From an uncultured Gammaproteobacteria bacterium (GTDB lineage Bacteria > Patescibacteriota > Microgenomatia > Levybacterales > UBA12049), in contig CAZLSZ010000001.1 in NCBI GenBank assembly GCA_964562445.1, positions 10,755-74,754 of the forward strand: a DNA stretch of 64,000 nucleotides, read 5' to 3'. Both the position numbers and the translations under genes were made by a program. Numbering within the stretch: position 1 is the first letter of the stretch; each line of letters starts with the position of its first letter. The notes below the pieces were generated by a model. It was not told the DNA's origin, made no database searches, and saw only the letters and a list, made by a program, of their open reading frames with translations. Below, piece after piece: positions 1 to 64,000 of this stretch.

Positions 1-1
1 T

Positions 2-1129
2 CACGTCGACCACGGTAAAACCACAACAACTGCAGCTATCACTTCCGTTCTTGCAAAGAAGGGAATGGCGCAGGCTCGTTCATATGCAGACATTGATAAT
101 GCTCCTGAAGAAAGAGCTCGAGGCGTCACGATTAATATTTCACATCAAGAGTATGAGACAGAAACACGCCATTATGCTCATATTGATGCTCCAGGTCATG
201 CTGACTATATCAAAAACATGATTACCGGCGCAGCACAGATGGACGGAGCGATCCTTGTTGTTTCAGCTCCTGACGGTCCGATGCCGCAAACACGAGAACA
301 TATCCTTCTTGCCCGCCAAGTAGGTGTACCATCCATTGTTGTCTTCCTTAATAAGACAGATATGGTAGAAGATGAAGAACTCCTTGAACTTGTTGAAATG
401 GAAATCCGCGAACTCCTCTCCAAATATCAATATCCGGGCGATGACACTCCAATTATTAGAGGATCAGCATTGAAAGCAATTGAAGGAGATCCGAAGGCAG
501 AACAAGCTATATTAGATCTCGTAGCAAAAGTTGATGAATATGTCCCGACACCGGAACGCGCACTGGATAAGCCATTCCTTATGCCTGTAGAAGATGTTTT
601 CTCTATTAAAGGCCGCGGAACAGTTGTCACCGGAAGAATTGAAAGAGGTATTGTCAAGGTAAATGAGCCTGTGGAAATCGTCGGATTGGATAAAAATAAG
701 ACATCTGTTGTAACTGGAGTTGAGATGTTTAAGAAACAGCTTGATGAAGGACAAGCAGGAGATAATGTCGGACTTTTACTTCGAGGTCTTGAGAAAACTG
801 ATGTCGAAAGAGGACAGGTTATTGCAAAACCGGGTACGACGACACCACACACAGAGTTTGAAGCTGAAGCATATGTCTTAACCAAAGAAGAAGGTGGACG
901 ACATACACCGTTTTTCAAAGGTTATCGTCCACAGTTCTATATCAGAACAACTGATGTTACCGGTAACGTAACTCTTCCGGATGGTGTCGAAATGGTTATG
1001 CCTGGAGACACAACCAAAATGACTGTTAAATTAATTGTACCTGTCGCACTTGAAGAAGGTATGCGATATGCTATCCGCGAAGGTGGACGCACAGTAGGTG
1101 CAGGTGTTATTACAAAAATTATTAAATAA
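2..1129 (+). CDS. tuf: elongation factor Tu (5' partial; continues upstream of window)
   Basis: Open in-frame from nt 2 ([14 protein letters not shown]... = end of G1 region). Motifs DAPGHADY and NKTD. C-terminal beta-barrel domains conserved. Confidence 0.95.
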
Positions 1130-1170
1130 TAACACAATTTAATAGAGATCTTTAACAGTCTGTTGGTATT

Positions 1171-1479
1171 ATGGCAAAAGGAAGAATTAGAGTCCGTTTG
1201 AAGAGTTATGATGCACGTGTCCTAGACACTTGTTGTCAGCAAATTTTAGATTCCGTCATCAGAACGGGAGCTAAAGTGGTAGGACCGGTTCCATTGCCTA
1301 CTGATAGAAGTGTATATACGGTAAATAAGTCACCTTTTATCGATAAAAATGCCCGCGATCATTATGAAATTAAAATTCATAAGCGGCTCATTGATATCAT
1401 TTCGCCGACAGACAAAACGATCGATAGTTTAACAAATTTGTCGTTACCAGCAGGTGTAGATGTAGAGCTGAAGATGTAA
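1171..1479 (+). CDS. rpsJ: 30S ribosomal protein S10
   Basis: 102 aa. RIRVRLKSYD...PLPTDRSVYTVNKSPF...DHYEIKIHKRLIDI, classic uS10. Confidence 0.95.
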   Translation: MAKGRIRVRLKSYDARVLDTCCQQILDSVIRTGAKVVGPVPLPTDRSVYTVNKSPFIDKNARDHYEIKIHKRLIDIISPTDKTIDSLTNLSLPAGVDVELKM

Positions 1480-1608
1480 TCTTTGTCTCTACTTTTCAAA
1501 CGTTAATGCCCAATAAAGTAAACATGCTGATTGTATGATTGATTAAAAAAGCCTAATTATGGCCACCCCGTTTAGAGGGGCTCATATCATTAATATTGAT
1601 TTGAAGAG

Positions 1609-1633
1609 GTAGCCTAATGGCTATCTTTTTTTT
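1609..1633 (+). terminator. intrinsic-terminator-like hairpin in rpsJ-rplC spacer
   Basis: Stem gtagcc/ggctat with loop taat, followed by an 8-T tract. Sits in an unusual 190-bp spacer inside the S10 cluster. Confidence 0.45.
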
Positions 1634-1670
1634 GTCATAAAATTAGTCAGGTTCAAAATAATAAAAAAAT

Positions 1671-2588
1671 ATGATACAAACACTGATTGGTCAGAAAATT
1701 GATCAGACACAAAAATTTTTGGAGAACGGGAGAAGAATACCCGTTACGGAAGTCGCTGTTGCAGATAATTTTGTCGTGCAGGTAAAAACGACTGAAAAAG
1801 ACGCGTACACAGCTGTTCAATTAGGATGGGGAATCAAGAAGAAACCTTTTAAGGCTGCCTCAGGTCATGCAGGAAAGGCAAAACTTACAAACGTTCCCAC
1901 TGTTTTGCGGGAAGTACGTTTGCAGGATGAGAATGATCTTCCTGAAGTAGGTTCGGCAATTTCACTAGATACGGTATTTAAACCGGGAGATATCATCGAT
2001 GTGAGCGGTGTCTCCAAAGGAAAAGGCTTTGCCGGTGGTGTGAAGCGATATAACTTCAGAGGCGGTCCGAAAACACATGGTCAGTCAGACAGACATCGTG
2101 CACCGGGTTCAATCGGTCAGGGAACGACGCCGGGACGCGTGTATAAAGGAAAGAAAATGGCAGGACACATGGGAGATGAAGATGTCACGATCAAAAATCT
2201 CACTGTTGTCGATGTGGACGCGGAGAATAAAAAATTATACGTATTGGGGCTTCTCCCCGGTACAAAAAAATCAACCGTTGTGATTACTGTAACAGGCGAA
2301 ATGAAGAACTTTGTCCCATTGTTAAAGATAGAAACCTCTGCAAAGCAGAGCTCTGAAGATGTTGCAGAGCAGAATAGTGAGTCTGCAAAACAGGATGAAG
2401 AAGTAAAAGAAGCTGTTTCTGAAGTGGCAACCGAAGAACCAAAAGAGGACGTCTCTGCAAAGCAGAGTAAAGATGAGGTACAGGAGGCAGCAAAAGAAGA
2501 CAGTGCAGAAGAGAAGAGTGAATCTGTACAGGAAGAAAAAGCTGAAGAGAAAGAAGAAGTGAAGGAGGAAAAGGAAGATGGCAAGTAA
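1671..2588 (+). CDS. rplC: 50S ribosomal protein L3 with ~95-aa acidic K/E-rich C-terminal extension
   Basis: uL3 core (GWGIKKKPFKAASGH..., FRGGPKTHGQSDRHRAPGSIGQGTTPGRV) then tail SAKQSSEDVAEQ...[18 protein letters not shown]. Confidence 0.92.
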   Translation: MIQTLIGQKIDQTQKFLENGRRIPVTEVAVADNFVVQVKTTEKDAYTAVQLGWGIKKKPFKAASGHAGKAKLTNVPTVLREVRLQDENDLPEVGSAISLDTVFKPGDIIDVSGVSKGKGFAGGVKRYNFRGGPKTHGQSDRHRAPGSIGQGTTPGRVYKGKKMAGHMGDEDVTIKNLTVVDVDAENKKLYVLGLLPGTKKSTVVITVTGEMKNFVPLLKIETSAKQSSEDVAEQNSESAKQDEEVKEAVSEVATEEPKEDVSAKQSKDEVQEAAKEDSAEEKSESVQEEKAEEKEEVKEEKEDGK

Positions 2589-3399
2589 CACAAAACTGAA
2601 AACTGAAAATAAAGAAAAGGAAGTAAAAACGATGAAAAAAACAGTAAAAGCTGAGAAAAAAGTGGTAGTAAAAGCCGAGGATGTGAAAGCAGAAGGACAA
2701 ATATCTGTTACTCCTAAGCGTATAGTGAAGAAGGAGAAGGCTATGGATGCCGTGAATTTGAGCGTAAATGTACTGGGAATTGACGGGAAAGCGGCAGGAA
2801 AGATGGATCTTCCTGAAGAATTGTTCGGGCAGAAAATTAATAAAACGCTTATCGCGCAGGCTGTCAGAGTATTTTTGGTGAATCAGCGGCAAGGAAACGC
2901 GTCTACAAAGACCAGAGGTGAAGTTGACGGATCAAGTAAAAAGATTTATCGACAAAAAGGTACAGGGCGCGCGCGCCATGGTACCTTGCGCGCGCCAATA
3001 TTTGTCAAGGGAGGTATTGTATTCGGACCCAAACCTCGCGACTACAATCTGAGTCTGCCGCAGAAGATGAAGCAGAAGGCTTTGGTCAGCGCGTTGTCCG
3101 CGAAGGTGAAAGACAGTCAGATTTCGGTTATTTCCGGACTTGCATCTCTGGAGCCCAAAACAAAATTATTTGCGGAAATGCTCGAAAAGATCGGATTGAC
3201 TGATAAAAAGATAAATGTGTTGTTTGTCATGTCTCCTGAATTGCAGAAAGCACGACGCGCGGGACAAAATATTCAGGGAGTACAATTTGCAAATGCAGCG
3301 CAGTTGAATGTATATGAAGTCATGCGAGCAAAGACAGTTGTGTTGGATAAAACAGTGATTGCTCTTCTGCAACAGAGAGTAAAAAAGGAGGATAAATAA
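2578..3399 (+). CDS. rplD: 50S ribosomal protein L4 with K-rich N-terminal extension
   Basis: uL4 motif [33 protein letters not shown]. First ATG at 2578 overlaps the rplC stop. Alternative start ATG at 2743 (MDAVNLSV...) cannot be excluded. Confidence 0.85.
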
Positions 3400-3401
3400 G
3401 T

Positions 3402-3701
3402 ATGAATGCGCCGGTAATTATCAGACCATTAGTAACCGAAAAAGCGATGTCCGAGGCAAATAAAGACAAATACAGCTTTATCGTCGCAAAGGACGCGACA
3501 AAATCGCAAATAAAATATGCGGTAAAGAAAATGTTTAATGTGACAGCTGTCAGTATCGCGACCAGTATTGTGAAAGGAAAGTCTCATCGGGTCGGGATGC
3601 GACGGGCAGAAGTACAAAAGGCGGATTTCAAAAAAGCCATTGTCACCCTGAAAAAAGGTGATAGAATAGCGTTTGCAGAATCCGGAGCGGAGGGAAAGTA
3701 A
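3402..3701 (+). CDS. rplW: 50S ribosomal protein L23
   Basis: 99 aa, uL23 fold sequence ([10 protein letters not shown]...KYSFIV...AVKKMFNV). Confidence 0.9.
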
Positions 3702-3702
3702 T

Positions 3703-4467
3703 ATGAGTGCATTAAAAACAATAAAAAAGAAACATTCGGGACGAGACGCAAGCGGACAGGTAGTGGTGCGCCATCAGGGCGGCGCGCATAAGAGATATTT
3801 GCGCAGCATTGACTTTAAGCGCAATAAACAGCCGTCAATTGTGGGTAAAGTCATCGGAATTGAATATGATCCGAATAGAACTTGTGATATTGCTCTGGTA
3901 CAATACACAGATGGGGAGAAAAGATATATTCTTGCTCCGCAAGGATTGACGAAAAATGATACAATTGCTTCCGGAAAAGGAGTAGATATCAAAGTCGGTA
4001 ACGCGCTTCCGTTGGGAGACATGCCCGCGGGTACGTTTGTGCATAATATCGAGTTGACACCCGGTAAGGGCGGACAGATTGCTCGAGGCGCCGGTACAGG
4101 TGCCATCGTGAATGCGAAAGAAGGAGATTATGTCTTCTTAAAGATGCCGTCAGGAGAAATCCGACGTGTACATGTCAATTGTATGGCTACGGTCGGTCAG
4201 GTCGGGAATGTCGAGTGGAAAAACGAAGTAATCGGTAAAGCTGGACGATCCCGAAATATGGGCAGACGGCCAAGTGTTCGTGGTGTGGCTATGAATCCGA
4301 GATCTCATCCTCACGGAGGAGGAGAAGCGAAATCCGGAGTCGGTATGAAGAGTCCCAAGACCTATGCTGGTCGTAAGGCTGTCGGTAAGACCAGACGCCC
4401 GAATAAATATTCGGATAAGTATATCGTAACTCGAAGAAAGGGAGGAAAACATAATCCTACCAAATAA
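3703..4467 (+). CDS. rplB: 50S ribosomal protein L2
   Basis: Start chosen at ATG 3703, directly after the rplW stop. [17 protein letters not shown]..., [31 protein letters not shown]. Confidence 0.93.
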
Positions 4468-4469
4468 TT

Positions 4470-4754
4470 ATGAGTAGAAGTAGTAAAAAAGGACCATATA
4501 TTGATGAGAAATTACTGAAAAAGGTAATGACTCAAAAACAAAATAATAAACATGATGGAATCAAAACATGGGCGCGTGCCAGTCAGATTCCTCCGGAATT
4601 TGTCGGACATACATTGATGATCCATAACGGAAAGCATTTTATTTCCGTATTGATTAATGAAAGTATGGTCGGACACAGACTTGGTGAATTCTCACCGACA
4701 CGAACATTTAGAGGGCATGGTAAGGTTGTGGCACGTGAGGTAAGTAAGACATAA
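4470..4754 (+). CDS. rpsS: 30S ribosomal protein S19
   Basis: [18 protein letters not shown]...HNGKHFISV...[19 protein letters not shown]. Confidence 0.95.
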
Positions 4755-4755
4755 T

Positions 4756-5226
4756 ATGGAAGTACGAGCATTTTCAAAATCAGTTCGAGTAAGTCCGAGA
4801 AAAATGCGTTTGGTAGCAGATGCGATTCGCAATTTGCCTATTGAAGAAGCATATCGGGTGCTTGCGGTGACGCAAAAGCGCGCGGCACAGGGTATTGTAA
4901 AAACGCTCAATAGCGCGGTCGCGAATGCGGTAAATAATGCGAAGCTTGAGAGAAAAAATTTGGTAATCGACAGTGTAATGGTCAATGAAGCGCCGGCAAT
5001 GAAACGATTCCGACCGTCGACACGAGGGAGAATTCATCCCTACAAGAAGCGGGGTAGTCATCTGACGATTGTGCTTACTGAAAAGGTTGTTGTCGCTAAA
5101 CCCGTTGCCAATGCAAAGCCTGCATCGTCGGTAAAAGCAGACGCAAAAGAACAAGTACAGGTTGATGCGGAAGCGCCAAAAGCGGAAACAAAGAAAAAAG
5201 ATATGAAAAAGGAGGTAAAAAAATAA
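4756..5226 (+). CDS. rplV: 50S ribosomal protein L22 with A/K-rich C-terminal extension
   Basis: uL22 core (RVSPRKMRLVADAIRN...) plus tail AKPVANAKPASSVKADAKEQ...KKDMKKEVKK. Confidence 0.9.
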   Translation: MEVRAFSKSVRVSPRKMRLVADAIRNLPIEEAYRVLAVTQKRAAQGIVKTLNSAVANAVNNAKLERKNLVIDSVMVNEAPAMKRFRPSTRGRIHPYKKRGSHLTIVLTEKVVVAKPVANAKPASSVKADAKEQVQVDAEAPKAETKKKDMKKEVKK

Positions 5227-5883
5227 ATGGGACAGAAAGTAAATCCACATGTTATCAGACTTGGGGCAGTACATACATGGAATAGTCGCTGGTTTGATGA
5301 GAAGTCATACAAAACAGTGTTGCTTGAAGATTATGGTCTTCGAAAGATGTTGATGACTAGGCTGCGCTCGGCAGGTGTGGCAAAAGTGGAGATTGAAAGG
5401 TCCATTAATAGTCTCAAAATTATTATTCATGTTTCTCGTCCGGGTATCGTGATCGGACGGGGAGGATCAGGACTTGAAGAATTGAAGAAAGCGATTACGG
5501 CATTTTTTGCAAAAATCCGCGGGGGAAAGCAATTGCCAAAGATTGATATCCGAGTTGAGCCGATTAAAGAACCGAATCTCAATGCGTATCTTGTTGCAAA
5601 TAATGTGGCAGATCAGTTGGTACGCAGGCTGCCGTTTAAGAGAATTCTCAATTCAACAGCAGAACGTGTTATGGGCTCGGGCGCATTGGGTGTGAAGATT
5701 CTGCTTACCGGACGTATCGGAGGAGCGGAAATAGGCAGACGTGAGAAGATTCATATTGGGACAGTACCATTGTCAACAATCCGGGAAGATATCAGTTATG
5801 CACAGTTCCCTGCATTGACCAAAAAGGGATATATCGGCGTAAAAGTATGGATCAATAGACCTGAGGGAGGAGACACAGTTTAG
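5227..5883 (+). CDS. rpsC: 30S ribosomal protein S3
   Basis: KH and S3-C domains: [12 protein letters not shown]..., [19 protein letters not shown]. Confidence 0.95.
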
Positions 5884-5884
5884 T

Positions 5885-6295
5885 ATGTTAATGCCGAAGC
5901 GACAAAAGTATCGAAAGCAGATGCGTCTCAATATGAAAGGCGTCGCGAGTCGCGGGACGAAATTATCGTTTGGGGACTATGGTCTGCAGACGATGAGTAC
6001 CGGTTGGATCAGCGCGAGACAGATTGAATCGGCGAGACGCGCGATCAGTAATTATACACAGCGAGGCGGAAGAACATGGATTTGTATTTTCCCAGATAAG
6101 CCGATTACCAAGAAACCGGCTGAGGTGAGAATGGGTGGCGGAAAAGGAGATATTCAGGAATATGTAGCTCCTGTCAAGCCGGGACGCATTATGTTTGAGA
6201 TGACCGGTGTTTCTGAGGAAGTTGCACGGGAGGCATTACGTCTAGCATCACATAAATTGCCGGTAAAAACAAGAATCTTGGTAAAAGGACAATAA
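5885..6295 (+). CDS. rplP: 50S ribosomal protein L16
   Basis: [14 protein letters not shown]...[25 protein letters not shown]. Confidence 0.95.
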
Positions 6296-6298
6296 TAT

Positions 6299-6586
6299 AT
6301 GAAAAAAGCGGATAAAAAAGAATTAAAAATGAAATCGGTAAGTGAATTACAGAAGCACTTACAGGATGGATATGAAATATTGGCACAATTGCGAATGGAC
6401 AATATCCAAAGTAAATTGAAAAATACGAGAAGTATTACCAATACCCGAAAGGATATTGCCGTGATTAAGACAATGATTGTGGAGAAATCATATGAACCGG
6501 AAGAACAGAAAGAGCCGGTAGAAAAAAAGAAGGAAGAGAAACCGGTGAAAAAAACTAAAGAAAAGGAGGAAAAAGGGAAAAAGTAG
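6299..6586 (+). CDS. rpmC: 50S ribosomal protein L29 with K/E-rich C-terminal extension
   Basis: uL29 helix-rich core (LKMKSVSELQKHLQDGYEILAQLRM) then EPEEQKEPVEKKKEEKPVKKTKEKEEKGKK. Confidence 0.85.
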   Translation: MKKADKKELKMKSVSELQKHLQDGYEILAQLRMDNIQSKLKNTRSITNTRKDIAVIKTMIVEKSYEPEEQKEPVEKKKEEKPVKKTKEKEEKGKK

Positions 6587-6617
6587 CTCATAACGACGCT
6601 ACAACCCATAACTAACT

Positions 6618-6854
6618 ATGGCTAAAATATTAACAGGAAAAGTTATATCAACAAAAATGCAGAATACCGTTGTGGTGGAAGTATCTAGACGGGTGCCGCA
6701 CAGTTTGTACAAAAAACTGTTGAAGGTAAATAAACATTTTAATGTCGATACCGCCGGACAGACAGTCCAACTGGGTGATACCGTAAAGATTGTTGAGACA
6801 AAACCGATGTCAAAGACAAAGTATTTTGCAATAAAGGAAGTTGTAAAGAAATAA
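6618..6854 (+). CDS. rpsQ: 30S ribosomal protein S17
   Basis: [29 protein letters not shown]... Confidence 0.93.
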
Positions 6855-6855
6855 T

Positions 6856-7230
6856 ATGTTACAGTTACGAAGTATTGTTAAAGCAGCAGATAATTCAGGA
6901 GCCAAAGAGCTTTACATTATTCATGTGTTTGGAGGCTCCCGACGAAAGTTCGGTCGAATCGGAGACGTGGTAAATGCCGTCGTAAAGACAGCGATACCGC
7001 ATGGTCAGGTAAAAGATTCAGAAATTGTAAAAGCAGTTATTGTCCGCACTCGAAAGGAATTCAGACGGGCAGACGGGTCGTACGTCAGATTTTCTGACAA
7101 TGCAGTCGTCGTGATTGATAATCCGAAAGATAAAAATGTGCGAGGTACTCGTATTTTCGGTCCAATAGCTCGTGAGGTGCGAGACCGAGGTTTTATGAAA
7201 ATTGCCAGTATGGCAGTGGAGGTAGTATAA
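6856..7230 (+). CDS. rplN: 50S ribosomal protein L14
   Basis: [18 protein letters not shown]...[13 protein letters not shown]. Confidence 0.95.
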
Positions 7231-7234
7231 AAAT

Positions 7235-7540
7235 ATGAAAATTAAAAAAGGTGATCAAGTCGCAATAGTAGCAGGAAAAGAAAACGGTAAAAAAGGCACC
7301 GTTGAAAAAGTGCTTACCAAAGAAGCAAAAGTATTGGTGGAAGGAATGAACCAATACAAGAGGCATCTGAAGGCGCGTATGGCAAATCAAAAGTCTGAAA
7401 TAGTGACTATCACAAAACCTTTGCCGATTGCCAATGTGCAGCTGATTTGTCCGAAGTGCAAAAAAATAACACGTGTCGGATATAAGATGCTTAAAGATGA
7501 GAAGGTGCGCATTTGTAGAAAATGCAAAGCAGAAATATAA
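7235..7540 (+). CDS. rplX: 50S ribosomal protein L24 (KOW) with C-terminal CxxC-x17-CxxC zinc-ribbon-like motif
   Basis: MKIKKGDQVAIVAGKENGKKGTVEKV (KOW), then C-terminus ICPKCKKITRVGYKMLKDEKVRICRKCKAEI. Confidence 0.9.
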   Translation: MKIKKGDQVAIVAGKENGKKGTVEKVLTKEAKVLVEGMNQYKRHLKARMANQKSEIVTITKPLPIANVQLICPKCKKITRVGYKMLKDEKVRICRKCKAEI

Positions 7541-7541
7541 T

Positions 7542-8105
7542 ATGAATGTAAAAGTACAAGATAATATACAGGAAAATATAAAGGAAAATCTCGCGAAGAG
7601 CTTGGGAATTAAAAATCCTATGGCACTTCCCCGTTTGACAAAAATTGTCATTAATATGGGAGTCAAAGATGCCGTGAATGATAAAAAGTTTGTCGAGAAA
7701 ATGGGCGGAGCGCTCGCGCAGATTACCGGACAGAAGGCAAAAACAACGCGCGCAAAGAAGGCTATCGCGGGATTTAAGATCCGTCAGGGAGATGTGATCG
7801 GACTGGTTGTCACGCTTCGCGGTAAGAGAATGTATGCATTCTATGACCGATTGGTGAAGATCGTGCTTCCGCGTATTAAGGATTTCAGAGGTGTTCCGCG
7901 AAAGAGTTTTGACGGACGGGGAAATTACACACTCGGATTTCATGAGTATTCAACCTTCCCCGAGATTGATCCGGCAAGTGTCGACAAACTACAGGGAATG
8001 GAGATGGTTTTTGTCACGACGGCAAAAGACAACAAAGAAGGAATTGCATTGATCGAAACACTTGGTATGCCTTTTGCGAAGGAGGAAAAGAAGCAAGGCG
8101 AGTAA
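7542..8105 (+). CDS. rplE: 50S ribosomal protein L5
   Basis: Start at ATG 7542, just after the rplX stop. LPRLTKIVINMGVKDAV..., RGKRMYAFYDRLVKIVLPRIKDFRG. Confidence 0.93.
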   Translation: MNVKVQDNIQENIKENLAKSLGIKNPMALPRLTKIVINMGVKDAVNDKKFVEKMGGALAQITGQKAKTTRAKKAIAGFKIRQGDVIGLVVTLRGKRMYAFYDRLVKIVLPRIKDFRGVPRKSFDGRGNYTLGFHEYSTFPEIDPASVDKLQGMEMVFVTTAKDNKEGIALIETLGMPFAKEEKKQGE

Positions 8106-8139
8106 TGTGATATAATCACAAGGCTAAAAAGAATATAGT

Positions 8140-8325
8140 ATGGCTAAAACATCAGACATAGTAAAATATAATAAAAAATTGAAATATCCCGGTCGGGTAG
8201 TTAATATCTGTGGGATTTGCGGTCGATCAAAAGGCTATATGAGAAGATTCGGGCTTTGCAGAATTTGTTTTAGAGAACGAGCAATGAAAGGAGATTTGCC
8301 TGGCGTATTAAAGGCCAGTTGGTAA
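8140..8325 (+). CDS. rpsN: 30S ribosomal protein S14 type Z (zinc-binding, 61 aa)
   Basis: [23 protein letters not shown], the four-Cys type-Z signature. Confidence 0.93.
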
Positions 8326-8329
8326 ACAT

Positions 8330-8719
8330 ATGAATTACGTTATAGGAGATTTTGTTATTCAATTAAAAAATGCGTCATTGGCACGCAAGAAAACTGTGGT
8401 TGCGCCGTACGCAAATCTGAGTAAAGCAGTCGCGAAGGTGCTGAAAAAAGAAGGATTTTTGGAAGATGTGAAAGAAGATGTCGTTGACGGGCACAAAGTG
8501 CTCCAAGTCGCGCTCAGATATTCACGACGCAAGCCGGTGATTACGGATGTCGACTTGGTTTCTAAACCGTCGCTTCGTACCTACGTCAATGTTTCCGAGA
8601 TTGCATCCAAGCAGGGACGGGCAACAACAGTGATTCTTTCAACCAATACTGGCGTTCTGACAGGAAAGGAGGCAATAAAAAAAGGAGTAGGAGGAGAACT
8701 TCTTTTTAAGATTTGGTAG
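8330..8719 (+). CDS. rpsH: 30S ribosomal protein S8
   Basis: IGDFVIQLKNASLARKKTV...ILSTNTGVLTGKEA. Confidence 0.93.
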   Translation: MNYVIGDFVIQLKNASLARKKTVVAPYANLSKAVAKVLKKEGFLEDVKEDVVDGHKVLQVALRYSRRKPVITDVDLVSKPSLRTYVNVSEIASKQGRATTVILSTNTGVLTGKEAIKKGVGGELLFKIW

Positions 8720-8750
8720 TTCTGCAAGGCAGAATTATGAGGAGGAATAT

Positions 8751-9302
8751 ATGTCGAAGATCGGGAAATTGCCTATCACAGTCGGAAACGGAGTTACACT
8801 TGCGGTTGATGGTACAAAAGTCACCGTGACGGGACCGAAAGGGAATGCATCTCTGGATCTTCCTGAAGGAATCGGTATCGAGCAATCCGAAGGAAAAGTG
8901 ACTGTCACAGCACAAAACAAAGAGGATCGACAAGTACGTGCGATGTATGGTTTGACTCGGGCAAATCTTGCCAATCTTATCAAAGGTGTTGATAGTGGTT
9001 TTGAAAAAAGACTCGAGATTGTCGGCGTCGGGTACAAAGCACAAATGCAGGGAACTGACTTGTCTCTTTCTCTCGGTTTTTCACATCCGGTGAAATTTAA
9101 ACCATTGCCGGGTGTTACGCTCGCTGTCGTTGATAACGGTATCAATATCTCAGGAAGTGATAAAGTCGCTGTCGGGGAAATGGCTGCAAAAATCAGAGCG
9201 GCAAAACCGCCGGAACCATACAAAGGCAAAGGCATCAAATATAAAGGAGAACAGATTAAGAGAAAGGCAGGGAAAGCTGCAAAAGCGGCAGGCGCGAAGT
9301 AG
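8751..9302 (+). CDS. rplF: 50S ribosomal protein L6
   Basis: MSKIGKLPITVGNGVT...GPKGNASL...VGVGYKAQMQG, two uL6 repeats. Confidence 0.93.
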   Translation: MSKIGKLPITVGNGVTLAVDGTKVTVTGPKGNASLDLPEGIGIEQSEGKVTVTAQNKEDRQVRAMYGLTRANLANLIKGVDSGFEKRLEIVGVGYKAQMQGTDLSLSLGFSHPVKFKPLPGVTLAVVDNGINISGSDKVAVGEMAAKIRAAKPPEPYKGKGIKYKGEQIKRKAGKAAKAAGAK

Positions 9303-9325
9303 TGCTTTGGCAATAGGATTAACAT

Positions 9326-9676
9326 ATGGATAATACAAGAACAACAGCAAAAAGACAAAGACAAATACGGGGACGAAAGAAAATTTCAAACGTCAGTGAT
9401 CGTATGCGATTGAGTGTGTACCGCTCAAATAGTTATATGTACGCGCAGATCATTGATCATAATGGTGACACGCTTGTCGGTGTTTCTGAAAAGTCATTGA
9501 GCATCGGAAGTAAAGGTACACCTGTGGAAAGAGCAAAACAGGTAGGTGTTGCTATCGCGAAAGCCGCGAAAGAGAAAAAAATTAATGATGTCGTTTTTGA
9601 TAAAGGCAGTTTCGCGTATCACGGACGCGTGAAAGCTGTCGCTGAAGGAGCCCGTGAAGGAGGATTAAATGTATGA
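9326..9676 (+). CDS. rplR: 50S ribosomal protein L18
   Basis: RMRLSVYRSNSYMYAQIIDHNGDTLVGVSE...AYHGRVKAVAEGAREGGL. Confidence 0.93.
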   Translation: MDNTRTTAKRQRQIRGRKKISNVSDRMRLSVYRSNSYMYAQIIDHNGDTLVGVSEKSLSIGSKGTPVERAKQVGVAIAKAAKEKKINDVVFDKGSFAYHGRVKAVAEGAREGGLNV

Positions 9677-10197
9677 GCAGAAATTTCGGTAATCCGGCAC
9701 ATATGAATCAGGCACAAAGTGAATTTGAAGAACAGGTGGTACAGATCAATCGTGTTTCTAAAAAGACTAAAGGTGGAAACAAGGTGGGTTTTTCCGCTCT
9801 TACTGTTGTGGGAGACGGCAATGGTCGTGTAGGAGTAGCCTTAGGGAAAGCGCCTGACGTTTCTAGCGCGATCCGAAAAGGTATCAATCAGGCAAAAAAA
9901 AATTTGATTACAATTCCTCTGGTTGACGGCACTATTCCTTTCCGAATTGATATCAAAGTCGGCGCCGCCAAGATCATGTTGAAGCCCGCGCCTCCGGGAT
10001 CAGGTATTATCGCGGGCGGTGCTGTACGCAGTGTCGTTTCCGTCGCCGGTATCAAGAATATCTCTTCCAAAATGCTTGGGACCACCAATAAAATCAGTAA
10101 TATTTACGCGACACTTGAGGCGCTTCGCAAAGTTAGTGAATTAGCTGACCGCAAAAAAGAACGATTGAGTGATGTGAAAGCAGGAAAGACCAAATAA
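9673..10197 (+). CDS. rpsE: 30S ribosomal protein S5
   Basis: INRVSKKTKGGNKVGFSALTVVGDGNGRVGVALGKA...GSGIIAGGAVR. The next gene is rplO directly; there is no L30 gene. Confidence 0.95.
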   Translation: MSRNFGNPAHMNQAQSEFEEQVVQINRVSKKTKGGNKVGFSALTVVGDGNGRVGVALGKAPDVSSAIRKGINQAKKNLITIPLVDGTIPFRIDIKVGAAKIMLKPAPPGSGIIAGGAVRSVVSVAGIKNISSKMLGTTNKISNIYATLEALRKVSELADRKKERLSDVKAGKTK

Positions 10198-10199
10198 GT

Positions 10200-10643
10200 A
10201 TGAATTTACATAATTTAGAGAAAATTAAAGCAAAAAGCAAAAAAAGAGTCGGTCTCGGACATGGATCAGGCCGCGGTAAGACTGCTGGACGCGGGCAAAA
10301 AGGACAAAAAGCGAGAAATTCCGTACCACTTCGATTTGAGGGTGGAGCACTGCCTCTTACCAAACGACTGCCGTTTCTCAGAGGAAAAGGCAGAAATAAA
10401 TCTTTGCAGGAGAAACCGGTTGTTATCAATGTTGAAGCATTGAATGTTTTTGCAAAAGGTGCCACAATAAATGAAGAAAGTCTCGTCAAACAGGGTTTAG
10501 CGACCAAGGAATTAATCGACAGAAAAGGCGTAAAAATTTTGGGACGGGGCAATATGACAGTCGCATTGACCGTACAGCTTCCTGTTTCCAAAGGTGCTGA
10601 AGAGAAGATTACCAAGGCAGGCGGCAACGTAACTAAGAACTAA
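10200..10643 (+). CDS. rplO: 50S ribosomal protein L15
   Basis: MNLHNLEKIKAKSKKRVGLGHGSGRGKTAGRGQKGQKARN. Confidence 0.93.
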   Translation: MNLHNLEKIKAKSKKRVGLGHGSGRGKTAGRGQKGQKARNSVPLRFEGGALPLTKRLPFLRGKGRNKSLQEKPVVINVEALNVFAKGATINEESLVKQGLATKELIDRKGVKILGRGNMTVALTVQLPVSKGAEEKITKAGGNVTKN

Positions 10644-10690
10644 AAAGTGGGAACTAAGAATCTTTTCAGTGTGGCAATACAATAACGTTC

Positions 10691-11983
10691 ATGAACGCAA
10701 TTTTTCAAACTCTGATTAATAGCTATAAATCGCCTGAGGTCCGGAAGAAAATCCTCTTTATCCTCATGATCTTTCTCGTATTCAGACTCTTTGCGCACAT
10801 TCCCGTTGCCGGCGTAAAAATTGATCAACTCAAGCTCCTCTTTGAACAGAATCAATTTTTGGGATTTTTAAATATGTTCTCCGGGGGCTCGCTTTCGAAT
10901 TTTTCTATCATGGCTCTGGGGCTAAATCCGTATATTAATGCTTCAATTATATTGCAGTTACTTACGATGTTATTTCCCAAACTTGAAGCATTATCCAAAG
11001 AAGGAGAATCAGGCCGCAGAAAAATTAATCAGTATACAAGGTTTCTCACTGTGCCACTAGCAGTCTTGCAGGCAATCGGTGTTTTCGCTCTCCTTCGCAG
11101 TCAGGGGCTGGTCACCAGTCTCGCACCCGTAGATTTTCTTGCGTTTATTTTTACACTGGTTGCAGGATCAATGCTCTTGGTATGGCTTGGAGAACTCATA
11201 ACAGAAAAAGGTATAGGAAATGGTATCTCGCTTCTTATTTTCGGAGGTATTGTCGGACAGCTGCCGACCATGATGGGGCAGACATTTTCTACAGCGACTA
11301 CACAGTCCTCATTGGGTTTGATAAGTTTTGCTGTTTTAAGTCTGGGTGTTATCGTAGGTATTATTATTGTGAATGAAGCGACAAGAAGGATTCCTGTGCA
11401 TTACGCGAAACGTATGCGTGGCAGCAAAATGTATGGCGGACAATCCACACATCTGCCCTTGCGCCTTAATCAGGCAGGTGTTATTCCGATTATTTTTGCT
11501 GTTTCTATCGTCCTTCTTCCTTCTCTTCTGGCAAGTGTTTTTGGCACATCAAAAAATCCTGCACTCAGAACCATCGCTGAAAACATCAATATTTGGTTTT
11601 CTCCTAATGGTTTTTGGTATAACGCCTTATATTTCCTACTTGTAGTTGGATTCACTTTCTTTTATACTGCTGTAGTGTTCAATCCGAAAAAAATTTCGGA
11701 GGATATACAAAAATATGGTGGCTTTATCCCAGGGGTGCGACCAGGCAAGCCTACCACAACATATCTGAATTATATCTTGACGAGAATTACACTCGTCGGT
11801 GCTGTTTTTTTGGGTTTAGTAGCAATATTACCGCAAATTGCCCGTCAAATTACAGGCGTTCAGAATTTACTTTTAGGTGGAGTAAGTATGTTGATTGTGG
11901 TGAGTGTTGTTTTGGAAACATATAAAGCAATCGAGGCGCATTTGGTAATGAGAAACTATGAGGGGTTTCTCGACAGAAAATAA
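10691..11983 (+). CDS. secY: preprotein translocase subunit SecY
   Basis: 430 aa, about 10 TM segments. [47 protein letters not shown]. Confidence 0.95.
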
Positions 11984-11984
11984 T

Positions 11985-12536
11985 ATGAAGATAATTATTG
12001 TCGGTATACAAGGAGCAGGAAAATCAACACAGGGAAACCTGCTCAATAAAAAATTGAAGATACCATACCTTTCGACTGGACATATGTTCCGGGAAATTGC
12101 CAAAGAAAGAACACCGCTGGGAAGATATATTAAAGAAACTATGAATGCAGGTTTTCTTATTCCTGATTCGAAAACATTGGAGATTGTCGAAGAGTATCTC
12201 AGCAGACCCGAGTATGAAGACGGATATATTTTGGATGGTTTTCCCCGCACAGCAAAGCAGGCAGAACATTTCAAAAATGGTATTGATAAGGTAGTGTATC
12301 TGGAAGTATCTGACAAGGAGGCTCTTTGGCGGTTATCATTCCGTGGTGAAGGAGATGGCGCGGAAGCACGTGAAGATGATACCCTTGCCGCGATCAGAAA
12401 GCGTATTGAACTTTTTCATAAATTTACCAATCCTGTTTTGGATTTTTATCATAAAAAGCGTAAGCTCATCACGATAAATGGCGAACAGGAAATAGAAAAG
12501 ATCCATAAGCAGATAATGCATGAACTTACCAAGTGA
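11985..12536 (+). CDS. adk: adenylate kinase (short, no zinc LID)
   Basis: Start at ATG 11985, after the secY stop. P-loop GIQGAGKSTQ and NMP-binding YLSTGHMFRE. Follows secY as in canonical spc operons. Confidence 0.88.
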   Translation: MKIIIVGIQGAGKSTQGNLLNKKLKIPYLSTGHMFREIAKERTPLGRYIKETMNAGFLIPDSKTLEIVEEYLSRPEYEDGYILDGFPRTAKQAEHFKNGIDKVVYLEVSDKEALWRLSFRGEGDGAEAREDDTLAAIRKRIELFHKFTNPVLDFYHKKRKLITINGEQEIEKIHKQIMHELTK

Positions 12537-13105
12537 GAAAGAAACCGACACTATTGGGACTAACCGGCGCATTTGGGAGTGGTAAGACGACTGCCTCTTC
12601 ATTTTTTGTTGAAAACGGATTTGAGCGGATTACGCTTTCTTCATTTTTGGAAGAAGAATTACATCGCAGAAGTGATGCTCCCATTACCAGAAAAGCTCTA
12701 CAGGATTTAGGTAATGAGTGGCGTCAGCAACATGGAAATGGAATTCTTGCGAAAAAAGCGCTTTCGTATATTGATGAGAAGAATGTAGAATTTGCCGTTA
12801 TTGATGGTATTCGTAATCTCGGAGAAGTTGATATCATGCGCAAACAGCAATCGTTCTCATTGATAGCAATTGTATTAAATAGAGTACTCCGCTTCGAACG
12901 ATTGAAAAAGAACCCGCGCAGGGAAACATTGACATGGGATTTGTTTAGGGAGCTGGATTATCGTGATTTAGGCGTGGGAGAGAATGATAGTGGGCTTCAG
13001 GCAGGGTTATGTATTGCATTAGCGGACATTTTCGTCGATAATAACGGCTCTCCTGAGATATTTAAAGAAAAATTAAAGGAAGTATTTATGGAGGAATATG
13101 CATAA
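12533..13105 (+). CDS. P-loop nucleotide/nucleoside kinase family protein (dephospho-CoA kinase / dNMP kinase-like)
   Basis: Walker A GLTGAFGSGKTT at the N-terminus. Sits between adk and cmk. Exact substrate cannot be assigned from sequence. Confidence 0.5.
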   Translation: MRKKPTLLGLTGAFGSGKTTASSFFVENGFERITLSSFLEEELHRRSDAPITRKALQDLGNEWRQQHGNGILAKKALSYIDEKNVEFAVIDGIRNLGEVDIMRKQQSFSLIAIVLNRVLRFERLKKNPRRETLTWDLFRELDYRDLGVGENDSGLQAGLCIALADIFVDNNGSPEIFKEKLKEVFMEEYA

Positions 13106-13790
13106 AGGAATTATCATAGCCATAGACGGCCCTGTAGCGGCCGGCAAGGGCACTATTGCGCCGGAGCTGTCTGAAAGACTGCATGGGTTTTATCTGTATA
13201 CAGGAGCGACATACAGATGTCTTGCTCTGTATTGCTTGGAGAATGGAGTAGATTTTTCCGATACAAAGGCAATTATTTCTCAGCTTCCTAATGTAACGAT
13301 TGATTTACTTGATAGGAAGGTAATGCTTAATGGACGCGAAGTGACGCAGGAAATAAAAGGGATTGAAGTAGCGAGAAATACGCCTCTTGTCGCTGCTATC
13401 CCGGGGGTTAGAAAGGAAATGGTTAGGCGACAACAGGAGATCGGAAATATGCGTCGTGAAGAAGGCCAGACAGTGTTGGTTGAAGGCCGAGATATTGCTA
13501 CCGTTGTCTTTCCTGATGCGGAATTGAAAGTCTTTTTGACTGCTACTCCTGAAGTACGCGCGCAGAGAAGGCTTGAGCAGCATCAGATTATGGGGAATTC
13601 GACTGTCACATTTGAAGATGTCCTTTCGGATTTGCAGAAGCGGGATAAAGAAGATACGGAGCGTGTAGCCGATCCCCTTGTGAAAGATCCCGAAAATCAT
13701 GGGTATTTCATCGTGGATAACACAGGAATGAGTGAATCGGAGACAGTTGATATAATAATAGAAGAATTACAAAAGAGGAAGTTAATATGA
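13098..13790 (+). CDS. cmk: cytidylate (CMP) kinase
   Basis: IIAIDGPVAAGKGTIAPELSERL...YLYTGATYR and arginine-rich LID AQRRLEQ. Confidence 0.85.
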   Translation: MHKGIIIAIDGPVAAGKGTIAPELSERLHGFYLYTGATYRCLALYCLENGVDFSDTKAIISQLPNVTIDLLDRKVMLNGREVTQEIKGIEVARNTPLVAAIPGVRKEMVRRQQEIGNMRREEGQTVLVEGRDIATVVFPDAELKVFLTATPEVRAQRRLEQHQIMGNSTVTFEDVLSDLQKRDKEDTERVADPLVKDPENHGYFIVDNTGMSESETVDIIIEELQKRKLI

Positions 13791-14554
13791 TCGATATAAA
13801 AACACCCGAACAGATTAAAATCATGCAGCATGGAGGACATATCCTCGCGACAGTGCTGGGTGAAGTGATGGATCGTATCAAACCGGGAGTATCAGAGTTG
13901 GAAATGGATCAATACGCGGAAAAGCGGATCAGAGAAATGGGAGGCGAGCCCGGATTTATGAAAGTTGAAGGGTACAAGTTTACCACATGTATGTCTACCA
14001 ATGATGTCGTGGTGCATGGTATCCCCAGAAAAAATAATGTTTTCAAAGAAGGTGACATAGCGGGTGTAGATTGCGGTGTCTATTATAAAGGGCTGCATAC
14101 GGATATGAGTGATTCAAAGCGTGTTTCTGTAAATCCGAATCGTAAGGAGGATGCTATTGATACGTTTTTAGAAATTGGGAAATACGCGCTTGATGAAGCG
14201 ATTAAAGTCGCGGTTGTCGGAAACAGAGTCGGGCATATCTCCAAAACCATTCAGGATATTGTGGAGAGGAAAGGCGGATATAGTGTAGTGAGAAGTTTAA
14301 TCGGCCATGGAGTCGGCAAAGAATTACATGAAGAGCCGGAAGTACCCGGTTATTTACATGGTAAAATCGAAAAGACACCACTTCTAAAAGAGGGGATGAC
14401 TATAGCGGTGGAAGTGATTTATAATATGGGTACACCGGAAGTAAAACTGGATAATGACCACTGGACAATACGGACGCAGGACGGTAAACTTGCAGGATTG
14501 TACGAGCGAACCATCGCGATTACACCTGATGGTCCCTTAATGATAACAGTATAA
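13787..14554 (+). CDS. map: type I methionine aminopeptidase
   Basis: Pita-bread metal ligands: VVHGIP, DIAGVDCGVYYKGLHTDMS, GHGVGKELHEEP, EVIYNMG. Confidence 0.92.
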   Translation: MIDIKTPEQIKIMQHGGHILATVLGEVMDRIKPGVSELEMDQYAEKRIREMGGEPGFMKVEGYKFTTCMSTNDVVVHGIPRKNNVFKEGDIAGVDCGVYYKGLHTDMSDSKRVSVNPNRKEDAIDTFLEIGKYALDEAIKVAVVGNRVGHISKTIQDIVERKGGYSVVRSLIGHGVGKELHEEPEVPGYLHGKIEKTPLLKEGMTIAVEVIYNMGTPEVKLDNDHWTIRTQDGKLAGLYERTIAITPDGPLMITV

Positions 14555-14586
14555 GATGTTCTCTCAGGAGAGATTGTAGACAGATA

Positions 14587-14615
14587 TTGCTCTTTCGAGC
14601 CTAGTTTGTTATAAT
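14587..14615 (+). promoter_or_regulatory. sigma70-like promoter (TTGCTC-17-TGTTATAAT) 6 nt upstream of infA ATG, implying a leaderless infA mRNA
   Basis: -35 at 14587-92, extended -10 (TGn) TATAAT at 14610-15, ATG at 14622. No SD. Confidence 0.45.
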
Positions 14616-14621
14616 GCTCCA

Positions 14622-14840
14622 ATGGCTCACCAAGGCTCGTTTGAGAAAGACGGTGTTGTACGAGAAGCACTGCCGAATACATTATTTCGTGTCGAACTCG
14701 AGGACAAATCTATTATTCTCTGTCACCTTTCAGGTAAAATGAGAATGCATTTCATCAAGATTTTGCCGGGTGACCGCGTGCGCATTGAGATGACACCGTA
14801 TGATCTGACTCGCGGAAGAATAATGTTTCGATATAAGTAG
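14622..14840 (+). CDS. infA: translation initiation factor IF-1
   Basis: [57 protein letters not shown]. Confidence 0.95.
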
Positions 14841-14842
14841 AT

Positions 14843-14956
14843 ATGAAAGTACAAGCTAGTGTTAAAAAGAGATGTATTAAGTGTAAAATAATAAAGCGTA
14901 GAGGCGTAATTCGTGTCGTGTGTGAGAACGCGCGCCACAAACAAAGACAAGGATAA
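14843..14956 (+). CDS. rpmJ: 50S ribosomal protein L36 (37 aa; below the ORF-track size cutoff)
   Basis: Manually translated: [37 protein letters not shown]. This is the bL36 zinc ribbon (C11, C14, C27, H32), in the canonical infA-rpmJ-rpsM position. Confidence 0.9.
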
Positions 14957-14959
14957 TTT

Positions 14960-15367
14960 ATGAGAATTGCAGGCGTTACTATACCGGATGAAAAAAGAGT
15001 TGATATCGCGTTGTCCTATATCTATGGGATCGGACGCAGTAATGTTATTGAAGTTCTCGAGAAAGCAGAAGTCGCGGCTGATAAGAGAGCGCATACGCTG
15101 ACTGAAGATGAAATCAAGAGACTGACCAAAGTGCTTGAAACATATAAGATCGAAGGAGATCTCAAAGCGGAAATCGCGGCAAATGTCAGACGTCTCAGAG
15201 ATATCGGCGCGTATCGCGGGGTACGACATACACGGGGCTTACCGTCACGAGGACAAAGGACGAGGTCCAATGCCCGTACCAAGAGAGGAAAGAGAGTCAC
15301 CATCGGTGCGATCAAAAAAGAAGTGATCGCGAAGATGGAAGCAGCAGCGAAGGCGAAAGGGAAGTAA
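14960..15367 (+). CDS. rpsM: 30S ribosomal protein S13
   Basis: MRIAGVTIPDEKRVDIALSYIYGIG...RGLPSRGQRTRSNARTKRG. Confidence 0.95.
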   Translation: MRIAGVTIPDEKRVDIALSYIYGIGRSNVIEVLEKAEVAADKRAHTLTEDEIKRLTKVLETYKIEGDLKAEIAANVRRLRDIGAYRGVRHTRGLPSRGQRTRSNARTKRGKRVTIGAIKKEVIAKMEAAAKAKGK

Positions 15368-15397
15368 CTGAAAACTGATAACTAAAAATAAAATAAT

Positions 15398-15805
15398 ATG
15401 GCAAAGAAACAAATTAAAAAAGTAACAACAAAAGTAAAAAAGAAAAACGCGGCAGTCGTTTCAGAACATGGCAGAGTGTATGTCACGGCGACATTTAATA
15501 ATACACTTATTACCGTTACCAATGATAAAGGTGAAGCGCTTATGTGGAGTTCATCTGGGGCAAAAGGTTTTAAAGGCGCACGTAAGTCCACTCCTTATGC
15601 GGCGAGTATCGCTGCTGAAGATGCGGTAAAGAAAGTTGTCGAGCGAGGGATGAAATCTGTTGATGTATTTGTGAAGGGTCCGGGTTCCGGCCGTGATTCA
15701 TCACTGCGAGGCATCAAAAGTGCGGGCACGATCATCACATCTATCTCAGATGTGACACCAATGCCGCATAACGGCCCAAGATCCAAGAATCGAAGAAGAG
15801 TGTAA
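15398..15805 (+). CDS. rpsK: 30S ribosomal protein S11
   Basis: [41 protein letters not shown]...[12 protein letters not shown]. Confidence 0.95.
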
Positions 15806-15813
15806 TACATACT

Positions 15814-16416
15814 ATGGCAAGATATACAGGACCAAAACATAAATTAGCAAGAAGAGAAGGTATCAACCTGCTGGAGAAGACATCCAATTCTCTCACACGC
15901 CGATTGACTACTCCTCCGGGGGTGCACGGCAAAAAAGGAAAGAGAAGACCATCAGATTTCGGCCAGCAGCTTCGTGAGAAGCAAAAGGCAAAGGTAATGT
16001 ACGGACTTTTGGAAAAACAGTTCAGTAAACTGGTCGCCATGGCGGAATCACAAGAAGGAGATACAGAAGAATTACTGCTGTCTCTGTTGGAAAGAAGACT
16101 GGATAATATCGTGTATCGACTCGGTCTTGCAAAAACACGCAATATGTCCCGCCAGTTTGTCGGTCACGGACATGTGCTGGTTAATGGCAAAAAGATGACG
16201 ATTCCGTCCTATACCGTAAAAGTCGGCGATGTCATTACTGTTGATGATAAGGCAGCAAAGAATCCGGATGTCGTAAAAGCTCAGGAAGAAAATAATGAAG
16301 TTCTTGCATTTTTGGAAAAGAAAGGACCTGCAGGGAAGCTGTCCCGAATCCCCACAGGAGAAGATATTCAGGTTCCATTTAGTACAAGACAGATTATTGA
16401 ATATTATTCTCGATAG
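15814..16416 (+). CDS. rpsD: 30S ribosomal protein S4
   Basis: MARYTGPKHKLARREG... and S4 RNA-binding domain (LDNIVYRLGLAKTRNMSRQFVGHGHVLVNGKK). Confidence 0.95.
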   Translation: MARYTGPKHKLARREGINLLEKTSNSLTRRLTTPPGVHGKKGKRRPSDFGQQLREKQKAKVMYGLLEKQFSKLVAMAESQEGDTEELLLSLLERRLDNIVYRLGLAKTRNMSRQFVGHGHVLVNGKKMTIPSYTVKVGDVITVDDKAAKNPDVVKAQEENNEVLAFLEKKGPAGKLSRIPTGEDIQVPFSTRQIIEYYSR

Positions 16417-16417
16417 T

Positions 16418-16426
16418 GGTATAATA
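16418..16426 (+). promoter_or_regulatory. extended -10 element TGGTATAAT immediately after the rpsD stop (possible internal promoter for rpoA-rplQ)
   Basis: Exact TGnTATAAT. No clear -35 was assigned. Confidence 0.3.
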
Positions 16427-16492
16427 CCTATTACACATCTATGATGTTGTAGATTTCTATTGCCCACACGAGTCTATTTATAAGAATTAATT

Positions 16493-17422
16493 ATGGAAGA
16501 ATTACAATTTAAAGTAAAAGAAATTACTCTTTCTCCTGATTATGGAGAATTCGCTATCGAACCGCTCGAACCGGGATACGGACACACAATGGGTAACTCC
16601 CTGAGAAGAGTCTTATATACATCTATTCCCGGAACAGCTGTCACATCAGTCCGTATTACCGGCGTCAAGCATAAATTCTCAACACTCGAAGGATTAAAAG
16701 AAAATATTGTCGACTTACTCCTCAATGTCAAAGAACTCAATTTCAGACTTCCTGAAAATAAAGAAACAGCGACAGTTAAACTTTCCGTTAAAGGAGCAAG
16801 AAAAGTAACAGCTGCTGATATCGAAGCTGCAGACGGTGTAGAAGTGGTTGATAAAGATCAATACATCGGTTCACTTTCAGGAGAGAAAGCAAAACTTGAT
16901 ATGGAAATGACCATCGAAAGAGGCTATGGATTCTCTCTTGCGGAAGAAAGAAAAGCTACAGCTTTGGGAGATATGACTGTGGATGCTGTTTACTCACCTG
17001 TCCGAAGAGTAACATATTCTGTCGCCGCAACACGTGTCGGACGACGAACTGATCTCGATAAGCTTACTCTTAAGATCTGGACAAACGGAACAGTCGATCC
17101 AAAGGTCTCCCTTATGGATGCGGCAAAGCTTTTGACATCATACTTCAAGCAGGTCTATGAACCGAAGGATGTCGAAGCTCCTTCCGAGGCACCTGCCGCG
17201 ACCTCTTCAATTCCGCAGAATTTACTCAAAATGACAATCGATGAGCTGGATCTTCCGACAAGAATATATAACAGTCTTCGAAATGGAGGGATCGAAACAA
17301 TTGAACAATTGCTCGCGACTCCAAGAAAGGATTTAGTATCTATGCGCAATATGGGTGGTAAATCCATTTCCGTTATCGAAGAAAAACTCGGAGAAAAAGG
17401 CATTAGCTTAACATCTATATAG
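16493..17422 (+). CDS. rpoA: DNA-directed RNA polymerase subunit alpha
   Basis: N-terminal dimerisation domain (FAIEPLEPGYGHTMGNSLRRVL) and alpha-CTD (DLPTRIYNSLRNGGIETIEQL). Confidence 0.95.
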   Translation: MEELQFKVKEITLSPDYGEFAIEPLEPGYGHTMGNSLRRVLYTSIPGTAVTSVRITGVKHKFSTLEGLKENIVDLLLNVKELNFRLPENKETATVKLSVKGARKVTAADIEAADGVEVVDKDQYIGSLSGEKAKLDMEMTIERGYGFSLAEERKATALGDMTVDAVYSPVRRVTYSVAATRVGRRTDLDKLTLKIWTNGTVDPKVSLMDAAKLLTSYFKQVYEPKDVEAPSEAPAATSSIPQNLLKMTIDELDLPTRIYNSLRNGGIETIEQLLATPRKDLVSMRNMGGKSISVIEEKLGEKGISLTSI

Positions 17423-17454
17423 TTATCAGTTGAGGTCCCTAAGAAGTCCAGTGT

Positions 17455-17500
17455 ATCTGTTTATGGTTTATCAGTCTGATTAACTGTAAACAGATTTTTT
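17455..17500 (+). terminator. hairpin plus T6: attenuator/terminator between rpoA and rplQ
   Basis: atctgtttatgg...ctgtaaacagat, a roughly 12-bp stem whose loop contains the atcag-t-ctgat palindrome, followed by tttttt. Confidence 0.5.
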
Positions 17501-17510
17501 AGTATTACGT

Positions 17511-18080
17511 ATGAAAAAAAATGTATTCGGAAGACAGTTTAAGAGAGACGCGAATGAACGAAAGGCATTATTTAAAAACCTTTTGACCTCACTCGTGCTC
17601 GAAGAGCGTATCACGACATCGGAAGCAAAAGCAAAAGCCATCAAAAGCGCGGCTGACAAGCTCGTTACCAAGGCAAAAAAGGGCGGCGATAAAGCATATA
17701 AGTCTCTTGCTCCTGATGTGAATTATGTCGCAGTTGAAAAATTAATAAAACAAATCGCGCCGAGATTTATGAAGCGGGATGGAGGATACACACGAATTAT
17801 CAAAGTAGGAAACAGAATTGCTGATAATTCACCCGAAGTGATTTTGGAGTGGACCGAAAAAGCGCCCGAACCGGTAAAGAAGGATAAAAAAGTAAAAGCT
17901 GCGGTGCAGAAGGATGAAAAGAGTTTCTTGGAGTCGGAGACAGAAGATATTACTAAAGAATCCAAGAAAGCAGTGGAATTGGAAGAGAAGGCCGTAAAAG
18001 AGAAAAAATCAGAAATGCAGGTAAAGAAGGCGAAAACAAATATTTTGAAGCAATTAGTGACGAGACAAAAGAAAGGATAA
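17511..18080 (+). CDS. rplQ: 50S ribosomal protein L17 with K/E-rich C-terminal extension
   Basis: bL17 core (...GGYTRIIKVGNRIADNSPEV) then KKDKKVKAAVQKDEKS...KKSEMQVKKAK. Confidence 0.88.
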   Translation: MKKNVFGRQFKRDANERKALFKNLLTSLVLEERITTSEAKAKAIKSAADKLVTKAKKGGDKAYKSLAPDVNYVAVEKLIKQIAPRFMKRDGGYTRIIKVGNRIADNSPEVILEWTEKAPEPVKKDKKVKAAVQKDEKSFLESETEDITKESKKAVELEEKAVKEKKSEMQVKKAKTNILKQLVTRQKKG

Positions 18081-18083
18081 ACT

Positions 18084-18533
18084 ATGCAGCAGGCACAAAT
18101 AACGAAATCAACAAAAGCAGATGATATTAAAAGGTCATGGCATATGATTGATGCTAAAGGCCAAACGCTCGGAAGAATCGGGACACAGATCGCGACCTTG
18201 TTGATGGGCAAAGCAAAGCCGTATTTTGTCCGAAATCTTGATTGCGGAGATTATGTCGTCGTCGTAAACGCGAAAGATGTCAAAGTAACGGGAAAAAAAG
18301 AATTACAAAAGACATACTACAGACATTCGGGCTATCCGGGTGGTTTTAAGTCAGAGACATTGAAAGAGCTTCGTGCTCGAAAGCCGGAAGAAATCATCAC
18401 GCATGCCGTGAAAGGGATGCTTCCTGACAATAGACTCAAGGCAAAAATGATGGCGCGACTTTTTGTCAATGCTGACGAAACAAATAAGTACGAAAATAAG
18501 TTGAAAGGAGTGAGCAAGGGAGAAGAGAAATAG
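18084..18533 (+). CDS. rplM: 50S ribosomal protein L13
   Basis: SWHMIDAKGQTLGRIGTQIATLLMGKAKPYFVRNLDCGDYVVVVNA. Confidence 0.95.
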   Translation: MQQAQITKSTKADDIKRSWHMIDAKGQTLGRIGTQIATLLMGKAKPYFVRNLDCGDYVVVVNAKDVKVTGKKELQKTYYRHSGYPGGFKSETLKELRARKPEEIITHAVKGMLPDNRLKAKMMARLFVNADETNKYENKLKGVSKGEEK

Positions 18534-18544
18534 CTCAGAACATT

Positions 18545-19021
18545 ATGGCAGAAGTAACACAGACACAAAAAAATAAAAAAACAAAGAAGGATTATACCTT
18601 TGCCGTGGGACGCCGCAAGGAAGCGGTTGCCCGTGTACGGTTATATGCTTCCGTTCCTGCGGATTTGAAGTGGGAAGAAGCTGAGATTAAGAAAGGTGAG
18701 ATGTATGTGAATGGCAAGCTCATTTCCGACTATTTCGGTGGAGATATCGCGCGTCATCAATATACTGAACCGCTTCGTATAACCAACGCGCATCAATTGA
18801 ATTATACGTTTACCATCAAAGTTGTCGGTGGAGGTCCTGCCGGCCAATTGCAGGCTGTTATCGCAGGTATTGCCAACGCGCTCAACAAAGTTGATCGCGA
18901 AAAGAACAGACCGACCCTCAAGAAAAAAGGATTCCTTACCCGTGATCCGCGCGTCCGTGAACGACGAAGTGTGGGTACCGGAGGGAAAGCACGCCGCAAG
19001 CGCCAATCACCAAAGCGCTAA
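18545..19021 (+). CDS. rpsI: 30S ribosomal protein S9
   Basis: AVGRRKEAVARVRL..., C-terminal GGKARRKRQSPKR. Confidence 0.95.
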   Translation: MAEVTQTQKNKKTKKDYTFAVGRRKEAVARVRLYASVPADLKWEEAEIKKGEMYVNGKLISDYFGGDIARHQYTEPLRITNAHQLNYTFTIKVVGGGPAGQLQAVIAGIANALNKVDREKNRPTLKKKGFLTRDPRVRERRSVGTGGKARRKRQSPKR

Positions 19022-19037
19022 AACATCTCTTTGTCAT

Positions 19038-19062
19038 CCTGAATCTGCTTTGCAGATGAAGG
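19038..19062. terminator. hairpin between convergent rpsI and GIY-YIG gene (weak bidirectional terminator; shares the gtcatcctgaa motif with the repeat family)
   Basis: atctgc-ttt-gcagat stem with flanking cctga/gaagg extension. Confidence 0.3.
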
Positions 19063-19099
19063 ATATCCCACGAATGTGGGGAATAATTACTCTCACATT

Positions 19100-19372
19100 T
19101 TATTCAGATAAATCTTTAAATTTGGGGTTACTATTTTTAATAAGTTCAATTTTTTTCTTTCGTGTCCACCCTTTGATTTTCTTTTCAGCAGCGATTGCAT
19201 CCTCTATATTATGGAATGTTTCGAGATAGACAAGTTTGTGAATATTGTATTTTGCCGTATAATCAGGGATCAACTTATTTTTGTGTTCATATAATCTTCG
19301 CTCAATATTATTGGTAACACCTGTGTAGAGCATATAAGATTTACTCGTCAAAATATATAAAAAATAGCCCAT
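19100..19372 (-). CDS. GIY-YIG nuclease family protein (YhbQ/UPF0213-like, 90 aa)
   Basis: GYFLYILTSKSYMLYTGVTNNIERRLYEH...E, a canonical GIY..YIG..R..E core. Confidence 0.85.
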   Translation of the reverse strand: MGYFLYILTSKSYMLYTGVTNNIERRLYEHKNKLIPDYTAKYNIHKLVYLETFHNIEDAIAAEKKIKGWTRKKKIELIKNSNPKFKDLSE

Positions 19373-19430
19373 TATATTATCATAATATATTTTATGTAAT
19401 GTATGCTACCTCGCATACGCGAGATATTAT

Positions 19431-19460
19431 TCGCCAGCTGAGCTTGCTCAGAATGACATT
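19431..19460. repeat. palindromic repeat-family member (cgccagctgagcttgctcagaatgaca)
   Basis: ctgagc-tt-gctcag stem followed by aatgaca. Related to cgccagctggcgg...aatgaca at 35533-35556. Confidence 0.4.
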
Positions 19461-19462
19461 TA

Positions 19463-20428
19463 CTATTTGAGGTCGATGATGGTGATTTCTTGTCTTTCAA
19501 TTTCTTTACTTTTTGCAAACCCTTCTTTTATGGCATCGCGAAATGCCTCCATGCTTTGATATCTTTCTTCAGGTTTGAATGCCAGAGCAGTATGGACAAC
19601 TTCTTCAATCGGCTCCAGATTTTTTGCCATATTGTCTTTTAATGAATCCTCAAATAACGGTGGTTTAGCCGTTAGATGCGCCATAGCGCTTGCAGCGCGT
19701 GTTATTCTGTTATAAGGATTTCTTCCCGTAAAAAGTTCATACCCTACTACTCCCAGCGAATAAATATCTCCTTCAGGCACGCTTATTATTTCTTCTTCGC
19801 TTCCCACTCGTTCATGAGGGACATATGCAGGCGTACCGTACGGGTCGTATTCATAATATGTTTTTTCACCTTTTTTTAGCTTTACGGCCATTCCCCAGTC
19901 GATAACTTTTATATTGGGTACTCCATTTTCTTCATGAAACAAAATATTATCGGGTTTGATATCCCGATGCAGAACGCCTTGCTGATGAGCGTATTCTATA
20001 CCTGCGGCAGTTTGCGCGAGAATGTGTACTCCGCAGTGAATACTTGCGCGTCCTTCGCGTTTTAATCTTTCTTTTACAGATTTTCCGTCAGCAAACCGCA
20101 TGGCGATATACGGATATTCTGCTTCACGATCATATTCAAATAAGTGAATAATGTGGCTATGGATAAGTTTTTGATGTATGAGGGCTTCATTATCAGCCTC
20201 CTGTAGAGGGTATTCGTTTTTAAATACTTTGAGCGCGACAGTATTTCCCGTGGTGGTATCAGTTCCTTTATAGACTTCGGCTGTCCCGCCTCTGCCGATC
20301 TTTTTCCCCAGGATAAATTTTTCATTGAATGTCCTGCCCGGAATTAATTCTTTCTTTTGCATAAAAAAGGGATTATAGTAGAGATTACCCCATTTTGCAA
20401 GGGATTGAGGGGTAAATATGATTGTCAT
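19463..20428 (-). CDS. Hanks-type serine/threonine protein kinase (soluble, kinase domain only)
   Basis: GRGGTAEVYKG...ALKVF (G-loop and VAIK-like), HRDIKPDNIL (catalytic loop), DWGMA (DFG variant), GTPAYVPHE. Confidence 0.9.
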   Translation of the reverse strand: MTIIFTPQSLAKWGNLYYNPFFMQKKELIPGRTFNEKFILGKKIGRGGTAEVYKGTDTTTGNTVALKVFKNEYPLQEADNEALIHQKLIHSHIIHLFEYDREAEYPYIAMRFADGKSVKERLKREGRASIHCGVHILAQTAAGIEYAHQQGVLHRDIKPDNILFHEENGVPNIKVIDWGMAVKLKKGEKTYYEYDPYGTPAYVPHERVGSEEEIISVPEGDIYSLGVVGYELFTGRNPYNRITRAASAMAHLTAKPPLFEDSLKDNMAKNLEPIEEVVHTALAFKPEERYQSMEAFRDAIKEGFAKSKEIERQEITIIDLK

Positions 20429-20492
20429 GCTGAACTTGTTTCGTCACCCTCGCGCCTGCCTGCTTGCAGGCAGGTTCGGAATGACAGGGAAT
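20424..20492. repeat. nested palindromic intergenic repeat (gtcatgctgaacttgtttcg ... cctgcctgcttgcaggcagg ... ttcggaatgacag)
   Basis: 9-bp GC-rich inverted repeat at 20455-20474. Flanking motifs are shared with copies at 32218-32332, 35254-35346 and 37077-37196. Confidence 0.55.
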
Positions 20493-20502
20493 GTGGGGGG
20501 CT

Positions 20503-21717
20503 TTAGCGGGAGGAGTGTTTGAGTGATTCGGCGGCGATACTCACGGATATTCCCAGTGCCATACCCAGAAGGATACCGATCAGCCCTGCGGAGAATTTTC
20601 CTCCTTCTTTTAATGTCGCCAGTATTTTTTCCCGTCGCTCTTTTCCTTCAGGAGTAGAGGCATCAAATTCGGGAAGCATATCCAGGAGGGAATTAAAGTC
20701 TCCTTTGGCGACCCCTTCTATTACGTCACGCGCTTTGCCGCTATCCAAATCCCCCTCCTGCGCTCTTTTGAAGTATTCATCCATCGGATCTTCTCCTTTT
20801 TCTCGTGCTTCTTCCATCATTTTGTCCATTTGATTTACCATGCCGAGTTCTTTTTCTGCCTGTTCCAGCCGGCGTTTTGCGATCTCGTCATCGGGGAATT
20901 TGGTAAGTATATCTTTTTGTTGGGTTATTTCAGCTCTGAGTGATGCCGCTTGTTTTTCAATTCCTGCCGGACCTACTCCCAGCACATCCATCATCGCGTG
21001 AAAGTCATCTTTGTCCAGAATCGTCTTGCCGTCAATCGCCTGCAATGCTTTGTCAGCATCTTCCCGATCAGGGTGCCCTTCCGGAACGGTTTTATCGATA
21101 ATAGCTCGCATATCTCCTGCGGTGAGCATACCTTTCTCGCGTGCAATCTTTTCTATCTGCGTACTCATCTCATCGGTCATCTCCGGTGTTTCCATACTGG
21201 GATCAATCGTATCCAGATATGTCTTTACAAATTCCCGCTCCTCTCCGGTAAATCCTGCTTCTATGGCTTGTCTTTCCGACACAAGATTCATTCCCATAAG
21301 TTCACTTGGTGGGATAGTCATATCATATCTTGCAGCATCATCGCGGCCTCCTTCTCCTTGTTTGATTACTTTGCATGTGTAATTCCCTTTATCATCGATC
21401 CCTGTTATCTGGTCGACGTAAACATCATACGTCTCTCCTGTGGTACTGTCTTCATAGGTTGTTGCCAGCGGATTACCTTTGTCAGTGCCTTCTGTCGTAG
21501 GGAATGCAAGGGGGCCATTGGCAAAGTATTCTTGTTTGGGTTCATAAAGCTGTTTTGAACCTCGTATCTTGGTTCCTGATTCGTCATTCTCTTGAGATTT
21601 TTTGTTAAAGACACTACTTGCTACCAGTCCTATTTCTTTTGATCGGCGAGCTTGCTGCTCGGGAGATACTTCGCTTTCTGTTCGGGGTGGTGCTGTCTGC
21701 TCTGCTGCTTCTGTCAT
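20503..21717 (-). CDS. hypothetical acidic protein with C-terminal transmembrane anchor (tail-anchored), co-directional upstream of the STK
   Basis: 404 aa, D/E-rich, with coiled-coil-like middle. C-terminus GGKFSAGLIGILLGMALGISVSIAAESL is hydrophobic. No recognisable catalytic motif. Confidence 0.6.
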   Translation of the reverse strand: MTEAAEQTAPPRTESEVSPEQQARRSKEIGLVASSVFNKKSQENDESGTKIRGSKQLYEPKQEYFANGPLAFPTTEGTDKGNPLATTYEDSTTGETYDVYVDQITGIDDKGNYTCKVIKQGEGGRDDAARYDMTIPPSELMGMNLVSERQAIEAGFTGEEREFVKTYLDTIDPSMETPEMTDEMSTQIEKIAREKGMLTAGDMRAIIDKTVPEGHPDREDADKALQAIDGKTILDKDDFHAMMDVLGVGPAGIEKQAASLRAEITQQKDILTKFPDDEIAKRRLEQAEKELGMVNQMDKMMEEAREKGEDPMDEYFKRAQEGDLDSGKARDVIEGVAKGDFNSLLDMLPEFDASTPEGKERREKILATLKEGGKFSAGLIGILLGMALGISVSIAAESLKHSSR

Positions 21718-21761
21718 ATTCTTAATATAGTTGAATAATCCCTATAAATCAACTAACATGA

Positions 21762-24356
21762 ATGTATATGGCTAATATAGAGCAGATTTTGCCTGTAGTA
21801 AAAGAAAAGGCGAAAGATACAGGAAAACAAGGCGCGGCTAAAGTAAAACACTTTTTCGGTCGGGGAAATAATGTGTCTCCTCAAGAACAACCTCAAAAGC
21901 CGGCATATGCCACTCCGGAATTTAAGAAAAATTTTTTTGTAGATAGGGGCGTGACAACGGAAGCTGCGGTAAAAGGCAGAAGGAGAGAAACCAACGAACG
22001 ATCAGAATGGGTACAATTTTCTGAAAAGACGAGAGAAGGGTTTACGACGTTTTTGGATAATTATGCCACAAATCTCCATGATATCATGCAGCAGCCTGGT
22101 GGCGCGGATATTCTCAAGTCACAAGAGCATAGTAAACATATCTATAAGCTTCTTTCAGAAGGAGTGTCATTTGATGGGACCAAGCAGGATGATACCAAAC
22201 TCAAGGAGAATATCAAAAAAATGCTTGATAAACCATCCGGCTGGGTGCTTACCAAAGAACTTATGGAACAAGAAACAGCCCTCGGTCTTATGGCTTTGGG
22301 GTTGGTAACAAGCGAGGATATGGGGAAAAGTGGTAAGTTGAGAGCAGTAGGAGAATATCTCGGGCTTGTTGATAAAAAAACTGATTTTAATAATGACCCT
22401 GGCTCAGTTATGCATCGTAATATAGGCAAAGGTACCGGAGGGAGTATAGGTGCAGTAGTCGGTGGTGGTGTTGGAAATATATTATCACGTGGGAATGCTG
22501 ATTTCTGGTTCAATATTGGGGATACTATGGCAAATATCCCTCATGGAAGTGTTGCGATGTCAACATATATTGGTGCAGGGGTTGGGGCGGTCTTAGGAAG
22601 TAGTTTGGCAGAGGGACGGAGGAATAAGCAAGATGCAGGGATGAGAGGGGAGTTTGCTTCTCATGAAAGTGCTGTTCTTCCCGGCGAATTGAAAGATTAT
22701 CTGAAAAAAGTTTGGAAAGTAGATGTTGATGGTTTGAAGAGTAGCGAGGCTGATGTGCGGGATGTTATGGGGACGTTGGCAAAGAATCTTAAAACGCGGG
22801 AATCGTATTTTGATGATCTTGGAATACCCAAAGATGTGCGGGATATGTCTCCGGAGAGTAAATTAATTGGAGGACGTTCTGTTGCACGGAGTGGGGAGAA
22901 GATTACACAAAAAATAATGGCAGTTTATAAAGAGAAAGGTGGAAGCACTCCGGAACAATATATGGAGGCGAGAAAGGCAGTGCTAGGAAAAATAACACAG
23001 GAGATGATTGAAGGAATAGAAAGTAAACCAAAGGAACGCCCGCTAGCAACTATTGATCAGAAAATAAAAGACAGACAGGAAGGCGGAAAATTATATGAGT
23101 TAAAGAAAAATAGTGCTGCAACAATAGAATCTATTTCAGAAGCGGGTAAGAATATATCCTCTGTAACAGAGGAAATGGCAACTTTTCAAAATGTTAAAGA
23201 TCTAACTGCTCAAAAAAAACAACTCGAAGACGATTTAAATAATTTATATACTCATATAACACCTCAAGATAGGAAAGATGAAATACAAAAAGAGCTATTT
23301 GGTACAGGAGGACTTCAGGAGAAAAAGCGTGATACTGCCGATAAAAGAGCCGAAGCAATTGATGCAATTCGTAATAGACATCCTATAAAAGATGGGGAAA
23401 CGGCTGCTGATTATTGGAAAAAAGTTGGTCCTTCAATTGACGCGACTGAGGAAATTTATAATGAACAAATTAAGGAAGTGGAAGAAAAAATAAATAAGTT
23501 ACTTCAAGAGAAAGCACAAATTAATGAGTTTGAAGAACGAATAAAGGATATCGGAGATCAGCTCAAAGGATATTCTAATCTTATAGCAAGTTATCAGAGT
23601 GATCTTACGTCAATACAGCCGCTTTTTAGTCCTGGTGTGTTAGAAGATAGGACAATAGATCCAGCTACGCATTTGAAAACGATTAATAGTAAAGCTTCCA
23701 CGGGCGGATGGACAAAAGATGAAAATGACGAAAATAGATTGAGGCTTTTGAAAGCAATTGCAGTAGCAAGAGCAAGTTCGTCAGGAACTATTGACAATAA
23801 TTTGCTCGAAATAGAAATGAGTACACTATTATCGCAAGAAAAGAAGAAGAAAGCTGGTTTAGAACAGAGGTTAGGAACAGTAAATTATGAAAAGGAGATT
23901 AATGATCTTACCATAACAAAAACACTTATTTCTCCAGAAACACAAGCAAAGGTATTTGGGAAGGCAGGAGAAATTTCAAAACAAATAGATAAATATGTTG
24001 ATAAAGATATTGTAGACCCGAAAGATACTATATCAAAAACAGAAAAAGCCCTAAAGGGAGAGAAAGGATATTATGAAATATTAGATTTACTTTTTGAATA
24101 TAGAAAACGACCGGATAGAGAAGAATATTTTTCTCAAATAAGCAAAGTGGTTACTCAAGATGAGGTACTTAAAGCACTGCAAGAGCTAGCTGAACTAGCA
24201 GATATAGATTTAAGTACATTATCTAACCCTAATAAGTTGGCAGATGTTATGGACCAGATAAAAGCAAATAAAGGAAAAGTTACAAGTAAACATATTAGAG
24301 GTATGTTTATTCGCTTAATGGATAATAGTCAAAATCGAGCCTTGGCGATGAGCTAA
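21762..24356 (+). CDS. large hypothetical protein (864 aa): glycine-zipper segment plus long coiled-coil region
   Basis: GKGTGGSIGAVVGGGVGNILSRG...YIGAGVGAVLGSSLAEG (GxxxG-rich). The remainder is K/E-rich heptad-like sequence. Start could be ATG 21768. Confidence 0.6.
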   Translation: MYMANIEQILPVVKEKAKDTGKQGAAKVKHFFGRGNNVSPQEQPQKPAYATPEFKKNFFVDRGVTTEAAVKGRRRETNERSEWVQFSEKTREGFTTFLDNYATNLHDIMQQPGGADILKSQEHSKHIYKLLSEGVSFDGTKQDDTKLKENIKKMLDKPSGWVLTKELMEQETALGLMALGLVTSEDMGKSGKLRAVGEYLGLVDKKTDFNNDPGSVMHRNIGKGTGGSIGAVVGGGVGNILSRGNADFWFNIGDTMANIPHGSVAMSTYIGAGVGAVLGSSLAEGRRNKQDAGMRGEFASHESAVLPGELKDYLKKVWKVDVDGLKSSEADVRDVMGTLAKNLKTRESYFDDLGIPKDVRDMSPESKLIGGRSVARSGEKITQKIMAVYKEKGGSTPEQYMEARKAVLGKITQEMIEGIESKPKERPLATIDQKIKDRQEGGKLYELKKNSAATIESISEAGKNISSVTEEMATFQNVKDLTAQKKQLEDDLNNLYTHITPQDRKDEIQKELFGTGGLQEKKRDTADKRAEAIDAIRNRHPIKDGETAADYWKKVGPSIDATEEIYNEQIKEVEEKINKLLQEKAQINEFEERIKDIGDQLKGYSNLIASYQSDLTSIQPLFSPGVLEDRTIDPATHLKTINSKASTGGWTKDENDENRLRLLKAIAVARASSSGTIDNNLLEIEMSTLLSQEKKKKAGLEQRLGTVNYEKEINDLTITKTLISPETQAKVFGKAGEISKQIDKYVDKDIVDPKDTISKTEKALKGEKGYYEILDLLFEYRKRPDREEYFSQISKVVTQDEVLKALQELAELADIDLSTLSNPNKLADVMDQIKANKGKVTSKHIRGMFIRLMDNSQNRALAMS

Positions 24357-24377
24357 GATTATCGCTACAATAAAAGT

Positions 24378-24722
24378 ATGAATACAGCAAAGGATGTAAT
24401 CAAATTATTACCGTTTAGCGAAACGTTCAAGAACGAACTGCTCGCTAAGTACGACCTGATGGATGAGGATCAGCAGGTGGCTGTACTGCGGGCGGTGTGG
24501 GATCTGTATGATGCCCTTTATGAAGTCACGCTTGATGAAAATCTCAAAGCGGCTGAACAGCGTGCGCTCAAGGACGAAGAAAAACTCGACGAAGACTTCT
24601 ATATGCGGGTACGCAAACAAACTGATCAGGACTTCCAAAAGTTTGTCAGTGAGTCCTCAGCAAACAGTGATCTTTCCACAGCACGGGAAGAATTACAGAA
24701 GATTCTTACACAATCCTCATAA
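24378..24722 (+). CDS. hypothetical small acidic protein (114 aa)
   Basis: ORF with strong coding character. No known motif. Confidence 0.5.
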   Translation: MNTAKDVIKLLPFSETFKNELLAKYDLMDEDQQVAVLRAVWDLYDALYEVTLDENLKAAEQRALKDEEKLDEDFYMRVRKQTDQDFQKFVSESSANSDLSTAREELQKILTQSS

Positions 24723-24733
24723 ACCCCATAGTA

Positions 24734-24762
24734 TTGACTTTTTGCCTTCTTTTTACTATACT
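24734..24762 (+). promoter_or_regulatory. sigma70-like promoter TTGACT-17-TATACT, 13 nt upstream of the LysM-protein ATG
   Basis: -35 at 24734-39, -10 at 24757-62, ATG at 24776. No SD. Confidence 0.45.
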
Positions 24763-24775
24763 CTGAATCGTTTTT

Positions 24776-26947
24776 ATGGTAGAGAAAATATCATTATCAG
24801 AAATAGCTCGCAAGAAAATACGCCGTAGTGCAGCCACAGTTGGCGCGGCAGGTGTTGTCGCGATTCCGATGGCTGCAGTTCCTTCTGCAGCTCATGCCGA
24901 ATCCCCTGCAAATGGTTCCCCTGCGCATGTTCAGGTCGTCAAGGATGTCCGGACCGGAGGAGTAGATTTCGATGCCAAGAGAATACACCTTACCGGTGTT
25001 AAGCCTTCATATTGTGTCATCCCGGAGCCTCGGCAGGAGCCTGAAAAGCCTGAGAAAATAGATGAAAAATTATTTGATGTATATACCGTAAAAAAAGGTG
25101 ATACCCTTTCTGAAATTGCAGCGGACTCTCTCAAACAAAAAGAAGGACAGCAATTTGACTGGAAAAAAACACAAGAGGATTTTATGCTTACCGCCGCAGC
25201 ATCCGGTATCGCAAATCCGGATCTTATTTATCCCGGACAAAAGATACACATCCCGGGTAAAGAACTCCGACAGACAGTGCGTGATGCTCAGCAAGGGAAT
25301 GGGAAGAAAGAAGTAGTGGATACTGTAAAGGCGCTTACACAGGAGATCACGCATCGTGGATACCACAAGGCGGACAATGAAGCTCTGAATGTGCTTACCG
25401 CAGTTTCGGAAATCCAACAGCAAAATCCCCCGAAAGAGCCCACAGGATTAGCTGCCGATAAGAGTTTATTGGAAATAGCGACTGAATTAAATATTGCTCC
25501 CATTAATATTTCTACTCCTTTTCGATCGGATGTTGTTGAATCTCAAACGAAAATCGCTCTTGCCAATCAATGTATCGTAGGGACAGAAGCAAAATCACAA
25601 ACCACTATACGTGAACAATTGACAAGAAAAGGTGACACCAAATCAGATACTTATCTACGCGCGCGCATGGCAGAGGCAGCAACTAGCTATGATATCTCTA
25701 AGTATAATCATAACTCTAGGGATATACAGATGCAAAAAGGGGAGAAGTTCAATAAACTGTCCGGCGGTGTAGAATCAGTGTTGCAAGGAATTTCCTCCAT
25801 GAGTTTGCGGGATATGATGGATCTGAAATCATTGCGGGATCAGAAAAAGTTTCCAGATGATGTGTATACAGAGGTGGCTACATTATGGGCAGTAGCCGCG
25901 AGTAAAGATATTGGAATGATACTTAGTGAGAATGATCATCATACATTACGTAATGCAGCATATGGGCATCTCGTCGAAGCCTTGAGTCGTAATGATCGCC
26001 GTCAAGAACCTGATGATACCAAGAAACTCATTACTCTGCTCAATAAGGCAAAAACCCCCGAAGAGCGCGCTCAATTGATGCTTGATCATCCGAATGCGCT
26101 CAAACACTTCTTCCGTGATGATGCGCAAGGAGCAGTTCCACCTCTCAATCCTCCTGCGGTTGATATCTCACCGAAAGATCCCCCTAAAGATGAAGGGAAT
26201 GCCTTATTAGCTTATGGGAAAGAGCATGCTGGGTGGATTGCAGGAGCATTGGGGCTCCTTGCGCTAGGAGCGGTAGGTGTTAAAAAGAGAAAGGAAATAA
26301 AAGAAAAATTAATGCATAAAAAATATAAAGATGAGAAAGTGCAAGAAAGCTTAGCTTTGCGTAAAGCTGAGAAAAAGCACCTTACGGATGATGAAATTAG
26401 GGAGCAAATAAGATTAATTTATCCAAAAACAATGACGTGGAAGCAAGAAAGTAAACTAAGATTAAATACTAATAAAGGAAGACTGGATGTCCTTCCGAAT
26501 GAAACAAGTGTGGGGATGGATGAAGCTTCATTTAGAAAGTTTTTGGAATTTGTAAAGGAAAATCCTGATTCGGTTTATTGTAAAGCAGCACTCGACGAAT
26601 ATGAATCGCATAAAAAGGCTGGTACTGAAGATAAATATGCGTTTGTTGCAAGCGCGAGAACACGTCTTGCTACGAATCTGGAAGATGTGAAGTTAAGCAT
26701 AGAGGATAGAGATGTAACCAAGAGACCTCTTGGATATGTAAGCTTTGAGTGGAGACTTGTCGAAGTTATTGATCCAGCATCATTACCACCTCAACCACCT
26801 GCTCCTAAACGAAAGCCACGCAGAACACCTACTAGTCCGGAACCACAAGGTGGTACAACTCCGCCCGTTACTCCTGAACCGCAGGGTGGAGCTACACCAC
26901 CTGCACAGCCTGAGCCCAAGGGGGGGACGAAACCTCCTGAAAAGTAA
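24776..26947 (+). CDS. LysM domain-containing membrane/secreted protein (723 aa) with Pro-rich C-terminal tail
   Basis: N-terminal signal-like RRSAATVGAAGVVAIPMAAVPSAAHA. LysM: YTVKKGDTLSEIAADSL...IYPGQKIHIP. TM helix GWIAGALGLLALGAVGV then KKRKE. Tail PEPQGGTTPPVTPEPQGGATPPAQPEPKGG. Confidence 0.7.
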   Translation: MVEKISLSEIARKKIRRSAATVGAAGVVAIPMAAVPSAAHAESPANGSPAHVQVVKDVRTGGVDFDAKRIHLTGVKPSYCVIPEPRQEPEKPEKIDEKLFDVYTVKKGDTLSEIAADSLKQKEGQQFDWKKTQEDFMLTAAASGIANPDLIYPGQKIHIPGKELRQTVRDAQQGNGKKEVVDTVKALTQEITHRGYHKADNEALNVLTAVSEIQQQNPPKEPTGLAADKSLLEIATELNIAPINISTPFRSDVVESQTKIALANQCIVGTEAKSQTTIREQLTRKGDTKSDTYLRARMAEAATSYDISKYNHNSRDIQMQKGEKFNKLSGGVESVLQGISSMSLRDMMDLKSLRDQKKFPDDVYTEVATLWAVAASKDIGMILSENDHHTLRNAAYGHLVEALSRNDRRQEPDDTKKLITLLNKAKTPEERAQLMLDHPNALKHFFRDDAQGAVPPLNPPAVDISPKDPPKDEGNALLAYGKEHAGWIAGALGLLALGAVGVKKRKEIKEKLMHKKYKDEKVQESLALRKAEKKHLTDDEIREQIRLIYPKTMTWKQESKLRLNTNKGRLDVLPNETSVGMDEASFRKFLEFVKENPDSVYCKAALDEYESHKKAGTEDKYAFVASARTRLATNLEDVKLSIEDRDVTKRPLGYVSFEWRLVEVIDPASLPPQPPAPKRKPRRTPTSPEPQGGTTPPVTPEPQGGATPPAQPEPKGGTKPPEK

Positions 26948-27159
26948 AAACAGATCCTACAGATCCTGCCTCTATCCCATCAGTAGGAGGTGGACAGGAA
27001 GATGGAAATAATCGAACGCTAATAATATCGCAGAATGTTAATTTTATCAACATTCCTTTCGGTACATATCCTTCTTTACCCTATCCCCAACAAAAGGAAG
27101 ATAGTAAGGGAGGAGAAAAAGTTCCTCATCAGGTTTCCGGAGTTGCAGTATCCGTCGAT

Positions 27160-29562
27160 GTGGAAGGTGGAGAGCAAAAAGGCAATGCCCTCAAAAATGT
27201 AAAAGAGGGAGAAGATAATGATTATGGAAAAATGAGAGGTAAAATCAGTAGTTTAATAGACAAAGGTGCGAATATAGTTAATAGTATTAAAGATAAATTG
27301 AGTAGAGGTGAAGAAGATAGTGGAAATGTAGGAGGGGTAAAAAATAATAAAGAATCTTCCGTTACACCGAAAGCTGTTGAAGAGGTCTCTCCTCAATTTG
27401 AAGAATTTAATGCAGAGCATAGGGTAGATGAAGAGAAGAATGCGATAGAAGTCAGATCATATGGAGAATCAAATATAGGGGGCAGAGCACGAAATGAAGA
27501 TGCACATGGAACAAAGGGTAAAATCAGCTTTGCTGAGATTGGTGCAAATGGAACGTCAGATTCTGAAAAATATCAAATAATGGCAGAAATGCTGAATAAT
27601 GTAAAATTTGTAAATCCAAAAACGGGTGAAGAAGAATCATTTCAAACTTCAGGGGAATCAATAAAACAATTAGAAGAAAATCTGGGTAGTTATTTAGCGG
27701 AAGGTAAGCTAGGTAGTATTGATTTTGTAGCAGATGGAGCCGGCGGAGAAGGTAATGGTGAAGAAGCTAGTAGTATCGCTGGATTAGGTTTTTCTTATGC
27801 AATTGCTGAGGCAGTATCTCAAGGCGAAGACATTACACAAGATACAGTTCGTGAAGCTGTCATGTACGCACATAATTTAATCGTAGGGTATAACCTCCAA
27901 GATGATAAAAAGAAAGGAGCTTCCACATTTATTGCTTCAGTGACCAATAGTAAGGGGCAAACATATGTCGCTTCAGTAGGTGATTCTCGTGTCTATAAGC
28001 AAGATAGTGAAGGAAATGTTGTTCGAATCACAGAAGATCAGAGTCCTATGGAAGGTTGGGTTCAAAACGAGAGGAAGCAAATAAAAGTTGAAAAAAGAAA
28101 AGAAAATAGAGAATTTCAGTATCATGAATCCTTTACTGATATAGATAAAATTTGGGTTTCAAAACAGCTGGGTGGACGTGTTACAGAAGAATTAAGGGAA
28201 TCAGATATTCAAATATATGGAATGACTGTGGATAACCAAGAAAAATTGTTTTTAGTCTGCGATGGTGTTTGGGAAGGTATAAATCTCGCAGATAAAAATG
28301 TAAATGATGTATTACAAGAAGCCAGTAGAAAATACAAAACAAGCTTAGAACTTAAGGTATCTCCATTATTAGCAAAAAATTTTGCGGATGGGTTTGTGTT
28401 TAAAGAGGTAAATTTAAAAGGGACAGAGGGTATGTCGGCTGAAGAGTTATCCAAACATTTAACACGGCGAGAAGTTGGGGATTGGAGTAGGGATAATGTA
28501 ACAGCTGTGGTGGTAGAGAAAAGTAATAAAGTAATTCAAGAAAACGCGGATGATAAAGATAAAGAAGTAGTCTTTGACGAAATGCACTCTTCAGTATCAA
28601 TTGATGATGATGTAGAGAAAGATAATAATGGCAGTAAAATAAATGGAATAGAAAATTTAACAAAAACAAATGAGTATAAGGGCTGCAGACTTACATGGGA
28701 TAGACCTGAAGATACTGCATTAATGCCATATCATATGAAAGATATGGATGGTGAGTCTGTTCCTTATGTAAGAGCTGAAAGAATTTATAGGGAACTAGAA
28801 AAGTCTCAAATTGTTAATGAAGGTTCTACCCAAATATTATTAGGTTTTGGGTCTCAAGATCGTATACTAGAAATGGATAGATTTTCTTATAGACCTACAG
28901 CTTCTCTCTACTCAATATTTAGTGGATTCGGATGGCAATCTTCTGTCTCTGACTACGCTAAACAAGATTTTGAGTCATTTGTAAGGATGAGTTTGAGAGG
29001 TGGGAGTTCATCTGTTCAGGAAGCGCTTAGTGATTCTTTTACTGGAATGCATGAATATATGCGAAGTCTTAGGAAAATAAATAAGGAATCAGGCAGTTCA
29101 GCTCTTGTAGCATTTGTTACTAATAAAAAATTATATATCGCAAATGCAGGAGATTCTCGTGCAGTTATAGGTTCAGAAGGAAAGGCGATACGATTATCTA
29201 AAGATCATACACCAGATGATCCTGAAGAAAGACAAAGAATTGAATCAACAGGCAAGAAAGTTACTAAAACAGCAGGAGATATATATCGTGTTAATGATGT
29301 ATTGCCTGTATCGAGAGCATTAGGCTATTATGAAGCAGAAGTTAGCCCAGAACCGACCATAAAGACATACGAATTGGAAGGGAAAAAGGAAAGACTAATT
29401 CTTGCATCAAAAACATTATGGAATGTGATGAGTGATCAAGATGCTTTGGATTTAATTAAAGACACCTCTGATAGTAAAAAAGCATCAGAAGTATTGGCTC
29501 AAAAAGCAAAAGAATTGGGGAGTAAAGGAGATATCTCTGTAATCGTGGTAGATTTTAAATAA
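27160..29562 (+). CDS. tandem PP2C-family (PPM) Ser/Thr phosphatase, 800 aa; second domain degenerate at metal-binding Asp positions
   Basis: Domain 1: GGRARNEDAHG, FVADGAGGEG, ASVGDSRVY, LVCDGVWEG, DNVTAVVVE. Domain 2: LVAFVTNKKLYIANAGDSRAV, LSKDHTPDDPEERQRIE, VSRALGYYE, but SKTLWN replaces DGLWD and no DGHGG is present. The track start is a GTG; the frame is open a further 219 nt upstream with no start codon. Confidence 0.8.
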   Translation: MEGGEQKGNALKNVKEGEDNDYGKMRGKISSLIDKGANIVNSIKDKLSRGEEDSGNVGGVKNNKESSVTPKAVEEVSPQFEEFNAEHRVDEEKNAIEVRSYGESNIGGRARNEDAHGTKGKISFAEIGANGTSDSEKYQIMAEMLNNVKFVNPKTGEEESFQTSGESIKQLEENLGSYLAEGKLGSIDFVADGAGGEGNGEEASSIAGLGFSYAIAEAVSQGEDITQDTVREAVMYAHNLIVGYNLQDDKKKGASTFIASVTNSKGQTYVASVGDSRVYKQDSEGNVVRITEDQSPMEGWVQNERKQIKVEKRKENREFQYHESFTDIDKIWVSKQLGGRVTEELRESDIQIYGMTVDNQEKLFLVCDGVWEGINLADKNVNDVLQEASRKYKTSLELKVSPLLAKNFADGFVFKEVNLKGTEGMSAEELSKHLTRREVGDWSRDNVTAVVVEKSNKVIQENADDKDKEVVFDEMHSSVSIDDDVEKDNNGSKINGIENLTKTNEYKGCRLTWDRPEDTALMPYHMKDMDGESVPYVRAERIYRELEKSQIVNEGSTQILLGFGSQDRILEMDRFSYRPTASLYSIFSGFGWQSSVSDYAKQDFESFVRMSLRGGSSSVQEALSDSFTGMHEYMRSLRKINKESGSSALVAFVTNKKLYIANAGDSRAVIGSEGKAIRLSKDHTPDDPEERQRIESTGKKVTKTAGDIYRVNDVLPVSRALGYYEAEVSPEPTIKTYELEGKKERLILASKTLWNVMSDQDALDLIKDTSDSKKASEVLAQKAKELGSKGDISVIVVDFK

Positions 29563-29618
29563 TTTTATATAATTCTCCATAAATATATTATAATGAATGT
29601 GTATTTGGCTCATAGTAT

Positions 29619-29647
29619 TTGATTTCTCCTGTGAACGGGTGTATAAT
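29619..29647 (+). promoter_or_regulatory. sigma70-like promoter TTGATT-17-(TG)TATAAT, 8 nt upstream of the ATG (leaderless)
   Basis: -35 at 29619-24, -10 at 29642-47 preceded by TG, ATG at 29656. Confidence 0.5.
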
Positions 29648-29655
29648 GCTCTCTT

Positions 29656-30171
29656 ATGAAGGAAGGGCAGCCACGATTTATAAAAACAAAACGCACAGTA
29701 GCGGCGGGTGCTGTGGCAGGAGGATTTCTTCTGGGTATTCCGGCAGCCGCGAGTGCTGAAACGCCCCAGCCAACTCCGAGCAAAACCGCTTGCACAATGA
29801 ACGAAATAATTACGCATGAAAAATATAATCAGCCATATAAAACCTGTTATATAAATACTGCTAGCGCAAAAGAAGATAAAGATACTGATGATTTGCTCCC
29901 GTTTCTTTTTCTTGGTTTCTCTTTGGGAGTAGGAGGGCTGGCAACTGGGAAGATTGTACGTTCCAAAAAACAGTTTGAGAATGAATATCTCTATAAAAAA
30001 ACACAGAAACTATCCCCTCAACCCGAGTCATCAGACGATATACATGCAGTAGTGGAGAATTTGAAAAAACAATCGCTCACGGAAAAAGAAGAAAAAGGAT
30101 TTATGAGAAAGAAAAAAATAGATATACGCCTCTTCCTCATCAGTTCTCAACGACTGATTCCGGCATTATGA
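29656..30171 (+). CDS. hypothetical exported/membrane protein (171 aa; signal peptide plus one TM)
   Basis: AAGAVAGGFLLGIPAAASA signal. TM LLPFLFLGFSLGVGGLATG followed by basic residues. Confidence 0.55.
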   Translation: MKEGQPRFIKTKRTVAAGAVAGGFLLGIPAAASAETPQPTPSKTACTMNEIITHEKYNQPYKTCYINTASAKEDKDTDDLLPFLFLGFSLGVGGLATGKIVRSKKQFENEYLYKKTQKLSPQPESSDDIHAVVENLKKQSLTEKEEKGFMRKKKIDIRLFLISSQRLIPAL

Positions 30172-30365
30172 AACAAGTGCTGTATGAGTTGGGAGAGGAA
30201 CGACCATTTGGATCAGAGCTACTGCGGCAGAATCGACGACTGGATACAATACCTACAAAAGTACAACCTGATGTCTGTCGGCAAAAAGCGTATGTAATCA
30301 ACCATAGAAAAGGTGGTCACGAAGAATATACCGTATCTCTCGAAGAACGCGTAGTGATGTTGTAG
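30168..30365 (+). CDS. hypothetical small protein (65 aa), ATGA-coupled to upstream gene
   Basis: The start overlaps the previous stop (ATGA). No motif. Confidence 0.35.
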   Translation: MKQVLYELGEERPFGSELLRQNRRLDTIPTKVQPDVCRQKAYVINHRKGGHEEYTVSLEERVVML

Positions 30366-30369
30366 TTAT

Positions 30370-31017
30370 ATGAAAGAACGAAAAATAGTACAGAGTGCTC
30401 TTGCAGTAGGGCTTACATTGGGAGGTCCGACATTACCGGGGCTGTCTCTAGAGGCAGATCCTCCTACTCCTCATGTCATGCAAAGTACGGACAAAAAATA
30501 TCCTACAAAAGAAGAGGTAGAAGCCCAAATCGCCGAGAGAAATAAGAATGAATTATCGGGACTAGGAGTTGTAAGTTTGCTGAGTGCATGCGTAGTCGGT
30601 TCAGTAATCTACGCCAGACGAAAGTATAATAGATATGAAAGAGAAAAATCATTGTATCTTACCACAGCAGAACCTGTCTATGAGAAAGATGCTGCAATTT
30701 TTTCGCAAAGTCTCTATCGAAATGCCATTCCCAAGAAAGATGTAAAAAGATATGGGAAAGATCTTATGGAACGAGGTGGCAATCCCAAACATGAATTTTC
30801 AACAACCAATAAAGAAGGATTTATCAACGTCGCCAAGTCTGCGGGCATTCCGAATCGAAAAATATATGCAACTGTGTTGAATTATGATACGCTTTTGGAA
30901 GAGAAACCCAATCCCGAATCCGGTACAGTGAAAGCGCTTATTATCCAAGCATTCAATAAAAAAGATCAGACACGCTACGAAACCAAAATAGGGAAGAGAT
31001 TTTATAGAGGAAATTAA
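30370..31017 (+). CDS. hypothetical exported/membrane protein (215 aa; signal peptide plus one TM)
   Basis: ALAVGLTLGGPTLPGLSLEA signal-like. TM VVSLLSACVVGSVIYA then RRKYNRY. Same architecture as the 29656 gene. Confidence 0.55.
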   Translation: MKERKIVQSALAVGLTLGGPTLPGLSLEADPPTPHVMQSTDKKYPTKEEVEAQIAERNKNELSGLGVVSLLSACVVGSVIYARRKYNRYEREKSLYLTTAEPVYEKDAAIFSQSLYRNAIPKKDVKRYGKDLMERGGNPKHEFSTTNKEGFINVAKSAGIPNRKIYATVLNYDTLLEEKPNPESGTVKALIIQAFNKKDQTRYETKIGKRFYRGN

Positions 31018-32171
31018 TTTTTCTTGTTTTGCGCGATAGTAACAGCTTGCATTACCACAGTTCCAAGCGCGATAAGGAAGATAATGCCTGAAATAAGCCA
31101 GCCGAATACAGGAATGAGCGAGATGAGATAGATAACAACCGGTCCGATTATCACTGCTTTCCAATCAAATGTATATTGCTTTTTCTTATCATTCCGTTTG
31201 GTATACCATTCCATTATCCACCATCCGACAAATAGTTTGGCCAATATCCCCGCCAAAATAAGCACCAATCCGTAGAAGAGGAATGCTGCGATACCCAGCA
31301 TAAGAAGTATCAGCATGAGTATTGCTGCGATAGGAAAGAGGATGAGGAATGCAAACCCGATAACGCCATTTTTTACCGGATGCTCTTTCATCTGTCTGAA
31401 TATATCTACCGCGAATCGTCTGAAGAAATACAGGACGAGTAACCCGAGCAGAATATCAACTATGAGCATGTAGAGAGCACCAGATGTAAGAAAACCAGCC
31501 GCAGTTTTATTGTCATCCCCGTCTTCTTTTTGCGGTGTATAAATTGTTTGACCGTTTACTTTGGCGCTGGGGTCAAGTGATGCTTTATTGTCAGAGGTAT
31601 ATTTCAAATCGCCATTAATGACGGCGCGTGAGCCCAATGAGAGTTGTCCTACATATCCTTCTACTCCTTTACCGACAGTATTATTAACAGTTACTTGCCC
31701 TCCTGAGATAAGTACTTTGCCACCGACAGGCGCGTCAAGTTTGAGGGTCCCGCCTGCGAAAAGTACATCTCCGCCTATCTTTGCGTTTGGTGTCACGACG
31801 ACAGTTCCGCCGGTAACGACCAGATCATTTACGATATCACTATCTACGGTGATGTTTCCCCCTGCTACTCTGAGTGAGTTGCCAATTTTGTTTTTGATAG
31901 TGACATTGCCGCCTCCTACCATGACGCTCTGTCCCACAGGACTGTCGATATCGACTTGTCCCGCACCGACGATAGCATCGCTTTGAACGGGAGCGCTGAG
32001 TGATACGGTATCACCGAAAAGATAGATGTTTTTTATGTCAGCAGCATCAGAACTGACGACAATTTGTTCACCGGTGCGTATGTCTGCGGCGGAGGCGTGG
32101 GGAACAGAGACAATAAAAGGAAGGAGAAGGAGGGAAAATCCGAATATGATTCGTTGAATCAGCTTCATATG
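31014..32171 (-). CDS. beta-helical repeat (DUF4097/bactofilin-like) domain protein with signal peptide and C-terminal multi-TM domain
   Basis: Start chosen at ATG 32171 (MKLIQRIIFGFSLLLLPFIVSVPHASA signal peptide). Repeats GGNVTIKNKIGNSLRVAGGNITVDSDIV...GGTVVV...GGTLKL...GGKVLISGGQVTV. Five C-terminal TM helices. Confidence 0.6.
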   Translation of the reverse strand, partial: HMKLIQRIIFGFSLLLLPFIVSVPHASAADIRTGEQIVVSSDAADIKNIYLFGDTVSLSAPVQSDAIVGAGQVDIDSPVGQSVMVGGGNVTIKNKIGNSLRVAGGNITVDSDIVNDLVVTGGTVVVTPNAKIGGDVLFAGGTLKLDAPVGGKVLISGGQVTVNNTVGKGVEGYVGQLSLGSRAVINGDLKYTSDNKASLDPSAKVNGQTIYTPQKEDGDDNKTAAGFLTSGALYMLIVDILLGLLVLYFFRRFAVDIFRQMKEHPVKNGVIGFAFLILFPIAAILMLILLMLGIAAFLFYGLVLILAGILAKLFVGWWIMEWYTKRNDKKKQYTFDWKAVIIGPVVIYLISLIPVFGWLISGIIFLIALGTVVMQAVTIAQNKKN

Positions 32172-32217
32172 CGCAGTGTAGCATAAAATAGAGCAAGTTT
32201 CTAGAGGGTATTGTCTC

Positions 32218-32332
32218 GTCATTCTGGCTCTGTCCAGAATCGATTCTGGAGCCTGCCTGCCGGCAGGCAGGTTCTCACTTCGTTCGTCCCCAGAATGACA
32301 AGAGAGAGATGCTTAAACGAGTTCAGCATGAC
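32218..32332. repeat. nested palindromic intergenic repeat (gtcattctgg..ccagaatgaca inverted repeat enclosing cctgcctgccggcaggcagg; plus gtcatgctgaactcgt in reverse)
   Basis: Outer inverted repeat 32218-27 / 32290-32300, inner 10-bp palindrome at 32252-71, third motif at 32321-32. Near-identical outer element at 37134-37196. Confidence 0.6.
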
Positions 32333-32354
32333 TGCCTTAGTGTCATGATAGTTG

Positions 32355-32831
32355 TTATTCTGCCACGGGGCTGAAAATGAGAGGAACACTTACCTTATCC
32401 GTGTCGCGGCCATCTTTGGGTGAAGCTTGGAAAACTTCAAGAATAAGCTCTGTACCCGGTTTGAGATCATCATTGTCCAGAAGCACACCCGCACGGAAAT
32501 CTCCGAACTCTCCGGCTTCTTGGGCATTGGTCTGGGTATATGTTTGTCCGTATACTTTGCCTGTCAGTTTATTTTTCAACCGGAGAGAAACCATATTCTC
32601 AAAGACCCGTGCTTTTCCTTCTATGATAAGTTTTTGGGTAATGTGCTCATTCATTTTGGGAGATACTACGATAATATTTTGGGATGCGGCGGGAGCTATT
32701 GTCGGCGTAGGACGATAGAAGGGGGTATTTTTGACAATGTCAGGCTGCTGTATCGAGAGTGCCGCCAACAGCAAAACGATTGTCGCGACAGCTGCAATAA
32801 CGAGCCAAACTATCGTTGTTTTATGATTCAT
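32355..32831 (-). CDS. hypothetical membrane-anchored protein with Ig-like (Gmad2/GerMN-like) ectodomain
   Basis: N-terminal TM TIVWLVIAAVATIVLLLAAL. The beta-rich remainder (...KARVFENMVSLRL...GEFGDFRAGVLLD...) resembles GerMN/Gmad2 domains. Confidence 0.5.
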   Translation of the reverse strand: MNHKTTIVWLVIAAVATIVLLLAALSIQQPDIVKNTPFYRPTPTIAPAASQNIIVVSPKMNEHITQKLIIEGKARVFENMVSLRLKNKLTGKVYGQTYTQTNAQEAGEFGDFRAGVLLDNDDLKPGTELILEVFQASPKDGRDTDKVSVPLIFSPVAE

Positions 32832-32905
32832 ATCCTAAAATTACTGTAGCACAAATGTTCCGGTAGTGAAATGGTATAATCATCATACTGCTCAACAATA
32901 CTCGT

Positions 32906-33931
32906 ATGTGGAAAAAAAGTTTATTTATCAGAAATATACAATCGGATAGTTATCTGGAGAATTTTCTTATTTCAGCTGTTGTCAGCGTATTTTTAATCCG
33001 TATCTTCCTAGCAATTACGGACTATCCTATTTTGGGGGCAGGTAATTTGCATATCGCGCATATGTTGTGGGGGGGATTTTTTATGATGGCTGCACTTATC
33101 ACGCTTTTCTCGTTTCTCAGTCAGCGCGCTGCTGCCGTAGCATCTGTGCTGGGTGGGATCGGGTTCGGGGCATTTATTGATGAATTAGGTAAATTCATTA
33201 CGGCAGATAATAATTATTTTTTCCAACCCACTATAGCGCTGATATATATCATATTTGTTTTTATTTTTCTTATTACACGGTTTATTCCACGGTATCATGA
33301 ATTCTCGCAGCGGGAATATCTGGTCAATGCGATTGAAATGATCAAAGAATCTGCGATTGATGACTTTGATGCTGATGAGCGCCGCCGCGCTGAAGAGTAT
33401 TTACGTCAGTGCGATCAGCGTAATGAGATGGTAAAGGCTCTTCAGAAAATGCTGAAAAATAGCGCTATTGCGCCGAGTACTCGCCCCGGGCATTTTACGC
33501 GTCTGCGGCGTAAGCTACGGAGATTATATTATCGTGTCGCGGAATCAGATAGAATCCTTACGGCAATTACCGCCTATCTTGCCGCGTCAACCGCGTGGAC
33601 TTTTTTTAATTCCGTTTTATATTTCTCTCAGCGCGCGTACATGCATTATAGCGATATCGGACAATTATATTCCTCCATGCTGGCAGGATCATTTGTCGTA
33701 ATCGGTCTTTTTGCTCTTAAATTTTCGAGATTTGAAGCGTATCGATATTTCCGCTTCGCGATGCTCACAACTATTCTACTGACAGAATTTTTTTCTCTCA
33801 TGAATCCGGTATGGTATGAAATTTTTACTTTGGGAGCAAATGTTTTTGTTCTTTTGGTTATTAACTACGCGATGATACGAGAACAAAAGAAAGTAAAAAA
33901 CACCAGAGAAGGAGTTGTTGCAAAAAAATAG
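32906..33931 (+). CDS. hypothetical polytopic membrane protein (341 aa)
   Basis: At least six hydrophobic helices. No catalytic motif recognised. Confidence 0.55.
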   Translation: MWKKSLFIRNIQSDSYLENFLISAVVSVFLIRIFLAITDYPILGAGNLHIAHMLWGGFFMMAALITLFSFLSQRAAAVASVLGGIGFGAFIDELGKFITADNNYFFQPTIALIYIIFVFIFLITRFIPRYHEFSQREYLVNAIEMIKESAIDDFDADERRRAEEYLRQCDQRNEMVKALQKMLKNSAIAPSTRPGHFTRLRRKLRRLYYRVAESDRILTAITAYLAASTAWTFFNSVLYFSQRAYMHYSDIGQLYSSMLAGSFVVIGLFALKFSRFEAYRYFRFAMLTTILLTEFFSLMNPVWYEIFTLGANVFVLLVINYAMIREQKKVKNTREGVVAKK

Positions 33932-33954
33932 TAATTATGTTTAAATAATGCTGT

Positions 33955-34132
33955 ATTACGAGTGTCCCGCTTTGCGGGACCGGCAACCCTTCGGCAAGCT
34001 CAGGGTAGACCATTCAATATATTCAAGGTTAATCCTTAAGGACTTCTGCCGTGTCGGGTGCCTCTCTCCGGAAAAATGGAGAAATACGGCCATCGGGCAA
34101 ACAGCATAATCCCTTTGGTAAGGGATTTTTTT
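33955..34132 (+). promoter_or_regulatory. structured 5' leader of metK with intrinsic terminator sequestering the SD (riboswitch candidate, possibly SAM-responsive)
   Basis: GC-rich hairpin gtcccgc-ttt-gcgggac (33964-80). ggcaacc and ggtgcc motifs reminiscent of S-box elements. Terminator aatccctt-tggt-aagggatt plus T6 (34109-34132) ends 1 nt before the ATG and contains the only SD-like AAGGGA. Confidence 0.5.
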
Positions 34133-35245
34133 ATGATAAAAAAATTATTTACATCAGAATCAGTCTGCGCTGGGCATCCCGACAAAATTTGTGATCAAAT
34201 CAGTGATGCGTTGGTGGATGCAGTAATCGCACAGGATCCGCATGCACATACAGGTATTGAAACAGTGGCAGGTGCAAACCAAGTAAGTCTTTTCGGGGAA
34301 ATAAAGTCGAGCGCGTCAGTAGACTACGAAGCAATTGTGCGCAGTACTATTACCAAACTCGGCTACACGGTTGACGCGTGGGGTTTCAGTGATAAGTCTT
34401 CTTTTACCAATTTCATTCATCAGCAGTCTCCTGAAATCGCAATGGGTGTAGATCAGGATGGTGCTGGGGATCAGGGGATGATGTTCGGGTATGCCTGTGA
34501 TGAGTCACCTGAATTAATGCCGATGCCGATTATGCTTGCCCACAGTTTGTCACGCGCTATTGATAATGCACGAGCCGCAAAGAAGCTTACGTGGCTGCGT
34601 CCTGACGGGAAAGCACAGGTCACTGTCCGGTATGATAAAGGAAAAGTGGTTGGGATAGAGAAGCTGGTTGCGGCAGTAGCGCATGATGAGAAAATATCTG
34701 CTGAGGAAGTCCGTGCGGAAGTAATTGCCAAAATATTTATTCCTGTTTTAACAAAGTATGGCATAGCGCTTCCTGCAGATAAAGATATTACGGTTAACGG
34801 TACAGGATTATGGCACATTCCGGGGCCACAGTCTGACGCAGGATTGACGGGGAGAAAAATTGTGGTGGATACCTATGGTGGCTATGCACGCGTGGGGGGT
34901 GGGTGTTTTAGCGGGAAGGATCCGAGTAAGGTTGATCGAAGCGGAGCGTATGCTGCGCGATATATTGCAAAAAATATTGTCGCGGCTGGCCTTGCTAAAC
35001 AGTGCGAAGTAGGTCTTGCATATGTAATCGGGCAGCCCAAGCCGCTGATGAAGACTATCGAGACATTCGGGACCGCTACTGTCAGTGAAAAAGCGCTTGA
35101 GGATTTTCAGGAAAAGCTTATTGATACGTCAGTGAAGGGGATTATTGAATCGCTTGATCTGCTTCGTCCGATATATCTTCAGACAGCCGCGTACGGTCAT
35201 TTCGGCAAAGAACAATTGCCGTGGGAAAAAATAGCCTCAGTATAA
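34133..35245 (+). CDS. metK: S-adenosylmethionine synthetase
   Basis: Start at ATG 34133 (MIKKLFTSESVCAGHPDKICDQISDA). GAGDQGMMFGYA, GGGCFSGKDPSKVDRSGAYAARY. The longer track ORF (34058) would include the terminator. Confidence 0.93.
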   Translation: MIKKLFTSESVCAGHPDKICDQISDALVDAVIAQDPHAHTGIETVAGANQVSLFGEIKSSASVDYEAIVRSTITKLGYTVDAWGFSDKSSFTNFIHQQSPEIAMGVDQDGAGDQGMMFGYACDESPELMPMPIMLAHSLSRAIDNARAAKKLTWLRPDGKAQVTVRYDKGKVVGIEKLVAAVAHDEKISAEEVRAEVIAKIFIPVLTKYGIALPADKDITVNGTGLWHIPGPQSDAGLTGRKIVVDTYGGYARVGGGCFSGKDPSKVDRSGAYAARYIAKNIVAAGLAKQCEVGLAYVIGQPKPLMKTIETFGTATVSEKALEDFQEKLIDTSVKGIIESLDLLRPIYLQTAAYGHFGKEQLPWEKIASV

Positions 35246-35253
35246 TTATGCAG

Positions 35254-35346
35254 TCATCCTGAACTTGTTTCAGGATCTCTTATTGAATTCTTGTACTTTG
35301 CATCGGCAAAGTACCAAAACCCTGCCTGCCGGCAGGCAGGTCTCGA
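35254..35346. repeat. palindromic repeat-family members in the 318-bp convergent spacer (gtcatcctgaacttgtttcaggat; gtactttg..caaagtac; cctgcctgccggcaggcagg)
   Basis: Perfect inverted repeats at 35254-77, 35293-35314 and 35321-40. Further GC-rich palindromes at 35385-35405 (cgggggaag..cttccccc), 35405-19 and 35533-46 (ccgccagctggcgg). Confidence 0.55.
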
Positions 35347-35563
35347 GCTAGTGAAGTCGCGCTAAAATTATTCCATTCGCTTGTCGGGGGAAGTCCTTCC
35401 CCCTGTCGCACAAGGCGACGAATCCCCTTGACGTCTCATTCCATAATTTCTTCACGCGCTTTGTTCACGCGCTCGATAATGGCATATTTTTTGTTTTTAA
35501 TTTTATGTTTTTAGTTATTTGAGATTGCCACTCCGCCAGCTGGCGGATCGCAATGACAGAAGT

Positions 35564-36169
35564 TTATTTCGTGGTTCTTTTACGTATGGGGTGTTCCAGC
35601 AGTTCTTTCCCGAAGTTGTATCCCCAATACATAGATAATTTTGTATAATCCCAGAACTTTTTTTTATTGATGCGATATTTTTTGATGTGGAAGTCCTTCA
35701 TATCCATCTGATGCTCGACATTCTCAGTAATAATCTGGATAATTTTATCCGCAAGAGGGGTGGATATGAGTTCTCCGTCTGTTGTCATTCTAAGTGTCGT
35801 ATTCTGTGCATGTACAATCCTCTTTTTTTCGGTGGGAAGGATATATGGTGCGGCATTGGTTTTGAGGGAGCGTTCTTTGAGATAGAGATTAAATCCGTAT
35901 GTTACGAGCGCATAATAAAATGATAGAAGGGCCGAATCTAGTGTCTTTTCGGGAGTAAGTGCTGGCGTATAGACGCATGCAGTAAAGCCTGCGGTTAGTC
36001 CATAGCAGGCAGTCGCGATCTCGTCAGGGAGGAAAAACTTTGCGACAGTACTATCATCAGTGTATTGATTGATAAGATTAAATATCTCACTCGCGATCAA
36101 AACAGCCTGATCTTCCAACTGCGGTGTGTTTTCTGTGAGTGTCATGGACATTGAGGTATTATAACCCAA
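35564..36169 (-). CDS. hypothetical protein (201 aa)
   Basis: Co-directional downstream of the Cas4-like nuclease. No motif recognised. Confidence 0.5.
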   Translation of the reverse strand: MGYNTSMSMTLTENTPQLEDQAVLIASEIFNLINQYTDDSTVAKFFLPDEIATACYGLTAGFTACVYTPALTPEKTLDSALLSFYYALVTYGFNLYLKERSLKTNAAPYILPTEKKRIVHAQNTTLRMTTDGELISTPLADKIIQIITENVEHQMDMKDFHIKKYRINKKKFWDYTKLSMYWGYNFGKELLEHPIRKRTTK

Positions 36170-36213
36170 AGGGAATGTTTTAGAAACCTATCGAAGTGGG
36201 TCAAAAGATATGT

Positions 36214-37041
36214 TTACGGCAAAATGTAGAGATCCTGATTGTATCCGCTCGTTCCGACATATTCGGCTTCTTTCCGGATAATTGCCTCAAAAGGTCTGCA
36301 GGAAAAACAACCATTTTTCGGACAGATGAAATCATTATTTTCTCTTGCTGTTTTTACTTTCTTAGCGGCATCAAAAATAAGCTCGTAGGACTTTTCAAGT
36401 GAAGGAAGTGTAATCTCAAATGGTTCATTATCCCGATCGAGATACCAATAACTTCCTTTGCTTGCTTTTTTAGATTGGCAGCGGTCAACAATAAGGGTAT
36501 ACGCGGGAAGCTGCAGGGACGTGATCGATTCATCATTTTTTCCTGTTTTAAAGTCGATGATATGGACGGTATCACTTTCAGGAAGATATTCGAGCCAGTC
36601 GATCTTGCCGCAAAGAATAATATTTTCCTCTTCTGACAGAAAAAAATATGGCAGCTCTTTTTTGATCTTTATTGCTTTATTGAGGAGCGGACCGGGGTGT
36701 TTCATGACGCGTTCCAACATTTTTCTTCCTCGCTCTTTGACGTGTTCTTCCTGTTCTTTATTTTGAAAACCTCCGAGTTTCCCAGTCACTTTTTGCCAGG
36801 CTTCTTCATACTGTCCGATGAGAGATTTTGTGAAGCGCTGGTCTGCCGGAACGACAGATAATGCTTCAAGCACCTCATGGACTGTCTGTCCCAATGCTAA
36901 AGCAGGCGAAACAATATTTACCTTATGTCGGGTAATGGGGTCTTTATACATATTCCTTAGAAAATAAAGGCGTGGACAGCTGAGGAAATCATTGATGGAT
37001 GAGTTGGATACCCAAACAGCTTTGTAAATGTCTTTGGTCAT
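36214..37041 (-). CDS. PD-(D/E)XK nuclease, Cas4/RecB-like with Fe-S Cys cluster (standalone; not CRISPR-associated here)
   Basis: N-terminal Cys (SCPRLYFL), IIDFKTGK (D..K motif), QLPAYTLIV (QxxxY), C-terminal CPKNGCFSCRPF. Confidence 0.7.
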   Translation of the reverse strand: MTKDIYKAVWVSNSSINDFLSCPRLYFLRNMYKDPITRHKVNIVSPALALGQTVHEVLEALSVVPADQRFTKSLIGQYEEAWQKVTGKLGGFQNKEQEEHVKERGRKMLERVMKHPGPLLNKAIKIKKELPYFFLSEEENIILCGKIDWLEYLPESDTVHIIDFKTGKNDESITSLQLPAYTLIVDRCQSKKASKGSYWYLDRDNEPFEITLPSLEKSYELIFDAAKKVKTARENNDFICPKNGCFSCRPFEAIIRKEAEYVGTSGYNQDLYILP

Positions 37042-37076
37042 ATGGTTTATTATATCTAATAATTATTACTTTTTTT

Positions 37077-37196
37077 GTCATGCTGAATTCATTTCAGCAT
37101 CTCTCCCAAAAAATGTAACACTAACATTAATCCGTCATTCTGGCTTGTCCAGAATCGATTCTGGAGTCCTCACGTCGTTCGTCTCCAGAATGACAT
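37077..37196. repeat. nested palindromic intergenic repeat (gtcatgctgaattcatttcagcat + gtcattctggcttgtccagaatcgattctggag..ccagaatgaca)
   Basis: Inverted repeats at 37077-37100 and 37134-43 / 37184-94. About 90% identical to the outer element at 32218-32300 but without the inner cctgcctgcc palindrome. Confidence 0.6.
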
Positions 37197-37287
37197 ACTT
37201 TGTTTCCTGTTCTTAGTTTTCAGTTTTACGTTATATGGTATTATACATAATTTCATTTCTTCTGTGTGATGTGGTATACTCATTTTT

Positions 37288-37623
37288 ATGAGTGATGAGC
37301 CGAAGGTAAAAATTGAGGATATCAAGAAGGGATCAGATCCCGCGGTAAAAGACGGGGATCATGTCGTCATCCATTATACAGGGTGGCTAGAGGACGGCAC
37401 AAAATTTGATTCCTCCGTGGATAGAAAACAACCCTTTGAAACACCCATCGGTGTGGGCTATGTCATTAAAGGCTGGGATATCGGTGTAATCGGCATGCAG
37501 CCTGGTGGTAAAAGAAAACTTACTATCCCGCATGAATTGGGTTATGGAAAATACGGCGCGGGCGACGCCATCCCAGGATTCGCGACGCTTATTTTTGAAG
37601 TAGAACTCCTCGAAATAAAATAA
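37288..37623 (+). CDS. FKBP-type peptidyl-prolyl cis-trans isomerase (cytoplasmic, 111 aa)
   Basis: [18 protein letters not shown]...GVGYVIKGWDIGVIGMQPGGKRKLTIP...ATLIFEVELLEIK. TGgTATACT sits 7 nt before the ATG (leaderless-type). Confidence 0.9.
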   Translation: MSDEPKVKIEDIKKGSDPAVKDGDHVVIHYTGWLEDGTKFDSSVDRKQPFETPIGVGYVIKGWDIGVIGMQPGGKRKLTIPHELGYGKYGAGDAIPGFATLIFEVELLEIK

Positions 37624-37624
37624 T

Positions 37625-37918
37625 ATGGTGAAGTACAAACAACACGTCACGGATATGCTTGAAGTGAATAAAGAGTTGTTTCTTAGTTTTAAAGAGATTC
37701 ATGATAAATATGCTCAAGACCCCAAAAAGTGGCAGGCAGCTTTTAACGAAAAAGGCCGCGAAATCCTTCCTATTTTGCAGCGGTGGGAAAATAGTCTTTG
37801 CTCCAAATCTGAGTCAGGTAAGTTCGGGAAGTTTTCAAGTAGCTTGGCGGATAAATTCCGGGGAGAAATCAAGCAGCATTTCCCCAAAATCGACCATATC
37901 GGCATGCAATCCGATTAG
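37625..37918 (+). CDS. hypothetical protein (97 aa)
   Basis: ATG immediately after the FKBP stop. No motif. Confidence 0.45.
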   Translation: MVKYKQHVTDMLEVNKELFLSFKEIHDKYAQDPKKWQAAFNEKGREILPILQRWENSLCSKSESGKFGKFSSSLADKFRGEIKQHFPKIDHIGMQSD

Positions 37919-38070
37919 TCGATAATCTCGCGGATATCAATTCCCTGTTCTTCTGCGCGGGTAAGCGCATCTTCTTCATGGCCTGAGAGATAGGCATTCC
38001 TGAGTTCCTCAACAAATTGTTCAGGATAATCCACAAATTTTTCTTGATCGTTTAAATCTTCGTAATTCAT
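37915..38070 (-). CDS. possible small acidic protein (51 aa; below ORF-track cutoff)
   Basis: Manual translation MNYEDLNDQEKFVDYPEQFVEELRNAYLSGHEEDALTRAEEQGIDIREIID. Lies in an otherwise empty 390-bp region. Confidence 0.3.
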   Translation of the reverse strand: MNYEDLNDQEKFVDYPEQFVEELRNAYLSGHEEDALTRAEEQGIDIREIID

Positions 38071-38134
38071 ACTGAAGAAAGTGGATTATACTATAAGCTC
38101 TTGATAAATGCAAGCGTTAGTTTGAATATATTTA

Positions 38135-38278
38135 TTACGGGCGATTTTTGCGGTCTTCTTCTAATTGTTCAAATAGGTTCGGATTATCAAGCTTCTCTTG
38201 AATCTTCTCAATTTGCTTGCGCAGTTCCGCAATATCTTTGATGAGTTTTTCAGCAATTGGGCTCGGTTTTTTCCACAT
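38135..38278 (-). CDS. possible small coiled-coil protein (47 aa; below ORF-track cutoff)
   Basis: Manual translation MWKKPSPIAEKLIKDIAELRKQIEKIQEKLDNPNLFEQLEEDRKNRP. Confidence 0.3.
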   Translation of the reverse strand: MWKKPSPIAEKLIKDIAELRKQIEKIQEKLDNPNLFEQLEEDRKNRP

Positions 38279-38310
38279 ACTATCAGCATAACACATGGTA
38301 TCATAATAGT

Positions 38311-39039
38311 ATGTCCGGTCATTTTTTGCGTGAAGATGTTGTTAAAACTATTGAAGATGCGGGTGCTGTTTCGGTACGGGAGATAATGGATTCCTTGTCA
38401 TTGAATTATCGTGATCCTGAGGAACGGGAAAAAATAAATAGTTTATTGTATGGAGAATTGCGTCCACTTGTTATCCGAGATAAAAATGAAGATGGGATGC
38501 CGATATGGAGATTGAAGGGAGATTCGTTTGAAGCGGCAAAAGGACTTGAAATTATGTTTTATGCAGAACTTTCACGCCGTCCTTTTTTTGAAAAAGTAGA
38601 GTCATCTCTCGATACAAAAATAGAGAATAGGAGAAAAAGAAAGATATATCATCTTGATATCGCGGTTTCGCATGATAATCATTATCTTGATATTGAGATT
38701 GACGGATATGAACACATCCGGGCGGATGCATTGTACAGCATCCAGAATCAAATTGAAGAGAAAGGTGAGCATTGTGAAGTTGTGATAGATTGGATGGATA
38801 ATGAGAGTTCGTATGTAAAGTATCAGGATATTGATCGTCAAAAAGTATATAAGTGGTGCAGTGCACATCCCGAGTGGTGCATTAGGTATCATGAGGAATT
38901 ATTGTGGCCCCATGATATTATGAGAAATATGTGGCTTATCGAGAATGGATGGAAAATAATCCGGTTTTGGAATTTTGAAATAAAAAATTCCATGAAACGG
39001 TGTATTAAGGATGTAGAAGATATTATTACCAGTTACTAG
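38311..39039 (+). CDS. DUF559-type (Vsr/restriction-endonuclease-like fold) domain protein with N-terminal winged-helix-like region
   Basis: Start chosen at ATG 38311 (MSGHFLRED...). C-terminus YHLDIAVSHDNHYLDIEIDGYEH...ENGWKIIRFWNFEI matches the DUF559 pattern. Confidence 0.6.
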   Translation: MSGHFLREDVVKTIEDAGAVSVREIMDSLSLNYRDPEEREKINSLLYGELRPLVIRDKNEDGMPIWRLKGDSFEAAKGLEIMFYAELSRRPFFEKVESSLDTKIENRRKRKIYHLDIAVSHDNHYLDIEIDGYEHIRADALYSIQNQIEEKGEHCEVVIDWMDNESSYVKYQDIDRQKVYKWCSAHPEWCIRYHEELLWPHDIMRNMWLIENGWKIIRFWNFEIKNSMKRCIKDVEDIITSY

Positions 39040-39040
39040 T

Positions 39041-39772
39041 ATGGAAATAAAAACAAAAAAAACAGAAAAGATAACACGCGCGCTTCCTATCGCGATTTTG
39101 TTGGGATCGCTTGTCATTGCTCTGGCGATTATTCTCAATGCATTGGTGCAATTCATATCCGTGCAGAATCCCAAACAGCCGCATGAGCAGCAGGCGTTTG
39201 AGAATATTAATTACGTCACCGTCGCGAATAGTCCTACCTTGGGAAATAAGGACGCGCCGGTGACGATTATCGAATATACGGATTTTGACTGTCCGATTTG
39301 CGAGACAGCGACAAAAGAGGTATTGCCGAATCTGAAGAGAGAATATATCTCGACAGGGAAAGTGAAGTTTATTTTCAAAAGTCTGCCGCTTGTCTCTCTG
39401 CACAGTAATTCATTCCGCAAAACGGAGGCAGCGTTTTGCGCTCGTGATCAGAAGGGTGATGAAGGATTTTATCGATATTATGATGCGCTTTTTACGAATT
39501 TCGGTTTTTCACTCAGTATCGATGATACATTGATAAAGCTCGCGAAAGCGCAGCAGCTTGATGAAAAGCGCTTTCGCGAATGTCTGACAGAACGAAAATT
39601 CAAAAGTGTCATCGACGCGGAGGTACTCGAAGGAAACCTTATCGGTTCTCTCGGTACACCTACATGGTTGATTGGGAGAAGTGATGGTGATGGGATAAAA
39701 GATGCCGTTAAAGTAAACGGGTTGATAGAGTATAATGCATTTCGTACCATCATTGAGAAGCTTTTGAAGTAA
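39041..39772 (+). CDS. DsbA-like thioredoxin-fold thiol:disulfide oxidoreductase with N-terminal TM anchor
   Basis: TM LPIAILLGSLVIALAIIL. DAPVTIIEYTDFDCPICE (CxxC active site). TPTWLIG. Confidence 0.75.
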   Translation: MEIKTKKTEKITRALPIAILLGSLVIALAIILNALVQFISVQNPKQPHEQQAFENINYVTVANSPTLGNKDAPVTIIEYTDFDCPICETATKEVLPNLKREYISTGKVKFIFKSLPLVSLHSNSFRKTEAAFCARDQKGDEGFYRYYDALFTNFGFSLSIDDTLIKLAKAQQLDEKRFRECLTERKFKSVIDAEVLEGNLIGSLGTPTWLIGRSDGDGIKDAVKVNGLIEYNAFRTIIEKLLK

Positions 39773-39776
39773 TAAT

Positions 39777-40256
39777 ATGAAGACATTGTACGAAATATTA
39801 TCTGATTTGCAGATATCTTATGAAAAGCATGATCATCCTGCTGTGTTTACTGTTGAAGATTCGGATAAATATGATATACATCTCGAAGGCGCCCACACCA
39901 AAAATCTTTTTCTGACGACCAAAGAAAAGGATGCGTATTATTTATTGGTCGTAGAAAGTGCGAAACGGGTTGATCTGAAAAAAGTAGCCGCATTTGTGCA
40001 TCAAAAAAAGCTTACCTTTGCCTCTCCTGAGATGCTGTTTAAGTATCTGGAATTAACTCCAGGATCAGTTTCTCCGTTCGGTCTTATCAATGATGTGGGC
40101 AAAGATGTCATCGTTCTTGTGGATAAAGATCTCATGCAGTATGACAAAGTCGGATTTCATCCAAATATAAATACCGCAACCCTCATCATAGCTATGGAGG
40201 ACTTTAAGAAATATCTTGCGTGGTGCGGGAACAGATGCTTTTATGTGGAAGCATAA
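39777..40256 (+). CDS. YbaK/ProX-family aminoacyl-tRNA editing deacylase
   Basis: HTKNLFLTTKEKDAYYLLVV..., GSVSPFGLIND..., FHPNINTATL. Confidence 0.75.
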   Translation: MKTLYEILSDLQISYEKHDHPAVFTVEDSDKYDIHLEGAHTKNLFLTTKEKDAYYLLVVESAKRVDLKKVAAFVHQKKLTFASPEMLFKYLELTPGSVSPFGLINDVGKDVIVLVDKDLMQYDKVGFHPNINTATLIIAMEDFKKYLAWCGNRCFYVEA

Positions 40257-40264
40257 CACATAAA

Positions 40265-40447
40265 TTAATTGATCATTTTCTCTTCAGATTTTCTGTATTT
40301 TACTCTCCGTTTCCAATTTCCGTATGGATTATAGAAAGAAATTTTTATCCGTTTTCCGGTTATGTAGCTTAGCTGCTTTGCTATCTGATAGAGAAATGAA
40401 GCGATAATGGCTAGCATTATTGTAATAAGGAATTCTCCGAATGTCAT
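40265..40447 (-). CDS. possible small single-TM protein (60 aa); the longer track ORF is probably over-extended
   Basis: MTFGEFLITIMLAIIASFLYQIAK... then basic tail. Confidence 0.3.
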   Translation of the reverse strand: MTFGEFLITIMLAIIASFLYQIAKQLSYITGKRIKISFYNPYGNWKRRVKYRKSEEKMIN

Positions 40448-40588
40448 AGTGTGATGCCTTATGATTGTACGTGATTTGTTTATGCTCTGCAAGAATTTAA
40501 TATAGCCATTGACGATAGAAGAAGAGACTTTGTAGAATAAATTATACGGATCGCAAAAAATTTTGCATAAAAAAGGTGGTGATAGTAT

Positions 40589-40837
40589 ATGAATAATGAT
40601 GTAAAGAAATGGATACATATGGTTGCTTTTGTATTGGTTGTCATAGAAGGGATAAATCGAGGTTTATTTGCCATAATTCCGGCTGACCGTAATGGTATCG
40701 GATTTGATCTTATAGATCGATTGTTTGGTTTTAACGCGACATTGGTAGAATTAATCGGCCTTATGATTGGTGCTTCAGCTATTTATCTTCTTATTACACA
40801 TGCAAGAACATGTAGTGTATGTGAAGTAAATAAATAA
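40589..40837 (+). CDS. DUF378 family small membrane protein
   Basis: WIHMVAFVLVVIEGINRGLFAI...GFDLIDRLFG...LIGLMIGASAIYLL. Good RBS aaaggtggtga. Confidence 0.65.
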   Translation: MNNDVKKWIHMVAFVLVVIEGINRGLFAIIPADRNGIGFDLIDRLFGFNATLVELIGLMIGASAIYLLITHARTCSVCEVNK

Positions 40838-40868
40838 TTTGTCTGGTAGCGAAAATTTGATAAGTAAT

Positions 40869-41321
40869 TTATTTTATTTCTAATAATTCGACATCAAAGA
40901 TAAGCGTCGAGTTTGGCGGGATGTTTCCCATTTGCTGTTCTCCATATCCCATTGATGGAGGGATAATTAATTTTCTTTTCCCTCCGGTTTTCATTCCTAC
41001 TATACCTTCATCCCAGCCTTTTATTACTTGTCCCACGCCTATTTGTGTTTCAAACGGTTCATTTCTATCCAGAGATGAGTCAAATTTGGTGCCGTCACTG
41101 AGTTTTCCGGTATAGTGCATGACGACAGTATCTCCGCTTTTGACAGCCGCGCCTGTTCCCACTTTGGTATCTTCTATTTTAAGCGTTTGTCCTGCATCCT
41201 GATTTATATTTTTTGTTTGTTCTGATGGTTTCTTTCCTGTATCGACGCTGAAGATAAAATATCCGAAGAGGATAAGAGAAGCAATACCGAGAAGAATAGC
41301 AAAGAGAAAATTTCTTGTCAT
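40869..41321 (-). CDS. FKBP-type peptidyl-prolyl cis-trans isomerase, membrane-anchored (extracytoplasmic)
   Basis: Start at ATG 41321 ([26 protein letters not shown]). [18 protein letters not shown]...[27 protein letters not shown]...[11 protein letters not shown]. The track's GTG start lies inside the -10 box. Confidence 0.88.
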
Positions 41322-41327
41322 TGTCTG

Positions 41328-41355
41328 ATTATACACAAAAAAATATGCTAATCAA
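41328..41355 (-). promoter_or_regulatory. sigma70-like promoter TTGATT-16-(GTG)TATAAT, 6 nt upstream of the FKBP ATG (leaderless)
   Basis: Minus strand: -35 at 41355-50, TGn plus TATAAT at 41336-28, ATG at 41321. Confidence 0.45.
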
Positions 41356-41362
41356 TATGTTC

Positions 41363-42052
41363 TTATCTGCGGGGTGTCAGTATCCAAAGCAGAGTAATGA
41401 TAAGTATATCTAATACAATCGGTAGTATAAGATACAGAGAACTTTGAAAGAACATGGATTTTATCGTAGGTTGTTCAAAGAAAGAAAAAATATCTGATGA
41501 ACGTATCTGAATATCCAACAGATACATGATGCAGAGTGCCAATATCATGAAGAAAAGCAATTTAAGCGCTCCTTCCATATCTTTTCTACTTGAGAACATG
41601 GTATTGCCGATTTGGAAAACGCCGTATCCTATGAGGAGTATCCATGGTGTATGCAGTAGCTGATATTTTTGTGTAAAATATAATCCTCCTATAAGAAGTG
41701 TGGTGCCGATTATAAATGGTGCCGTACCTATAAAAAAACGTCTAAGCGTATCTGTTTTTGCGATTTCTACACTGCCGAGTTTTACATAATCTGCTTCAAT
41801 TTCAGGGAAGAGCGTCATTTTTCCTACTGGCACTCCCAAACATGCGGCAGTTATAGCATGCGCTACTTCATGTATCGTAGTGCCCGGCAGAAAAAGAAAA
41901 GCCAAGACATGTATTGCAGCCTTTTTGCTGTTGGTTATTCTATAGATGAGATAGGAGATAGTTTTTGTGAGTTTCCTGGAAATAAAAAAGAGAAGGAGTA
42001 GTTCAACAAAAAAAAATACAGTCCACAGCATATGTTTATTATACAGAAACAT
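41363..42052 (-). CDS. polytopic membrane protein with HExxH zincin-like motif (DUF3267-like putative metalloprotease)
   Basis: TTIHEVAHAITAACLG after the first TM. About six TM helices. Confidence 0.5.
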   Translation of the reverse strand: MFLYNKHMLWTVFFFVELLLLFFISRKLTKTISYLIYRITNSKKAAIHVLAFLFLPGTTIHEVAHAITAACLGVPVGKMTLFPEIEADYVKLGSVEIAKTDTLRRFFIGTAPFIIGTTLLIGGLYFTQKYQLLHTPWILLIGYGVFQIGNTMFSSRKDMEGALKLLFFMILALCIMYLLDIQIRSSDIFSFFEQPTIKSMFFQSSLYLILPIVLDILIITLLWILTPRR

Positions 42053-42100
42053 ATACCTATTTTGCTTCTTGCAAACGTAGAAATATTTAGTTTATTATAG

Positions 42101-42766
42101 ATGAAGAGTATGCCAAGAAAGACACTTGCCCTTATTTCTGGTTTAGTATTAGTTACGGTTATCCTTTTTGTTGTGGCGCTTCGTGCGGGACAACAGCAGC
42201 AACAGCCGGTTAAGCCTCAAAATGAAACTAACACAGCTGTTAAGGCAGAGCCGACAATCCCCGCTCATACTGTCCTTACTGTAGGTCCGAATCCTTTAGA
42301 AGTCGGACAAGGACAATTAGGTACTGCGCAAATTTCTGTAGATACTTCCGATAATAATGTCACTGCTATTCAGTTGGAAATGGGATATGATCCGAATCTT
42401 CTCAGTAATGTCAAAATTGTGCCGGGGCCATTATTTAAGAATCCAGCGGTACTCATCGATAAAAATGACCCCGTAAAAGGAAGATATACTTATGCATTTG
42501 GTATCACGCCGAGCGGTCAGCCTATTACAGGTAAAGGTGTTATCGCGACGGTTACGTTTACGCCCAAGGCAGGTTCAGCTGGGAAACAAACACAGCTTGG
42601 TCTTCTTCCCACGACACTGGTAACTGCTCGCGGTATTGCTGATTCAGTCATGAAGACAAGCAGTGGTACCGTGGTGAGTATTACTGCGTCAGGTACAAAT
42701 ACAACAGGCAATATCAATGTTCAGACAGCTCCTCTTGCTCCTCAGACTTCTTCATCTGCGCGATAA
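42101..42766 (+). CDS. secreted beta-sandwich protein, cohesin-domain-like
   Basis: Signal/TM LALISGLVLVTVILFVVAL. GQGQLGTAQISVDTSDNNVTAIQLEMGYDPNLL...ATVTFTPKAGSAGKQTQL resembles cohesin-type modules. Confidence 0.4.
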   Translation: MKSMPRKTLALISGLVLVTVILFVVALRAGQQQQQPVKPQNETNTAVKAEPTIPAHTVLTVGPNPLEVGQGQLGTAQISVDTSDNNVTAIQLEMGYDPNLLSNVKIVPGPLFKNPAVLIDKNDPVKGRYTYAFGITPSGQPITGKGVIATVTFTPKAGSAGKQTQLGLLPTTLVTARGIADSVMKTSSGTVVSITASGTNTTGNINVQTAPLAPQTSSSAR

Positions 42767-42808
42767 TTTATTCTTGACAAGACTTCTTCGTTACGGCAAA
42801 ATGTTCAC

Positions 42809-43411
42809 ATGGTATCTGATAGACAGCAAATTGTTGATTTCCTCTTTGAAGTAGGTATTTTATCCAAAACCCCCCGAACAGGTTTTCATTTTTTAGGAAG
42901 TGGAGCTCAATCAGTTGCCGAACATATCAATAGAACAGTATACATAGGCTATGTGCTTGCTTCTCTCAATAAAAAAGCGGATATGGCAACAGTTATGAAA
43001 TTATGTCTCTTTCATGATCTTGCGGAGGGACGGACAACTGATTTGAATTATGTACATCAAAAATACACACAAGCAAATGATGAAAAAGCTATTGATGAGT
43101 TAACTGCAAATTTACCCTTTGGTGAGGATATCGTAAATGCTACCAGGGAATTTAAAGAGAGGAAAACACTTGAGGGTACGCTTGCGAAAGACGCGGATGT
43201 ATTAGAATGGATATTATCACTCAAAGAACAATTTGATACGGGTAGTACTCGTGCTGAAAAATGGATGCAGCTTGCTTATAAACGTTTACAAACAGACGAT
43301 GCAAAAGAAATAGGCGAAATAATTTTACAAACATCTGCGGACCATTGGTGGTTTGCGGAGCAGAATGATGAATGGTGGGTAACCAGATATAAAAATAAAA
43401 AAAATAAATGA
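42809..43411 (+). CDS. HD-domain phosphohydrolase (YfbR-like 5'-deoxynucleotidase family)
   Basis: SVAEHINRTVYIGYVLA, LCLFHDLAEGRTTDL, KDADVLEW. Confidence 0.75.
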   Translation: MVSDRQQIVDFLFEVGILSKTPRTGFHFLGSGAQSVAEHINRTVYIGYVLASLNKKADMATVMKLCLFHDLAEGRTTDLNYVHQKYTQANDEKAIDELTANLPFGEDIVNATREFKERKTLEGTLAKDADVLEWILSLKEQFDTGSTRAEKWMQLAYKRLQTDDAKEIGEIILQTSADHWWFAEQNDEWWVTRYKNKKNK

Positions 43412-43414
43412 GGC

Positions 43415-43906
43415 ATGGATGATATTACGAAAGCAAAAATCATAATTGAGGGAAACAATTATCTCACGCTTTCAACCTGTTCAGGAGGGATACCATGGGG
43501 AGTTCCACTTTATTATGTATGTGATGAGCATTACCGTTTTTATTGGTATTCATTAAAAACAACAAGACATTCTCATAATCTTTATCATAACCCTCATGTA
43601 TCCTGTACGATTTTTAATTCTACAGCGACAGAAGATGAAACAGGAGGGGTGTATATGGAAGGGGTGGCAAAAGAGGTAGAGGCGTCTTATGTAGATGAAG
43701 CACTACGTATTTATTGTTCAAAACTTTTTGCTCACTCTTATGAAGAGAAAAAGCAGATGTTGGGAGTGTCACAGGATTTTTTAGGAGATTCGATTTTCCG
43801 CATGTATGTTTTTACTCCCTCAAAAATGTATGTATCAGGTGTTGCGGAGAATATCCATGGGAAGTGGATCGACAAAAGAATTGAAATTGCTCTAACGGAT
43901 TTATAA
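43415..43906 (+). CDS. pyridoxamine 5'-phosphate oxidase-like FMN-binding split-barrel protein
   Basis: AKIIIEGNNYLTLSTCSGGIPWGVPLYYV..., FYWYSLKTTRHSHNL. Confidence 0.6.
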   Translation: MDDITKAKIIIEGNNYLTLSTCSGGIPWGVPLYYVCDEHYRFYWYSLKTTRHSHNLYHNPHVSCTIFNSTATEDETGGVYMEGVAKEVEASYVDEALRIYCSKLFAHSYEEKKQMLGVSQDFLGDSIFRMYVFTPSKMYVSGVAENIHGKWIDKRIEIALTDL

Positions 43907-43981
43907 TTGGTACTTGCATTACCATAGACCGGATGCGATAATAGATTTATATCTAAATAAAATAGATAGAATAGTTTAGTG

Positions 43982-44052
43982 TCAGGATGCCATGAATCGA
44001 ACATGGACTACCGCACCCCCAGCGCGGTGTACTACCACTATACTACACCCTG
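43982..44052 (-). tRNA. tRNA-Pro (anticodon GGG), 71 nt, no encoded CCA
   Basis: Hand-folded minus strand: acceptor CAGGGTG/CATCCTG, D arm GTAT-AGTGGTA-GTAC, anticodon stem CCGCG/TGCGG with loop CTGGGGG (U33, GGG, G37), T arm CCATG-TTCGATT-CATGG, discriminator A. Confidence 0.8.
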
Positions 44053-44153
44053 TCTATGCAAATTTTATCATATTTATGCGCAAAATGTTAATGAAAAATA
44101 ATCGAAATTGCTACTTGTATTTTCAATTGAGCATGTTAGAATGGATATAAATT

Positions 44154-45260
44154 ATGGCCAGATCATCAAGTAATTCTCAAAAATCAGCACCGGTAGAACA
44201 ACAAAGCGATACTTCAAAAAAGTTAGAATCTATTAAAATGGCCATGGATCAGATCGAAAAGCAGTACGGTCGCGGCTCCATCATGCGTTTCGGTGAATCC
44301 TCACAAAAGTTTGATATATCAGTGATTTCAACCGGATGCCTTCCCTTAGATTTAGCACTTGGTGCAGGTGGACTTCCTCGGGGAAGAATTGTCGAAATTT
44401 ATGGTCCTGAAGCGTCAGGTAAAACAACTGTCTGTCTCTCAACCATCGCTCAGGCGCAAAAACATGGCGGGATTGCCGCATTTATTGATGCGGAGCATGC
44501 TCTTGATCCGCTTCGCGCTCAGCAGCTTGGCGTAAAACTTGATGAATTACTTATTTCACAGCCGGATACCGGTGAACAGGCACTAGAGATTACCGAGAGT
44601 TTGGTGCGATCAGGTGGAATTGATGTCTTGGTCGTGGATTCCGTAGCAGCATTGGTGCCGCGAGCAGAAATCGAAGGAGAAATGGGGGATTCTGTGATGG
44701 GACTTCAGGCGAGGCTTATGTCACAGGCTCTTCGCAAGTTGACCGCTGTCATTTCTAAATCCCGTACTATCGTAATATTTACCAATCAGCTTCGTCAGAA
44801 AATCGGCGTGATGTTCGGTAATCCTGAAACGACCACAGGAGGAATGGCATTGAAATTCTATGCGTCTGTGCGAATGGATATCCGTAAGATAGAAACACTA
44901 AAAGATGGGGATAAAGTAGTAGGATCACGACATCGTGTAAAAGTCGTGAAGAATAAAATTGCTGCTCCGTTCCGGATGGCGGAGTTTGATATCACTAATG
45001 AGGGGATATCACGTGAGGGGGGTATTGTCGATGTAGGTGTGGAGATGGGGATTATTAGCAAATCCGGTGCTTTCTACAGATACAATGATGAGATGCTTGG
45101 ACAGGGAAAAGCTGCTACTATTGAACGTATTAAAGAAAATCCTGAGATGCAAAAAGAAATTGTCACCAAAATTATGGCGCAAAATAAAGACGGGCGTGCT
45201 CCTCTCGTCGTCGGCGCTGATGATGAAAATGAAGAAGATGAATTTCTTCAGTCAGAATAA
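44154..45260 (+). CDS. recA: recombinase RecA (with ~25-aa N-terminal extension and acidic C-tail)
   Basis: [32 protein letters not shown] (Walker A), [11 protein letters not shown]1/L2 loops, tail DDENEEDEF. Confidence 0.95.
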
Positions 45261-45337
45261 TACTTCATATATTAGTTATTCGTTTCTATTTCATGTTAAA
45301 TATTTTATTGTTTGATATCATTTGATATAATTATGGT

Positions 45338-45811
45338 ATGGACGATAGTAAAAATTATCAACGCTATTTAGACCTCTGTTATCGGTATTTGACTCTTCGT
45401 AATCGTTCGCAAAAGGAAATATATGATTATCTGCAAAAGAAAAATGCGGAAGAAGATGTCGTAGAAAAGATCATTGCAAAATTGATTGAACAGCATTTTT
45501 TGGATGATGAAAAATTTGCCAGATCATGGGTACTTTCTCGAGCTCGCACCAAACCAAAAGGAAGAACAGTTTTGGTGATGGAATTGCGGCAAAAAGGTAT
45601 AGCGCAGGATATCATTGATAAAGTACTTTCGGAGGAATCTGAGGAGATTCCTGATGAATTGACACAGGCAAAAAATATTATTGCGCGGCATATGGAAAAA
45701 CTTGATGGTTTCCCACGACAGGCTGTTTATCAAAAAGTGGGCGCTTTCCTTATGCGGAGGGGATATAATTGGACAATTGCCAAAAAAGCAATTGATTCCT
45801 ATTTGGACTAG
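45338..45811 (+). CDS. recX: RecA regulator RecX
   Basis: YLDLCYRYLTLRNRSQKEIYDYLQKK...FLDDEKFARSW. TGaTATAAT sits 6 nt upstream of the ATG. Confidence 0.8.
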   Translation: MDDSKNYQRYLDLCYRYLTLRNRSQKEIYDYLQKKNAEEDVVEKIIAKLIEQHFLDDEKFARSWVLSRARTKPKGRTVLVMELRQKGIAQDIIDKVLSEESEEIPDELTQAKNIIARHMEKLDGFPRQAVYQKVGAFLMRRGYNWTIAKKAIDSYLD

Positions 45812-45982
45812 GATCTGGTAAAAGAAGTTGCATCAGAGCTATGTGTACGGTATAATAACGATAGCATTAGAAGTACGATTATCTCAAAAAAGAGAAAAGC
45901 GTTATGGAGAAAATAGAACACACCTTCATATTGTATATATAAATTTTACGCTGCTCAAAACGCTGCTTTTGCTAAAAATAGT

Positions 45983-47257
45983 ATGTCAGATATAACACAA
46001 CAAGACTTAATTACACTTGAGAAAAAACTCATCGAACGTCAGGAAAAATTGGACGCGAAAGCTGATACATTGGAGAGTAAAGAAGAAGAAGTTGCTAAAA
46101 AACGGGAAGATTATCTCAAAAAATTGGAATCAGTTTCCGGTCTTACTCGTGAAGAAGCGAAGACACAGCTTCTTGCAGAGACTGAGCGTGATGCCGCGGG
46201 GATGATGGCAAAAATTATTAAAGATAAAGAAGCGGAAGCAAAGCGTACTGCAGATATAAAAGCCCAAGAAATCCTTGTTGATAGCCTTAACCACGGAGCA
46301 TTAAAATTTGTGCCGGAATATACAGTTTCAGTTGTGAAAGTAGAAGATGAGGAGATGAAAGGAAGAATTATCGGGAAAGAAGGTAGAAATATCCGCGCTT
46401 TTGAACAGGCAACAGGTGTTGACGTCGATTTGGATGAAGAAGGTGCTATCAAACTTTCCTGCTTTGATCAGATTCGTCGTGAAGTTGCCCGCAGAGCTCT
46501 TGAAAAATTACTCAAAGATACCCGTGTGCAGCCATTTCGAATTGAGGAGATAGTAAAACAAACTCGTGAAGAGCTGGAAAAAATAATGTATCAGGAAGGA
46601 GAAAAGCTTGCAAATGAAGTAAGTATTTTCAGTCTTCCTGATGATTTATATCCTATTTTGGGAAGAATGAAATTTAGAACTTCCTACGGCCAGAATTTAC
46701 TGGTACATACATTGGAAGGGACAAAGATAGGTGTGCATATTGCTCAAGAACTCGGTGCAAATGTTGATGTGGTTCGTCTGGGCTATCTTTTCCATGATGT
46801 CGGTAAGGTACTTGAAGGAGACGGCAGTCATGTCAAGCTCGGCGTGGAATTACTTCGAAAATATAATTTCCCCGAAAAAGTAATTGATGTCGTCGCGGAA
46901 CATCATGAAGACAAGCCGTTTTCGAGTGTTGAATCAGTCATCGTGCATGCGGCTGACGCGTCATCAGCTTCCCGTCCGGGCGCTCGGTATGAAGATATTG
47001 AGAAGTATGGCAAAAGGCTTACGGAAATGGAACAAATCGCGAAGAAATATGAAGGCGTCGAAGACGCATACGCATTTGAAGCAGGAAGAGAATTACGTGT
47101 TATCATCAACCCCGGCAAACTGGATGACTCACAGACAGTACTCCTATCACGAAAAATTCAGGAGGAAGTCAGCAGATCACTTGCAGTTCCGGGTGAAGTG
47201 AAAGTGACAGCAATTCGTGAGTTCCGATCTGTTTATCCCGAGACGACCGTTTCATAA
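45983..47257 (+). CDS. rny: ribonuclease Y (KH + HD domains; no N-terminal TM helix in this ORF)
   Basis: KH: GRIIGKEGRNIRAFEQATGVDV. HD: LLVHTLEGTKIGVHIA...GYLFHDVGK...AEHHED...IVHAADASSASRPGAR. In the recA-rny arrangement. Confidence 0.88.
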   Translation: MSDITQQDLITLEKKLIERQEKLDAKADTLESKEEEVAKKREDYLKKLESVSGLTREEAKTQLLAETERDAAGMMAKIIKDKEAEAKRTADIKAQEILVDSLNHGALKFVPEYTVSVVKVEDEEMKGRIIGKEGRNIRAFEQATGVDVDLDEEGAIKLSCFDQIRREVARRALEKLLKDTRVQPFRIEEIVKQTREELEKIMYQEGEKLANEVSIFSLPDDLYPILGRMKFRTSYGQNLLVHTLEGTKIGVHIAQELGANVDVVRLGYLFHDVGKVLEGDGSHVKLGVELLRKYNFPEKVIDVVAEHHEDKPFSSVESVIVHAADASSASRPGARYEDIEKYGKRLTEMEQIAKKYEGVEDAYAFEAGRELRVIINPGKLDDSQTVLLSRKIQEEVSRSLAVPGEVKVTAIREFRSVYPETTVS

Positions 47258-47357
47258 TCCTCTTTCAAGGACTTGACAGAATACCCATTTTCCTTGTATT
47301 GTTAATCTAATCGTATGATTCATGAATTGTGTAATGCTACGAAGGGGGTGATTTTTC

Positions 47358-47630
47358 TTGACTAAAAAAGATCTTATTGAAGTTGTTGCAAAAAAAGCTA
47401 ATCTTACCAATAAAGCAGCACGTGATTCTGTCCAAACAACACTAAATACTATCCGTGATTCATTAAAACGTGGAGAAAAAGTTGTCTTAACAGGATTCGG
47501 CACATTTAGTGTGAGAAGTAGACAGCAGCGTGTAGGAAGAAATCCCAAAACAGGCGCAGCTATAACACTTTCAGCCAGAAAAGCGCCCGGATTTACCGCA
47601 GGCAAAACATTAAAGAAAGCAATCCGTTAA
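47358..47630 (+). CDS. hup: DNA-binding protein HU (TTG start)
   Basis: TKKDLIEVVAKKANLTNKAARDSV...GFGTFSVRSRQQRVGRNPKTGAAI. Strong SD aagggggtga before the TTG. Confidence 0.9.
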   Translation: MTKKDLIEVVAKKANLTNKAARDSVQTTLNTIRDSLKRGEKVVLTGFGTFSVRSRQQRVGRNPKTGAAITLSARKAPGFTAGKTLKKAIR

Positions 47631-47698
47631 TTAGCAGGATATGCTGAGAATAGAGCTCTTCTATTAATGTATAATTCGTGCTAATATACGAGTTATAT

Positions 47699-48685
47699 AT
47701 GGCTGCACTTTCAGTACAACATTTATCAAAATTTTATAGAATCCACCAAAAGGAGGCCGGATTTTTCGGTTCCCTAAAGGCTCTTTTTAAGAGGAAATAT
47801 TATAATTCCAAGGCTGTTGATGATATTTCTTTTTCTATCGAAAAAGGGGAGTTGGTAGGCTTTATCGGTCCGAACGGAGCAGGGAAGACTACTACATTAA
47901 AATGTCTCACCGGGTTATTGTATCCTACCTCAGGCGATATAAAGGTATTGGGATATACACCATTTGAACGGAATCATGCGTATCTACGGAAGATGTCGCT
48001 GGTTATGGGGCAAAAAAATCAGCTATGGTGGGATCTTCCTCCTCTTGATTCATTTCTTCTTAATAAAGCAATATACGGTGTGCCGGAAGCGGAGTATAAA
48101 AAGACAGTGAGAGAACTGTCGGAATTATTGGAGGTTGAGGATGTTTTGACTGTCCAAGTCCGTAAGCTGTCATTGGGGCAGCGTATGAAATGCGAACTTA
48201 TCGCCTCTCTCATTCATAAACCGCAAATATTATTTTTGGATGAGCCTACTATCGGGATGGATGTTGTGATGCAGCAGCGGCTTCGGGATTTTATCAAAGA
48301 ATATAATCAGAAATATGGCGCGACAGTTATCCTGACAAGTCATTATATGAAAGATGTCGAGCAGCTATGTGAAAGGGTAATCGTTATTGATCACGGAAAA
48401 ATATTGTATGATGGTAGTCTCCAAAATATTGTCAAAAAGTATACGACAGAAAAGAAGATAACGGTAGTAGTAACGGATACGGTTATGAAAAAGGATCTTG
48501 CTGCATTGGGAAGAATAGAAAAAATGGACGGAAATCAGATAGTACTTGCCGTAAAACGTGAACACGCAAATAAAACGGCGGCTCGGCTGCTGCATGATTT
48601 CCCGGTTGAAGATATCAATATTGAAGAAGCAAATATAGAAGAGATAATTCGTGATGTGTTTATGAATGAAAAGAATAATAAATAA
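47699..48685 (+). CDS. ABC transporter ATP-binding protein
   Basis: Start at ATG 47699. GPNGAGKTTTLK (Walker A), LSLGQRMK (signature), ILFLDEPT (Walker B). Confidence 0.9.
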   Translation: MAALSVQHLSKFYRIHQKEAGFFGSLKALFKRKYYNSKAVDDISFSIEKGELVGFIGPNGAGKTTTLKCLTGLLYPTSGDIKVLGYTPFERNHAYLRKMSLVMGQKNQLWWDLPPLDSFLLNKAIYGVPEAEYKKTVRELSELLEVEDVLTVQVRKLSLGQRMKCELIASLIHKPQILFLDEPTIGMDVVMQQRLRDFIKEYNQKYGATVILTSHYMKDVEQLCERVIVIDHGKILYDGSLQNIVKKYTTEKKITVVVTDTVMKKDLAALGRIEKMDGNQIVLAVKREHANKTAARLLHDFPVEDINIEEANIEEIIRDVFMNEKNNK

Positions 48686-48690
48686 TAGCA

Positions 48691-49485
48691 ATGAAATACA
48701 TTCATATATTTCTTCTCAGCTTGCAGGATACAATGACCAGTTGGACAAGATCGCTTGTTTGGCTGCTTATTCCACTTATTAATGGCGGATTTTTTATGCT
48801 ATTTTGGTTCGCTGCATACAGGCATAATAACGCGGTGCTACCGGAATGGGATGTGCATAGTATAATGACATATTACCTGCTGCTTATTATTTTTCAGGCA
48901 TTATTAAATTCTCATATCGAAGAAAAGGTTGAGTCTGATATCAGGCACGGTAATCTCGTACAGTATCTCATCAAACCCTTCCCTTATTATGCGATGATGT
49001 ATTTGCTGGAATTACCTTATCGTATCATTCAGGGAGGATTCGGATTTCTCTTTTATATTGTAGCGGCATTCTTGTATCCTCCTATCAGGCTTCCTTTATT
49101 ATCTGCGGAAAAGATGATTATGGCATTTATTATCGTTATCTTTGCGTCTTTTCTTTTTCAAACATATAAAATGGTTACAGCGCTTATTTCGTTTTGGACG
49201 AAAGACAATAAGGGGCTTCAGGATACCTCTGTGGTTGCGATTCTTTTCTTTTCGGGGACAAATCTTCCGTTGGCATTTATGCCCGCTTGGCTGCAAAATA
49301 TTGCAAATCATCTGCCTTTTGCGTATTTCATTTATTATCCGATTATTAGCTTTCAAGGGAAGCTTTCAACCCATGAATTATGGAATGTGATCATTATCCA
49401 AATAGGATGGTTGGTATTTTTTGTATTGATTTATAAAATATTATTATATAACGGCTTGAAAAAGTTTACCGCAGTTGGACAATGA
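48691..49485 (+). CDS. ABC-2 family transporter permease
   Basis: Six TM helices. Follows the ATPase. Confidence 0.75.
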   Translation: MKYIHIFLLSLQDTMTSWTRSLVWLLIPLINGGFFMLFWFAAYRHNNAVLPEWDVHSIMTYYLLLIIFQALLNSHIEEKVESDIRHGNLVQYLIKPFPYYAMMYLLELPYRIIQGGFGFLFYIVAAFLYPPIRLPLLSAEKMIMAFIIVIFASFLFQTYKMVTALISFWTKDNKGLQDTSVVAILFFSGTNLPLAFMPAWLQNIANHLPFAYFIYYPIISFQGKLSTHELWNVIIIQIGWLVFFVLIYKILLYNGLKKFTAVGQ

Positions 49486-50270
49486 AAAAATATCTTACAA
49501 TATATAAGCAAATAAATACGATTAATATGGCGCAGTTTTTGGCGTATAGAGTGAATTTTTTTAATGAACTAATCGCGACAAGCGTCTGGACAGCTCTTAT
49601 TATTGCGACGATGTTGCTTCTTACCGATAAAGCGACGATGGTGGCGGGGTGGACACAGGGAGAGATGCTATTACTTTCCGCGACGATAATTATTATTTTG
49701 GGGATATTCGAAATTCATTTTAAACGGAGTTTTTTCCTGCTATCGGATACTATTTTTTATGGAAGATTAGATGGTTTGCTCGTTAAGCCTGTGGACAGTC
49801 AGTTTATGGTAAGTTTTTCGAGCTATAAAATAATGGGGATATGGAGAATGATGATCGGTATTATTTTTCTCATAGTGGTGCTTCATAAATTTCATATTGT
49901 ATACACAGGCTTTCAGTTATTACAATACATTATATTGGTAATTGTAGGTAATGTTATCTATTATTCATTATGGTTTATGATGGCTACACTACTTATTTGG
50001 AATCCGAGATTATCCAACATTTTAGATGTTATGAATTCCATGAATCATGCGAGTAGATTCCCTCCGGAGATGTTTAAGGAATTTAATATATTTCTTTTCT
50101 TATTTCTTTTTCCGTATATGATTTTAGTTTCGACTCCGGTGAAGATGCTTTTGCATAAAGCTACTATAGAAGATATCAGTGTATTGATTATAACTGCTTG
50201 CGGAATGTTTTGTTTTACCCGTTGGTTATGGAACTATTCTCTCCGTTATTACACGAGCGCGAGTGGTTGA
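49482..50270 (+). CDS. ABC-2 family transporter permease (second subunit)
   Basis: Six TM helices. Overlaps the previous gene by 4 nt. Confidence 0.75.
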   Translation: MKKYLTIYKQINTINMAQFLAYRVNFFNELIATSVWTALIIATMLLLTDKATMVAGWTQGEMLLLSATIIIILGIFEIHFKRSFFLLSDTIFYGRLDGLLVKPVDSQFMVSFSSYKIMGIWRMMIGIIFLIVVLHKFHIVYTGFQLLQYIILVIVGNVIYYSLWFMMATLLIWNPRLSNILDVMNSMNHASRFPPEMFKEFNIFLFLFLFPYMILVSTPVKMLLHKATIEDISVLIITACGMFCFTRWLWNYSLRYYTSASG

Positions 50271-50274
50271 TATA

Positions 50275-50610
50275 AAACGTTCTGGGAAGCGAGTAAGCCA
50301 GATTCTGTTCTCATCGCAATTTATCTATGCCCTCTCTTTGTTACTCCCTTGTGCAGGTAAATAGTATAACGTTCGGAGGTTGCAGGAGGTAGGATTGCCC
50401 GTTTCACACTCACTCGTCTCTGTTGCTCTCAGATTCTGTTGATTCAGAATCTGTTCTGAACTCCGTTATGTGAGTAAAAGAGATCAGACACTAGCGCTTC
50501 ACTCATTTCTGAGATATACGTCAGATGTTGCCACCCATCCCATGCACATACCCTGTCTGGACTTTCCTCCCGCCGGCTGGCGAGTAGCGATTCTCCTTCC
50601 CAGGACGTTT
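50275..50610 (-). ncRNA. rnpB: RNase P RNA (bacterial type, ~335 nt)
   Basis: Minus strand reads GGGAGGAAAGUCCAGACAGGGUAUGUGCAUGGG (P4 5' strand / CR-I) near 50570. The 3' end reads ACAGAAUCUGGCUUACUCGCUUCCCAGAAC (P4 3' strand / CR-V). AGUCCAGA:UCUGGCUU covaries against E. coli AGUCCGGG:CCCGGCUU. P1 strands GUCCUGGGAAG (50606-50596) / CUUCCCAGAAC (50289-50279) pair. The region is higher-GC and ORF-poor. Confidence 0.8.
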
Positions 50611-50650
50611 GGTTGGTATTGTAGTGAAATTATCCAAGAAATGCAACCTG

Positions 50651-51451
50651 TCAGTCAGGAATGGCATATTTGGGGTCGGCGACTTTATATACGCGTATAG
50701 CCCAGCAAGCGATTGCACGACCTCCTCTGCCGTCATGCGCCATAACTTGCAGTTGATAGAATCCTTCTTTGAGACCAAGATCTTTTACATTCCATATAAG
50801 TTGTAGACTTCTTCCTTTATCTTGATAAAAAATCTTTGGGGGGACAGGTTCTGCTCCATAACTTACTTTTATACCTTTGTATTGATCTCCTCCGTCTTCC
50901 TGATCACTATTATTATATGATCCTCGTATAAAAGTGGGGAAAAAGGGACGACCGCCTTTATCAACAGTGTTAGGGAATATATAGAGAGCAGGCTCCCAGA
51001 TATATCCATCAGGAGCTGTTGCGCTTCGATCTCCCATTGTTTTTATTTGTCCTGAACTTCTGTTAATTTTTTCTTCTGGCGCGACTCGGAAAGGAGCAGG
51101 ACCATTGAGCCATACTTTAATTTGCCCATCAGATCTGACCGCTGCTCCGTGCTCCGGCGAATACGCGATGATAAGTTCAGGATTCGTATTTGCGCCGCCT
51201 TTTCTGCAAAGAGATTCCGCAGGCGGAGTAATTGTAGCTCCGCCAAACATATAGAGTTGGAGTGTGCTTTCTTTTTTGCCTGCAACTTTGTCATTGATAA
51301 CGACTTCTTTCCCTAATGGGATAGGGGCTTGAGAAGGCGCAGGACCTGTGGCAAGAAACGCAAATCCGATGAGGATTGCCATGATAAGCATGATATAAAG
51401 CGCTCCTGTATTGATTCTTCCTATTGGATTAGGTGATGTATATTTCTGCAT
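50651..51451 (-). CDS. hypothetical exported protein (266 aa)
   Basis: N-terminal TM/signal ALYIMLIMAILIGFAFLATGPAPSQA. No motif. Confidence 0.55.
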   Translation of the reverse strand: MQKYTSPNPIGRINTGALYIMLIMAILIGFAFLATGPAPSQAPIPLGKEVVINDKVAGKKESTLQLYMFGGATITPPAESLCRKGGANTNPELIIAYSPEHGAAVRSDGQIKVWLNGPAPFRVAPEEKINRSSGQIKTMGDRSATAPDGYIWEPALYIFPNTVDKGGRPFFPTFIRGSYNNSDQEDGGDQYKGIKVSYGAEPVPPKIFYQDKGRSLQLIWNVKDLGLKEGFYQLQVMAHDGRGGRAIACWAIRVYKVADPKYAIPD

Positions 51452-51503
51452 AGATCTCGCCTATCTCTATAGTGGCGTACTTGGTATTTTTTTTCAAGTG
51501 TTT

Positions 51504-54416
51504 TTACTTATGTGAACTGTTGCAAAGCATACTATATTCGCATGTTTTGCAGATGATTGATCCGCTGCATGTGAAGCTGCTTTTTGAGATTTCATCTACT
51601 TTTTGAACGATATATTCCTTTGCTTCCTCCAATTGTTCAGGTGTTCTGGTAGTTGAAACTTTTTTATTTTCTTCCAGGTAATATAATGTGAGAAGCACAT
51701 CCTCAGGTTTTTTATGAAGTAACGCATCATTTACCTCAGTTGCGGCGATACCGTAAAGAGACAACTGTAAATCGTCTTTTGCTTTTTTTTCAGTGAGTAC
51801 ATTTTTTCCAGTTTTATAATCAATAATTTCTATTTTTCCATTGGGAAGCCGGTCAATGCGATCAATTCTTCCGCTTATTTTTAATTTACCGATCATAAAA
51901 GAAAACGGCATTTCAACAGTCGCGACAGGCGGGATATTCTTTATATTCTCTTGCGCAAGTTTTGTTACCATCCGAAGTGCCTGTGTATATGTTTGTTCTT
52001 CATGTTGCTTGCTGGTATATCCGGCCGATACCCAATTTGTTTTCAGATAATTCTCCATGTCTTCGCGGCTGGCTGTGCTATTTTGTTTAAGATCTTGGAA
52101 GAAGTCTCTCAATGCTCCGTGTACACTTACTCCATAGCTGAGAGCAGGAGAGGGTTGAGACGGCATATTGAGAATATATCGGAGTTTGTAATGCAATGGA
52201 CAGGTAAGATATGTCTGTAATTGTGAGTACGAAATATAGGTAATATCCAGCGGTTCCCGTATCTCTTTTTCAGGAATTTTCTCTTCCACGATATTTGTAT
52301 TGAACACGTCAAGGAGTGAAAGCTGCTGTGCATCAGCTGCTACTGTTTGTTTTTTTATCAGCTGATGCACAGTAGCCTCTCCTAATGTTTCAGTAACAAA
52401 CGGTGACAATTTACGTTCCCGTTTGCCTTCATTATAAAAACGCGCTGCTGTTAGGTAGAGTTTTTCTTTTGCACGAGTGATCGCGACATAGAAAAGTCGT
52501 CTCTCTTCTTGGATTCCTTCATCTCCTTCCGGAAGCGCTTCACGGATAATATCGGGTGGAAGAGGAATTTGTTCTTTTCTGTCTCTACTTGGAAATCTCT
52601 GCGCGACGAGATTAACCACAAAAACATACGGAAATTCAAGTCCTTTGCTTGAATGCACAGTCAGAATATTGACGGCGTTATTGCGTGTCCAGTCCATCTC
52701 CGCCGCAAGCGGACTTTCCCCAAGTTCCATAGCTAGATCAATCCAGTCAACCACTGCAAAGACAGAAATATCTTTTTTATTGTGGGAATATGTTTGCAGT
52801 TTATTAAAAAATTTCGCGATATTTTGCGCTTCATTTTCTGTTTTGAGAGAACCGGGATCCAAATAATGTCCTAAGAGTCCGCTTTCCTCAAAAAATTGAT
52901 ACAGAATCTGCCCCGCGGATTCATGCGGCACGAGTTCAAGATGCTTTTTCAGCATTGTGATAAGAGATATAATTTTTTCTTTACCTTCTTTTGTCAGCAT
53001 TGTTTCCTCAACCTTTTCCATCGCTTCAAAAAGTGTTATATTACTTTGTTTTGAAAAATTCAGCATCGCTGATATATCACGTGCTTGTAGCGCGAAAATC
53101 GGCATCGTCATTACTCTATAGAGAGAAGATGTGTCTTCAAAGTTTGCCAATACATGTAAGTAGGCGATAAGATCTTTTATCTCTTCCTGTTGGTAGAGAT
53201 GATCCGGTCCGAGAAATTGAAATGGGATATGTAATCGATCCAGTGCTCTTTTAAATGGAATTGCGTGATCATTAGCACGGACAAGAATCGCGAAATCATT
53301 GTATGGACGATGTGTTTTTTTCACTTCTTTTTGTATTTCTTTGGCGACTCGTTCCGCTTCATCTTCTCCTCGCGCTTCATAGATAAATTCTATTTGTTCT
53401 CCTTTCTCTCCACGCATACCGATAAGTTTTTTATCTATTTTTTCTTTAATCTCTAGCCTGTCGGGATTATTTTGTTGGATAAGCGTATATGCCGCGTCCA
53501 AAATATTTTGTGTAGAACGATAATTTTTTGTCAAAGCGATAATTTTGCATCCGGGGAAGTGCGAGCGAAATTGCATCATATTTGCGATTGCTGCTCCTCT
53601 CCACCGATAAATACTTTGATCATCATCTCCCACGACTGTTATATTTTTCCGTTGTCCTGCCAGAAGAATTGCCATTTCGTTTTGGGCGAAATTTGTATCC
53701 TGAAATTCATCTACGAAAACATATTGAAATTGTCGCTGGTATTGTTTGAGTACTGACGGACGTTCCCGAAATAATTTCAGCGTATTGCTGATAAGATCCG
53801 AATAATCCATAACGCCTTCTTTTGCTTTCAGATCAGCGTACATCGTAAATGTCTGCGCGAGCTCCATGATTTTTTGTTTTTCGTCATCTTCAATCGTCTT
53901 ATCTTTCATGATACGATTTGCGTACGCGATGTATTGCTCCGGAGTTATGTCATCATCCCGCAGTCTGCTGAAATGTGTGAGCATTCCTTGGAGAAATTTT
54001 GTAGGATTTCCGAATGGACGAAAATATGATAGGTTGAAATCAAACAAATGTTTTCGCATAAAAAGTAAACATTCTGCTTCAGACATCAGCGTGAACGATC
54101 CGTTGAGACCGATATGAATGGCGTTTTGTCGCAAGACTCTGTCACAAAATGCATGGAATGTTTCTATCCAAAGTGTTGCGTACCCATACGGAAGGATTTC
54201 GTCAATTCTGCTTTCCATCTCCTGTGCTGCTTTATCAGTAAAGGTGAGCGCAAGGATATTTGACGGAGGAATATTTTTTTCAAGGATAAGGTGTTCTATA
54301 CGTTTGGTAACGACAGTTGTTTTCCCTGTCCCCGCGCCGGCAATAATGAGTAATGGATCGGTACCATGTGTCACTGCTGCTTGTTGTTCTTTATTGAGTG
54401 AGGATATATCGGGCAT
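51504..54416 (-). CDS. UvrD/PcrA-family SF1 helicase fused to C-terminal Cas4/RecB-type Fe-S PD-(D/E)XK nuclease (AddA/AdnB-like helicase-nuclease)
   Basis: Helicase motifs: IIAGAGTGKTT (I), VFVDEFQDTN (II), TKNYRSTQNIL (IV), VHSSKGLEFPYVFV (V), LFYVAITRAKEKLYL (VI). Nuclease: CPLHYKL, EIIDYKTGK, LQLSLYG, CSGSIICKTCEYSMLC. Confidence 0.85.
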   Translation of the reverse strand: MPDISSLNKEQQAAVTHGTDPLLIIAGAGTGKTTVVTKRIEHLILEKNIPPSNILALTFTDKAAQEMESRIDEILPYGYATLWIETFHAFCDRVLRQNAIHIGLNGSFTLMSEAECLLFMRKHLFDFNLSYFRPFGNPTKFLQGMLTHFSRLRDDDITPEQYIAYANRIMKDKTIEDDEKQKIMELAQTFTMYADLKAKEGVMDYSDLISNTLKLFRERPSVLKQYQRQFQYVFVDEFQDTNFAQNEMAILLAGQRKNITVVGDDDQSIYRWRGAAIANMMQFRSHFPGCKIIALTKNYRSTQNILDAAYTLIQQNNPDRLEIKEKIDKKLIGMRGEKGEQIEFIYEARGEDEAERVAKEIQKEVKKTHRPYNDFAILVRANDHAIPFKRALDRLHIPFQFLGPDHLYQQEEIKDLIAYLHVLANFEDTSSLYRVMTMPIFALQARDISAMLNFSKQSNITLFEAMEKVEETMLTKEGKEKIISLITMLKKHLELVPHESAGQILYQFFEESGLLGHYLDPGSLKTENEAQNIAKFFNKLQTYSHNKKDISVFAVVDWIDLAMELGESPLAAEMDWTRNNAVNILTVHSSKGLEFPYVFVVNLVAQRFPSRDRKEQIPLPPDIIREALPEGDEGIQEERRLFYVAITRAKEKLYLTAARFYNEGKRERKLSPFVTETLGEATVHQLIKKQTVAADAQQLSLLDVFNTNIVEEKIPEKEIREPLDITYISYSQLQTYLTCPLHYKLRYILNMPSQPSPALSYGVSVHGALRDFFQDLKQNSTASREDMENYLKTNWVSAGYTSKQHEEQTYTQALRMVTKLAQENIKNIPPVATVEMPFSFMIGKLKISGRIDRIDRLPNGKIEIIDYKTGKNVLTEKKAKDDLQLSLYGIAATEVNDALLHKKPEDVLLTLYYLEENKKVSTTRTPEQLEEAKEYIVQKVDEISKSSFTCSGSIICKTCEYSMLCNSSHK

Positions 54417-54446
54417 GGAGAAATTCTAACATAAAAGAAAGAAAAG

Positions 54447-56408
54447 TTGTATACTTATGTTATGGATATGTTGACAAATTTTTTTTGGGGAATTATTACT
54501 TTTTTTATGATTTTTGTAGGATCGATATTTTTTGTCATTATATTCGGAATCCTTTTATATAGAGTATTTTTGCGATTAAGATACAATAAGTTATTGAAAA
54601 AAAATTTAGAATCAAGAGAACGGTTAGTATTAGAAGTAAAAATATCAGAAAATAATGAAAGAAAAGAAGAGGGAATGGTAGCATTTCTTCGGTCACTCCA
54701 TAGATTTTTATCATCGGGTACAGTTATTAGTTTGGAGATAGTTTCGAGTAAACAATTTCTTTCTTATTATATAGTTACTACTAGAAATAAAAGACAAATT
54801 ATAGAATCTCAATTTTACGCTCAATTTCCCGATGCTGAGATTATGGAAGTAAAAGATTATCTTTCCCAATGGAAAGAAAATACCGAATATGCTGAACTTT
54901 CATATAAACAGCATAGCATGGCAGCATTAAAGAGCTACGAAAATAGTGATGAAGATATATTGAAAAATTTGTCAGCACTACTTGCCAAAAGTGACATGCA
55001 GGATGAGGTTGCAATTCAGTTGGTCATGGAAAGAATTGGAGCAAAGTCGATGAAACAAGGATTTTTTGCACTGTATTATAAAATTTTGAATTCATCAAAT
55101 GAGAGTAAAGCAACACAAAAATTATCACAGCATCTTTTTCTGGGGAAATTGCGTATTGCTTACACATCCCGTACAAAGCGTGAGGCGAGAATGAAATTAC
55201 ATACCTTTTTACCTATATTCAAGTCAGTAAAAAGTTCGAGTAATGAGCTCGTCAAAAAATCATCGTTTTTCCCCATTGTTCTTGCAAAAGCATTTGCGGC
55301 TCGAATATTTGAACAAGGAGATCTCTGGTCAATTCCGGAAATTGTTACACTCTATCATTTCCCGACAAAAGAAAATACATTTTCCAATGTAGTACGAGCT
55401 CATTCTAAAAGGGCTGCTCCACCTGATATCCTTCCTCGGGAAGGACAGTATCGGCCCGGGCAAATAGCATTAATTGGGGAAACAAATTACCGAAATGAAA
55501 AGATACCATTTGGTATTTTGGATGAAGACAGGAGAAGACATTTGTATGTTATCGGGAAAACAGGTGTTGGGAAAAGTCGATTTTTGGAATTATTGATGAT
55601 GAATGATATACAGCAGGAGAAGGGATTTTGTTTATTAGACCCTCATGGTGATTTGGCAGAAGCAGTCGTTAAACGTGTTCCTAAAAATCGTATCAAAGAT
55701 GTTGTATACGTAGATCCGTCGGATAGAGATTTTCCTATCGGGTTTAACCCATTGGAATATACAGATAATTATGAAAAAAGGCAGCATATCGCTTATTTTT
55801 TTATTGCGATATTTAAAAAATTATTTGCTTCTGACTGGAATGAACGAATGGAACACATTTTGCGAAATATTGTTCTTGCACTATTGGAGACACAGGATTC
55901 AAATGTCTTGGGTATAAATAGGATAATAACCGATACACAATATCGGCATAGGGTAATCAATCAGTTGCATGACCCTGTCGTTAAACAATTTTGGGCAAAT
56001 GAATTTTCATCGTGGAATGAACAATATTCGTCACAGGCAATAGTCCCGATCCTCAATAAAGTAGGGCAGTTTATCAGCAATCCTATCATCCGTAATATGG
56101 TTGGTCAGCAAAAAAATATGCTCGACTTTACGTCATTTATGAATGAAGGCAAGATTGTCATCCTGAATATTTCAAAGGGAAAACTTGGAGAAGATAATGC
56201 GGCATTATTGGGATCTATGTTTATTACCAAAATACAGCAAGCTGCTCTCTCACGGGCAAACATCTCTGAAGAAGAGCGAAAAGATTTTTATTTTTATATT
56301 GATGAATTCCAGAATTTTGCAACTGATGCCTTTCAATCAATTCTATCGGAATCCAGGAAATATCGACTCAATTTGACGATTGCGCATCAATATATAGATC
56401 AGCTATAA
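54447..56408 (+). CDS. TraG/VirD4-like (type IV coupling protein / FtsK-HerA superfamily) membrane-anchored P-loop ATPase, terminated by an in-frame TAA
   Basis: N-terminal TM helices. Walker A HLYVIGKTGVGKSRF. CLLDPHGDLAE (VirD4-like DPxGE). Walker B-like FYFYIDEFQNF. Ends ...TIAHQYIDQL immediately before the TAA. Confidence 0.7.
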   Translation: MYTYVMDMLTNFFWGIITFFMIFVGSIFFVIIFGILLYRVFLRLRYNKLLKKNLESRERLVLEVKISENNERKEEGMVAFLRSLHRFLSSGTVISLEIVSSKQFLSYYIVTTRNKRQIIESQFYAQFPDAEIMEVKDYLSQWKENTEYAELSYKQHSMAALKSYENSDEDILKNLSALLAKSDMQDEVAIQLVMERIGAKSMKQGFFALYYKILNSSNESKATQKLSQHLFLGKLRIAYTSRTKREARMKLHTFLPIFKSVKSSSNELVKKSSFFPIVLAKAFAARIFEQGDLWSIPEIVTLYHFPTKENTFSNVVRAHSKRAAPPDILPREGQYRPGQIALIGETNYRNEKIPFGILDEDRRRHLYVIGKTGVGKSRFLELLMMNDIQQEKGFCLLDPHGDLAEAVVKRVPKNRIKDVVYVDPSDRDFPIGFNPLEYTDNYEKRQHIAYFFIAIFKKLFASDWNERMEHILRNIVLALLETQDSNVLGINRIITDTQYRHRVINQLHDPVVKQFWANEFSSWNEQYSSQAIVPILNKVGQFISNPIIRNMVGQQKNMLDFTSFMNEGKIVILNISKGKLGEDNAALLGSMFITKIQQAALSRANISEEERKDFYFYIDEFQNFATDAFQSILSESRKYRLNLTIAHQYIDQL

Positions 56409-56453
56409 GAAGATATCAGATCAAGTGTTTTTGGGAATGTAGCATCATTATTT

Positions 56454-56783
56454 GTGTTTTCTGTTGGCGGCCAAGATGCTTCATTTCTTTCCAAAGAATT
56501 TGCGCCCATATTTACTGCCGATGATATCCTCAGTTTGGAGACTCGCGATATGTATGTGAAAATGTCCATAAAAGGGAGGGTTGCAAGACCTTTTTCAGCA
56601 AGAACCATTACGACATCTCCACAAGAACATAGTTATTTGCCTGATATTATTTCCTACACACATATGCAATATGCCACTAATAGAGTTGCTGTAGAACGAA
56701 ATATTGAAAAATGGACAAATGCGAAATCTACATTACATCAGGAGCATGCTGATAATTCCGAATTTCCGGAACCGATTCTCTAG
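56454..56783 (+). CDS. ORF in the same frame as the preceding ATPase; the sequence reads as its C-terminal region (possible pseudogene fragment or readthrough product)
   Basis: In-frame continuation across the TAA at 56406-08: ...DQL*EDIRSSVFGNVASLFVFSVGGQDASFLSKEFAPIFTADDILSLETRDMYVKMSIKGRVARPFSART. The first ATG of the downstream frame is at 56454. Confidence 0.4.
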   Translation: MFSVGGQDASFLSKEFAPIFTADDILSLETRDMYVKMSIKGRVARPFSARTITTSPQEHSYLPDIISYTHMQYATNRVAVERNIEKWTNAKSTLHQEHADNSEFPEPIL

Positions 56784-57703
56784 ACTGTGAGGGAATCCCA
56801 ATTATTATCTTTATCTGTCAATTGAGGTAATATAATTGCGGATATTTTTTCGTATTCTTCTTTAGAAAATTGCCTATTCAATATGCAGTACTCCTTATAT
56901 TGTAAATTGACGCAGCCGATACTATTTTTTACGCCTTTACAGTTAAATAAATACCAACTATCCTGACAGTTTGCAGAATTAACAACAAATTGTGAATTAT
57001 AGCAAGTGGGGGAGTCAACAATTTGATACGCATACTCACATCCTTTTGCAGCATATGTTAAGTCATAACTGTGTTTGCAATCAAATGTATCATATAAATA
57101 TCCACTATCTTCATTCCTTGATGAATCAAACACCATATAACAATTTTTGCTGTCATAATGGAAGTTTCCATATGGGGAATTAACATTTCTTTCGGAAATA
57201 CTTTGCGTTATGGGATACCGTGATTGCAGTTCTTCAACCACGCTAAGTACCTGTGAGGGCTGTAGCGCTTTATATTTAGGAAGAAGTCTTTCATATTCCT
57301 CTTGAGAGTATTGACGATTAAAAATGCAATACGATTTATTTTTTAGGTTGCAACATCCGAATATATCGTGACAATTGGAAATATTGTTGCAATACATCGC
57401 GTCTCTAGTATTATCCATGTCTGCGCTATAATAACAATTAAAGCATTTGTATAGATCAACTCCTTCATAACACGATTCTGACTCTACGGTATAATCGCAG
57501 TCTTGACTGTTTGCTACCAGATGGCAGTCAAATAAATAAACTGAGTCCGAACTTGATGACGTATCAAAACAATACGCTAAATTTTTAGAGGCAAATACAT
57601 GATCACTATAATTACAATTTTCGGAGTAGAACACTCTAGTTTCTTGTTTGGGGTATCGATCAAGTAATCGTTGTAATTCTTGAAAAAAAGTTTGCTTGGT
57701 CAT
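56780..57703 (-). CDS. cysteine-rich tandem-repeat protein (307 aa), unknown family
   Basis: Two ~130-aa halves, each ending C(I/L)(F/L)NRQ(Y/F)S(Q/K)EEYE(R/K). Each half is built from ~20-aa units of the form C-x-(Y/F)-x3-5-S-x5-Y-x2-4-C. About 30 Cys in total. Confidence 0.6.
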   Translation of the reverse strand: MTKQTFFQELQRLLDRYPKQETRVFYSENCNYSDHVFASKNLAYCFDTSSSSDSVYLFDCHLVANSQDCDYTVESESCYEGVDLYKCFNCYYSADMDNTRDAMYCNNISNCHDIFGCCNLKNKSYCIFNRQYSQEEYERLLPKYKALQPSQVLSVVEELQSRYPITQSISERNVNSPYGNFHYDSKNCYMVFDSSRNEDSGYLYDTFDCKHSYDLTYAAKGCEYAYQIVDSPTCYNSQFVVNSANCQDSWYLFNCKGVKNSIGCVNLQYKEYCILNRQFSKEEYEKISAIILPQLTDKDNNWDSLTV

Positions 57704-57704
57704 A

Positions 57705-58016
57705 TTATACTTCGGGTAAAGGGTCGTTTATGATAGGATCGTTGGATAAAAAGTAGTCTTCATAATCCTTTTTACAATATATGGGATTTTTTACCGTTGC
57801 AGGATTTTTTGCAACTATGATATCTTTTCCACATTGCTGGCACTGTGTTTTATAAAGCATACGTTCTCCTCCACGAAGTGTTAATCTCCGCATTTGTCTG
57901 CATGTCGGACAATTGTCGGGGAGTGGAAGTCTTTTTTCTTTAAGGAATTCCTGCTCCTGTGTAATGATAAGAAATTGCTTTCCGCATTTAGAACATTGCT
58001 TTGTTGTATTGTTCAT
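57705..58016 (-). CDS. double zinc-ribbon protein (103 aa)
   Basis: CSKCGKQF...CPTCRQ and CQQCGKDI...YCKKDY. Confidence 0.55.
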   Translation of the reverse strand: MNNTTKQCSKCGKQFLIITQEQEFLKEKRLPLPDNCPTCRQMRRLTLRGGERMLYKTQCQQCGKDIIVAKNPATVKNPIYCKKDYEDYFLSNDPIINDPLPEV

Positions 58017-58055
58017 GCGTATAGTATAGTGTATTTCTGAAACGCTTTCAATGCA

Positions 58056-58415
58056 TTAGAGTTTAACCTCTGCATGGGCGAGGGTGTGGGGCCAAAGTTT
58101 GGGGTCTCCATGGCGTACTGTATCTGTCGTGACAAGCATACCTTTATTTGGGATATGCCCTTCGTGTTTGCGAAGCTGATTTTCAAACGTTTGCCTAGCA
58201 AATTTTTTAAGTTCATAATTGTGCGGATCGCCTGTTTTATTGCCAAAATGCTTTTGAACTGCTTCTCTTGTTGTCCAAATCTCGACATTTCTTAGATTAT
58301 TTCCTCCTTGGTCAAAATGGGATACATTTATTTTATACATATTCCCTTTTGGTGTAACTTTTATGGGATGACTTGTTTGAATGGGTGGTACGGGATGTAA
58401 TACTGAAAGATCCAT
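58056..58415 (-). CDS. hypothetical protein (119 aa), first gene of a 3-gene operon with the Zn-ribbon and Cys-rich proteins
   Basis: His/Asn-rich (SHFDQGGNNLRNVEIW...HEGHIPNKG...RHGDPKLWPHTLAH). No family recognised. Confidence 0.5.
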   Translation of the reverse strand: MDLSVLHPVPPIQTSHPIKVTPKGNMYKINVSHFDQGGNNLRNVEIWTTREAVQKHFGNKTGDPHNYELKKFARQTFENQLRKHEGHIPNKGMLVTTDTVRHGDPKLWPHTLAHAEVKL

Positions 58416-58455
58416 ATGAAATTATTATTAATAATATAGATTTGTTTGTCAATTA

Positions 58456-59487
58456 TTATATATTTTCCTCAATTTCTTTTTGTACAGTTTTGCTCAGATG
58501 TTTTACGGAAGATAATTTTTGTCCCATCGTTAGAAATCCTTTGTTTACATTTGTATATTGATTAGACGCATTTCCTATATGCTTTCCGAGTATGTCAAGA
58601 GAATCATTTACTTTCTCATAATCTATTTGAAGGCTTTTAAGTAATCGTAATACTTCTTTTGATTGCTCTTCAATTTTATGTCCTTCATATGAAAGAAGGA
58701 TTGTTTGTAAATGCGCGTAAAGTGTCGTAGGAGAAACAATATACACACGCTTTACGCGCGCATATTCGACAAGTTCATGCAAATTAACGATTTCATAAAA
58801 TACTGATTCGCTTGGAACATACATGAGTGCGAAATCCATCGTTCCCTCATCAGGTAAGATATATTTTTTTGCAATTGCATCGATATGTTTTTTTATATCA
58901 CGTACAAATTCTTTTTTCAGAGAAGGTTTCATATTTTCGTCCTCTGTCAGAAGCATTTTTTGATAATTTTCCATCGGAAATTTAGAATCGATTGGGAGTA
59001 TCCCCGCATCTGTCATAATGGCAGCATCTACTTTTTCGCCGGATTTAAATTGATACTGCAGATGGAAACTATTTTTTGGAAAAATTTGCGTGATAAGATC
59101 TTTGAGAATCTGCTCTCCGATATTTCCACGCATTTTCGGACTTTTGAGAAAATCCTGTAATTCCTTCATGCTTCTGCCGATTTCGCTCATCTGGCCGACT
59201 TCTTTCCCGACGTCTCTAATCACTTCCGCAGCTTTATCCAATCTTTCGTTTAACTGTTTTGAATTTTCTTGGAGTGTGCGAACCATAGTAGAAGAATTTG
59301 AGTGCATAGAATCATTGATAGCTTTATTTGTCGTATCGAGTGACTGCTGCATTGTTTTGAGCCATTCGATAAGAGATTGATCAGTTTTTTGGTCACGCAG
59401 CTGTGCGATTTTTTTGTTTATTATAAAAATGATAATAAAAAAGAAAATTATAATTACGCTGAGGATAATGAGCAGTTCTGTCGACAT
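58456..59487 (-). CDS. rmuC: DNA recombination protein RmuC
   Basis: N-terminal TM and coiled coil. MRGNIGEQILKDL..., GILPIDSKFPMENY, ALMYVPSESVFYE. Confidence 0.8.
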   Translation of the reverse strand: MSTELLIILSVIIIFFFIIIFIINKKIAQLRDQKTDQSLIEWLKTMQQSLDTTNKAINDSMHSNSSTMVRTLQENSKQLNERLDKAAEVIRDVGKEVGQMSEIGRSMKELQDFLKSPKMRGNIGEQILKDLITQIFPKNSFHLQYQFKSGEKVDAAIMTDAGILPIDSKFPMENYQKMLLTEDENMKPSLKKEFVRDIKKHIDAIAKKYILPDEGTMDFALMYVPSESVFYEIVNLHELVEYARVKRVYIVSPTTLYAHLQTILLSYEGHKIEEQSKEVLRLLKSLQIDYEKVNDSLDILGKHIGNASNQYTNVNKGFLTMGQKLSSVKHLSKTVQKEIEENI

Positions 59488-59526
59488 AGCGCTATTGTAG
59501 CAAGTTACGATTTATTTTACCATGTT

Positions 59527-60276
59527 TTATGGTGTCATCCCTTCATATGCGAAGTGACTACCGGTGTTCCTGACGCAAACGTATTTCGTATTTGCCCGCA
59601 TATTTTCTGCATGTGGAGGAGAGTTCTTCCATAATGTTACGACATCCTGCTCATTGGTATTCATGGCAATATTTTCAACAACAGTACTCCATGAAGCATA
59701 TGGAAGCTTTTTTGTATCGATACGCTGGGAGAATCCGTCATGATTAAATGATGTGACAATCTCCTCAGCTCGTAATTTCGCAAAATCGCATGTAGCGCTA
59801 TTTTCTCTGACTATAGAAAGTCCGAGAGAAGTTCTATATTCATTAATTTTTTTGATTATGAGTGATTCTTCGGGATTCGTTTCAGGGGTGCTTTGTGTGG
59901 GAGAAAGACTTGCAGCTGGATTACTCATTTTTTTTGTGTCTACTTTTGTGATGTTGGGAGATGGCGATACAATTGGTGCATTATCTAGCTTTTTTTGAGA
60001 AGAAATAATTTGTTTTTCTTGCTGCACAAAGATTGTAGGAGTAGGATACACATAGATCGTGGGTGTAGGTCCGATAATATTTTTCTTACCTAGTATTGCT
60101 TTTCTTTGTGCAGATATTGTTGCTTGCTGTACAGCACTTGTTTTTATATGTTCAAAAAAATGTGGTTGTATTGGTGATATTTGCGCAAATGTTTTTTCGT
60201 TAGGGTGCAGGAGATAAGAAAACAAAATGACTACTATTACCAAAAATCGTAGTAGAGATTTTATCATGAGATACAT
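59527..60276 (-). CDS. CAP (SCP/PR-1-like) domain secreted protein
   Basis: Signal/TM LLRFLVIVVILFSYLL. IIKKINEYRTSLGLS...HDGFSQRI...VENIA...LWKNSPPHAENM. Confidence 0.7.
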   Translation of the reverse strand: MYLMIKSLLRFLVIVVILFSYLLHPNEKTFAQISPIQPHFFEHIKTSAVQQATISAQRKAILGKKNIIGPTPTIYVYPTPTIFVQQEKQIISSQKKLDNAPIVSPSPNITKVDTKKMSNPAASLSPTQSTPETNPEESLIIKKINEYRTSLGLSIVRENSATCDFAKLRAEEIVTSFNHDGFSQRIDTKKLPYASWSTVVENIAMNTNEQDVVTLWKNSPPHAENMRANTKYVCVRNTGSHFAYEGMTP

Positions 60277-60333
60277 TTATTATATCTGCATGAATAATGA
60301 TGTCAAGATTGATTTTGCAATCTAAATGACGTA

Positions 60334-61410
60334 TCAGAAATATAACTCAGGATCCGCTGTGATGTCTTTCCAACTTTTTATATTATGATGGAAGTACGCG
60401 GCTGCAGCGATCATTGCCGCATTATCTGTGCAGAGTGTGGGATGCGGTATATACAAATGTATAGTATTCTCTTTTGTTTCTTTTTCAAAAGCAGAGCGAA
60501 GTAGTTTATTTGCCGAGACTCCGCCTGAAAGTAAGACAGACTTCACATGATATTCTTTTGCGGCGCGCATCGTTTTTTTTAATAATACATCAATTATTGC
60601 TCTCTGAAGAGATGCGCACAAATCTGATAGTGTTTGTTTTTCTTCTAGCGATGCAGTATCCGTCAGCCGGATTTGATTCCAGCCCCCTTTTGTTGTTTGT
60701 GATGTTGTGCGGAGTAATGGGAAATGTTTTTTTGTGGTATTAAGGAATGCCGTTTTTAAACCCGAAAAGGAAAATGCATAATTTTTGTCATTTATCATGG
60801 GGCGAGGGAAAGGGAATGCTTTTTCATTGCCGGTTATTGCCAGTTTTGATATATGCGGACCTCCCGGATATGCATATCCCAGAAGTCTCGCGCATTTATC
60901 AAAACATTCCCCCGCAGCGTCATCTCTCGTGCCTCCCAAGAGCTGCATATCACCATGATTTCTCAGTAATAATAAGTCAGTATGTCCCCCTGAAACAACA
61001 AGGGCAATTGCAGGGAATTCTATATTGTTTTTATTGTCAATCCAATTGGCATAAATATGTCCTACCATGTGGTTCACCGGAATGATGGGTTTTTGTAATA
61101 CATATCCGATGGTTTTGATCGTTTCTACACCTACCAAAAGAGACCCGATGAGACCGGGGCCATACGTAATAGCGAGTGCATCAATATCTTTTATTGCAAT
61201 TTTTGCTTCATCAAGGGTTTGGGTTAGGACAGGAAGCATATATCTAAGCTGCTCTCGTGCTGCCTGCTCCGGGATGATGCCCCCTGTTTTACTATGCAGA
61301 TCTAATGATGAAGATGTAGTATTTGCTAGGAGATGTACCTTATTATTATCACCTGCAATAATTGCAGCTGATGTTTCGTCACAAGATGTTTCTATACCCA
61401 GAATAACCAT
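60334..61410 (-). CDS. tsaD: tRNA N6-adenosine threonylcarbamoyltransferase TsaD (Kae1/YgjD family)
   Basis: ILGIETSCDETSAAI. Metal-binding HMVGHIYAN. VVSGGHT, GGVSANKLLR. Confidence 0.9.
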   Translation of the reverse strand: MVILGIETSCDETSAAIIAGDNNKVHLLANTTSSSLDLHSKTGGIIPEQAAREQLRYMLPVLTQTLDEAKIAIKDIDALAITYGPGLIGSLLVGVETIKTIGYVLQKPIIPVNHMVGHIYANWIDNKNNIEFPAIALVVSGGHTDLLLLRNHGDMQLLGGTRDDAAGECFDKCARLLGYAYPGGPHISKLAITGNEKAFPFPRPMINDKNYAFSFSGLKTAFLNTTKKHFPLLRTTSQTTKGGWNQIRLTDTASLEEKQTLSDLCASLQRAIIDVLLKKTMRAAKEYHVKSVLLSGGVSANKLLRSAFEKETKENTIHLYIPHPTLCTDNAAMIAAAAYFHHNIKSWKDITADPELYF

Positions 61411-61484
61411 AATTGGTGCAATTATTATATCATGGAGCTTTATACTATTTACATTTTACAAATAAGCGAGGTACACTTAACTAT

Positions 61485-62150
61485 ATGTCCGCATCAACGA
61501 TAAAGATTATTGCTCTCATATTTATGCTGATTGATCATTTCGGTATGTTTTTCTTTCCACAGGTGTTTGCCTTCAGAATTATTGGCAGATTATCATTTCC
61601 ATTGTTTGCGTGGACGATTGCGAACGGAGCTCACCATACAAAAAATAGTGCACATTATTTTTTCAGATTGGTGCTTTTTGCAGCTATCTCTCAGATACCA
61701 TATGTGCTCTCTATACGGCAGCTTGCCCCAGGTTTTAACGGTTTAAATGTATTCTTCACACTGAGTATAGGTTTATTAACAATTATGTTTGTGAGGCAGA
61801 TAAAAGATACATTTTATCGATTACTGCTTACATTTCTTATGGCACTAATTGCTCAGTTAATAAATGCTGATTATGGGGCATACGGGATACTGGTAATTAT
61901 GATATTTTACTTCTTTTATCATGATTGGAGGAAAATGCTTATTGCGCAAATTTTTCTCATGGGGCTTGTCTCTCTTATCAGCTATTATTACGCAAATATG
62001 CTGGGGATGTTCCGAGTGTTTGGAATTCTCTCCGTATTATTGCTTCTTTTGTATAATGATAAAAAGGGAAAATCGCTGAAATATTTTTTCTATATAGTGT
62101 ACCCTTTACAATTTATTCTATTTTATTTTATGCTTGAGGCGCTCAAATAA
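61485..62150 (+). CDS. TraX family membrane protein
   Basis: Start at ATG 61485 (MSASTIKIIALIFMLIDHFG, the TraX N-terminal signature). Polytopic. Confidence 0.65.
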   Translation: MSASTIKIIALIFMLIDHFGMFFFPQVFAFRIIGRLSFPLFAWTIANGAHHTKNSAHYFFRLVLFAAISQIPYVLSIRQLAPGFNGLNVFFTLSIGLLTIMFVRQIKDTFYRLLLTFLMALIAQLINADYGAYGILVIMIFYFFYHDWRKMLIAQIFLMGLVSLISYYYANMLGMFRVFGILSVLLLLLYNDKKGKSLKYFFYIVYPLQFILFYFMLEALK

Positions 62151-62615
62151 CTATTTTGTTTTTTCGATGATAACCTCATCACCGACTTTTATATTAAATT
62201 TCTTAACTGATCCGGCGTTAATCTCTAATACTTTGTTTGCCGGAACTTTTGATCTATAGACCGGAAGATTTTCATTGGGATACAGGGGTGCTGGAACCTC
62301 CTCAAAAATGGTTACAATTTTGTTATCATTGATGTAAATAATATCAAGCGGAAACTCCATCCCTTTCATCCAAAACGGATAATCACCTTTATTGGGAAAT
62401 ACAAAAAGCATTCCCTGATTTGCGGGCATAGAACCTTTGCCAGATAATCCTTTTTTCAAATCTTCAGCTTTATCAATTATTTGCACGTTAAATGTTTCCT
62501 CTTGTACGATTACTTTCCCGTTTATAGGAGTGCCTTTTTTATATTGGAAAAATATTAACCCCCCAAAAATAAGGATAATAATCAAAAATACTAATAAAAA
62601 TTTATTAAGACTCAT
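62151..62615 (-). CDS. DUF192 domain protein (COG1430) with N-terminal TM anchor
   Basis: GLSGKGSMPANQGMLFVFPNKGDYPFWMKGMEFPLDIIYIND. Confidence 0.7.
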   Translation of the reverse strand: MSLNKFLLVFLIIILIFGGLIFFQYKKGTPINGKVIVQEETFNVQIIDKAEDLKKGLSGKGSMPANQGMLFVFPNKGDYPFWMKGMEFPLDIIYINDNKIVTIFEEVPAPLYPNENLPVYRSKVPANKVLEINAGSVKKFNIKVGDEVIIEKTK

Positions 62616-63112
62616 AGAATTTCTTTATCAAGTAAATGAAACAATGCTGTTGTTGATTTCTCGGAAATGTGCTCCGTAACATCTTTCACAATAGCACCTA
62701 TTTCCCTTGCCTGCCTTTCTTTATGAAAACGCAGTAAATCCCCCTTTGTAGTAGAGATTATAGCAGGTTTTATCATAAATACCAGCCTATCATAGTCTTT
62801 ATCGGTCATATGAGGCTCCAATAAGCAGATATAATCCACATATTGTATCGCTGAAAGGATCTTAGCACGATCTAACTGCGTGTTGATAGGTCTTTTTTCT
62901 CCTTTATTTTTCTTTATAGTTTCATCTGCTTCCAGCAAGATTATGAGAATATCTCCCTGTTTTTTTGCTTCCTGCAAAAAGGTAATATGTCCGACATGTA
63001 ACAGATCAAAGCATCCCCCTGCTACGACAACTGATTGTTTTTTTTGGGAAAGAATATCAGTAAGATCTTTAATGTTGGTTAAAGAAAAGATTTTATCCGA
63101 TTGTCTGTGCAT
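62612..63112 (-). CDS. cytidylyl/adenylyltransferase-like nucleotidyltransferase (RfaE domain II / TagD-like)
   Basis: VVVAGGCFDLLHVGHITFLQEAKKQGDILIILLEAD (HxGH motif). Confidence 0.7.
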   Translation of the reverse strand: MHRQSDKIFSLTNIKDLTDILSQKKQSVVVAGGCFDLLHVGHITFLQEAKKQGDILIILLEADETIKKNKGEKRPINTQLDRAKILSAIQYVDYICLLEPHMTDKDYDRLVFMIKPAIISTTKGDLLRFHKERQAREIGAIVKDVTEHISEKSTTALFHLLDKEIL

Positions 63113-63113
63113 A

Positions 63114-63998
63114 TTATTCTTTTGTGCCTTTCATGTATACGGCCTGCCAAGGGCGATAATGGGAGGTGAATTTATCTGAGAGGTATTCCTTTCCATCTTT
63201 TGTAACAATTCTTGTAAAGTAGACGTTTGCTCCCGGAGCGGCAAAATCAATTTGTTTTACCTCACCTTTGGGCATATTCGGATCGTCCTGATAGAGAGGC
63301 TCAGGAGCGGGAGATTCAGAAAGCATAATTGGTTTTCCTATGCTTACCTGACGATTATCTTTTGTTCCGTACAGCGTAAAGTATATTTCCTGCGCTGCCA
63401 CATCCACATATGTTTGAATAAGGATATGATGCATTGTATCATTCTTAAATCGCAGATCAACTGACGGAGTATATATAGCAGCATCAATCCCTGGTGCGGA
63501 ATCTTGTTCATAATATCCCACACGATATGCGTGCGGATTCCTTTCCACAATCGGAAGTCCGGTATTTAATGCGGCTCGAAAAAGTGTTGTAGATACTTGA
63601 CAGACACCTCCGCCGTCACCCAGTACTGTTTTTCCATTTTGTATGACGTATGCTTGTTTGTATCCATTAAGAGATGTGATATCTCCCACAGTTTTATTAA
63701 AAGAAAACGTTTCTCCCGGCTTGATAAGCATGCCATTGAGTTTTGATGCCGCAAGGTTTATATTATATGAGCGATTTTCAATAGATCCTTTAAAAGAAGA
63801 TTTCCCGCTGCCTATTTCTTCTTTAATTCCCAAGGAATTAGCTTTGTCTTCAGCAACAGCTGCCAATATTTTTTTTATAGGCAAGCTCATATTGACGGAT
63901 TGCTGCTCTCCTGTCTCAAGCACATTTTTTAGTTGGTTTATGACCGCCTGTTTTACTTCTATCTTATCTATTTCTTGTCCGTCCTTTCCTTCCCGCAC
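63114..63998 (-). CDS. VanW family protein (5' end runs off the window)
   Basis: ETFSFNKTVGD...GYKQAYVIQNGKTVLGDGGGVCQVSTTLFRAALNTGLPIVERNPH. The frame is open to nt 64000. Confidence 0.75.
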   Translation of the reverse strand: MREGKDGQEIDKIEVKQAVINQLKNVLETGEQQSVNMSLPIKKILAAVAEDKANSLGIKEEIGSGKSSFKGSIENRSYNINLAASKLNGMLIKPGETFSFNKTVGDITSLNGYKQAYVIQNGKTVLGDGGGVCQVSTTLFRAALNTGLPIVERNPHAYRVGYYEQDSAPGIDAAIYTPSVDLRFKNDTMHHILIQTYVDVAAQEIYFTLYGTKDNRQVSIGKPIMLSESPAPEPLYQDDPNMPKGEVKQIDFAAPGANVYFTRIVTKDGKEYLSDKFTSHYRPWQAVYMKGTKE

Positions 63999-64000
63999 TG

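Follow-up and report, generated by a model that had tools for sequence, protein, structure and literature searches.

It is known that ATPases of the coupling type move DNA or proteins at the membrane, and that T4CPs of the VirD4/TrwB/TraD type act together with dedicated DNA-binding accessory proteins or with cargo. Among beta-solenoids, the secreted antifreeze protein of Tenebrio molitor (TmAFP, PDB 1ezg) is built of 12-residue coils of consensus TCTxSxxCxxAx. Qnr and MfpA, which are pentapeptide-repeat DNA mimics, are cytoplasmic acidic beta-solenoids that lack an enzymatic site and work by binding to a machine that handles DNA. As for the zinc-finger families zf_Tbcl, zf_Tbcl_2 and TIGR04272, we know of no function for any of them.

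In Patescibacteria, only 148 of 5,713 VirD4-like T4CPs lie near virB4; most are found away from it and have perhaps been "exapted for other functions" (PMC12102498). The role of VirD4-like ATPases devoid of a secretion system was left open by this 2025 survey (PMC12102498), and the locus described here provides a candidate partner for them. It was found in the window, i.e. the whole 64-kb stretch of DNA that was analysed, and includes three minus-strand genes, here called A, B and C, and a gene encoding a VirD4/TrwB-like ATPase (Table 1). The neighbouring genes of the window are housekeeping and DNA repair genes (recA, recX, RNase Y, uvrD, rmuC, tsaD).

Table 1. Location in the window of the genes, the cassette and the features discussed in the text
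Feature	Position	Strand	Remarks
Cassette (ATPase gene, A, B and promoter-like site of B)	54442..58050	.	3,609 bp; blastn against L087
VirD4/TrwB-like coupling-type ATPase	54462..56783	+	convergent with A; Pfam TrwB_AAD_bind, DUF87
Gene A	56780..57703	-	307 aa; ORF list
Box 2, YCILNRQFSKEEYEK	56846..56890	-	aa 272-286
C-terminal solenoid of A	56879..57175	-	aa 177-275; predicted strands
Box 1, YCIFNRQYSQEEYER	57287..57331	-	aa 125-139; last strand of solenoid 1 and start of capping helix
N-terminal solenoid of A	57320..57625	-	aa 27-128; some eight 12-residue coils
Gene B	57705..58016	-	103 aa; ORF list
Promoter-like site 5' of B	58023..58051	-	TTGAAA-17-TATACT, 10/12; consensus match only
Gene C	58056..58415	-	119 aa; ORF list
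Promoter-like site of C	58424-58452		11/12 consensus match

An earlier note on this DNA had proposed that A, B and C form an operon. All three ORFs are real and stand exactly where they had been placed. The start of A directly follows the stop of B, with a spacer of 1 nt, versus 39-40 nt between C and B and between rmuC and C, each of these longer spacers containing a promoter-like site. Therefore, a three-gene operon is possible in the window, yet it is not the conserved unit: sequence comparisons indicate that the conserved unit consists of B and A, with the ATPase as third partner. The 119-aa protein, which had been regarded as a partner of the two others, is not conserved with the pair across related loci. 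Indeed, its homologues form only 7 clusters, and the gene is found 3' of rmuC in five loci (L013, L023, L031, L087, L089) whether or not B-A is nearby; in L087 and L088, where the gene order is RmuC-C119-UvrD, it directly abuts uvrD. C belongs to the rmuC-uvrD backbone as a narrowly distributed, lineage-specific gene, and is located outside the conserved module. Its His/Asn-rich product is basic and contains 10 His, 9 Asn and no Cys, so that the Cys/His-rich character attributed to both partners of A applies to B only.

The product of A is acidic (pI 4.8, net charge -14). Its internal duplication, already recognized in the earlier note, is confirmed by the alignment of residues 1-155 with residues 156-307 (Smith-Waterman score 213 versus 40.4 +/- 7.7 for 1000 shuffles, z = 22), and each half does close with a conserved box. 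The internal organization of the halves differs from that first described, i.e. six units of about 20 residues and some 30 Cys in the whole protein. Instead, each half is made of about eight coils of 12 residues arranged on a 3-residue lattice, and the Cys number 20. The autocorrelation of the family profile peaks at all lags divisible by 3 and is highest at 12, 24 and 36, and the AF2 model obtained from 100 sequences (pLDDT 86.4, pTM 0.80) displays one strand per 12 residues; in the C-terminal solenoid, the strands are predicted at residues 179-183, 189-195, 201-204, 213-215, 226-229, 238-241, 250-253 and 262-265. Modelling thus shows A as two tandem narrow beta-solenoids of 12-residue coils, capped by helices. 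Of the three natures initially offered for A (metal-binding, redox or repeat beta-solenoid protein), only the last one holds up against the model and the lattice period. The repeats are no low-complexity artefact, since the pattern is kept in hundreds of homologues and since neither tandem nor direct repeats were found in the DNA of gene A.

The closest design is that of TmAFP, whose 12-residue coils, like those of A, have four small inward residues, one at every third position. Other narrow beta-solenoids near A in kind are the curli protein CsgA (8c50), the ryegrass ice-binding protein (3ult) and the YadA head (1p9h). However, A has no detectable sequence homology with any of these proteins (no match in Pfam or among PDB sequences). 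Furthermore, unlike TmAFP, A lacks a regular Cys pair per coil, its Cys exchanging with Ser or aliphatic residues; its sequence displays no TxT face; it is devoid of signal peptide; and it would consist of two tandem helix-capped solenoids paired with zinc fingers. A would be a cytoplasmic beta-helix of 12-residue coils lined by Cys and Ser, a design for which the main other example known is an antifreeze protein secreted by an insect. Qnr and MfpA, to which A may be functionally analogous, differ in having a period of 5 instead of 3/12; consistently, A has no match to the Pfam Pentapeptide family and lags 5 and 10 give negative autocorrelation values. The Pfam Hexapep signature of the left-handed beta-helix acyltransferases is not found in A either.

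The protein encoded by B is basic (pI 8.9) and is predicted to carry two zinc-type treble-clef modules, in agreement with its earlier description as a double zinc-ribbon protein. The first one (residues 5-44) matches zf_Tbcl (PF13451) well above the gathering cut-off (34.1 versus 24 bits, E = 2.7e-8), and its putative ligands C8, C11, C36 and C39 are kept in 35-36 of 36 homologues. The second one, with putative ligands C59, C62, C81 and D84 (pattern CxxC-x18-CxxD), stays below the curated cut-offs of both zf_Tbcl_2 (PF23477, 20.2 versus 27 bits) and the NCBIfam model TIGR04272 (19 versus 36 bits). Judging from these profiles, it is related in design to zf_Tbcl_2/TIGR04272 but falls short of the threshold and of their CxxC-x17-CxxC pattern. 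Indeed, it is mostly of a Cys3-Asp type instead of Cys4, position 84 being Asp in 30 of the 36 homologues and Cys in the 6 others. A stretch RRxxLRxxxR, located C-terminal to the first finger, is also conserved.

B lies next to A in 36 of the 37 loci that carry the two genes separately (short form), the sole exception being truncated by a contig end. Most lineages have these parts joined in a single finger-solenoid-finger protein whose genes are organized in tandem arrays: zf_Tbcl is found at the N- and/or C-terminus of the solenoid (for example in P0121, P0138, P0151 and P0161), and the domains zf_Tbcl, zf_Tbcl_2 and TIGR04272 flank the solenoid as those of B accompany A. Thousands of CPR proteins of about 560 aa display such fusions, which shows, at the sequence level, that B and A are two halves of one functional protein and work as one unit. 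B-A is shown by the same comparisons to be the split form of a very large family that extends across CPR/Patescibacteria. Clustered at 50% identity, the A family falls into at least 3,149 clusters, and with the fused protein P0151 as query at least 5,782 clusters (90% identity) were retrieved, all 120 matches listed being about 535-690 aa long. One contig carries at least 10 consecutive paralogues in tandem, and the paralogues of an array share 28-46% identity. CPR genomes are of about 1 Mb, yet some of them devote at least 20 kb to such tandem copies.

This large family is unnamed and has no Pfam or NCBIfam model. As the earlier note had stated, A belongs to no recognisable family: it has no match in Pfam, NCBIfam, PADLOC or PDB sequences, and no paper on its family was found in the literature around PF13451, DUF8128 and Cys-rich CPR paralogues. 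No significant match to A was found in PHROGs, and the only significant one obtained there with the fused form is to PHROG 15341, of unknown function (E = 6.9e-7). A phage origin of the family was considered and dropped, because the viral searches were nearly empty: neither a tblastn search of 50,697 phage records with a fused form nor Foldseek against viral structures gave any match, and scanning IMG/VR yielded a single fragment, located at a contig end.

According to comparisons of related loci, the third conserved partner of B-A is the VirD4-like ATPase, treated as background in the earlier note, and not the 119-aa protein. In 36 of the 37 short-form loci, the ATPase gene adjoins A; the two genes are convergent in Microgenomates and co-directional in Peregrinibacteria, and the flanking genes vary from locus to locus. 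In the window, the stop codons of the two genes overlap by 4 bp, as they do in 21 of 32 convergent Microgenomates loci. The ATPase has the P-loop NTPase domain and the N-terminal membrane anchor that define the TrwB/VirD4 type, i.e. a Walker A motif (GKTGVGKS, residue 370), a TM helix (residues 19-37, KD 2.93) and matches above cut-off to TrwB_AAD_bind (28.7 versus 20.5 bits) and DUF87 (29.8 versus 23.2 bits); T4SS-DNA_transf is matched as well. It differs from VirD4, TrwB and TraD by an additional domain, DUF8128, found on its homologues, and by its partner, B-A being unlike any known relaxosome or effector protein. Its scores also stay far below the NCBIfam cut-offs for TraD/VirD4 (30 versus 366-648 bits, and 56 versus 250 bits for the intact homologue of L001). 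Neither virB4 nor relaxase nor other T4SS genes were found by Pfam among the scanned ORFs of the 64-kb window or within 6 kb on either side of the related loci. The ATPase gene had previously been described as interrupted, and it does contain a single in-frame TAA (56406-56408), which stands where homologues have Pro or Ser and beyond which the sequence is conserved. Because of this stop codon, the B-A/ATPase module may be inactive in this genome.

The module behaves as a separable and movable cassette of three genes, as judged from the alignment of the window with a related genome. Position 5365 of L087 corresponds to position 58051 of the window and its position 5368 to position 54441, with 76% identity on both sides (blastn); the ATPase gene, A and B therefore form a precise 3.6-kb indel, which the window carries and L087 lacks at the corresponding site. 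The cassette accompanies uvrD-PDDEXK and rmuC in loci of both Levybacteria and Peregrinibacteria types, and one fused-form array (L085) stands beside genes encoding LexA and DinB.

The reading preferred here, which stands about an even chance of being right, is that B and A make up one finger-solenoid unit that serves as cassette partner, and as client, adaptor or regulator, of an orphan coupling-type ATPase. A carries no catalytic signature and would most likely be a rigid, non-enzymatic binding surface. Position-wise entropy differs little between its registers and reveals no diversified binding face. B would provide a head that binds nucleic acids or proteins, and the unit would be the client, adaptor or regulator of a membrane-anchored ATPase of the VirD4/TrwB-like hexameric type. 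The ATPase gene lies here in a DNA recombination and repair neighbourhood formed by the uvrD-nuclease gene, rmuC and recA. A rather unlikely extension of this proposal is that finger-solenoid(-finger) proteins are the missing partners of orphan VirD4-like ATPases throughout Patescibacteria, within a CPR-specific, non-conjugative machine for translocation or DNA handling. If so, a hexameric membrane motor would have as its substrates, or as its gates, a set of acidic, rod-shaped solenoids with nucleic-acid-binding zinc heads, numbering up to about a dozen, possibly for DNA uptake and salvage or for delivery of material to a host cell.

It is unlikely that B-A is instead an independent DNA- or RNA-binding factor whose adjacency to the ATPase gene reflects inherited synteny devoid of functional coupling, although several data point in this direction. 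B is basic, and the RRxxLRxxxR stretch follows its first finger. Furthermore, in a set of 80 more distantly related ATPase homologues from metagenomes, only 9 have A or B as neighbour, 30 having instead a protein with Sigma70_r4 and HARE-HTH domains; compared with the 36 of 37 found from the side of A, this makes the link asymmetric. Most fused-form arrays also lack a nearby ATPase gene and are surrounded by housekeeping genes unrelated to them. However, about 10 of 48 loci do have the ATPase gene on the flank of such an array, and in L086 the distance between the two is 8 kb. Moreover, the adjacency outlasts changes of orientation, flanking genes and phylum, the 4-bp convergent stop overlap is kept and the three genes move jointly as a single indel.

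A role as secreted effectors, passed by the coupling ATPase to a Patescibacteria T4SS, is quite doubtful for B-A and its fused paralogues. The Cys ladder would then be oxidized outside the cell into a disulfide-braced beta-helix like that of the beetle protein, and the arrays would be effector repertoires devoted to host interaction. The ATPase is indeed of the substrate-recruiting T4CP kind, arrays can hold at least 10 old paralogues with the divergence given above, and T4SSs are widespread in these epibionts (PMC12102498). However, A and B both lack signal peptides and TM segments, they contain neither toxin nor enzyme domains, zinc fingers are typically intracellular and odd Cys counts are as frequent as even ones; the T4SS genes missing from the scanned window ORFs and the rarity of virB4 near Patescibacteria T4CPs also argue against secretion.

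The abundance of Cys could suggest that A itself is a metal-binding or thiol-redox protein, with an array of Zn or Fe-S CxxC knuckles or with thiol-disulfide cycling, as the earlier note envisaged. Such a function would be in keeping with the CxxC pairs that recur every 9-12 residues in the family consensus, with the runs resembling CxxCxxCxxCxxC in fused forms, with six near-universal Cys forming a C-x8-C-x8-C at the end of each half and with a partner, B, that profile and ligand conservation indicate to be a Zn protein. It is nevertheless very unlikely, since the Cys occupy the inward, buried lattice positions of the 12-residue beta-helix. In the N-terminal solenoid, 11 of 12 Cys fall in one codon-triplet register (chance probability 1.4e-4); at register-0 positions, Cys accounts for 41% of the residues, Ser for 20% and aliphatic residues for 21%. 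Occupancy by Cys at individual lattice positions is mostly between 10% and 80%, and these Cys exchange with Ser and with non-ligand Val, Leu, Met or Ile; positions 42, 99 and 114, for instance, switch between Leu/Met/Val and Cys from one subfamily to the other. Moreover, the window protein contains only one CxxC, and the number of Cys per domain varies from 10 to 37 across the family with random parity. Neither an invariant tetrad nor a set of cluster-motif Cys such as those of Zn-ribbon, Fe-S or metallothionein arrays is found in A, and the covariation of Cys presence and absence, dominated by the short/fused split, yields no ligand tetrads beyond this subfamily signal, only weak i/i+15 and i/i+12 ladder signals. 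Because of these exchanges and of the variable count, most Cys of A probably serve core packing and are not metal ligands; many regularly spaced Cys need not signify metal binding. C108/C117/C126 and C255/C264/C273 could nonetheless provide each solenoid with a terminal metal site. Conservation above 84% in both subfamilies is found only for C117, C255, C264 and C273; C108 stands at about 80% in either one, and C126 at 92% in the short form versus 39% in the fused form. No radical-SAM or other maturase that might modify the Cys, as the earlier note had imagined, was found among the neighbouring ORFs scanned.

That the cassette is an anti-phage defence system or a mobile element, with a HerA/FtsK-like ATPase and a variable repeat-protein sensor, would fit its presence/absence polymorphism, the slightly lower GC at 54-59 kb, the weak, generic P-loop matches of the ATPase in PADLOC-DB 2.0 (mad8, 1.2e-14; HerA, 1e-9) and the expansion of the family as paralogues, but this reading, already suggested as a mobile or defence island, is most improbable, since PADLOC-DB 2.0 gives no match for A and C and only a chance-level one for B, no integrase, transposase or nuclease effector was found in the window ORFs scanned and no repeats of at least 8 bp in the cassette flanks, the phage searches were almost empty, the paralogues are ancient and not hypervariable and the module is kept across CPR phyla, embedded among core genes. 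Rfam gave no match in the 54-59.6 kb region.

The three minus-strand open reading frames (ORFs) A, B and C, described at first as an operon, are found at the coordinates proposed for them (see table). Gene A encodes an acidic protein (pI 4.8, net charge -14) containing 20 Cys instead of the roughly 30 first counted, with 34 Ser, 30 Tyr, 26 Asn and 23 Asp. The view that both its partners are Cys/His-rich holds only for B, a basic protein (pI 8.9) with 7 Cys; C has 10 His and 9 Asn but no Cys.

Coordinates of the genes and sequence features discussed (window positions)
Feature	Position	Strand or orientation	Description
Gene A	56780-57703	minus	ORF, 307 aa
Gene B	57705-58016	minus	ORF, 103 aa
Gene C	58056-58415	minus	ORF, 119 aa
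ATPase gene	54462-56783	plus	VirD4/TrwB-like, coupling type
Cassette (ATPase + A + B)	54442-58050		clean 3,609-bp indel (blastn)
A/ATPase stop-codon overlap	56780-56783	convergent	4 bp
In-frame TAA in ATPase	56406-56408		single; Pro or Ser in homologues (QL[PS]ED)
uvrD-type helicase/PD-(D/E)XK nuclease gene	51504-54416	minus	970 aa
traX	61413-62150	plus	TraX family (PF05857, 2.9e-37)

A has no match in Pfam, NCBIfam, PADLOC or PDB sequences, in agreement with its initial description as a protein of no recognisable family. It belongs to no curated family, yet it is not an orphan. Indeed, a word-indexed search retrieved 330 relatives (305–334 aa, 46–68% identity), the few named ones coming from Levybacteria, and a profile search among 1.84 billion cluster representatives retrieved at least 3,149 clusters at E <= 1e-3 (894 at E <= 1e-30).

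B matches Pfam zf_Tbcl (34.1 bits, cut-off 24) and carries a second treble-clef module, below the Pfam threshold, which bears out its reading as a double zinc-ribbon protein. Its seven Cys (C8, C11, C36, C39, C59, C62 and C81) are conserved among 36 homologues, and position 84, Asp in 30 of them and Cys in six, shows the pattern that would be expected of a fourth ligand. The B stop and the A start are 1 nt apart and, among 84 loci surveyed in genomes and assemblies, B directly adjoins A in 36 of the 37 loci harbouring split genes (short form), the sole exception ending at a contig edge. Many relatives of A are 550–600-aa proteins whose A domain, at about residues 100–400, is flanked on one or both sides by zf_Tbcl modules (fused form). 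A search with one of them gave at least 5,782 clusters at 90% identity; the matches listed are all "hypothetical" and belong to Gracilibacteria, Peregrinibacteria and other Patescibacteria. As judged from adjacency and fusion, B and A constitute one unit.

The internal duplication proposed for A is confirmed by Smith-Waterman alignment of its halves (score 213 vs 40.4 ± 7.7 for shuffles, n = 1000; z = 22), and the conserved box closing each half is present (YCIFNRQYSQEEYER and YCILNRQFSKEEYEK). No DNA-level repeat was found within gene A, and therefore the duplication is old and the pattern no artefact of composition, an explanation that the earlier note had left open. When 272 non-redundant domains are aligned, columns that prefer Cys recur at every third residue, without interruption, from residue 30 to residue 126; this register comprises 41% Cys, 20% Ser and 21% aliphatic residues, the next one being Tyr/hydrophobic and the third Asn/Asp-rich. 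The profile autocorrelation is positive at all multiples of 3, with maxima at 12, 24 and 36, and in the window protein a single register holds 11 of the 12 Cys of the N-terminal half (P = 1.4e-4). AF2 modelling with 37 close sequences gave a mediocre result (pLDDT 77, pTM 0.52), which improved with 100 sequences of both subfamilies (pLDDT 86.4, pTM 0.80). The second model displays short strands at 12-residue intervals in each half, a helix at the N-terminus and, after each half, a helical hairpin or helix. Periodicity and model support the beta-solenoid option raised initially: A is predicted to consist of two tandem narrow beta-solenoids with 12-residue coils and four small inward-facing residues per coil.

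The proposed three-gene operon is possible in the window, but only B-A is conserved, C lying outside the conserved unit. C has only seven detectable homologous clusters, always follows rmuC and, in the closest relative (C 84% identical; order TsaD-CAP-RmuC-C-UvrD), abuts UvrD with no genes between, and was therefore ruled out as third partner. The C-B and rmuC-C spacers, 39–40 nt each, contain sigma-70-like matches (10/12 and 11/12, respectively). In place of C, gene order designates the ATPase as the probable third partner. Indeed, blastn alignment with a related locus (L087) breaks at 58051 and 54441, delimiting a cassette at whose ends no repeats of at least 8 bp occur, and the ATPase adjoins A in all but one of the 37 short-form loci. 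It possesses an N-terminal TM helix and TrwB/DUF87 P-loop matches (DUF8128 in homologues). In Microgenomates-type loci it is convergent with A, with the 4-bp stop-codon overlap in 21 of 32 loci and in the window; in Peregrinibacteria-type loci it is co-directional (ATPase-A-B-A). As this overlap leaves no room for a terminator, transcription of the two genes must collide, with antisense control as a possible consequence. The 125 codons following the in-frame TAA are fully conserved, which points to a recent nonsense mutation or assembly error rather than an old pseudogene.

Folds and ATPases of these types are already known. The family, its split and fused architectures, the ATPase cassette and a Cys/Ser-lined 12-residue coil in a protein without signal peptide or TM segment appear to be new, having no description in Pfam, NCBIfam or searchable literature.

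The B-A unit, the cassette, the class of fold and the extent and spread of the family are taken as shown, whereas the mode of action is inferred. The preferred reading is that B-A serves the orphan ATPase as client, adaptor or regulator without being an enzyme itself, possibly in DNA handling, a proposal with about as much for it as against it; particular mechanisms, DNA mimicry or secretion for instance, are considerably less likely. A, devoid of any conserved catalytic-looking constellation, would resemble rigid binding scaffolds, B would supply zinc fingers and a conserved basic stretch, and the ATPase would be of the kind that, at the membrane, recruits and moves DNA or proteins. According to a 2025 survey (PMC12102498), which suggested possible exaptation for other functions, only 148 of the 5,713 VirD4-like T4CPs counted in Patescibacteria lie near virB4. 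Synteny without coupling is a rather unlikely explanation of the adjacency: the genes around ATPase-A-B vary by locus (SOD and ABC transporter, glycosyltransferases, or rmuC/uvrD), but only 9 of 80 more distant ATPase homologues (33–50% identity; metagenome contigs) have an A/B neighbour and about 10 of 48 fused-form loci have the ATPase within 6 kb. In 30 of these 80 loci (L091–L170), a Sigma70_r4 + HARE-HTH protein (about 356 aa, e.g. L113:3877-4944) lies upstream of the ATPase instead and may be its alternative partner in other lineages.

The coupling-type neighbour also bears on the idea that B-A is cargo secreted by a T4SS, its helix braced by disulfides, which is improbable: virB4 is absent among the window ORFs scanned, and odd Cys counts per A-family domain are as common as even ones. 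That A is a metal or redox protein, as the earlier note envisaged, is quite improbable too. Indeed, at lattice positions Cys swaps with Ser, and also with Val, Leu, Met or Ile (short vs fused form: Val vs 98% Cys at position 114, Leu vs 80% at 42, Met vs 73% at 99), Cys counts range from 10 to 37, and the window protein keeps a single CxxC; most of these Cys are probably not ligands. The C-x8-C-x8-C closing each half (C108/C117/C126 and C255/C264/C273) may nonetheless form one capping metal site. Near-universal presence in the two subfamilies is limited to C117, C255, C264 and C273; C108 reaches about 80% in both, and C126 92% in the short form vs only 39% in the fused form.

The cassette is a clean indel, but a defence or mobile element, also suggested initially, is highly improbable, as neither integrase nor known defence protein was found among the window ORFs scanned. 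The same scan revealed no radical SAM protein, whose proximity had been considered, and there is no Rfam match in 54–59.6 kb. The window neighbours are recA, recX, RNase Y, an ABC transporter, uvrD-PD-(D/E)XK, rmuC, a CAP-domain protein, tsaD and traX, and the uvrD/rmuC neighbourhood recurs in Peregrinibacteria-type loci. The UvrD-type protein, kept beside rmuC in several CPR lineages, ends with a Cys cluster (CSGSIICKTCEYSMLC); its strong PADLOC GajB/RTasHel-type matches reflect the UvrD helicase core. TraX belongs to the conserved backbone beside tsaD, also in L087 and L089. Five ORFs of 266–864 aa (21762-24356, 20503-21717, 31014-32222, 32906-33931 and 50651-51451) gave no match to Pfam at the thresholds applied; the last one (266 aa) lies within a stretch aligning to L087 at about 76% nucleotide identity.

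Fused-form genes mostly occur as tandem arrays amid housekeeping genes, with up to seven paralogues per 13-kb locus; one array adjoins LexA and DinB. Contig JALLOO010000001 of a single-cell Patescibacteria genome (L080, L061) carries at least ten consecutive paralogues, of finger-solenoid-finger type, over about 20 kb (about 1.2–21 kb). Array paralogues share 28–46% identity, indicating that the arrays are old. One fused member, with no ATPase within 6 kb, is found on a 3.26-Mb contig of a Bdellovibrionota MAG (L075; non-CPR predatory label), which may reflect horizontal transfer or a wider distribution. In L038 and related Parcubacteria-type loci (4–7 loci), fused paralogues lie between ComEC/amidohydrolase/FtsW and MurG, this ComEC having Competence, DUF4131 and Lactamase_B domains.
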